In this document: piece after piece, positions 1 through 32,000 of the stretch | Numbering within the stretch: position 1 is the first letter of the stretch | How the letters are laid out: every line of letters starts with the position of its first letter | NCBI RefSeq assembly: GCF_000023205.1 | Contig: NC_012803.1 | Location: 1,950,001-1,982,000 of the forward strand | From: Micrococcus luteus NCTC 2665 | Lineage (GTDB): Bacteria; Actinomycetota; Actinomycetes; Actinomycetales; Micrococcaceae | Length of the DNA: 32,000 nucleotides | Direction of reading: 5' to 3' | The notes under the pieces: generated by a model | The model's database searches: none | Told to the model about the DNA's origin: nothing | Seen by the model: only the letters and a program-made list of their open reading frames with translations | Translations under genes and position numbers: made by a program

Positions 1-271
1 CGCGGCCCACCTCGTGAACGGGCGCATGCTCGACTTCATCGAGTTCGACGACGACTTCGCGATCGTGAAGATGTACCCGCCGGCCGAGTGCGTGGGCTTC
101 ACGCTCGCCGAGTCCCGCGTGCGCTCCAAGTACGGCGTGACCGTGGTGGGCGTGAAGACCCCGGGCGAGGACTTCACCTACGCGCAGCCGGACACCCGGG
201 TGGGCCCGCGCGACACCCTCATCGTCTCCGGGCACACGGACCTCATCGACCGGTTCGCGGCCCGGCCCTGA
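1..271 (+). CDS. TrkA-C / RCK C-terminal domain K+ transport regulatory protein, 3' end only (gene starts upstream of the window)
   Basis: The frame is open from the window edge (codons phased from nt 2) to TGA 269-271. The tail ...YGVTVVGVKTPGEDFTYAQPDTRVGPRDTLIVSGH... looks like a TrkA-C domain. GC3 is high. Confidence 0.7.
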   Translation, partial: AAHLVNGRMLDFIEFDDDFAIVKMYPPAECVGFTLAESRVRSKYGVTVVGVKTPGEDFTYAQPDTRVGPRDTLIVSGHTDLIDRFAARP

Positions 272-286
272 GGCACACCGGAGCCG

Positions 287-1117
287 TCAGGCCCCGAACT
301 CCTCGGCCATCTCCTTGTCGCGCTGCGCGGCCGCGTCCATGGCACGGTTCACGAGGTCGCCCATGCCGCCGTCCAGGAACGCCTCCACGGCCTTCTCAGT
401 GGTGCCGTTCGGGCTCATCACGGCCTTGCGCAGAGCCTCGGCCCTGGCCCCCTCCTGCTGGAGCATGATGCCCGCGCCCTTGACGGTGGCCGCGGCCATG
501 GCCTCGGCGGAGGCGGCGTCCAGTCCCATCTCCGCACCGTGGGCGGCGATCAGCTCGGCCAGCAGGAACACGTAGGCCGGGGCGGAGCCGGCGGTGGCCA
601 CCACGGCAGAGAGCTGCTCCTCGGCCACCGGCACCACCAGGCCGGAGCCCTCGAAGAGGGCGCGCACGGCGGTGGTCTGCTCCTCGGTGACGCCCGGCCC
701 GGGGGCCATGCCGACAACGCCGGAGCCCACCGTCAGGGGCGTGTTCGGCATGGTCCGCACGATCGGCTGCCCCGCCGGCAGCACGGCGGCCATGGTGGCG
801 GAGGTGACGCCGGCTGCCACGGACACCACCACGGCCTCGGGGCGCAGCGACGGCGCCAGGTCCGTGAGGGTGGCGACCATGTCCTTCGGCTTCACGCCCA
901 CCAGGACGATGTCCGCCTCGGCGACCGCGGCATGGTTGGCGCGTTCGTCCCGCTCCTGGGAGGTCACGGTGACGCCGTGCTGCGACGCGGCCTTCTCGGC
1001 GGAGGCGGCGGAGCGGGTGGTGGCGGTGACGTCCTCGGCGCGCACGGCGCCGGCCTCGAGGGCTCCGGCGAGGATCGCGCCGGTCATGGTGCCCAGGCCC
1101 AGGATGGTCAACTTCAT
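287..1117 (-). CDS. proC: Pyrroline-5-carboxylate reductase
   Basis: 276-aa product starting MKLTILGLGTMTGAILAG (Rossmann GxGxxG) and continuing ...MPNTPLTVGSGV...SAPAYVFLLAE...SPNGTTE, typical ProC blocks. Start set at ATG 1117. The 516-aa upstream extension in the track is Arg/Pro/Gly-rich junk. The ATG overlaps the upstream gene's stop by 4 nt. Confidence 0.9.
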   Translation of the reverse strand: MKLTILGLGTMTGAILAGALEAGAVRAEDVTATTRSAASAEKAASQHGVTVTSQERDERANHAAVAEADIVLVGVKPKDMVATLTDLAPSLRPEAVVVSVAAGVTSATMAAVLPAGQPIVRTMPNTPLTVGSGVVGMAPGPGVTEEQTTAVRALFEGSGLVVPVAEEQLSAVVATAGSAPAYVFLLAELIAAHGAEMGLDAASAEAMAAATVKGAGIMLQQEGARAEALRKAVMSPNGTTEKAVEAFLDGGMGDLVNRAMDAAAQRDKEMAEEFGA

Positions 1118-2001
1118 GGTCGGCCCGTCTCCTTCGTGCTCGGGCGCGGGGCGCCGTCGTCGTCGTGGTGGTCGGTCCCGCCGGCGGCCAGATGCTCGCG
1201 CGCGAACGCGAGCGAGGCGGCCAGCTTCTCCTCGCGCTGGCCCGCGTACTCCACGCCGCGGGTGCCCACCTCCACGCACACCGCGCCGGCCAGGCCCTCG
1301 GTCGCCACGTGGCGCAGGGTCTCGGCCACGCGCTGCGTGCCCTCGCCGGGGACCAGGTGGTCGTCCTTGCCGGAGTCGTCGCCGTCGGTGAGGTGGACGT
1401 GCCGCAGCCGCGGGCCGAGCTCGCGGACGGCCGCCAGGGAGTCCGCCCGCGCGATGGCCGCGTGGGAGAAGTCCCAGCAGATGTGCTCGTACGGCTCGGG
1501 CAGCGGGTTCCAGTGCGGCAGGTACATCTTGGCCTCGCGGCCGTAGGCCCGCCACGGGTACATGTTCTCCACCGCGATCACGACGCCGGTCTCCGCCATC
1601 AGCTCGTGGATGCCCTCGGCGAAGCGCACCGCGTACGTGCCCTGCCAGCGGAACGGCGGGTGGGCGACCACGGTGGCCGCGCCCACGGCCTGCGCCAGCT
1701 CGACGGAGCGGCGGATCTTGGACCACGCGGAGCCCCAGACCTGCTGCGTGAACAGCAGAGTGGGCGCGTGGATGGAGTCGATGGGCATCCCGTGCCGCTC
1801 GGACAGCCGCGCCAGCCGCCGCGCGTCCTGGCTCCACGCGTTGTGCGTGACCATGACCTCCACGCCGTCGTAGCCGAGGTCCTCGGCGGTGGCGAACACG
1901 TCCTGGGTGCCCAGGGGGAACACGGACGAGGAGGACAGGGTCACGGGGATGTCCGCGCCGAAGCGCACCGCGGGGGCCAGGTGCACGGTGGAGTCCGCCA
2001 T
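1114..2001 (-). CDS. Sugar phosphate isomerase/epimerase (xylose isomerase-like TIM barrel; Rv0498-like)
   Basis: 295-aa product with DGVEVMV...VAHPPF...IAVENMY...HVHLTDGD, characteristic of AP endonuclease 2 / xylose-isomerase-like TIM-barrel proteins. It sits between ppx and proC, as in mycobacteria. Confidence 0.8.
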   Translation of the reverse strand: MADSTVHLAPAVRFGADIPVTLSSSSVFPLGTQDVFATAEDLGYDGVEVMVTHNAWSQDARRLARLSERHGMPIDSIHAPTLLFTQQVWGSAWSKIRRSVELAQAVGAATVVAHPPFRWQGTYAVRFAEGIHELMAETGVVIAVENMYPWRAYGREAKMYLPHWNPLPEPYEHICWDFSHAAIARADSLAAVRELGPRLRHVHLTDGDDSGKDDHLVPGEGTQRVAETLRHVATEGLAGAVCVEVGTRGVEYAGQREEKLAASLAFAREHLAAGGTDHHDDDGAPRPSTKETGRP

Positions 2002-2003
2002 GG

Positions 2004-3026
2004 TCAGCGCACCCCCAGGCTCAGTCCCGGCAGGAGGGTGTCCGGGTTGAGGTTCACGTGGCCGACACCGGGCAGGCCGTCCCGGGTGAGGTGGCCCTCG
2101 AGCATGAGCGCGTCGAGGCGGTTGAGGATCAGGCCCTCACGCAGCGCCCACGGGCAGATCTCGAGCTGGGCGATGCCGAACGTGCGCATGGCAGTCAGCG
2201 CGACGATCGCCCCCGCGAACACCTGATGCGCGCGCACGTCCGAGACGCCGGGCAGCTCCGCCCGCTCCGCGATGGTCATCGCCGCGAGGCGGTTCACCCA
2301 CAGGTGCAGGTCGTCCGCGCGCAGGTGCCGCTTCACGAAGGGCCCCGCCGCCGACGGCGCCGCCCCGGTGATCCGGGCGAGGGAGCGGAACGTCTTCGAG
2401 GTGGCGGTGACCACCACGGGCGACTCGATGCGCGGGAAGGCCGCGTACGCCTCCTCGAGTCGCTTCTCCACGTGCTTGCGGAGCTTCTTCACCGCCTTGG
2501 GGCTGGGCGGGTCCTCGGGCACCCAGTCGCGGGTGAGGCGGCCGGCGCCCAGCGGCAGGGACAGGGCGTGCGAGGGCAGCTCGTCCTGGCCGTAGGCGAT
2601 CTCGAAGGAGCCGCCGCCGATGTCGAAGTTCAGGATGGAGCCGGCGTCCCAGCCCTGCCAGCGGCGCACGGCGAAGTACGTCATGGCCGACTCCTGGTCC
2701 CCCGTGAGCTCGGAGAGGTGCACACCGGTCTCGGCCTGCACGCGGGCCAGCACGGCGGCGCCGTTCGCGGACTCGCGGATCGCCGAGGTGCAGAACGAGA
2801 TCATGTCCTCCGCCCGGTGCTCCTCCGCGAACGCGGCGGCCTCACGGACGAAGTCCACGAGCTCCCGCTGTCCCTCCTCCGTGATCGCCCCGTCGGCGTC
2901 CTGGTAGCGGATCAGCGGGAGGGAGCGCTTGTGCTCCGCGTAGGCGACGGGGCGGGCCCCCGGGTGGGCGTCCACGAGCAGCAGGTGGACGGTGTTGGAG
3001 CCGATGTCCAGGACACCGAGGCGCAT
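2004..3026 (-). CDS. ppx: Ppx/GppA family exopolyphosphatase / guanosine pentaphosphate phosphatase
   Basis: 340-aa product starting MRLGVLDIGSNTVHLLLVD (ASKHA phosphate-1 motif) with a later FDIGGGSFE motif. Start ATG 3026 lies 5 nt after the topA stop. Confidence 0.9.
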   Translation of the reverse strand: MRLGVLDIGSNTVHLLLVDAHPGARPVAYAEHKRSLPLIRYQDADGAITEEGQRELVDFVREAAAFAEEHRAEDMISFCTSAIRESANGAAVLARVQAETGVHLSELTGDQESAMTYFAVRRWQGWDAGSILNFDIGGGSFEIAYGQDELPSHALSLPLGAGRLTRDWVPEDPPSPKAVKKLRKHVEKRLEEAYAAFPRIESPVVVTATSKTFRSLARITGAAPSAAGPFVKRHLRADDLHLWVNRLAAMTIAERAELPGVSDVRAHQVFAGAIVALTAMRTFGIAQLEICPWALREGLILNRLDALMLEGHLTRDGLPGVGHVNLNPDTLLPGLSLGVR

Positions 3027-3031
3027 GGCGC

Positions 3032-5866
3032 TCAGGCCTTCTTCCGCGCGGTGGTCTTCTTGGCCGGGGCCTTGCGCGCCGCCGGCTTCTTGGCACCGCC
3101 GCGGGTGGCCGGGCCCTTGGCACGCTTGTCCGCGAGCAGCTGGTAGGCCTCCTCCGCCGTGAGCTCCTCGGGCTGGCGGTCGCGCGGGACGGTGATGTTG
3201 GTGACCCCGTCCGTGACGTACGGGCCGAAGCGGCCCTCCTTCACGGTGACCTTCTTGCCGGAGACCGGGTCCTCGCCGAACTCGGCCAGCGGCGGCTTGG
3301 CGGCCCCGCGGCCACGCTGCTTCGGCTGGGCGTAGATCTCGAGGGCCTGCTCCTGCGTGATGCTGAAGATCTGGTCCTCGGACTCGAGCGAGCGCGAGTC
3401 CGAGCCCTTCTTCAGGTAGGGCCCGAAGCGGCCGTTCTGGGCGGTGATGACCTCGCCCTCGGCGTCCGCGCCCACGACGCGCGGCAGGGACATCAGCTGC
3501 AGCGCCTGCTCGAGGGTCACGGTGTCCACGGACATGCTCGTGAAGAGGGAGCCGGTGCGGGGCTTCTCCTTGGCCGGCTTCTTCTTCGGCTTGGGCTTGC
3601 CGTTCTTGTAGTACTCGGTGGGCTGGGCGTCGAGCCAGGCCTGCAGCTCCTCCTCGGTCATCTCGGGGATGACCTCGGTGACGTAGGGCCCGTAGCGCCC
3701 GTCCTTGGCGACGACGGTCCGGCCCGTCTCCGGGTCCGTGCCGAGCTCGCGCTCGGAGGGCCGGGCGGTGGCGAACAGCTCCTCGGCCTTGGCCGGGGTG
3801 AGCTCGTCCGGGGCCAGGTCCTCGGGGACGTTGGCGCGCGGCGGGGTGGCGCCCGCCTCCGCGTCGGCCGGCAGCGACCGCTCCAGGTACGGGCCGTACT
3901 GGCCCACCCGCAGGGTGATGTCCTCGGTGATCGGCAGCGAGTTCACGGCCCGCGCGTCGATCTCGCCGAGGTTGTCCACCACGTGCTTGAGACCCTCGAC
4001 GCCCTTCTCCGTCTCCGCGGCGGGGGCCCCGAAGTAGAAGGTCTGCAGCCAGGCCTCGCGGCCGAGCTCGCCCGCCGCGATCCGGTCGAGGTCGTCCTCC
4101 ATGCGGGCCGTGAAGTCGTAGTCCACGTACGTCGCGAAGTAGTCCTCGAGCAGTCCGATCACCGCGAACGCGGTCCACGACGGGACGAGCGCGGTGCCGC
4201 GCTTGGACACGTAGCCGCGGTCCATGATCGTGGAGATCGTCGGGGCGTACGTGGAGGGACGCCCGATCTCGCGGCGCTCCAGCTCGGCGACGATCGACGC
4301 CTCGGTGTAGCGGGCCGGCGGGGAGGTCTCGTGCCCGGTGGCCTCGATCGGGTCACCGGTGAGGCGCTCGCCCTGGGCCACCTGCGGCAGGCGGCGGTCC
4401 TTGGCCTCCGCGTTCTCACCGTCGACCTCGGCGTCCCGGCCCTCCTCGTACGCGTCGAGGAAGCCCTTGAACGTGATGACCGTGCCCGAGGCGCTGAACT
4501 GCGCGAGGCGGCCGTCCTGCGCGGCGGCCGAGAGCCGCAGCGTGGCGGTGTAGCCCTTGGCGTCGGCCATCTGCGAGGCCACGGTGCGCTTCCAGATCAG
4601 CTCGTACAGGCGGAACTCGTCCGGGCGCAGCTCGGCCTTGACCTGGGCCGGCGTCCGGAAGGAGTCCCCCGCGGGCCGGATGGCCTCGTGGGCCTCCTGC
4701 GCGGTCTCGTTGCGCTTGGCGTAGACGCGCGGCTGGGCCGGCACGGCGTCCGCCCCGTAGAGCTCGGTGGCCTGGCGCCGGGCGGCCTGCACGGCCTCCT
4801 GCGAGAGGTTCACCGAGTCCGTGCGCATGTACGTGATGTAGCCGTTCTCGTACAGGCGCTGGGCCACCTGCATGGAGACGCGGGAGCTCATGCGGAGCTT
4901 GCGGGCGGCCTCCTGCTGCAGCGTGGAGGTGGTGAAGGGGGCGGCCGGGCGGCGGGTGTACGGCTTGTCCTCCACCGAGTCGACCGTGAAGTCCGCCCCG
5001 CGCAGACCCTCGGCCAGCGAGCGGGCGCCGGCCTCGTCCAGGTGGGTCACCTTCTTGCCGGCGGAGGCCTTGAGCCGCCCGGCGTCGTCGAAGTCGCGGC
5101 CCGTGGCCACGCGCTCGCCGTCCACCGTGCTGAGGCGGGCCGTGAACGAGCTGCCCACGGCGTCCGCGGCCTGTGCGCCCTCGGCCACCGTGAAGGTGCC
5201 CTCCACGCCCCAGTAGTGGGCGGAGACGAAGGCCATGCGCTCCCGCTCGCGCTCGACGACGAGGCGGGTGGCCACCGACTGCACGCGGCCCGCCGAGAGC
5301 CCGCGGGAGACCTTGCGCCACAGCACCGGCGAGAGCTCGTAGCCGAACAGGCGGTCGAGGATGCGGCGCGTCTCCTGGGCGTCCACGAGGGCCGTGTCCA
5401 GCTCACGGATGTTCTCCAGGCCGCGGCGCACGCCCTCCTGGGTGATCTCGCCGAAGGTCATCCGGTACACCGGCACCGTGGGCTTGAGGGTGTCCAGCAG
5501 GTGCCAGGCGATGGCCTCGCCCTCCCGGTCCGCATCCGTCGCGAGGTAGAGGGCCTCGGCGTCCTTGAGCTCGCGCTTGAGCTCCGTGACCTTCTTCTTC
5601 TTGTCCGGGTGCACCACGTAGTACGGGGTGAAGCCGTGCTCCGTGTCCACGGCGAACTTCCCGAACGGGCCCTTCTTCATGTCCGCCGGCAGGTCCGAGG
5701 GCTTGGGCAGGTCACGGATGTGCCCCACGGAGGAGTCCACCACCCAGCCGGAGCCCACCGCGTTGAGGTACTTCGCGATGGACTTGCTCTTGGCCGGGGA
5801 CTCCACGATGACCAGCTTCTTGCCCTCGGGCACGGAAGCGGTCACGGAAGCGGGGGGAGTGGACAA
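3032..5866 (-). CDS. topA: DNA topoisomerase I
   Basis: 944-aa product. It has an N-terminal TOPRIM (KLVIVESPAKSKSIAKYL...DREGEAI), the catalytic region ...YITYMRTDS..., C-terminal repeated GR(Y/F)GPY motifs and a Lys-rich tail typical of actinobacterial TopA. Start set at TTG 5866, just downstream of AGGAGGA. The track's extension to 6139 is Pro/Arg/Gly-rich. Confidence 0.93.
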   Translation of the reverse strand: MSTPPASVTASVPEGKKLVIVESPAKSKSIAKYLNAVGSGWVVDSSVGHIRDLPKPSDLPADMKKGPFGKFAVDTEHGFTPYYVVHPDKKKKVTELKRELKDAEALYLATDADREGEAIAWHLLDTLKPTVPVYRMTFGEITQEGVRRGLENIRELDTALVDAQETRRILDRLFGYELSPVLWRKVSRGLSAGRVQSVATRLVVERERERMAFVSAHYWGVEGTFTVAEGAQAADAVGSSFTARLSTVDGERVATGRDFDDAGRLKASAGKKVTHLDEAGARSLAEGLRGADFTVDSVEDKPYTRRPAAPFTTSTLQQEAARKLRMSSRVSMQVAQRLYENGYITYMRTDSVNLSQEAVQAARRQATELYGADAVPAQPRVYAKRNETAQEAHEAIRPAGDSFRTPAQVKAELRPDEFRLYELIWKRTVASQMADAKGYTATLRLSAAAQDGRLAQFSASGTVITFKGFLDAYEEGRDAEVDGENAEAKDRRLPQVAQGERLTGDPIEATGHETSPPARYTEASIVAELERREIGRPSTYAPTISTIMDRGYVSKRGTALVPSWTAFAVIGLLEDYFATYVDYDFTARMEDDLDRIAAGELGREAWLQTFYFGAPAAETEKGVEGLKHVVDNLGEIDARAVNSLPITEDITLRVGQYGPYLERSLPADAEAGATPPRANVPEDLAPDELTPAKAEELFATARPSERELGTDPETGRTVVAKDGRYGPYVTEVIPEMTEEELQAWLDAQPTEYYKNGKPKPKKKPAKEKPRTGSLFTSMSVDTVTLEQALQLMSLPRVVGADAEGEVITAQNGRFGPYLKKGSDSRSLESEDQIFSITQEQALEIYAQPKQRGRGAAKPPLAEFGEDPVSGKKVTVKEGRFGPYVTDGVTNITVPRDRQPEELTAEEAYQLLADKRAKGPATRGGAKKPAARKAPAKKTTARKKA

Positions 5867-6057
5867 CGGGTCCTCCTGGGATGGGATTGCTGCGGATCCG
5901 GGGCCGACGCGAGCCGACCCGCGTCCACCGCGGGCGGACGTCCCCACATCGTAGGGCGCGTGGACCACGATAACGCCCGGAGCCTGACAGGCCCCTGGGC
6001 GGGCCCGTCCGCCGGACACGGGCTCGGGTCCTCCTGTCCGCCTCCGGACGCTCAGCC

Positions 6058-6063
6058 TATGCT
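6058..6063 (+). promoter_or_regulatory. Candidate -10 hexamer TATGCT (TANNNT), 6 nt upstream of ATG 6070; leaderless-type promoter
   Basis: The sequence reads ...cagccTATGCTcaggccATG. This spacing is typical of actinobacterial leaderless transcripts. No Shine-Dalgarno sequence is present. Confidence 0.35.
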
Positions 6064-6069
6064 CAGGCC

Positions 6070-6273
6070 ATGCATCCTCGTCGGTCCCGCGCCACGTCCC
6101 ACACGGTCCAGGGTGCTGCCCAAGTCGCCCAGTCCGCACGCTCCGGCCTCAGGCCTGTGGGTCCGGAGAAGGACAAGTCGGGCTCGGGCAGGTACTGCCA
6201 CTACCACGGCAACAACCGCAAGCCCGAAGGCATCCACGCGTTCTACGGCGTGGCCGGGCAGGGGACGTGTTGA
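6070..6273 (+). CDS. Hypothetical small basic Cys/His-containing protein (67 aa)
   Basis: ATG-started ORF with about 84% GC3 by my hand count (56 of 67 codons). A -10-like hexamer sits at leaderless distance. Its stop TGA (6271-6273) overlaps the GTG start (6267) of the next ORF within GTGTTGA. The C-terminal half, GRYCHYHGNNRKPEGIHAFYG, looks non-random. I recognise no family. Confidence 0.4.
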   Translation: MHPRRSRATSHTVQGAAQVAQSARSGLRPVGPEKDKSGSGRYCHYHGNNRKPEGIHAFYGVAGQGTC

Positions 6274-6914
6274 CCGCCCCGGGGTCGACGGCGGACCTCG
6301 TCCGCCGCTGGGAGTCCGCGGCCCGGCCGAACCCCACGGCGACGGACGTGGGCTCCCTGCTGGAGGAGTGCTACCGCGCGAGACCTCTGGCACGCGAGAT
6401 CCTCTCGGGCGGCCATCTGCAGCACGACGAGGAGCTGCGCAACCACACGGAGAAGGTCCTGTGGACGGTCACGGACACCGTCACCCTGCTGCACTTCGCC
6501 CGGCACGCCTTCGGCTCCCTCGACGCGTATCTCCTGCACCTCGAGTCGGAGCGGGAGGACGCGGACGCGGCAGCCGAGTGGGACGAGGGCGCCGAGCGCG
6601 CCGACGTCGCCTACTGGACAGGGCTGGAGAGTCAGGTCCCCGAGGAGGACCACCCCTACGGGCTGGTCCTCACCCAGCACGCACTGGGTCAGCGCGTCAC
6701 CGCGATCCTCGAGGTCGAGGACGGGGCAGTGACCGGCTTCAAGGTGGAGGGCGTGCTCGGGCAGATGGTGGACGAGCACCTCGAGGGACTCGTGGGCTTC
6801 CCCGAGCCGGACCCGGACTTCGGCGAGGCCGTGCCGGTGATGCGCCGCGGGGATCCCGACGACGAGATGTTCGTGCGCCATCTGCGCCACGCTGCGCGGC
6901 TCGGCTTGATCTGA
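6267..6914 (+). CDS. Hypothetical acidic protein (215 aa), family not recognised
   Basis: Long ORF with strongly GC3-biased codons and an Asp/Glu-rich, non-low-complexity sequence. It is convergent with the methyltransferase gene. The start (GTG 6267 or TTG 6270) is uncertain. Confidence 0.7.
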   Translation: MLTAPGSTADLVRRWESAARPNPTATDVGSLLEECYRARPLAREILSGGHLQHDEELRNHTEKVLWTVTDTVTLLHFARHAFGSLDAYLLHLESEREDADAAAEWDEGAERADVAYWTGLESQVPEEDHPYGLVLTQHALGQRVTAILEVEDGAVTGFKVEGVLGQMVDEHLEGLVGFPEPDPDFGEAVPVMRRGDPDDEMFVRHLRHAARLGLI

Positions 6915-6935
6915 GGTGTGGGCCGGGCCGTCCGC

Positions 6936-8612
6936 TCAGCCCTCCACGAGGAACCCGTCCTCGTACAGCTCCCGCAGCGCGGCCAGCAGGCCGGCCCGCC
7001 CGGCGTCGTCGAGCTCCAGCAGCGCGGCGACCGCGCCCACCAGCTGCCCCACGGACAGCTCGCCGTCGCTGGCCGAGAGCACGCCCGCCGTCGCGGTGTC
7101 CAGGCGCGCCACGCGCCGGAACCCGGAGCCCTGCCGGGCCAGGATCACCTCGGGGTGCTCCGCCCCGAACCGCTGGTGGCGCTCCTCGGTCACGTCCGCG
7201 GCCACCCGCAGGTGCAGGCCGCGCAGGGCGGCCAGGGCCGGGTCCCCGACGGCGTCCCCGGCCCCGGCGCCCGCGGCGAGCCGGTCCCGGCGGGCGACGG
7301 CGGCGGCCCACGCCCCGCCGAGGGCCTCGTCCACGGGCTGGGTCAGCTCCTCGGCGACCACCCACCCCCGGCCCTGGGAGCCGTCCGCGGTGGGCCGACG
7401 CAGCCACACGTGGCCGAAGCCGACCCCGGCCACGCCGCGGGCGTCGAAGTCCTCCAGGTACCCGCGGTAGGCGGCCTCATAGGCGGGCGGGTCGAGCTCG
7501 AGCGAGGAGTCCTGCAGCCACGTCTCCGCGTAGCCCGCGGGGTCCTGCCGGTCGCGCTGGAGGAACCAGGCCTGCATCCCCGGCGCCACCCATGAGCGCG
7601 GGCGCGCGTCCCAGGGTGCGGCGTCGGCGTCGGCGGTGTCCCCCGCCGGGATCTCCCAGTTGGCGAGCAGCTGCGCGGTGCCGCCCTCGGCGAGCACGTC
7701 CGGCAGGGCCGCGATCAGCTCCGCGACGATCCGGTCGCCCTCGCGGCCGCCGTCGCGGTAGGTCAGCACGGGCGCGGCCGGGTCCGTGCGCGGGGTGATC
7801 ACGAACGGCGGGTTCGAGACCACGAGGTCGAACCGCTCCCCCGCCACCGGCGCCAGCAGATCGCCGGCCGCCAGCCGGACCCGGTCCTCGAGCCGCTCCC
7901 GGTCGAGGCCGAGCACGTCCGCGTTGAGCAGCAGGTTGAACCGGGTGAAGGCCAGGGCACGCTCGGAGAGGTCCGTGGCGGTGACGTGGTCGGCGTGGGC
8001 GAGCAGGTGCAGGGTCTGGATCCCGCAGCCCACCCCCACGTCGAGGGCGCGGGCCACGGGACGGCGCTGCGTGGCGCCGGCGAGCGTGGGGGAGGCCCGG
8101 CCGACGCCGAGCACGTGCTCGGGAGGCAGCGGGCCGCGCCGCTGCAGGGCCGTCAGGTCCGAGGCGATCCACATCCGGCCCGGCTCGTCCGCGTCGTACG
8201 GCGAGAGGTCCACCGCGCCGCGCACGCGCCCGTCCGGCCCCTCGACGACGAGCCCGGCCGCCACGGCCCCGGCCAGGCCGAGGCTGGGCAGCGCGGCGTC
8301 GAGGTCGGCGGCGGGGACGGGGTCGCCGAGCAGCCAGGCCCCGACGGCGGCGGCGAGGCCCCGCGTGCCGTGCCGGTCGCCGGGGCCGGCTGCGTCGTCG
8401 TGCCGGCCGGGGCCCGCCAGGTGACCGGCGACGACGCGGCGGGCGGCCTCGGCGTGCTCGCGGTCCAGGGCGAGCGTGGCCACGGGTCCGAGCAGCCCCT
8501 CGACGGCGGCGGTGGTGAACGGCAGGGCCGCCAGGTCCGCGGCGAGGGCCACGGCCGTGGCCGGGGTCAGCCGCGGGGCGGGGGGCGACGGGGGTGTCGG
8601 GACGGGACTCAT
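6936..8612 (-). CDS. Class I SAM-dependent methyltransferase (MTS-type, NPPF motif), 558 aa
   Basis: Motif [12 protein letters not shown] and motif [12 protein letters not shown], with long N- and C-terminal extensions. ATG 8612 overlaps the trhO stop by 4 nt (ATGA). Confidence 0.85.
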
Positions 8613-9538
8613 GCCTCGGTCCTCTCGGCGGGGTGGGGGCGGTGGACGCAGACGGGGCAGCGGCGCTCGGGGTCGTCGGCGGCGCAGGCCGCGCAGCGGA
8701 CCTCGAGCGTGGTGCAGGCCGGGTCGGCGCAGTTGCGCAACGCCGAGGTCGGTGCCTCGCACGTGACGCACCGGCCGATGGTCTCGGCATCGGCGGTGAA
8801 GCGGGTGGACAGGCGTCGGTCGAACACGGCCAGCTCGCCCCGCCACAGTCCGGCGTCGCCGCGGGCCTCGCCGTAGCGGACGATGCCGCCGTCGAGCTGG
8901 TAGACCTCGGCGAAGCCGCGGTCCTTGAGCAGGGCGGAGAGGACCTCGCAGCGCACGCCGCCCGTGCAGTAGGTGATCAGCGGCGCGTCCTTGAGGTGGT
9001 CCAGGGCCCCGGAGTCGACGGCGGCGAGCAGGTCGCGGGTGGTGTGCGCGTCCGGGACCACGGCCCCGTCGAAGCAGCCGATGGCCGCCTCCACCGTGTT
9101 GCGGCCGTCGAGGAAACGCACGGGGTTCGCGGTGCCGGCGCGCTCGGCGACCAGCGCGTCCACCTGGACGGGCGTGAGCCGCTCCCCCGTGCCGACGACG
9201 CCGTCCGCGTCCACGGTGACGCGCTCGGGGGCCCCGAACGCGACGAGCTCGGGCTTGACCTTGACGGAGAGGCGGGGGAAGTCCGCCGCCGAGCCGTCCG
9301 ACCACTTCACCTCGAGGTCCCGGAACGCCGGATGCTCCCGCGTGCCGCGCACGTAGCGCTTGACCGCGTCGACCGGTCCGCCGACGGTCCCGTTGATCCC
9401 CTGCGGCGACACGATGATCCGGCCGGTCAGGCCGAGGGACGCGGCGAGCGTGCGCTGCCACAGCCGCACCGCCTCGGGGTCGGCGAGCGGGGTGAACCGG
9501 TAGTACAGCGCGATGCGGGAGAGGGGGGCGGTGCTCAT
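8609..9538 (-). CDS. trhO: Rhodanese-domain protein of the UPF0176/TrhO (YceA) family, tRNA U34 hydroxylase-like
   Basis: 309-aa product starting [18 protein letters not shown]. It has a rhodanese active-site loop [11 protein letters not shown] and a Cys-rich C-terminal tail (CVTC...C...C...C..C). Confidence 0.85.
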
Positions 9539-9546
9539 CGAGGTCC

Positions 9547-9552
9547 AGGCTA
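9547..9552 (-). promoter_or_regulatory. Candidate -10 hexamer TAGCCT, 8 nt upstream of the trhO ATG (leaderless or near-leaderless)
   Basis: The minus strand reads ...cacTAGCCTggacctcgATG. No Shine-Dalgarno sequence is present. Confidence 0.3.
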
Positions 9553-9616
9553 GTGCGCAGCCCCGGACGTGACGGCCGTGAGGGGCGGACGGGGCCTGGC
9601 CCGCACCGGCCACACG

Positions 9617-9624
9617 CCTTACCC
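9617..9624. repeat. Left copy of the 8-bp target-site duplication CCTTACCC of the ISL3 element
   Basis: Identical octamer at 11082-11089, each immediately outside a terminal inverted repeat. Confidence 0.85.
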
Positions 9625-9648
9625 GGCTCTTCCCAGATGAGGGTGTAG
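9625..9648. repeat. ISL3 left terminal inverted repeat (GGCTCTTCCCAGATGAGGGTGTAG)
   Basis: It matches the reverse complement of 11058-11081 (GGCTCATCCGAATCCAGGGTGTAG) at 18 of 24 positions, including the GGCTC tip and the AGGGTGTAG block. Confidence 0.8.
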
Positions 9649-9746
9649 CGCACGTCGCGCGGCGGGCCGGCGCGTCGGTGGCCGGATAGAGGTCGAGGTC
9701 TCCCGAGGATGAGAGCTCCTACACACTCAGCCCGAAAGACCTCGAC

Positions 9747-11078
9747 GTGCACGACGCTACCGTCGGCGGGCGCGCTGATGCGTTCGCCAGCCCCGACCTG
9801 ACTGCCTTCTGCCGCCTCGACGAACTCGGCCTCGTTGTCACCGGGCAGCGACTCGAGCCGGATCGTGCCGTATTGGCCTGTCAGGTGGTCGAGCCCGACC
9901 AGTGGTGCCGGCGCTGCGGCTGCGAAGGGAGACCACGTGACACCGTGGTCCGACGGCTTGCCCACGAACCACTGGGCTGGCGGCCCACGACGCTGGAGGT
10001 CGTCGTGCGCCGTTACCGCTGCAGCGGCTGCGGGTATGTGTGGCGCCAGGACACCACCGCCGCGGCCGAGCCCCGGGCCAAGTTGTCTCGGCGCGCTCTG
10101 CGGTGGGCGCTGGAAGGGATCGTGGTCCAGCACCTGACCGTGGCTCGGGTTGCCGAGGGGCTCGGGGTGGCCTGGGACACCGCCAACGACGCCGTTCTGG
10201 CCGAGGGCAAGCGGGTGCTGATCGACGAGGAGCACCGCTTCGAGGGGGTGAAGGTCGTCGGGGTCGATGAGCACGTGTGGAGGCACACCCGTCGCGGCGA
10301 CAGGTACGTCACCGTGATCATCGACCTCACCCCAGTGCGAGATGGCACCGGCCCGGCACGGCTGCTGGACATGGTCGAAGGACGCTCCAAGCAGGCGTTC
10401 AAGACCTGGCTGGCCGACCGCCCGCAGGACTGGCGCGACGGCGTGGAGGTGGTCGCGATGGACGGCTTCACCGGGTTCAAGACCGCCGCCGTCGAGGAAC
10501 TGCCCGACGTGGTGACCGTGCTAGATCCCTTCCACGTCACGCGCCTCGCTGGCGAGGCGCTCGATGAGTGCCGACGGCGAGTTCAGCAGGCCATCTGTGG
10601 GCACCGCGGCCGCAAGGGCGACCCGCTCTATGCCGCCCGCCGGACCCTGTCCACCGGCGTCGACCTGCTCAACGACAAGCAGAAGGACCGACTGGACACC
10701 CTGTTCGCCGACGACGCCCACGTCGAGGTCGAGGTCACCTGGAGCGTCTACCAGCGCATGATCGCCGCCTACCGCCACGAGAACCGGCGCCACGGCCGCG
10801 AGCTGATGGCCCGGCTCATCGACTCGATCAGCACCGGCGTCCCCAAGGCCCTGGTCGAGATCACCAAGCTCGGCAGGACGCTGAAGAAGCGCGCCGCCGA
10901 CGTCCTGGCCTACTTCGACCGGCCCAGCACCTCCAACGGGCCCACCGAGGCGATCAACGGCAGGCTCGAGCACCTGCGCGGCTCGGCGCTGGGGTTCCGC
11001 AACCTGACCAACTACATCGCCAGATCCCTGCTCGAGACCGGCGGGTTCAGACCCCGACTACACCCTGGATTCGGATGA
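9747..11078 (+). CDS. ISL3 family transposase
   Basis: 443 aa. It has an N-terminal Zn-finger-like CRRCGC...CSGCG followed by GVDEHVW...VIIDL...MDGFTGF...LDPFHV...TSNGPTEAINGRLEHLR, which are hallmark ISL3 (DDE_Tnp_ISL3) blocks. Confidence 0.93.
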   Translation: MHDATVGGRADAFASPDLTAFCRLDELGLVVTGQRLEPDRAVLACQVVEPDQWCRRCGCEGRPRDTVVRRLAHEPLGWRPTTLEVVVRRYRCSGCGYVWRQDTTAAAEPRAKLSRRALRWALEGIVVQHLTVARVAEGLGVAWDTANDAVLAEGKRVLIDEEHRFEGVKVVGVDEHVWRHTRRGDRYVTVIIDLTPVRDGTGPARLLDMVEGRSKQAFKTWLADRPQDWRDGVEVVAMDGFTGFKTAAVEELPDVVTVLDPFHVTRLAGEALDECRRRVQQAICGHRGRKGDPLYAARRTLSTGVDLLNDKQKDRLDTLFADDAHVEVEVTWSVYQRMIAAYRHENRRHGRELMARLIDSISTGVPKALVEITKLGRTLKKRAADVLAYFDRPSTSNGPTEAINGRLEHLRGSALGFRNLTNYIARSLLETGGFRPRLHPGFG

Positions 11079-11081
11079 GCC
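11058..11081. repeat. ISL3 right terminal inverted repeat
   Basis: See the left IR. It overlaps the last codons of the transposase gene. Confidence 0.8.
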
Positions 11082-11089
11082 CCTTACCC
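11082..11089. repeat. Right copy of the 8-bp target-site duplication CCTTACCC
   Basis: Identical to 9617-9624. Confidence 0.85.
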
Positions 11090-11090
11090 T
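11085..11090 (+). promoter_or_regulatory. Candidate -10 hexamer TACCCT, 6 nt upstream of the GNAT ATG (leaderless-type); mostly inside the IS target duplication
   Basis: The sequence reads ccTTACCCTtcagacATG. No Shine-Dalgarno sequence is present. The geometry matches the other leaderless candidates in this window. Confidence 0.3.
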
Positions 11091-11096
11091 TCAGAC

Positions 11097-11870
11097 ATGA
11101 CTGAGCATCTGGATCCGGCACTGGTCGACATCTGGTTCGCGGCCTGGTCGCGATCGCGCGGCTACCGCACGAGCCAGGAGGCGGGGCGACGCGCGGCCCT
11201 GCGCACCCCTCGCCCCGCCCGCATGATCCCCGGCGGCTCCGGCCGCGCCACGGTGGACGTGCCGGCCACGTGGGAGCACGTGGTGGTGAACCCCTCCCGT
11301 GCGGAGCTCGAGGACCTGCGCGAGGCGCTGCGGGACCAGGAGCAGATCCTGCTCACCGTGTTCGGCGACGCCGGCGAGGACCCGAAGGCCATGGGTCTGA
11401 AGGCCCAGACCGAGCCGGAGCGCTTCATGACCATGGACATGGACCCCGAGCTGCAGGACGTCGAGCCCCCGCTGCTGCCCGAGGGCTATGAGGCCCGCGT
11501 GGACCAGCCGATGGAGGGCAGCCGTCGCCTGCGCATCCTGGCCGTCGGCGCCTCGACCGTGTCCGAGGGCGAGGAGGAGCTCGCCGCCCTCGGCTGGGTC
11601 ACCGAGGAGGACGGCACCGCCGTCTACGACCGGATCTGGACGTCCCCGAACCACCGTCGCCGCGGCCTCGGCTCCCTCGTGATGCGCTACCTCACCTCCG
11701 AGGTCATGAGCGAGGGTGAGATCAGCCGCGGCCTGCTCGTCGCCTCCCCGGACGGCCAGAAGCTGTACAGCCACCTGGCCTGGACCGACCTCGGCCCCGT
11801 GTCCATCTGGGGTCGCGGCCTGGCCGAGGACAACCCCACCGCCGAGCACACCGGCACCATGGGGGCGTGA
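11097..11870 (+). CDS. GNAT family N-acetyltransferase (257 aa)
   Basis: The C-terminal half carries the acetyl-CoA motif A ...IWTSPNHRRRGLGSLVMRYL.... GC3 is high. The stop overlaps the helicase start (GTGA at 11867-11870). Confidence 0.75.
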   Translation: MTEHLDPALVDIWFAAWSRSRGYRTSQEAGRRAALRTPRPARMIPGGSGRATVDVPATWEHVVVNPSRAELEDLREALRDQEQILLTVFGDAGEDPKAMGLKAQTEPERFMTMDMDPELQDVEPPLLPEGYEARVDQPMEGSRRLRILAVGASTVSEGEEELAALGWVTEEDGTAVYDRIWTSPNHRRRGLGSLVMRYLTSEVMSEGEISRGLLVASPDGQKLYSHLAWTDLGPVSIWGRGLAEDNPTAEHTGTMGA

Positions 11871-14464
11871 CCGGCCACCTCCCGGAGCACGATCCCTGGG
11901 CGGATCCCGCGGGCGGCTGGGGGCCGCCCGGCACGGCGGACGCCGCGCCGCCCGTCGACGACGCCCCGGACTTCTCCGGACCGGAGCCGCAACCCGTCGG
12001 TGCGGTGGTGGCCGACGTCGTGGCAAGGCTGTCCGTCACGGCACCTGGCGACCTGCACCCGGACACGCCGGCGGGGGCCGGACTCCGTGCGACGCTGGGC
12101 CGGACCGAGCTACCCGAGCAGATCCGCCACGTCACCGAGCTGCCCGCCCGGCAGGCCCGGCACACGGGCTGGCCCGCGGACGCGCCGGAGGGCCTGGTCA
12201 GGGCGTTCGCGGCGCGCGGCGTCGAGCGGCCGTGGCTGCACCAGGTGCGCGCCGCGACCCTGGCCGGCGCGGGGACGCACACCGTGCTCGCCACGGGCAC
12301 GGCGTCGGGCAAGTCGCTGGGCTACCAGCTGGCGGTCGGCACCCGGCTCGCCGCCGACCCCCGGGCCACCGCGCTCTACCTCGCCCCCACCAAGGCCCTC
12401 GCTGCGGACCAGCTGACCTCCTGGCGCGCCCTCGAGCGGGACGGCGCCCCGGGGCTGCGCGCGGCCCCCTACGACGGCGACACCGCACCGCAGGACCGGA
12501 TCTGGGCCCGCGAGCATGCCACCGTGCTCATGACCAACCCGGACATGCTCCACGTGGGGATCCTGCCGCACCACGAGCGGTGGGCCGCGTTCTTCCGGAA
12601 TCTGGCGTTCGTGGTGGTGGACGAGTCGCACACGTACCGGGGCGTCTTCGGCTCGCAGGTGGGGATCCTGCTGCGTCGGCTGCGGCGCATCGCCACCCAC
12701 TACCGCGGGGACCGGCCGGAGACCGTGTTCATCGGGGCGTCGGCGACGTCGGCGGATCCGGCCGGGCACTTCGCCCGACTGATCGGGGCGCCGGCCACGG
12801 CCGTCACCGAGGACGCGTCCCCGCACGGGGCGGTCACGGTGGCGTTCTGGGAGCCGGAGCTGACAGACCGCCGGGGCGAGAACGGCGCGCCCGTCCGCCG
12901 CTCGGCGATGGCCGCCGCCGCCGACCTGGTCACGGACCTGGCCCTGCAGCAGGTGCGCACGCTGGCGTTCATCCGCTCGCGGCGCGGGGCTGAGGCCATC
13001 GCCAGCGCGGCCAAGCGGCAGCTCGAGGAGGTCGAGCCGGGGCTCGGCACGCGGATCGCGGCCTACCGCTCGGGCTACCTGCCCGAGGAGCGGCGGGAGC
13101 TGGAGGCGGACCTGCGCTCGGGTCGGCTGCTGGGCATGGCCTCGACGCCGGCGCTGGAGATGGGCATCGACGTCGCGGGGCTGGACGCCGTGGTGGTGGC
13201 CGGCTGGCCGGGCACCCGCGCGTCGTTCTTCCAGCAGATCGGCCGCGCCGGGCGCGGCGGCCAGGATGCGCTCGCGTTCTTCGTGGCCTCGGACGACCCC
13301 CTGGACACGTTCGTGGTGGACCACCCGGAGGCCGTGTTCGACCTGGGCGTGGAGGACACCGTGGTGGACCCGGAGAACCCGCACCTGCTCGGCCCGCAAC
13401 TGTGCGCGGCCGCCGCGGAGCTGCCGATCACGCCCGAGGCGTTCGGCTGGTTCGGGGAGCCGGAGCGGGTGCGCGCCCTGCTGGACGTGCTGGTCGAGCA
13501 GGGGCTGCTGCGCCGTCGGCCGGCCGGCTGGTTCTGGACGCACCCCGAGCACGCCGCCGGCATGGTCTCCCTGCGGGACGACGGCGGCGGCCCCATGGAC
13601 ATCATCGACGCCGAGTCCGGCGCCCTGCTGGGCACGATGGACTCGCCCCAGACCCACTACCAGGCGCATCCCGGCGCGGTGTACGTGCACCAGGACCGCA
13701 CGTACCTCGTGGAGGAGCTGGACGAGGACGCGCACGCGGTGGTCGTCACGCGTGCCTGGCCGGACTTCACCACGCAGGCCCGGGACGTCACGGAGATCGA
13801 GATCGTGGCGGTGCACCGGCGCCTGGACGCGCGCGAGGGCACGCTGCGCTGGTGCCTCGGGGATGTGCAGGTCCGCACCCAGGTGGTGTCCTTCCAGCGC
13901 AAGGCCCTGGTCTCCGGGGAGGTGCTCGGTGAGGAGCCCCTCAACCTGCCGGCGCGGGACCTGTTCACCTCGGCGGTGTGGTTCCAGGCGGCCTCGGACG
14001 AGCTCATCGCCGCGGGACTGACCACGGATCGCCTGCCCGGCGCCCTGCACGCGGCCGAGCACGCGATGATCGGCATGATGCCGCTCGTCGCCTCGAACGA
14101 CCGCTGGGACATCGGCGGCGTCTCGATGGTCCTGCACCCGGACACCGGCTCCCCCGCCGTGTTCGTCTACGACGGCCGGCCCGGCGGGGCGGGCTTCGCC
14201 GAGCGCGGCTTCGAGCAGGCGCGGCGCTGGGTCGAGGCGACGGCGGGGGCCATCGCGGCGTGCGAGTGCACGGAGGGCTGCCCGTCCTGCGTGCAGTCCC
14301 CCAAGTGCGGCAACCGCAACAGCCCGCTGGACAAGGCCGGCGCGCTGACCGTCCTGCGGTTCCTGATGGACCACGCCGATCACCTCGTTCCGGCGGACGC
14401 CTCGACCGACGGCTCGGGCGGCGGCGCCTCCGGCGGGTCCGCGGACCCGGCGCCCGGGGCCTGA
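11867..14464 (+). CDS. SF2 DExH-box helicase with a C-terminal DUF1998 / MrfA-type Zn-binding domain (Rv3649 / SftH / 'helicase-secretion neighbourhood' type)
   Basis: 865 aa. It has Walker A LATGTASGKS, a DExH box VVVDESHTY, SAT, helicase-C motifs ...TPALEMGIDV...QQIGRAGRGG, and a C-terminal four-Cys cluster CECTEGCPSCVQSPKCGNRN. The N-terminal ~70 aa are low complexity, so the exact start is uncertain. Confidence 0.9.
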   Translation: MTGHLPEHDPWADPAGGWGPPGTADAAPPVDDAPDFSGPEPQPVGAVVADVVARLSVTAPGDLHPDTPAGAGLRATLGRTELPEQIRHVTELPARQARHTGWPADAPEGLVRAFAARGVERPWLHQVRAATLAGAGTHTVLATGTASGKSLGYQLAVGTRLAADPRATALYLAPTKALAADQLTSWRALERDGAPGLRAAPYDGDTAPQDRIWAREHATVLMTNPDMLHVGILPHHERWAAFFRNLAFVVVDESHTYRGVFGSQVGILLRRLRRIATHYRGDRPETVFIGASATSADPAGHFARLIGAPATAVTEDASPHGAVTVAFWEPELTDRRGENGAPVRRSAMAAAADLVTDLALQQVRTLAFIRSRRGAEAIASAAKRQLEEVEPGLGTRIAAYRSGYLPEERRELEADLRSGRLLGMASTPALEMGIDVAGLDAVVVAGWPGTRASFFQQIGRAGRGGQDALAFFVASDDPLDTFVVDHPEAVFDLGVEDTVVDPENPHLLGPQLCAAAAELPITPEAFGWFGEPERVRALLDVLVEQGLLRRRPAGWFWTHPEHAAGMVSLRDDGGGPMDIIDAESGALLGTMDSPQTHYQAHPGAVYVHQDRTYLVEELDEDAHAVVVTRAWPDFTTQARDVTEIEIVAVHRRLDAREGTLRWCLGDVQVRTQVVSFQRKALVSGEVLGEEPLNLPARDLFTSAVWFQAASDELIAAGLTTDRLPGALHAAEHAMIGMMPLVASNDRWDIGGVSMVLHPDTGSPAVFVYDGRPGGAGFAERGFEQARRWVEATAGAIAACECTEGCPSCVQSPKCGNRNSPLDKAGALTVLRFLMDHADHLVPADASTDGSGGGASGGSADPAPGA

Positions 14465-14823
14465 GACCGCGGCGGACCCGCGACGGCGTCGGCCGTGGCC
14501 GCCGGCAGCGGGGCGCGGGCGAGCTCGACCGCGACGCGCACCGTCCCGTCCTCGCGCGCCTCGCACGCCACGACTGCGGCCCCGTTGCGTTCGGCGGTCC
14601 GCCCGGCCAGGACGCACGGCTCGTGGTCGGAGAGCCCGCGCCGGGCGTCGGAGGCGGCGAGCGCCGCCAGGTCAGCGGCCCCGGCCGCCCGGGCACCGGT
14701 GACCGAGGCCTGCCCCAGCGCCGCGACGGCCAGCAGCAGCCCCGCCCCCAGGGCGGCCGTGCCCAGGACGGACACGGTGCCCGAGCCGCGTTCGCCCCGC
14801 ACGGGCGCCCTCCCGCAGGTCAT
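14380..14823 (-). CDS. TadE-like protein of the Rv3654c / 'helicase-secretion neighbourhood' type
   Basis: It has a hydrophobic N-terminal helix GSGTVSVLGTAALGAGLLLAVAAL followed by ...AAGAADLAALAASDA...C...NGAAVVAC...VRVAVE, which matches my recollection of this family. ATG 14823 overlaps the upstream stop (ATGA). The Pro-rich C-terminal tail overlaps the helicase 3' end. Confidence 0.65.
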   Translation of the reverse strand: MTCGRAPVRGERGSGTVSVLGTAALGAGLLLAVAALGQASVTGARAAGAADLAALAASDARRGLSDHEPCVLAGRTAERNGAAVVACEAREDGTVRVAVELARAPLPAATADAVAGPPRSQAPGAGSADPPEAPPPEPSVEASAGTR

Positions 14824-15263
14824 GACCGGTCCTCCGGCCCGGCGGCGGGCGTTCCGGGCCGCTGCTCGGGGGCGGCGGCGTGCGCGGTGAGAGTGAGGGC
14901 CTCGGCCCAGGCGAGCGGCCCGGGGCTGGGCTGGACGACCTCGACGGTCACCCAGCCGCCCTCGACGGTGTGCGAGAGCGAGGCGTCGTCGCCGGCCATG
15001 CGCGCCACCGCGTCGCGGGCCGCCGCCTCGTCGTCGCCCCGGGCGAGGATGCGGGCGGCCGACGCCGCCGCGTCCTGACCCCGCACCTGCTGCACCGCGG
15101 CTGCGCCGGCCAGCAGGACGGACACGAGCACGAACGCGATCACGGGCAGCAGCACCGCGTACTCGGCGGTGACGGCCCCGGTCTCGCCGCCCCGGGACCA
15201 CCCCGCCGTCCGGGCGCCCGTGCGGCGCGCGGACGGCGGGGCGGAGGTCGGGTGCTCAGTCAC
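14820..15263 (-). CDS. TadE-like pilus/pseudopilin protein (147 aa)
   Basis: It has the GGETG/AVTAEYAVLLPVIAFVLVSVLLAG motif (Flp/TadE-type G/xxxxEY followed by a hydrophobic helix). GTG 15263 overlaps the pilin gene's end by 8 nt. Confidence 0.75.
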   Translation of the reverse strand: MTEHPTSAPPSARRTGARTAGWSRGGETGAVTAEYAVLLPVIAFVLVSVLLAGAAAVQQVRGQDAAASAARILARGDDEAAARDAVARMAGDDASLSHTVEGGWVTVEVVQPSPGPLAWAEALTLTAHAAAPEQRPGTPAAGPEDRS

Positions 15264-15489
15264 GCTGGAGCGCCCCGGAGACGAGGTCCACGAGCAGCGA
15301 CTGCACGTCCGGGCTGGTGAGCACGACGGCCAGCACGCCCGCGAAGCCCACGGCGGCGAGCGTGAGGATGCCGTACTCGGCCGTGATCGCGCCGGTCTCC
15401 TCGCCCGCGGCGTCGACGACGCGGGCGAGGCGGTCGCGGTCGCTCGGGCGGGTGACGGCGGGCTGGGCGGTGTGGGAGCGGTGGGTCAT
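15256..15489 (-). CDS. Flp-type pilin-like small protein (77 aa; DUF4244 / Rv3656c-like)
   Basis: It has a charged leader, then EETG/AITAEYGILTLAAVGFAGVLAVVL (G/xxxxEY processing motif plus a single hydrophobic helix). A strong AGGAGG RBS lies 7 nt upstream of ATG 15489. Confidence 0.75.
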   Translation of the reverse strand: MTHRSHTAQPAVTRPSDRDRLARVVDAAGEETGAITAEYGILTLAAVGFAGVLAVVLTSPDVQSLLVDLVSGALQRD

Positions 15490-15508
15490 GGTGGTCCTCC
15501 TGGAGTGG

Positions 15509-15525
15509 GCCCCGCGGTGCGGGGC
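15509..15525 (-). other. GC hairpin (GCCCCGC-GGT-GCGGGGC) just upstream of the pilin RBS
   Basis: Perfect 7-bp stem with a 3-nt loop, about 8 nt from the RBS. Its function (processing, stability or attenuation) is unknown. Confidence 0.3.
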
Positions 15526-15628
15526 GGTGATGACGGCCCGGCCGGGCCGCTGGTCCCAGGCTGGCCCGCTCGGGGGCTCGCGCGCCGGGGGCGGCGCGGA
15601 TCCGGGGATGGGCCGGGGCGATCGGGGC

Positions 15629-15646
15629 CCTGTGCAGGACCGGACG
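15629..15646 (-). repeat. Copy 1 of an 18-nt intergenic motif (plus strand CCTGTGCAGGACCGGACG)
   Basis: 17/18 identical to 18242-18259. Each copy lies 14-19 nt beyond the stop of the upstream minus-strand gene, and 127-140 nt upstream of the next Tad gene's start. Confidence 0.35.
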
Positions 15647-15665
15647 CCCCGGCGTCGCCGCCGCC

Positions 15666-16793
15666 TCAGCCCGGTCCCGCCCTGAGCAGGGCCATGACGA
15701 CGGGCACCACGCCCCAGCACACGAAGGCGGGCAGCAGGCACAGCCCCAGCGGCATCACCAGGCACACGGCGAGCTCCTCGGCCGCCCGTTCGTCGGCCCG
15801 TCGGGTCTGCTGACGGACGGCGGCGGCGGTCTCGGCCAGCGTGCGGGCGCCGGCCATCCCGGACCGATGCAGCGGTCGCAGTCGGGCGGCGGTCTCGATC
15901 CACACCGGGTCCGTGTCGAGGCCCGCCCACGCCTCGTCCCAGTCCCGGCCCCACAGCAGCAGCGCCGCCGTGGCCCGCAGGCCGCGGGCGCCCGGCAGGG
16001 TCCGGCCGAGGTCGTCCAGCGCGGCGGGCAGGGATCGGCCGGCGCTGAGCAGCGCCGCCAGCACGTCCAGCACGACGGCGGCGCCCACCGCCGCCGGCTC
16101 GCGCGCGGCCGCACGCAGCAGCAGGCGCGTCCAGGACCGCCCGGCCAGCCAGAACAGCAGCCCCACCGCGGCGACCACGGCGCCGAAGGGCGAGCGGACC
16201 AGGTCCCACGGGGAGGTGCCGAGCAGCCACGCGAGGCCGAGGCCGCCCAGGGGCAGCCACTGCAGCAGTCGGGACGTCGCGCCCGGCCCCGCCGCGGCCG
16301 AGCGGCGGGCCCGGGCCGCGTCCACGTCCGCCTCGAGACTGTGGGCCAGCCGCCGGGCCACGGCTGCGGGAGCGGCACCCGCCCGGGCCCCGGCCGCGAG
16401 CGCCGCGTCGACCAGCGCCCAGCCCGGGTCCCGTGCGGGGGTCCGCCAGGGCAGGGTCCCGCCGCGGCGCGCCGCCTCCCCGGTCGGCGCATGCGACGCC
16501 GGCACATCCCAGGCCAGCGCCTCGGCCCGGCGTCGGGCGTGGTGATGGGCACAGCATGCGGTCCCCACCTCGCCCGGGTCCGACCCGCAGGCGGGCAGGG
16601 TGCACGCGGTCTCCCGCCAGGCCTGCTCCTCGGTCAGGCCGGCCGAGACGAGGGCGGCCCAGCGGCGCAGGACGCCGACGAGCACCTCCGTCTCCTCCTC
16701 CGGCCTCGCCCGCCCCGCCCGCCAGGGCGGCAGCGCCACGGCACGCCCAGCGCGCGACCGTCGTGCCTGCCCGGCTGCCGTCGTCGTGCTCAC
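15666..16793 (-). CDS. Fused TadB-TadC-like platform protein (two T2SS-F domains in one 375-aa polypeptide)
   Basis: Two successive helical cytoplasmic segments are each followed by hydrophobic TM pairs (...LLQWLPLGGLGLAWLLG.../...AVVAAVGLLFWLA... and ...LAVCLVMPLGLCLLPAFVCWGVVPVVMALL). GTG 16793 overlaps the ATPase stop (GTGA). There is no in-frame stop between the two halves. Confidence 0.72.
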   Translation of the reverse strand: MSTTTAAGQARRSRAGRAVALPPWRAGRARPEEETEVLVGVLRRWAALVSAGLTEEQAWRETACTLPACGSDPGEVGTACCAHHHARRRAEALAWDVPASHAPTGEAARRGGTLPWRTPARDPGWALVDAALAAGARAGAAPAAVARRLAHSLEADVDAARARRSAAAGPGATSRLLQWLPLGGLGLAWLLGTSPWDLVRSPFGAVVAAVGLLFWLAGRSWTRLLLRAAAREPAAVGAAVVLDVLAALLSAGRSLPAALDDLGRTLPGARGLRATAALLLWGRDWDEAWAGLDTDPVWIETAARLRPLHRSGMAGARTLAETAAAVRQQTRRADERAAEELAVCLVMPLGLCLLPAFVCWGVVPVVMALLRAGPG

Positions 16794-18115
16794 CGGCCGC
16801 TCCGCCCCGCCAGCCGGGCTGCGAACGCGGGCACGCCGGGTCCCTCGACGGTCCGCCCACCCGCCGCCTCCGTCCCGGGCCGCCACGTGAGGGCGGGCAG
16901 CAGGGCGAACCCGTCGGCGCGCGGGTCCGGGACGGCGAGTTCGACTGGATGCCGCCCGTGGCCGTCGCGGGCGACGTGCAGCACGGCGTCCACGCCGGCG
17001 CGGGCCTGCGCGGCCACCGTCTCGGGCCGCCAGCTGGCCAGGGAGGCCATGGCCGTCAGCCGGGCGGGCACCTCGGCGGCGGCGTTGGCGTGCAGGGTGC
17101 CCCACGCGCCCTGGTGTCCCGTGTTCAGGGCGGTGAGGACGTCGGCCACCTCGGCGCCGCGGCACTCGCCGACCACGAGCCGGTCCGGCCGCATCCGCAG
17201 CGCGTGGCGGACGAGCTCGGCCAGTCCGACCTCGCCGGCGCCCTCCGCGTTGGCGGCGCGGCACTGCAGGGCGACCACGTGCGGGTGATCGGGCGCGGCC
17301 TCGGCCGTGTCCTCCACGACGACGATCCGTTCGTCCCCCGGCACCCGGCCGAGGGCCGCGGAGAGCAGCGTGGTCTTGCCCGCCCCGGTCGCGCCGCTGA
17401 CCAGGACGGTGGCACGGTCGCGCACGAGCGCCTCGAGGGCGTCGGCCCAGAGGGCGCCGTCCGGCCAGCCGTCGGCCAGCGCGGTCAGCGACGGCGTCGT
17501 CGCGGCCGGGATCCGCAGGCTCAGCAAGGTGCCGCCGCCGCTGACCGGGGGCAGGACCGCGTGGACGCGCACGCCGCCCACGCGGGCGTCGGCCAGCGGC
17601 ACCGCCGCGTCGAGGCGCCGGCCGGCCCGGTGCAGCAGCCGCACCGCGAGCGCCCGGGCGGTCTCGGGGTCGAGCCGACCGGGGCGGCGGACGAGGCCCT
17701 CGTCCCCGTCGGTCCACACCGCGCCCGCGCCGTCCACGAGCACGTCGGTCACGCCCGGGGTGCGCACCCAGGGTGCGAGCGGGCCGAAGCCGTCGAGCTC
17801 ATCGACCAGCGCCGCCACGCGCGGGTCGTCGATCGGCGCGTCGAGGGCCTCGGCGATCAGCGGGACCAGCGGCGGCTCCGCCCCGTCTGCGGCCGACGCA
17901 CGGGCCTCGGCCACGCGCCGGCGCACGACGGCGGCGTCCAGCCCGCCGGGGCCCGCTGCGGGTGCGGCCAGCGGCGGCGCGGCGACCTGCGTGCGTTCCG
18001 GCTCGGCCGGGTCAGTGCGGGGCCACGGGAACCGTCGGCTGCCCTCGGGCGGGGCGGGGCGGCGGCGGCGGCCCCGGGGCGGGCGGGCCGGGGCGGCGGG
18101 GACGAACGGGCGCAT
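16790..18115 (-). CDS. TadA/CpaF-type secretion ATPase (Rv3659c-like)
   Basis: It has Walker A VSGATGAGKTTLL, Walker B/Asp box RIVVVEDTAE, ...RMRPDRLVVGECRGAE... and ...LNTGHQGAWGTLHAN (His box). Start set at ATG 18115, which has AGGAGG 7 nt upstream. The N-terminal ~90 aa are Pro/Arg/Ala-rich. Confidence 0.9.
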   Translation of the reverse strand: MRPFVPAAPARPPRGRRRRPAPPEGSRRFPWPRTDPAEPERTQVAAPPLAAPAAGPGGLDAAVVRRRVAEARASAADGAEPPLVPLIAEALDAPIDDPRVAALVDELDGFGPLAPWVRTPGVTDVLVDGAGAVWTDGDEGLVRRPGRLDPETARALAVRLLHRAGRRLDAAVPLADARVGGVRVHAVLPPVSGGGTLLSLRIPAATTPSLTALADGWPDGALWADALEALVRDRATVLVSGATGAGKTTLLSAALGRVPGDERIVVVEDTAEAAPDHPHVVALQCRAANAEGAGEVGLAELVRHALRMRPDRLVVGECRGAEVADVLTALNTGHQGAWGTLHANAAAEVPARLTAMASLASWRPETVAAQARAGVDAVLHVARDGHGRHPVELAVPDPRADGFALLPALTWRPGTEAAGGRTVEGPGVPAFAARLAGRSGR

Positions 18116-18138
18116 GGCGGGCCTCCTGCGGGTCGGGG

Positions 18139-18163
18139 CGGCGGCCGCGGTCCGCGGCCGCCG
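18139..18163. other. Perfect 12+1+12 GC palindrome (CGGCGGCCGCGG-T-CCGCGGCCGCCG) between the Nudix gene and tadA
   Basis: I checked all 12 base pairs by hand. It lies 12 nt upstream of the tadA RBS and about 110 nt downstream of the Nudix stop. It could be a terminator/insulator hairpin or a protein-binding palindrome. Confidence 0.35.
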
Positions 18164-18241
18164 GCCCGTCCAGTCCACCGTCCCGCCCGGGCGCCTGCGC
18201 CCCCGGCCCCGCCGCTGGGGACACGGGCCCGCCCTCCGGCG

Positions 18242-18259
18242 CCTGTGCAGGAGCGGACG
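18242..18259 (-). repeat. Copy 2 of the 18-nt intergenic motif (plus strand CCTGTGCAGGAGCGGACG)
   Basis: See 15629-15646. Confidence 0.35.
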
Positions 18260-18273
18260 GCGGCGCGCAGCCG

Positions 18274-19083
18274 TCAGCCGCGCAGGATCCGGTGGGTCCG
18301 CGCGTCACGCACGCGGGAGTCGTCCCACGGCACGTCCCAGCCCAGCAGTGCCAGCACACGGTCCAGCAGCGCCGCCGTGAACCCCCACACCAGGCGCTCG
18401 CCCACGAGAAAGCCCGGCGTCTCGCCGCGTCGCCCGCCGGGCCGGGCCACGCGGCACCGGTTCGCGGGGTCCACCAGGTCCGCGACCGGCATCCGGAACA
18501 CGGCCGCGGCCTCGGCCTGGTCGACCACCGCCACGCGACTGGGGTCCCGCCACCACCCGAGCACCGGGTGCACCACGTTCCCGGAGACCACCACCGGCAC
18601 CGCCGGCAGCACGCCCAGGACCTCCACGCCGGCCGGGTCCAAGCCGGTCTCCTCCTGCGCCTCGCGCAGGGCCGTGGCCACGACGTCGGCGTCCTCGGGG
18701 TCGACGCGACCGCCGGGGAACGCGATCTGCCCTGCGTGCTGGCGCAGGGTGGCGGCGCGCTGGGTCAGCAGCACGTCCACGTGCGGGTGCACGCGCTCGG
18801 CGTCGTGACGGGCGGGGACGTCGTCGAGGGCGCCGAACAGGATCAGCACGGCGGAGGGGCGCGGATCGCCGGACCGGGGCCAGTCGAAGCCCCACATCGG
18901 CACGGCCTCGGGCGGGATTGTGGTGAGCGAGGCCGGGTCGTGGTGACCGGGCGCGTCCGCAGGGGCCGCGCCCCACCGCGCCACGAGCTCCGCCAGCTGG
19001 TCCCGCGCACCCGCCAGGGACGCGTCGGACGTCCCGACGGCGTCGCGGGAGGTCGGGCGGGGGCTCGCGGGGGTCTCAGACAT
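18274..19083 (-). CDS. NUDIX hydrolase, CoA pyrophosphatase-like
   Basis: 269 aa with a canonical Nudix box FPGGRVDPEDADVVATALREAQEETGL. It lies near nth, as in mycobacteria (Rv3672c-like). Confidence 0.85.
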   Translation of the reverse strand: MSETPASPRPTSRDAVGTSDASLAGARDQLAELVARWGAAPADAPGHHDPASLTTIPPEAVPMWGFDWPRSGDPRPSAVLILFGALDDVPARHDAERVHPHVDVLLTQRAATLRQHAGQIAFPGGRVDPEDADVVATALREAQEETGLDPAGVEVLGVLPAVPVVVSGNVVHPVLGWWRDPSRVAVVDQAEAAAVFRMPVADLVDPANRCRVARPGGRRGETPGFLVGERLVWGFTAALLDRVLALLGWDVPWDDSRVRDARTHRILRG

Positions 19084-19090
19084 GGCCCCC

Positions 19091-19096
19091 ACGCTA
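19091..19096 (-). promoter_or_regulatory. Candidate -10 hexamer TAGCGT, 7 nt upstream of the Nudix ATG (leaderless-type)
   Basis: The minus strand reads ggcggcTAGCGTgggggccATG. The whole divergent intergenic region is only 36 bp. Confidence 0.35.
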
Positions 19097-19107
19097 GCCG
19101 CCGGTCG

Positions 19108-19113
19108 TAGCCT
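19108..19113 (+). promoter_or_regulatory. Candidate -10 hexamer TAGCCT, 6 nt upstream of ATG 19120 (leaderless-type)
   Basis: The sequence reads cggtcgTAGCCTcgggacATG. Confidence 0.35.
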
Positions 19114-19119
19114 CGGGAC

Positions 19120-20325
19120 ATGACGGCTCCCCTGACCTCGCCCCCGGCGGCCACCGCGTCCCCGGATCCGGTGGACGTCGCGGTGATCGGCGCCGGCCAG
19201 GCCGGACTGGCGGCCGGGTACTTCCTGGCGCGGGCCGCGCGGGACGTCGGCCGCGGACGCCGGCCGGGCCCGCCGCCGTCGTTCGTCCTGCTCGACGCGT
19301 CCGCCCGGCCCGGCGGCGCGTGGCCGCACCACTGGGACTCCCTGCGCCTGTTCTCCCCCGCCGAGCACTCCTCCCTGCCGGGCCGACCCATGCCGCCGTC
19401 GCCCGGCCCCGGCACCCCGGACGCCGGGCACGTCGTCGCGTACCTGGCCGACTACGAGGACCGCTACGGGCTGCCGGTGCGCCGGGGCGTGCGTGTCGCG
19501 GAGGTGACGCACGACGCCGCCGCGTCCCCTCCGTTCACCCTGCAGCTCGAGGACGGCACGGCCCTGGGCGCCCGCGCGGTGGTCTCCGCCACCGGCTCGT
19601 TCACCCGCCCGTTCATGCCGGCCCTCCCGGGCGTCGACCACTTCGGCGGCACGCAGCGGCATTCCGCCGCGTACCGCTCCCCCGACGCGTTCACCGGGCG
19701 GCACGTCCTCGTGGTGGGCGGCGGCAACTCGGGCGCCCAGATCGCGGCGGACCTGCTGCTGGCGGGTGTCGCCACCACGTGGGCCACCCGGCGTCCGCCC
19801 CGGTTCATGCCGGACGACGTGGACGGGCGGGTGCTCTTCGATCGGGCCTCGGCGCGCGTGCTGGGCCGCTCCGAGGCGCGCGTGGGCGACCTCGGGGACA
19901 TCGTCATGGTGCCCTCGGTGATCCGCGCCCGCGACGGGGCCGGGCTCCACGCGGTCCCCGCGCCCACCGCGCTCACGCCGGACGGCGTCCGCTGGGACCA
20001 CGACGCCGGCGCGAGCCACGGCTGGCCCGCCGCCAACCGCGCCGCGGCCCGGGTGCGCGGCGCCGAGCACCCGGTGGACGACATCGTCTGGTGCACGGGC
20101 TTCCGGGCGGACCTGCGCCATCTGCGGGGCCTCGAGCTGACCCGCCACCCCTCCGGGGCGCCGGCGACGGAGCGTGCACTGCCGACCGCCTCGGTGGACG
20201 TGCCGGGGCTGCACCTGCTCGGCTACGACGACTGGTGCGGGGCCGCCTCGGCCACGCTCGCGGGCGTGGGGGCTCACGCGCGCCGGGCGGTCGCCGCGAT
20301 CCTCGCGGGTCTCACCGAAGGCTGA
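19120..20325 (+). CDS. FAD/NAD(P)-binding oxidoreductase (flavin monooxygenase / pyridine nucleotide-disulfide oxidoreductase-like)
   Basis: 401 aa with two dinucleotide-binding motifs, VAVIGAGQAGLAAG and LVVGGGNSGAQIA. Confidence 0.8.
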   Translation: MTAPLTSPPAATASPDPVDVAVIGAGQAGLAAGYFLARAARDVGRGRRPGPPPSFVLLDASARPGGAWPHHWDSLRLFSPAEHSSLPGRPMPPSPGPGTPDAGHVVAYLADYEDRYGLPVRRGVRVAEVTHDAAASPPFTLQLEDGTALGARAVVSATGSFTRPFMPALPGVDHFGGTQRHSAAYRSPDAFTGRHVLVVGGGNSGAQIAADLLLAGVATTWATRRPPRFMPDDVDGRVLFDRASARVLGRSEARVGDLGDIVMVPSVIRARDGAGLHAVPAPTALTPDGVRWDHDAGASHGWPAANRAAARVRGAEHPVDDIVWCTGFRADLRHLRGLELTRHPSGAPATERALPTASVDVPGLHLLGYDDWCGAASATLAGVGAHARRAVAAILAGLTEG

Positions 20326-20346
20326 GCGGGCAGGCCGGGCGCTCAG
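20322..20346. terminator. Small bidirectional hairpin whose arms contain both convergent stop codons (cTGAgcg ... cgcTCAg)
   Basis: 7-bp inverted repeat CTGAGCG/CGCTCAG with an 11-nt spacer, between the oxidoreductase and nth genes. Confidence 0.3.
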
Positions 20347-21149
20347 GCCTCCAGCCCGTGGCCGAGGGCGCGCAGCTCCCGGCGCGTCCGCCCCGCGCGC
20401 AGGAGCTCGAGCAGCTCCTCCCGGCCGGGCTTGAGCTCGTAGGCCAGCAGGGCGCGCGCCCGCTCGGGGTCGGTCTCCCCCGCGCCGTAGGACGGGCACC
20501 AGCGGGCGATCGGGCACGCCCCGCACGCCGGGCGGCGCGCGTGGCACACGCGGCGGCCGTGGAAGATCAGCCGGTGGGAGAGCATCGTCCAGTCCCGGCG
20601 GGGGAACAGGGCGCCCACGGCGTGCTCGACCTTCACCGGGTCGGTCTCGTCCGTGAACCCCAGGCGCCGGGCGAGCCGGCCGAAGTGCGTGTCCACGGTG
20701 ATCCCGGGCTGGCCGAAGGCGTTGCCGAGCACCACGAACGCGGTCTTGCGGCCCACCCCGGGCAGCGCCACGAGGTCCTCGAGACGGGCGGGGACCTCGC
20801 CGTCGTGCCGGCCCACGAGCTCCTGGGACAGCCGCAGGATCGCGGAGGCCTTGTTCCGGTAGAACCCCGTGGAGCGCACGAGCTCCTGCAGCTCGGGCTC
20901 GGTGGCCGCGGCCATCGCGTGGGCATCCGGGAAGCGGGCGAACAGCGCCGGCGTGGCTGCGTTGACCCGCACGTCGGTGGTCTGGGCGGACAGCACCGTG
21001 GCCACGAGCAGCTCGAACGGCGTCTCGAAGTCCAGCTCGGCGACGGCGTACGGGTACGTCTCGGCCAGGATCCGGTCGATCCGCCGCGCCCGGCGCACCA
21101 GGGCCAGCCGGGTCTCCCCGGTCGGCGTGCCCGTCGACTCCGTCTCCAT
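20343..21149 (-). CDS. nth: Endonuclease III
   Basis: 268 aa with Hh[17 protein letters not shown]...VDTH and a 4Fe-4S loop C-x6-C-x2-C-x5-C ([17 protein letters not shown]). A GGGAGGA RBS precedes ATG 21149. Confidence 0.93.
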
Positions 21150-21323
21150 CCGCGTGTCCTCCCGCCCTCGTGCGATCCGCTCAGGTCCGACCATCCTAGG
21201 GAGCGGGGCGCATGCCGACGTCCACACCGGGTCCGGCCCCCGCTTCCGGGCGCGATGCGACACACAGGACCCGAGGATTTGTGGCGACGACGCCGCGCGC
21301 GGCATGCTGAGGCGGGAGACTAG

Positions 21324-21339
21324 TGTGGGACGCGTCACA
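21324..21339. promoter_or_regulatory. Candidate CRP/GlxR-type operator TGTGGGACGCGTCACA upstream of acs
   Basis: 9/10 match to TGTGA-N6-TCACA. It lies 45 nt upstream of the acs ATG and overlaps a TANNNT hexamer (TAGTGT, 21321-21326). Confidence 0.45.
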
Positions 21340-21383
21340 TCCGCGCCACGCACCGACCGCACCACCCCGAAAGGACCCCGTCG

Positions 21384-23324
<1,941 letters not shown>

Positions 23325-23331
23325 GCCGGCA

Positions 23332-23385
23332 CGACGACGCCGCCCCCGGTCCGCACGCTGCGTGCGGTCCGGGGCGGCGTCGTCG
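23332..23385. terminator. Long GC-rich bidirectional hairpin between convergent acs and the gntR-like gene
   Basis: Hand-paired: 24 bp of stem (7+6+11) with one T-T mismatch, one C bulge and a 3-nt loop. It starts 8 nt after the acs stop. There is no U tract, as is common in actinobacteria. Confidence 0.55.
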
Positions 23386-23400
23386 GTGGGCGGGCCCGGC

Positions 23401-23850
23401 TCAGGCGCGGGCGGCCGCGTCCCGGCGGACCAGCTCCACGGCCTCGTCGGGCGTGTAGCCGAGGCGCTCGAGCAGGGTGTCGAGACAGCGGCGCACCGCC
23501 TGGTGCGCGGCGTCCGCGCGGGCGTCGGCCGAGGCGGCCACGAACGTGCCCGCGCGCCCCCGGGTGCGGATGGTGCCGTGCGCCTCGAGCTCCTTGTAGG
23601 CCCGGGCCACGGTGCCCGGTGCCACGCCGAGCTCGGCGGCGAGCGCGCGCACGGGCGGCAGTCGGTCCCCGCGGGCGAGGGATCCGGAGGCGACGCCGGC
23701 CAGGACCGCATCCACGATCTGCCGGTAGGGCGGGGCCGACAGGCTCCCGTCCACCGCCACGACCGGCAGGGAGGCGGAGACCACGCCCGCGGCCCCGCCG
23801 GCGACCGGGGCCGCGGACGGGGCCGCCGCGGACGGACCGGGGGCCCTCAT
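23401..23850 (-). CDS. GntR family (short, YtrA-like) transcriptional regulator
   Basis: It has a winged-HTH block [65 protein letters not shown] and a short C-terminal region. I prefer ATG 23850 (4 nt after the upstream stop) over ATG 23883 (29-nt overlap). Confidence 0.8.
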
Positions 23851-23854
23851 CGTC

Positions 23855-24040
23855 TCACCGGTGCTGCGCGTCGAGACGGCCATCCTCGCGCTCCCACACG
23901 GCGGGGGCCAGTTCGTCCTCGATGGCGAGATCGCCCGAGGAGTCGTCCGGGTGGCGGAGCAGGTGGATGGCGGAGACCGCGAGGCCGCCCCACACCAGGA
24001 GGATGGCCAGGGACATCATGACGATCGCTGCGGTGCTCAT
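23855..24040 (-). CDS. Small single-TM subunit associated with an NSS transporter (MetS-like small subunit of a methionine/alanine importer)
   Basis: 61 aa starting MSTAAIVMMSLAILLVWGGLAVSAIHLL, followed by an acidic tail. It starts 3 nt after the transporter stop. It resembles the small subunit of the Corynebacterium MetPS pair, as I recall it. Confidence 0.65.
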   Translation of the reverse strand: MSTAAIVMMSLAILLVWGGLAVSAIHLLRHPDDSSGDLAIEDELAPAVWEREDGRLDAQHR

Positions 24041-24043
24041 CGG

Positions 24044-25687
24044 TCAGAGCTCCTTCCGGGTGGCGGCCGCGGGCACCACCGGCAGGGCGCCGGTGGGGAC
24101 GGTGCCCTCGGGCACGGCGTTGTGCGGGATGAGGTCGCCGTGGATCTCGCTGTCCAGGTCCTCCGCGTAGAGGTTGGACTTGCGGGACCACGGGATCAGG
24201 GAGAGCAGGACGGCCAGGGCGACGGAGCCGAGCGCGATGCCCCAGCCGAAGACGCCGAGGAAGTCGCCCGGGTAGCCCTCATAGCCCTCCGCGATCACCT
24301 TCATGATCCAGGAGAGCCAGATGTAGGCGAGCACGATCGGCATGAGCACGCCGATCAGCAGCACGTACCCGCGGCCGACCTTGAAGGAGGAGACGGCGTT
24401 GAGGTGCGCCGTGATGCGGCGGGCCGAGCCCAGTGCGCCGGTGACCAGGAGCACCGACAGGAGCGCCGCGCCCACGATGCCGAAGTTGTTGGCGAACGCG
24501 TCCATGGTGTCGAGCATCTGCAGGCCCGTGGTGGTGGAGAACAGGGCGAGGGAGACCACCCCGGACAGGCCGATCACGACGATCGTGGCCGTCCAGCGGC
24601 CCCAGCCGAGCTTGTCCTTCACGGCGGAGATGACGACCTCGAGGATCGAGATCAGCGAGGTGAAGCCGGCGACCACGAGCGAGCCGAAGAACAGCACGCC
24701 GATCAGGGCGCCGAGCGGGGCCTGCGAGATCAGGGTGGGGAAGGCGATGAACGCCAGGCCGATGCCGCTGCCGGCCACCTCGGACACGGACACGCCGGAG
24801 GCCTGCGCCATGAAGCCCAGGGCGGAGAACACGCCGATGCCGGCCAGGATCTCGAAGCCCGAGTTGGAGAAGCCGACGACCAGGCCGGAGCCGGTGAGGT
24901 TCGTGCGGCGGTTGAGGTAGGAGGCGTAGGTGATCATGATGCCGAAGCCGACGGACAGCGAGAAGAAGATCTGGCCGTAGGCGGCGATCCAGACGCCGGG
25001 GTCCGCGAGCGCGGCCCAGTTCGGCGTGAACAGGGCGTCCAGGCCCTGGGCGGCGCCCGGCAGGGTGAGGGCGATGCCGACGAGGATCAGGAACATCACG
25101 ATGAGCAGCGGGATGCCGACCATCGAGGCCAGGGCCACGCCCCGGCGCACGCCGAAGCCCATGATGAGCAGCGTGATCACCCAGACGGCGAGCATGGGCC
25201 AGAAGACGCCCGAGACGAAGTCGAAGGACGGGGACGGGTCGTCGGCGACCCGCAGGTAGTCGCCCATGAGGAAGGTCTCCGGGTCCTCGCCCCACCGCTG
25301 GTCCACGGAGAACCAGGTGTACATGATCGCCCAGCCGATGATCGCGGCGTAGTAGATCCCGATGACGACGCAGATGAGCACCTGCCACCAGCCGACGGCC
25401 TCGGTCCACCGGGACAGGCGCCGGAACGCCAGAGGCGCGGAGCCGCGGAAGCGGTGGCCGATCGCGTAGTCGAAGAACAGCAGCGGGATGCCCGCCGTGA
25501 GCAGCGCGATCAGGTAGGGGATGACGAACGCGCCGCCGCCGTTCTCATAGGCGACGTAGGGGAAGCGCCAGATGTTGCCGAGGCCCACGGCGGAGCCGAT
25601 GGCCGCCAGGATGAAGGCCCACCGGCCGGTGAACTCCTCCCGGGTGCGCTTCGGCGCCGTGGCGGGCGCGGAGACGGTGCTGGACAT
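24044..25687 (-). CDS. Sodium-dependent NSS (SNF) family transporter (MetP-like)
   Basis: 547 aa. It has the N-terminal signature WAFILAAIGSAVGLGNIWRFPYVAYENGGGAFVIPY and about 11-12 hydrophobic segments. GGAGG lies 7 nt upstream of ATG 25687. Confidence 0.9.
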   Translation of the reverse strand: MSSTVSAPATAPKRTREEFTGRWAFILAAIGSAVGLGNIWRFPYVAYENGGGAFVIPYLIALLTAGIPLLFFDYAIGHRFRGSAPLAFRRLSRWTEAVGWWQVLICVVIGIYYAAIIGWAIMYTWFSVDQRWGEDPETFLMGDYLRVADDPSPSFDFVSGVFWPMLAVWVITLLIMGFGVRRGVALASMVGIPLLIVMFLILVGIALTLPGAAQGLDALFTPNWAALADPGVWIAAYGQIFFSLSVGFGIMITYASYLNRRTNLTGSGLVVGFSNSGFEILAGIGVFSALGFMAQASGVSVSEVAGSGIGLAFIAFPTLISQAPLGALIGVLFFGSLVVAGFTSLISILEVVISAVKDKLGWGRWTATIVVIGLSGVVSLALFSTTTGLQMLDTMDAFANNFGIVGAALLSVLLVTGALGSARRITAHLNAVSSFKVGRGYVLLIGVLMPIVLAYIWLSWIMKVIAEGYEGYPGDFLGVFGWGIALGSVALAVLLSLIPWSRKSNLYAEDLDSEIHGDLIPHNAVPEGTVPTGALPVVPAAATRKEL

Positions 25688-25718
25688 GCAGGACCTCCGA
25701 GGGTCGGGGAAACTCGAG

Positions 25719-25734
25719 TGTGACGGATGCCACA
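25719..25734. promoter_or_regulatory. Candidate CRP/GlxR-type operator TGTGACGGATGCCACA upstream of the NSS transporter operon
   Basis: 9/10 match to TGTGA-N6-TCACA. It lies 32 nt upstream of the ATG and overlaps the minus-strand TANNNT hexamer TATTGT (25732-25737). Confidence 0.45.
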
Positions 25735-25753
25735 ATAGTCGACGCGGGCCGTT

Positions 25754-25768
25754 ACCGGACAGTCCGGT
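25754..25768. repeat. Perfect 15-bp palindrome ACCGGAC-A-GTCCGGT downstream of marP
   Basis: Seen directly in the sequence. It is too short-looped to be a strong terminator and could be a weak hairpin or a binding site. Confidence 0.25.
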
Positions 25769-25806
25769 CCGGAATGCGGGCGTCAGGCGCGTGGCGCGGC
25801 GCCGGC

Positions 25807-27105
25807 TCAGCCGCCCGGGACGCAGTCCCCCGAGGGGACCGTGGCTGTCATCCCCGGGGCCGCGGCGACGACGGGGGCGATGGTGTCCGCCGTCAGGGCG
25901 TAGCCGACGGCGTCCGAGCCCGGGGCCCGGGCGAACACCAGACCGGCCAGGTTCCCGGCGGCGTCCACCACCGGGCCGCCCGAGTAGCCGTGGCGGATGT
26001 CCGCCGCGAGGGTGTAGACGTCCACCATGCTCGCGGCACCGGTCAGGACGTCGCCGAGCGGCACCTCGCCGACGGCCTGCACGGTCGCGGGGGTGGAGGC
26101 GAGCGGGCCGCCGTCGGGGTACCCCAGGACGGAGGCCGACGCGCCGCCCGTCAGCTCGGCCCCGACCGGCATGACGGGCAGGTCCGCGTCGTCGACCGCC
26201 AGGACGGCGAGGTCGTGCGCCGTGTCCAGGTGGACGACCCGCGCCGCGTGCACGCCGCGGGCGCGGTCCGTCACGGTGGGGGCGTCCACGCCGAGGACCA
26301 CGTGCGCGTTCGTGAGCACGCGGTCCGGGGCCACGGCCACGCCCGAGCCGCTCTGCACCTGGTTGCACTGCGCGGCCGTCCCGGTCAGCCGGACGACGGC
26401 GGCCGACGCCGAGGAGGCGGCGGGAGTCGAGGGGGCGGCCGTCGACGTCGACGAGGCGGGGGCGGTCGTCGTGGCCGACGGCGGGGCGGACGGGGAGGAG
26501 GCGGCCGAGGGCAGACCCGGCGTCGCGGCCGGGGCCGGAGCGGCGCGGACGCCGTCGTCGGTCTCCGGGACGGGGGCGGGCAGCTCGAGCTCCGGCAGCA
26601 CGTCCAGGTCGGCGACGGCGGAACGCGAGCGGGCAGCCCAGGCCAGGAGCGAGTCGGGCATCACGGTGTCCAGCGCTGCGATCACCCGCGAGCGGGTCAC
26701 CTCACGGGTGACCGCGGTGGAGCCGGAGGCCGCGATGGAGAACGCCACGAGCCAGAGGACGAGGGCGCCCGCGAGACCGGTGGCGAGCGCGCCGAGCAGG
26801 CGGTCGACGAGTCGCAGCGCCGGCAGGTTCACGCGCAGCCGGATCGCCTCGCCGATGGCGGCGCCCACGTACTGGCCCGCCGCCACGAGCAGGACGAGGG
26901 TGGCGATCAGCGCGGCCCACCGCCACTGCGGCGCGGTGACGAACTTCGCCACCTCAGGCAGGGCGTAGAACGCGATCGCAGCGCCGCCGACCAGGCCGAC
27001 GAGGTTGCCCAGCACCACCCACAGGCCGCGACGGTGACCCTGGACCAGGAGCATCGCGAGCGCGACGATGAGCAGGACGTCCAGCCACGTCAGACCCAGC
27101 GGCAT
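25807..27105 (-). CDS. marP: MarP-family membrane serine protease (CvpA-like TM domain plus trypsin-like S1 domain; Rv3671c-like)
   Basis: 432 aa. It has four N-terminal hydrophobic helices, an Ala/Ser/Thr/Pro-rich linker, and a protease domain with LTNAHVV (His), HDLAVL (Asp) and HGYSGGPVV (Ser). An AGGAGG RBS precedes ATG 27105. Confidence 0.87.
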   Translation of the reverse strand: MPLGLTWLDVLLIVALAMLLVQGHRRGLWVVLGNLVGLVGGAAIAFYALPEVAKFVTAPQWRWAALIATLVLLVAAGQYVGAAIGEAIRLRVNLPALRLVDRLLGALATGLAGALVLWLVAFSIAASGSTAVTREVTRSRVIAALDTVMPDSLLAWAARSRSAVADLDVLPELELPAPVPETDDGVRAAPAPAATPGLPSAASSPSAPPSATTTAPASSTSTAAPSTPAASSASAAVVRLTGTAAQCNQVQSGSGVAVAPDRVLTNAHVVLGVDAPTVTDRARGVHAARVVHLDTAHDLAVLAVDDADLPVMPVGAELTGGASASVLGYPDGGPLASTPATVQAVGEVPLGDVLTGAASMVDVYTLAADIRHGYSGGPVVDAAGNLAGLVFARAPGSDAVGYALTADTIAPVVAAAPGMTATVPSGDCVPGG

Positions 27106-27279
27106 GGGCGACCTCCTTCGGATGTGACGGCACCGGCCACGCACGGGGACGGCCCGCGCACCCGGTGGAGGATCCAGGGTATCGGCCCGCACTGGGGTAT
27201 GGGGCACAATGGACGCCAGTGAACCGGGCGGCTCCTCCGCCGCGGTGTGAGGAACTGGCCACAGAGAGGACACGCACAC

Positions 27280-27957
27280 ATGGATCTCGAGGTTCTGCGG
27301 AAGGCTCCGCTGTTCACCAACCTGGACGACGAGGTGTTCGCCATCCTCACCTCGGAGCTGACCGAGGTGGAGCTCTCCCGCGGCGCGTCCGCGTTCCACG
27401 AGGGCGACCAGGGCGATCAGCTGTACGTGATCATGTCCGGCAAGATCAAGCTCGGCCGCACCGCCTCGGACGGCCGCGAGAACCTCGTGGCCGTGCTCGG
27501 CCCCGGCGAGATCTTCGGCGAGATGGCCCTGTTCAACCCCGCCCCGCGCAACGCCACCGCCACCGCGGTGTCCGCCACGCGCCTGGCCGGTCTGCGCCAC
27601 GAGAACCTGCGCCGCGCCATCGCCTCGTCGCCGGATGTGTCGGTCCAGCGGCTCCAGGCCCTGGCCCAGCGCCTGTCCAAGACCAACGAGTCCCTGGCGG
27701 ACCTGGTGTTCTCGGACGTGCCGGGCCGCGTGGCCAAGGCGCTCCTGGACCTCGCGGACCGCTTCGGCCGCCCGGCCGCGGACGGCCTGCTGGTGGCGCA
27801 CGACCTCACGCAGGAGGAGCTCGCCCAGCTGGTGGGCGCGTCCCGCGAGACCGTGAACAAGGCCCTGGCCGAGTTCGTCCAGCGCGGCTGGATCCGCCTG
27901 GAGAACCGCGCCGTGGTCATCCTGGACCTGCAGCGTCTGCGCCAGCGTTCGCGCTGA
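27280..27957 (+). CDS. crp: Crp/Fnr family cAMP-responsive transcriptional regulator (Rv3676 / GlxR-like)
   Basis: 225 aa. It has a cNMP-binding domain (...GDQLYVIMSGKIKL...GEIFGEMALF...RNATATA...) and a C-terminal HTH (LTQEELAQLVGASRETVNKALAEF). Start set at ATG 27280, with AGAGAGGA about 9 nt upstream. Confidence 0.9.
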   Translation: MDLEVLRKAPLFTNLDDEVFAILTSELTEVELSRGASAFHEGDQGDQLYVIMSGKIKLGRTASDGRENLVAVLGPGEIFGEMALFNPAPRNATATAVSATRLAGLRHENLRRAIASSPDVSVQRLQALAQRLSKTNESLADLVFSDVPGRVAKALLDLADRFGRPAADGLLVAHDLTQEELAQLVGASRETVNKALAEFVQRGWIRLENRAVVILDLQRLRQRSR

Positions 27958-27969
27958 CGCTCCCCGCCC

Positions 27970-28010
27970 TGGAGCGGGCCACCCCGGTCAGTCCCGGGTG
28001 GCCCGCTCCA
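27970..28010. terminator. Strong hairpin terminator for crp (perfect 15-bp arms TGGAGCGGGCCACCC / GGGTGGCCCGCTCCA)
   Basis: Hand-verified perfect 15-bp inverted repeat with an 11-nt spacer. It starts 13 nt after the crp stop. The stop codon of the convergent gene (27988-27990) lies in the loop. Confidence 0.6.
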
Positions 28011-28890
28011 CGCGCATCCGGGGGGTGCCGTCGTCGCCGGCCTCGGTGACCAGGTGGTATTCCGGCACGGGGCCACGCCGGGCACAGGGCGTGACGGAGA
28101 GCAGGAAGGCGGCGGCCGTCCGGTGCGCCGCGACCCGACGCACGATCACCTGCGTCAGCGGGGTCGCCACCTGGTCGAAGGGTGCCGTGCCCTCCGCCCC
28201 GGCGGGTCCGGGCAGCCGCAGCGGGCCGGCCAGTGCGCGACACGCGGGCACCCACGCCTGGAGTTCGGGACCGGGTTCCTCGGGTGCCGGCGCGGACTGC
28301 ACCGGTGGGGTCGTCGTGGCGAACACGGCCGTGTCGAAGCGTCGGTGGACGTGGGGCGCGGAATGCCAGCGCATGACGGGGCGCAGCAGGTCGGCGCGCA
28401 GTCCGAGGCCGCGCGCGGCCAGCAGATGGGGCAGACTCTCCGAGCCCTCCTCGAGGGAGCTGCGGCCCCCGCCCCAGGTCTCGACGCGCGCCGTGGACAC
28501 GACGTCCGTGTCGGAGCGACCGGCGAGAAGCACTCCGGCCTCGTCGTGGAGCTGACGGACGGCGGCCACCACGTGCTGCCGCGCACGCCGCCGGTCCGTG
28601 GTCCCGAACGTGTGGGCCCACTGGGAGGGCTCGGGCCCATACCACGGGCACGAGTCGGCGTCGGACTCGATGAGCGCGCCGCCGGGCAGGCCCACGCGGC
28701 CGAGCGGGGTGCGTCCCGCGCGGTGACGGAGGAAGACCTCCGGGCCGTCGTCGCCGTCGCGTACGAGCACCACGGCCGACGCGGGCCGGGCCGGGCGCAC
28801 CTGGCGGAAGCGCCGGTCCAGCCACTGGCGGGTGAGGTCCTCCTCCTGCTCCGGGACCGGCAGCAGCAGGCCGGCCGGATCAGCGGACAC
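27988..28890 (-). CDS. NUDIX-like domain protein with a degenerate or interrupted Nudix box (300 aa)
   Basis: It has ...AVVLVRDGDDGPEVFLRHRAGRTPLGRVGLPGGAL..., then, after an insert, ...AAVRQLHDEAGVLL, reminiscent of G-x5-E-x7-REuxEExGu. GC3 is high. The GTG start overlaps the RidA end by 11 nt. Confidence 0.5.
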   Translation of the reverse strand: MSADPAGLLLPVPEQEEDLTRQWLDRRFRQVRPARPASAVVLVRDGDDGPEVFLRHRAGRTPLGRVGLPGGALIESDADSCPWYGPEPSQWAHTFGTTDRRRARQHVVAAVRQLHDEAGVLLAGRSDTDVVSTARVETWGGGRSSLEEGSESLPHLLAARGLGLRADLLRPVMRWHSAPHVHRRFDTAVFATTTPPVQSAPAPEEPGPELQAWVPACRALAGPLRLPGPAGAEGTAPFDQVATPLTQVIVRRVAAHRTAAAFLLSVTPCARRGPVPEYHLVTEAGDDGTPRMRVERATRD

Positions 28891-29380
28891 GGACGGTGAT
28901 CTCCACCTCGACGGGAGCGTCCATGGGCAGCACGGCCACGCCGACGGCGGAGCGCGCGTGGCGGCCGACCTCGCCGAAGATCTCGGCCAGCACGTCCGAG
29001 GCGCCGTTCACCACGCCGGGCTGGCCGGTGAACGCGGGGTCGGAGGCCACGAAGCCGACGACCTTGAGGACCTGGGCGACCCGGTCCAGGTCGCCCAGCA
29101 GCTCGTGCACCGCGGCCACCGCGTTCACGGCGCACGCCCGCGCGAGCTCCTGGGCGCGTTCGGGGGTGACCTCCGCGCCCACCTTGCCGGTGGCGGGCAG
29201 GGCGCCGGCCACGAAGGGGAGCTGGCCTGAGGTCAGCACGAGGTCGCCGTCCCGCAGGGCCGGGACGTAGGAGCCGACCGGCGCCGCGACGGCGGGTCGG
29301 TCGATGCCGAGCGCCGCGAGGCGGGCCGCGACGGCGCCGTCGCCCCAGGTGGGGGCCGAGGACTGCTCCGTCACGTTCAC
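28880..29380 (-). CDS. RidA/YjgF family protein (Rv3678c-like)
   Basis: 166 aa with ...VLTSGQLPF...LKVVGFVAS...ARSAVGVAVLPMDAPVEVE, typical of the YjgF/RidA fold. GTG 29380 overlaps the upstream stop (GTGA). Confidence 0.85.
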   Translation of the reverse strand: MNVTEQSSAPTWGDGAVAARLAALGIDRPAVAAPVGSYVPALRDGDLVLTSGQLPFVAGALPATGKVGAEVTPERAQELARACAVNAVAAVHELLGDLDRVAQVLKVVGFVASDPAFTGQPGVVNGASDVLAEIFGEVGRHARSAVGVAVLPMDAPVEVEITVRVR

Positions 29381-29544
29381 GCCGCCTTCGGACGCTTGAG
29401 GTAGGCCACGGGGTTGTTCCCCTCGGGGCCCGGGATCACCGTGACGAGCTCCCAGCCGTCCTCGCCCCACTGGTCGAGGATCTGCTTGGTCGCGTGGATG
29501 AGGAGGGGGATCGTGGCGTACTCCCACTGCGTCTGCTGAGTCAT
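29377..29544 (-). CDS. DUF4177-like small protein (55 aa), absent from the supplied ORF track
   Basis: My translation of the minus strand is MTQQTQWEYATIPLLIHATKQILDQWGEDGWELVTVIPGPEGNNPVAYLKRPKAA. It matches my recollection of the conserved actinobacterial DUF4177 / Rv3678A-type protein found next to RidA. GC3 is high and the gene is translationally coupled to the RidA gene. Confidence 0.75.
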   Translation of the reverse strand: MTQQTQWEYATIPLLIHATKQILDQWGEDGWELVTVIPGPEGNNPVAYLKRPKAA

Positions 29545-29551
29545 GGGACCC

Positions 29552-29557
29552 ACCCTA
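29552..29557 (-). promoter_or_regulatory. Candidate -10 hexamer TAGGGT, 7 nt upstream of the DUF4177 ATG (leaderless-type), bracketed by the 7-bp inverted repeat GACCCAC/GTGGGTC
   Basis: The minus strand reads cagcTAGGGTgggtcccATG. The inverted-repeat arms lie at 29547-29553 and 29564-29570. Confidence 0.3.
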
Positions 29558-29613
29558 GCTGTTGTGGGTCATGAGGTTCTTGCCACGGGGTACGGGCTGA
29601 GATGAGACGAGCG

Positions 29614-29639
29614 TGTCGCGCGTCAGACTTAGTGGCAGG
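29614..29639. repeat. IS3-family left inverted repeat
   Basis: The first 12 nt match the reverse complement of the right end at 11/12 positions. An internal GGCAGG block is also conserved. Confidence 0.6.
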
Positions 29640-29671
29640 GCCGTTATGTAGGCCCTAAAGGAGAGTCAGAC

Positions 29672-29989
29672 ATGGGTAGACCACCCTCGATTCCGGCGGA
29701 GAAGAAGACCCGGATAGTGCTGAGCGTGCTGGCCGGCGAGATGTCCATCGCCGAAGCGGCACGCAAGGAGAAAGTCAGTGAGCAGTCCATCGGACGGTGG
29801 AAGGCCGAGTTCCTGGAAGCCGGCAAGACCGCCCTGGTGGCCGGCAGGTCCGGACCATCCTCCCGAGAGGAACAGCTGGAGGCCGAGGTCGCCGAGCTGA
29901 CCCAGGCCTTGGGCGAGGCACACCTGGAGGCCAGGGTGTGGAAGAAGTCCGCGGAGGGCCGGCTGGGCCCTTCGAGGACCTCGAGGTGA
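29672..29989 (+). CDS. IS3-family transposase OrfA (HTH / leucine-zipper part)
   Basis: 105 aa, MGRPPSIPAEKKTRIVLSVLAGEMSIAEAARKEKVSEQSIGRWKAEFLEAGKTAL...EEQLEAEVAELTQALGE. An AAAGGAGAG RBS lies upstream. Confidence 0.85.
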   Translation: MGRPPSIPAEKKTRIVLSVLAGEMSIAEAARKEKVSEQSIGRWKAEFLEAGKTALVAGRSGPSSREEQLEAEVAELTQALGEAHLEARVWKKSAEGRLGPSRTSR

Positions 29990-30936
29990 TCCGCGTGGAA
30001 GCGGGCATGTCGACCGCGAGGTTCTGCCAGCTCTTCGACATGCCCGAGCGGACCTGGCGCCGCTGGCAGGCCAAGGCCCGCACCGGGACGGCGGTGAAGG
30101 GACCGTGGCCGCAACCGGGACGGCAGGCCGCCAGGGAACTGGTGGTCAAGCACGCGCTGGCCCATCCGGCGTGGGGGCATCGGAAGATCTGGGCGATGGT
30201 CCGCCACGACGGGCATGTGGTTTCCGAGGCGACCGTGCTGCGGATCCTGCGCGACGAGGGGCTGATTCTGCCCGCGCAGTACCAACGGGAGCGACGGAAG
30301 CTGGCCGAGCGGCGCAAGGCCGCGTTCGCCACCGAGCCCTCAGGCCCGAACCAAGTCTGGCAGCTGGACTTCAGCGAGTTCGAGACCACCACCGGAGGGA
30401 CCTGGCGGCTGGCCGGGTGCCGGGACTACTGGTCCAAGTACGAGCACCCCTTCCACGTTTCGCCCACCGGGAACCAGCACGACGCGATCGACGCGATCGA
30501 GTTGGCCCTGGCCGACTACGAGGCCATGTTCGGTCACCCGCTGGTCGAGGCCTGCCCGGTCGATCCCGAGACCGGTGAGCTGTTGCCCGTGGTGACCATC
30601 GTGACGGACAACGGCGGGCCGTTCCGGTCCTTCCGCTTCGAGTCCTTCATCGCCGCCCACCCCGAGCTACACCACGTGCGCACCCGAGTGAAGACCCCGG
30701 GGCAGAACGGGTCCCGTGAACGCGGCTTCGGCACGCTGAAGTACGAACGGCTCTACCTGGACGAGATCGACGACGCGATCGTGCTCGCCGAGCGGGCCGA
30801 GGACTACCGGATCGAGTACAACGAGCTCCGGCCCCACGAGGCCATCTCATGGAACCGGCCCAAGGAGGTGCACCTGGGCCTGGCCGACCCCACCACCCCG
30901 ACATTCAAAACCAAGGAAATCCTGCCAACTACTTGA
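29797..30936 (+). CDS. IS3-family transposase OrfB frame (integrase/rve DDE domain)
   Basis: It has ...VWQLDFSEF..., ...IVTDNGGPFRS... and ...YNELRPHEAISW..., typical DDE/rve blocks. It is probably expressed as an OrfAB fusion by a -1 frameshift near 29965-29971. The coordinates given are the open frame, not a proven start. Confidence 0.85.
   Translation: MEGRVPGSRQDRPGGRQVRTILPRGTAGGRGRRADPGLGRGTPGGQGVEEVRGGPAGPFEDLEVIRVEAGMSTARFCQLFDMPERTWRRWQAKARTGTAVKGPWPQPGRQAARELVVKHALAHPAWGHRKIWAMVRHDGHVVSEATVLRILRDEGLILPAQYQRERRKLAERRKAAFATEPSGPNQVWQLDFSEFETTTGGTWRLAGCRDYWSKYEHPFHVSPTGNQHDAIDAIELALADYEAMFGHPLVEACPVDPETGELLPVVTIVTDNGGPFRSFRFESFIAAHPELHHVRTRVKTPGQNGSRERGFGTLKYERLYLDEIDDAIVLAERAEDYRIEYNELRPHEAISWNRPKEVHLGLADPTTPTFKTKEILPTT
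29965..29971 (+). other. Candidate -1 programmed frameshift heptamer G GGC CCT (X XXY YYZ in the orfA frame)
   Basis: Position 29965 is the third base of an orfA codon. A -1 slip gives GGG CCC TTC GAG..., exactly the orfB reading (..GPFEDLEV..). It is not the classical A AAA AAG motif, so confidence is low. Confidence 0.3.
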
Positions 30937-30945
30937 CGCGGGACA
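30921..30945. repeat. IS3-family right inverted repeat (overlaps the orfB 3' end)
   Basis: See the left IR. Confidence 0.6.
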
Positions 30946-30954
30946 GCGGGAGGG

Positions 30955-32000
30955 TCAGTGGATGTAGGAGAAGACGCCCATCATCCCGGCCTCGGCGTGG
31001 TAGGCGTTGTGGCAGTGGGTTAGCCACTGGCCCGGGTTGTCCGCCTCGAAGTCGAAGACGATGGTTTGCCGGGGTTTGATGATGACCGTGTCCTTGCGGG
31101 CGCCATGGTCGGCCAGCTGGAAGGTGTGGCCGTGCAGGTGCATGGGGTGCCACATGTCGGTGTCGTTGGTCATCGTGACCCGCACGCGTTCGTCCAACCG
31201 GAGTTCGAAGGCGCCCTCGAAGGGGTTGGCCGGGTCGAAGCGTCGCCCGTTGATGCCCCAGTCGTACTCCATCATCGACCCGGTGAGGCGTACCTCGTGG
31301 GTCCTGGTCGGGTCCTTGGGCGGGAGCAGGACGGATTCGTGTGCCTTCAGTCGGCTGCCATCGAGCACGGTTCCGCCCAGGGTCTGCGGGAGCCGACCGG
31401 AGAGCGTGGTCTTTGGACCGGCTGCGATGATGCCGTAGGCGTGGCCGGTCTTGCCCTCGGGCAGGGCCAGTACGGGCACCGCCTGGTCGCCGAGGGTGAT
31501 CAGCACGTCCAGGCGTTCGCCCATCCCCAGGACGACGGCATCGGCCTGGCGGGGCTGGACCGGGAACCCGTCGGTGTGGGTGATGGTCAGTTCCTGGCCG
31601 GGGATCCCGACCCGGTAAGCGGTGTCTCCGGCCGCGTTGATCAAGCGCAGGCGGATCCGGTTGCCCGGGGTGCTGGAGAAGGTGTCCGGGTCGGATGGGG
31701 GGCGGCCGTTGAACAGGTGCACGGGGATCTTCACGTCGCCGGCGTCCCCGCCCAGATAGTCGCTCTCAGCGCCCATGAGCATGTGCTTCATGGGCATGCC
31801 CGAGGAGCTGTCCTGGCTCATGGACCCGTGGTCCATGCCCGCCATGCCGGCCATGCCCTCCATGTCGCCGGACATGTCCATCCCGGCGGAGAGTTCCTCG
31901 ACGACGTCCTGCGGTGTTCCGGTGATCCCGTCGAGCCAGTCGTCCAGGATCACGACCCATTCCTGGTCGTAGCTGAGGGGCTCGTTGGGGTCCTCGACGA
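30955..32000 (-). CDS. Multicopper oxidase (CopA/PcoA-like copper-resistance type) with a Met-rich segment; 5' end beyond the window
   Basis: It has C-terminal copper ligand motifs WHPMHLHGHTF and HCHNAYHAEAGMM, and a Met-rich stretch GMDMSGDMEGMAGMAGMDHGSMSQDSSSGMPMKHMLMG. The frame remains open to nt 32000. Confidence 0.9.
   Translation of the reverse strand, partial: VEDPNEPLSYDQEWVVILDDWLDGITGTPQDVVEELSAGMDMSGDMEGMAGMAGMDHGSMSQDSSSGMPMKHMLMGAESDYLGGDAGDVKIPVHLFNGRPPSDPDTFSSTPGNRIRLRLINAAGDTAYRVGIPGQELTITHTDGFPVQPRQADAVVLGMGERLDVLITLGDQAVPVLALPEGKTGHAYGIIAAGPKTTLSGRLPQTLGGTVLDGSRLKAHESVLLPPKDPTRTHEVRLTGSMMEYDWGINGRRFDPANPFEGAFELRLDERVRVTMTNDTDMWHPMHLHGHTFQLADHGARKDTVIIKPRQTIVFDFEADNPGQWLTHCHNAYHAEAGMMGVFSYIH

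Follow-up and report, generated by a model that had tools for sequence, protein, structure and literature searches.

Natural transformation of Micrococcus luteus requires the tad-2 cluster, each gene of which has been deleted and phenotyped, together with a second cluster, tad-1 (Angelov et al. 2015; PMC4322843). The tad-2 deletions result in loss of transformation, an adherence or aggregation phenotype not being seen, and the 77-aa Flp was identified by tagging and mass spectrometry as the major pilin, present in processed form in the filaments of competent cells (PMC4322843). ORFs flanking the tad clusters were also deleted in that study, the helicase considered here being not certainly among them, and only Mlut_18150 to Mlut_18190 are listed as required at tad-2. 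The cluster resembles the Tad/Cpa pili of Aggregatibacter actinomycetemcomitans and Caulobacter crescentus in its CpaF/TadA ATPase, T2SSF platform, short Flp-type pilin with a G/XXXXEY site and TadE/F-like pseudopilins. In contrast to those systems, it is a Gram-positive version lacking a secretin, RcpB/C and TadD as well as TadZ/CpaE and TadV, its pilin belongs to DUF4244 rather than Flp_Fap, and its role is DNA uptake, not adhesion, with tad-1 needed in addition.

A similar gene arrangement is found in M. tuberculosis, in which Rv3649 and Rv3654c-Rv3660c share with M. luteus a TIGR03817 helicase convergent on tad genes, TIGR03816 and NF041390 TadE-like proteins, a DUF4244 pilin and a TadA-family ATPase. 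The M. luteus locus differs in the absence of Ssd (TIGR03815), the fusion of tadB and tadC, a TadA scoring just below the family cutoff and a GNAT gene preceding the helicase. It also lacks the PE/PPE genes located between helicase and tad genes in M. tuberculosis.

Described relatives of the helicase include M. smegmatis SftH, a monomeric ssDNA-dependent 3'-5' translocase (PMC3424565), and B. subtilis MrfA (YprA), which functions with MrfB in mitomycin C repair and has no associated Tad genes (PMC7797055), activities which a preliminary description of this DNA had stated accurately. Homology with the M. luteus protein is full-length, encompassing an SF2 motor, a winged helix and a four-Cys Zn-binding MZB module; the M. 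luteus helicase differs in carrying a low-complexity N-terminal extension of ~85 residues and a C-terminal tail of 30 residues, and in having a tandem GNAT as upstream partner and no adjacent MrfB-type exonuclease gene. YprA-family helicases are also constituents of defence systems (DISARM, Druantia, Dpd, BREX-associated), from which the M. luteus locus differs in possessing neither a full-length defence-model match nor system partner genes.

Results

The window analysed is a 32-kb stretch of the M. luteus NCTC 2665 chromosome. Because G+C content in the window is 72-81%, gene calling relied on a GC3 frame plot combined with reading of the gene junctions. The features identified are:

9625..11081, plus strand: ISL3-family insertion sequence; transposase at 9747..11078 (NF033550, 360 bits)
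11097..11870, plus strand: predicted tandem-GNAT acetyltransferase, 257 aa, first gene of the putative GNAT-helicase operon (Pfam Acetyltransf_1/FR47, aa 159-226 only)
11867..14464, plus strand: MrfA/YprA/SftH-family SF2 DExH DNA helicase, 865 aa, Mlut_18140 (TIGR03817, 1092 bits, cutoff 874)
14380..14823, minus strand: distal TadE/TadG-like minor pilin or anchor, 147 aa, Mlut_18150 (TIGR03816 'Rv3654c family TadE-like', 60 bits, cutoff 51; weak PF13400)
14820..15263, minus strand: TadE-family minor pilin, 147 aa, Mlut_18160 (NF041390 TadE_Rv3655c, 66 bits; G/AVTAEY site)
15256..15489, minus strand: flp, major competence pilin, 77-aa prepilin, Mlut_18170 (DUF4244, 66 bits; G/AITAEY site)
15490..15665, minus strand: 176-nt flp upstream region, probably the flp promoter/operator; GGAGGA ribosome-binding site, box TCCTGCACAGG at 15629-15639
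15666..16793, minus strand: fused TadB-TadC inner-membrane platform, 375 aa, Mlut_18180 (PF00482 T2SSF, aa 242-360 only)
16790..18115, minus strand: tadA2, CpaF/TadA-type pilus assembly ATPase, 441 aa, Mlut_18190 (TIGR03819, 361 bits; PF00437 T2SSE, 142 bits)
18116..18273, minus strand: tadA2 upstream region; second TCCTGCACAGG copy at 18242-18252, GTGTCCCCAG ~20 nt further on

Nucleotide comparison of the window with M. luteus NCTC 2665 LS483396.1 gave 0 mismatches across 8,774 nt, and the encoded Flp and TadA are exact matches to ACS31300.1 (C5CCU8_MICLC) and ACS31302.1, respectively. This identifies the five minus-strand genes as the published tad-2 cluster, Mlut_18150-Mlut_18190; the published tadA2 qPCR primers also match exactly, at 17274-17292 and 17361-17381. 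In gene order, fused tadBC, a 77-aa Flp with a G/XXXXEY site and the lack of both TadZ and a nearby TadV, the locus corresponds to the published cluster, with no difference in the tad genes; the helicase, GNAT, ISL3 element and shared upstream box are not discussed in that paper (PMC4322843). The statement in the preliminary description that tad clusters are required for M. luteus transformation was correct and concerns this very locus, while the ranking of the region as the best candidate for an uncharacterised system cannot stand: the pilus genes are a known, genetically dissected competence system of the same species.

The encoded proteins comprise the parts of a Tad/Flp type IVc pilus, namely a TadA/CpaF ATPase, a TadB plus TadC platform and an Flp prepilin accompanied by TadE/F-like pseudopilins. 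The minimal Tad-like operon originally outlined, consisting of TadA, fused TadB-TadC, a 176-bp gap, Flp and two TadE-like proteins, is present in its entirety. Junction overlaps, reported as 4, 8 and 4 nt, were read from the tadA side as GTGA, GTGACTGA and ATGA, the last joining TadE (Mlut_18160) to the next gene, and the G/A(I/V)TAEY motifs described in the pilin and first TadE-like protein were recovered as listed above. The distal TadE/TadG-like gene, Mlut_18150, is essential for transformation (PMC4322843). The TIGR03819 score of tadA2 is slightly below the curated cutoff of 373 bits; its nearest solved relative is CpaF (8RKD, E 8e-50), with VirB11 matched at E 1e-24. In Citricoccus, Yaniella and Arthrobacter, residues ~28-230 and ~230-370 of the tadBC fusion correspond to two separate neighbouring genes read in different frames; in Micrococcus sp. 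L001 a single continuous match extends across both halves, and a fused tadBC has been described for M. luteus (PMC4322843).

The window had been said to contain no prepilin peptidase, CpaE/TadZ (Ssd)-type ATPase or secretin, a statement which held in each respect. Ssd/CpaE/TadZ was not found in the window by tblastn with two validated TIGR03815 proteins, the interval from tadA2 to the Nudix gene at 18274..19083 contains no Ssd/CpaE gene, and neither a prepilin peptidase (TadV) nor a secretin occurs among the annotated genes of the window. The absence of TadZ from M. luteus has been reported, as has the location elsewhere in the genome of the sole prepilin peptidase candidate, Mlut_05160 (PMC4322843), and another M. 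luteus locus is reported to contain a CpaE-like gene, Mlut_14640.

The helicase contains, in family order, PF00270 DEAD, PF00271 Helicase_C, PF22982 WHD_HRQ1 and PF09369 MZB/DUF1998 domains and a DESH motif (Pfam), and aligns over its full length with B. subtilis YprA 6ZNP (aa 86-811, E 1.6e-128). The C799/C801/C805/C808 cluster and C814 are invariant among relatives, and the helicase start overlaps the GNAT stop by GTGA, in agreement with the proposed coupling of a GNAT gene to an 865-aa DExH helicase with a four-Cys MrfA/DUF1998 module. The first ~70 residues are not conserved outside Micrococcus; the long start is supported by GC3 periodicity and by NCBI protein records of 865-874 aa. As previously noted, the helicase converges on and overlaps the Tad operon; this 85-nt overlap with the last Tad gene rests on non-conserved low-complexity C-terminal tails, and a 24-nt gap is present in a second Micrococcus species. 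An MrfB-like gene was not found in the window. Of the profile searches suggested earlier, TIGR03817, TIGR03816, DUF1998, DUF4244 and T2SSF produced matches, with TIGR03819 just below cutoff. By analogy with its relatives, we infer that the M. luteus protein is a 3'-5' DNA helicase, the job of which is most likely DNA repair, not pilus function.

Conservation of the neighbourhood was surveyed in an 80-genome sample, using a limit of 10 kb for TadA downstream and topA upstream of the helicase. Of 67 loci, 61 have TadA within this distance and 60 have it in convergent orientation, the convergent adjacency being retained in ~90% of sampled genomes and in at least seven actinobacterial orders. Both the conservation of this adjacency and the TIGRFAM 'helicase/secretion neighborhood' families (TIGR03815-03819) cited for it were substantiated; in the window, the convergent TIGR03817 helicase and tad-like operon are present and Ssd is absent. 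TadA was not detected within 10 kb of the helicase at six loci: three in Kribbella and one each in Nesterenkonia sedimenti, Rhodococcus triatomae and a MAG. Co-occurrence of helicase and Tad genes no greater than local synteny predicts had been named as a refuting observation for a single module; here topA is equally constant, lying within 10 kb upstream of the helicase in 61/70 loci. As topA is about as frequent a neighbour as Tad, gene order inherited from a common ancestor suffices to account for the helicase-Tad adjacency.

Ssd (TIGR03815), which heads the operon elsewhere, is absent from the window, Micrococcus sp. L001, Citricoccus, Yaniella and Rothia and is present in 57/61 other Tad-positive loci; some lineages have lost it.

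The GNAT gene, presumably Mlut_18130, is predicted from its sequence and structural model to encode a tandem-GNAT acetyltransferase with two GNAT-fold halves and an intact acetyl-CoA motif. The AlphaFold model (pLDDT 85, pTM 0.85) has as its best PDB fold matches the tandem-GNAT proteins 4IUS, VipF, 2WPW, 3FRM and MshD, with TM ~0.45-0.55, and across 18 orthologues the R188-x-G190-L191-G192 motif is invariant and the N-terminus conserved. In the 80-genome sample, 25/27 Micrococcaceae loci and 0/43 others have GNAT upstream of the helicase, consistent with the lineage specificity originally proposed and not with the possibility, also raised, that it is only a sporadic neighbour. It is directly upstream on the same strand in 24 of the 25 GNAT-bearing loci, separated by anything from an overlap to a 250-nt gap, with the remaining locus, in Nesterenkonia sedimenti (L052), at 2.1 kb; this genome retains GNAT and is missing Tad. 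GNAT therefore travels with the helicase, not with the Tad genes, being positionally conserved in Micrococcaceae and absent in the other orders sampled.

Restriction of GNAT to the genus Micrococcus, suggested by a word-indexed protein search in which identity dropped from 56% to 35%, was rejected because tblastn recovered full-length orthologues at 30-41% identity across Micrococcaceae.

The ISL3 element has terminal inverted repeats at 9625-9648 and 11058-11081 flanked by a perfect 8-bp target duplication, CCTTACCC, at 9617-9624 and 11082-11089, placing the insertion point 15 nt ahead of the GNAT start codon. NCTC 2665 and CP007437.1 both carry the element, and an M. luteus contig from a skin metagenome (L090) contains the empty site with a single CCTTACCC. 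The element is no part of the system, but it cuts the GNAT-helicase operon off from the upstream sequence native to it. Truncation or delivery of GNAT by ISL3 was considered and rejected, as the N-terminus MT..L..W is maintained across genera and the empty site has the same ATG 15 nt past the single CCTTACCC.

Discussion

We consider it probable, though well short of certain, that the region consists of two separate functional units which have been neighbours since early actinobacterial evolution, the tad-2 competence pilus and the GNAT-helicase operon, their adjacency representing inherited gene order. This gene order lies within a conserved topA...helicase...tad...nudix/nth block, and any connection of the units through the processing of DNA entering the cell would at most be loose and non-essential. 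The preliminary description had proposed a single DNA uptake or export and processing module. Since tad-2 is the locus required for transformation, the DNA uptake pseudopilus half of that proposal is published fact (PMC4322843); the union of helicase and pilus into one unit is not sustained, given convergent transcription, the constancy of topA, the Tad-less helicase loci and the Bacillus repair role. One point against two separate units is that adjacency retained in ~90% of genomes is long for unrelated genes.

Under this two-unit arrangement, tad-2 would be expressed as two minus-strand transcription units, tadA2-tadBC and flp-tadE-tadG-like. From what is known of the family, a TadA2 hexamer would power insertion of Flp subunits via the TadBC platform, with the prepilins cut at G/A(I/V)TAEY by the peptidase Mlut_05160, encoded elsewhere. 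The two TadE/G-like proteins would prime or anchor the fibre, and the Flp fibre would bring DNA to ComEA/ComEC. On the opposite strand, the GNAT acetyltransferase would be co-expressed with the helicase as an operon, the convergent orientation of helicase and tad genes meaning that the two are not co-transcribed.

It is rather unlikely that helicase and pilus constitute one DNA-uptake machine, in which DNA captured by Flp would be passed by ComEC as a single strand and the 3'-5' translocase would pull in or unwind it or aid recombination, in place of ComFA, lacking in Actinobacteria, with GNAT as a modulator in Micrococcaceae. The convergent adjacency in 60/67 loci and many orders is compatible with such a machine, as are the naming of families by TIGRFAM curators after the helicase/secretion neighborhood, the ssDNA-dependent translocation catalysed by SftH and the homologues reported in M. 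luteus, which are ComEA, ComEC and DprA only, with no ComFA (PMC4322843). Genetic observations point in the same direction. Two independent EMS mutants from a screen for repression of competence genes each carry a SNP in Mlut_18140 (PMC8467076 Table 3), and tad-1 is flanked by an FtsK/SpoIIIE-type DNA translocase in which a point mutation lowers transformation at least 1000-fold, indicating that DNA motors beside tad clusters can matter. However, both EMS strains carry other mutations which are a plausible cause of the phenotype. In addition, the bases of CP007437.1 at the published positions, C1962653T and C1964134T, are A and G; the reference numbering of the paper therefore differs and the SNPs are not mappable to helicase codons. 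Further evidence against a single machine is the separate transcription of helicase and tad genes, the equal constancy of topA, retention of the helicase where no Tad is nearby, the mitomycin C repair function of the Firmicutes homologue and the list of required genes noted above, limited to the five tad-2 genes in the 2015 paper despite flanking-ORF deletions. Moreover, the strains used experimentally transform well although ISL3 parts the operon from its native upstream region.

That the MrfA/SftH-type helicase is a working part of Tad-dependent transformation, together with the tandem-GNAT in Micrococcaceae and possibly as a cytoplasmic ssDNA motor or processing helicase replacing ComFA, is distinctly unlikely. 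Supplements to the M. luteus papers from 2015, 2019 and 2021 yielded tadA2 primers only, helicase or GNAT data not being found, and no paper addressing a helicase-Tad link was found in the open-access literature searched, where the neighbourhood is named in a single paper. With natural transformation and markerless deletion tools available, the M. luteus locus provides a test bed for the helicase-Tad pairing.

Conjugation-like DNA export or protein secretion, as opposed to uptake, is a highly improbable function for the locus. TadA2 does resemble VirB11/TrbB ATPases (155 and 134 bits), the NCBIfam name of TIGR03819 is 'conjugal transfer-associated ATPase' and M. tuberculosis Rv3654c/Rv3655c are reportedly secreted effectors. 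These similarities are outweighed by the CpaF match, which is far above that to VirB11, and by the M. luteus deletion phenotype, loss of transformation. Relaxase, coupling protein and oriT-type genes were not found in the window, and the region, in which synteny is conserved, belongs to the core chromosome and is no mobile element.

A YprA-family anti-phage defence module of GNAT and helicase, related to DISARM, Druantia and Dpd and merely situated beside pilus genes, can be given almost no credence and was rejected on the PADLOC results: although many YprA-family helicases are assigned to defence systems in a 2025 preprint, the helicase matches to BrxH, DruE, DpdF and DrmA models are partial and, at 29-100 bits, dwarfed by TIGR03817, GNAT has no PADLOC match, methylase, nuclease or other partner genes are not present, the repair helicase MrfA is the protein matched over the full length, and the helicase is single-copy and vertically inherited with fixed synteny across the phylum, unlike defence islands. 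The neighbouring genes tested gave no defence match; a more distant DUF7059 methyltransferase has a 64-bit match to mad2 (PADLOC).

The upstream regions of the tad-2 genes share one further element. Across the 32 kb of the window, TCCTGCACAGG has just two exact copies, one upstream of each tad-2 transcription unit. A consensus promoter and terminator scan of 9500-18400 returned no matches, such a scan being uninformative at 75% G+C, and Rfam had no matches in the window. In many genomes of other Actinobacteria, tandem repeats of the DnaA-box consensus occupy the sites equivalent to TCCTGCACAGG, upstream of ssd-tad and of flp. A perfect DnaA box is absent from the window, in which the two one-mismatch matches represent chance level, and the idea of a DnaA box therefore concerns the relatives and not M. 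luteus directly; no report linking DnaA boxes to ssd-tad or flp expression was found in the literature. Judged by these motifs, the DnaA-box repeats of the relatives, with TCCTGCACAGG as a variant in Micrococcus, may couple uptake-machine expression to replication status; if the repeats are real binding sites, pilus and competence gene expression would be linked to the replication initiator. Within the genus, the flp-upstream TCCTGCACAGG is kept at the equivalent place in Micrococcus sp. L001.

Gene organization and identity of the pilus cluster

Raw ORF lists for the window are dominated by shadow frames because its G+C content is 72–81%; genes were called from third-position G+C periodicity and junctions were read directly. 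The preliminary description had outlined a GNAT gene plus DUF1998 helicase converging on a minimal Tad-like machine, and frame plot, junction reading and family scans recover all of its genes, overlaps, processing motifs and the convergence, as follows.

11097..11870, plus strand: GNAT acetyltransferase gene, 257 aa
11867..14464, plus strand: helicase (Mlut_18140), 865 aa; TIGR03817, 1092 bits (cutoff 874); MZB/DUF1998, WHD_HRQ1, DEAD and Helicase_C
14380..14823, minus strand: distal TadE/G-like gene; TIGR03816, 60 bits
14820..15263, minus strand: TadE gene; NF041390, 66 bits; processing site G/AVTAEY
15256..15489, minus strand: flp; DUF4244, 66 bits; processing site G/AITAEY
15666..16793, minus strand: fused tadBC; T2SSF in the C-terminal half
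16790..18115, minus strand: tadA; TIGR03819, 361 bits, slightly below the 373-bit cutoff

The GTG start of the helicase overlaps the TGA stop of the GNAT gene (GTGA), and the minus-strand junctions overlap by 4, 8 and 4 nt, with a 176-nt gap containing a GGAGGA ribosome-binding site between tadBC and flp. The helicase gene runs towards the final Tad gene and overlaps it by 85 nt, a stretch which encodes low-complexity, non-conserved tails and is replaced by a 24-nt gap in a second Micrococcus species. The N-terminal ∼70 residues of the helicase are not conserved beyond Micrococcus, the long start being supported by codon periodicity and by NCBI protein records of 865–874 aa.

The minus-strand genes are those of the tad-2 cluster. 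Flp and TadA match ACS31300.1 (C5CCU8_MICLC) and ACS31302.1 of M. luteus NCTC 2665 exactly, 8,774 nt of the window align to the NCTC 2665 chromosome (LS483396.1) with 0 mismatches, and the qPCR primers of Lichev et al. 2019 for tadA2 (Mlut_18190) match exactly at 17274–17292 and 17361–17381. M. luteus possesses two tad clusters, of which tad-2 comprises Mlut_18150–Mlut_18190 (Angelov et al. 2015, PMC4322843), and the published anatomy, a fused tadB/tadC and a 77-aa Flp with a G/XXXXEY site, is the same as in the window. Deletion of each tad-2 gene abolishes natural transformation, tagged Flp forms filaments on competent cells and processed Flp is the major pilin by mass spectrometry, while an adherence phenotype was not seen; TadZ is absent from M. 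luteus and the sole TadV candidate, Mlut_05160, lies at another locus (PMC4322843). The statement in the preliminary description that tad clusters are needed for M. luteus transformation is correct and refers to this very locus, and its label of an uncharacterised system does not hold for pilus genes already deleted and phenotyped in this organism (PMC4322843). The pilus genes belong to a competence system that is known and has been characterised by experiment in M. luteus itself.

By analogy with Tad/Cpa systems and with the CpaF structures, the prepilins would first be cut by a peptidase encoded far away and a TadA2 hexamer would drive polymerisation of Flp on the TadBC platform. On the same analogy, TadE and the TadG-like protein may prime or anchor the fibre, and DNA would be passed on to ComEA/ComEC.

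Conservation of the helicase neighbourhood

From an alignment of ten helicases, 80 loci were retrieved together with 10 kb on either side, one genome per species, spanning Micrococcales, Propionibacteriales, Micromonosporales, Streptomycetales, Pseudonocardiales, Mycobacteriales, Frankiales and Geodermatophilales, in which homologues of the window proteins were placed by tblastn. TadA lies ≤10 kb downstream of the helicase in 61 of the 67 loci with ≥8 kb of downstream flank, on the convergent strand in 60/67; the loci without it belong to three Kribbella species, Nesterenkonia sedimenti, Rhodococcus triatomae and one MAG. The helicase-Tad adjacency is real and old. Tad accompanies the helicase no more constantly than topA does, which was found ≤10 kb upstream in 61/70 loci, and the whole block from topA through helicase and tad to nudix/nth is syntenic. 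The conservation of the adjacency claimed in the preliminary description is borne out, but co-occurrence beyond local synteny is not demonstrable against this topA baseline, which goes halfway towards the refutation that the description itself had set out. The neighbourhood is a curiosity already known at the annotation level. A literature search with the TIGRFAM neighbourhood terms returned one paper, on an unrelated subject.

The flanks of the window are a conserved actinobacterial block, with trkA, proC, a sugar-phosphate isomerase-like gene, ppx, topA (3032..5968), a DUF7059 methyltransferase gene (6936..8612) and a TrhO-like rhodanese gene (8609..9538) on the left (1..9613) and a Nudix CoA pyrophosphatase gene (18274..19083), nth (end 20343), acs, gntR, an SNF transporter gene, a MarP-like protease gene, crp and a RidA-like gene on the right (18274..29553). 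The arrangement is similar to that of the M. tuberculosis Rv3646c–Rv3678c region.

The GNAT protein is a partner of the helicase

A word-indexed search had suggested a GNAT confined to Micrococcus, a reading overturned by tblastn, which detected full-length orthologues (30–41% identity, E 1e-22 to 1e-41) in Citricoccus, Arthrobacter, Paenarthrobacter, Pseudarthrobacter, Glutamicibacter, Paeniglutamicibacter, Yaniella, Sinomonas and Nesterenkonia among the sampled loci. The gene is present in 25/27 Micrococcaceae loci and 0/43 others by tblastn, being not found in the Kocuria and Rothia loci, and is thus more than the sporadic neighbour that the preliminary description had allowed for. It lies on the helicase strand and directly upstream in every GNAT locus except that of N. 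sedimenti, where a 2.1-kb gap intervenes. The GTGA junction occurs only in Micrococcus, with TGAGTG in Citricoccus and gaps of 13–250 nt elsewhere. In orders lacking GNAT, two small divergent genes and one of ∼780 aa lie ahead of the helicase instead. Because N. sedimenti retains GNAT and helicase with Tad absent within 10 kb of the helicase, GNAT is a partner of the helicase at the family level, not of the pilus.

In the orthologue alignment the acetyl-CoA motif R188-x-G190-L-G192 is invariant and the GNAT N-terminus is conserved, the latter identifying ATG 11097 as the true start. The AlphaFold model (pLDDT 85, pTM 0.85) finds its best fold matches in tandem-GNAT proteins, 4IUS, VipF, the clavulanate-pathway tandem GNAT, 3FRM and MshD, at TM about 0.5.

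An ISL3 element (9625..11081), bounded by terminal inverted repeats of 24 nt, ends 15 nt short of the GNAT ATG and is flanked by a perfect target duplication, CCTTACCC, at 9617–9624 and 11082–11089. The insertion is shared by NCTC 2665 and CP007437.1, and a skin-metagenome M. luteus contig carries the empty site. Expression of the GNAT-helicase operon may therefore be abnormal in laboratory strains.

Relationship of the helicase to the pilus

The helicase aligns over its full length (aa 86–811) to B. subtilis YprA/MrfA (PDB 6ZNP, E 1.6e-128), with a DESH motif and a zinc cluster, C-x-C-x3-C-x2-C, invariant in an alignment of ten relatives. Within this family, SftH of M. smegmatis acts as a monomer with 3'-5' DNA translocase/helicase activity (PMC3424565), and MrfA has a part in mitomycin C repair (PMC7797055). 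A 2025 survey of YprA proteins mentions neither Tad genes nor acetyltransferases. A defence role for GNAT and helicase was dropped as unsupported, since defence-system models gave only partial matches to the helicase (≤100 bits) and none to GNAT.

Mlut_18140 is probably a 3'-5' DNA helicase of the repair type that is expressed together with the tandem GNAT and stands functionally apart from pilus assembly. The main rival reading, in which the helicase processes or pulls in the incoming DNA strand, we regard as unlikely; in its favour are the phylum-wide retention of the helicase next to Tad, two EMS alleles of Mlut_18140, the example of the translocase beside tad-1, and the lack of a reported ComFA homologue in M. 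luteus. The 2015 tad paper does not mention Mlut_18140 (PMC4322843); the one place in the literature searched that names it is Table 3 of Torasso Kasem et al. 2021 (PMC8467076), where EMS mutants R4 and R13, with repressed comEA/EC expression, each carry a SNP in it. R4 also carries Mlut_14650 G27D, shown to be causal, and R13 a tadA1 mutation; neither Mlut_18140 allele was put back on its own (PMC8467076). A precedent for a DNA motor beside a pilus exists at tad-1, the other M. luteus cluster, adjoined by an FtsK/SpoIIIE-type translocase whose point mutant is at least 1000-fold less transformable; a CpaB/CpaE-like locus elsewhere in the genome, Mlut_14650/40/30, also affects transformation (PMC8467076). 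Against participation in uptake stand the convergent transcription of helicase and tad, the equal constancy of topA, the loci with helicase but no Tad ≤10 kb away, the Bacillus precedent, and the deletion study itself, in which flanking ORFs were also removed yet only Mlut_18150–18190 were reported as required (PMC4322843). The proposal of the preliminary description was half right: the pilus serves DNA uptake (PMC4322843), but a joint helicase-pilus unit is not supported. A functional link would be cheap to test in M. luteus.

Lineage-specific changes and upstream elements of the pilus operon

Ssd, the TIGR03815 CpaE/TadZ-like protein, heads the operon ahead of tadA in 57/61 sampled Tad-positive loci. 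With queries validated on two loci, an Ssd/CpaE-like gene was not found in M. luteus (18116–18273), the second Micrococcus species, two Citricoccus species, Yaniella or Rothia (relative loci L001, L004, L005, L020 and L028); Kocuria retains it. The tadB/tadC fusion occurs only in Micrococcus, with two genes in Citricoccus, Yaniella and Arthrobacter.

Two exact copies of the 11-mer TCCTGCACAGG, and no more, are present in the 32-kb window, both sense, each followed after ∼20 nt by a weaker TCCCCAG/TCCCCGG-type copy:

15629–15639, minus strand: TCCTGCACAGG copy 1, 140 nt upstream of flp
18242–18252, minus strand: TCCTGCACAGG copy 2, 127 nt upstream of tadA2

Both sites are kept in the second Micrococcus species (14543–14553 and 17155–17165 of its locus), making TCCTGCACAGG a candidate operator or promoter element common to both tad-2 transcription units; no description of it was found in the papers searched.

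In most other Actinobacteria the regions equivalent to these sites, ahead of the ssd-tad operon and of flp, contain the DnaA-box consensus, TTGTCCACAGG or TTATCCACAGG, as tandem direct repeats, ≤300 nt from ssd/tadA or flp in loci L006–L083 (e.g. L071 19117–19146, L073 18371–18398, L016 17938–17965), with start-to-start spacings of mostly 19 or 27–28 nt. High-affinity DnaA boxes are TTGTCCACA in M. tuberculosis/S. coelicolor and TTATCCACA in E. coli/B. subtilis (PMC4285127 Table 1). Perfect DnaA boxes number 56 in 3.3 Mb of loci, 36 of them sense and inside the 38.6 kb that precede ssd/tadA or flp by ≤300 nt, an enrichment of about 150-fold; the M. luteus window has no perfect box. The distribution of these motifs suggests that DnaA, or a factor of the same specificity, may regulate the ssd-tad and flp operons of these Actinobacteria, a connection for which the literature search found no paper tying DnaA boxes to tad or ssd. 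Some Arthrobacter-group loci have similar DnaA-type boxes ahead of topA and of the DUF7059 methyltransferase gene.

Other features of the window

The DUF7059/MTS methyltransferase (6936..8612) gives a 64-bit match to PADLOC mad2, restricted to the methyltransferase domain and probably reflecting generic methyltransferase similarity. On the plus strand, 6267..6914 is a 215-aa ORF with good codon periodicity, no Pfam/PADLOC match and no tblastn counterpart in 83 other loci, that of the second Micrococcus species included. An IS3-family element (29741..30936, 30955..31953; orfA transposase HTH, orfB rve integrase core) adjoins a multicopper oxidase gene close to the window's right edge. Between the Nudix gene and nth, 19120..20325 encodes an ArsO-like flavin monooxygenase (405 bits against a cutoff of 425); in the second Micrococcus species this place is taken by a LysE-family gene, making it a variable spot inside the conserved block.
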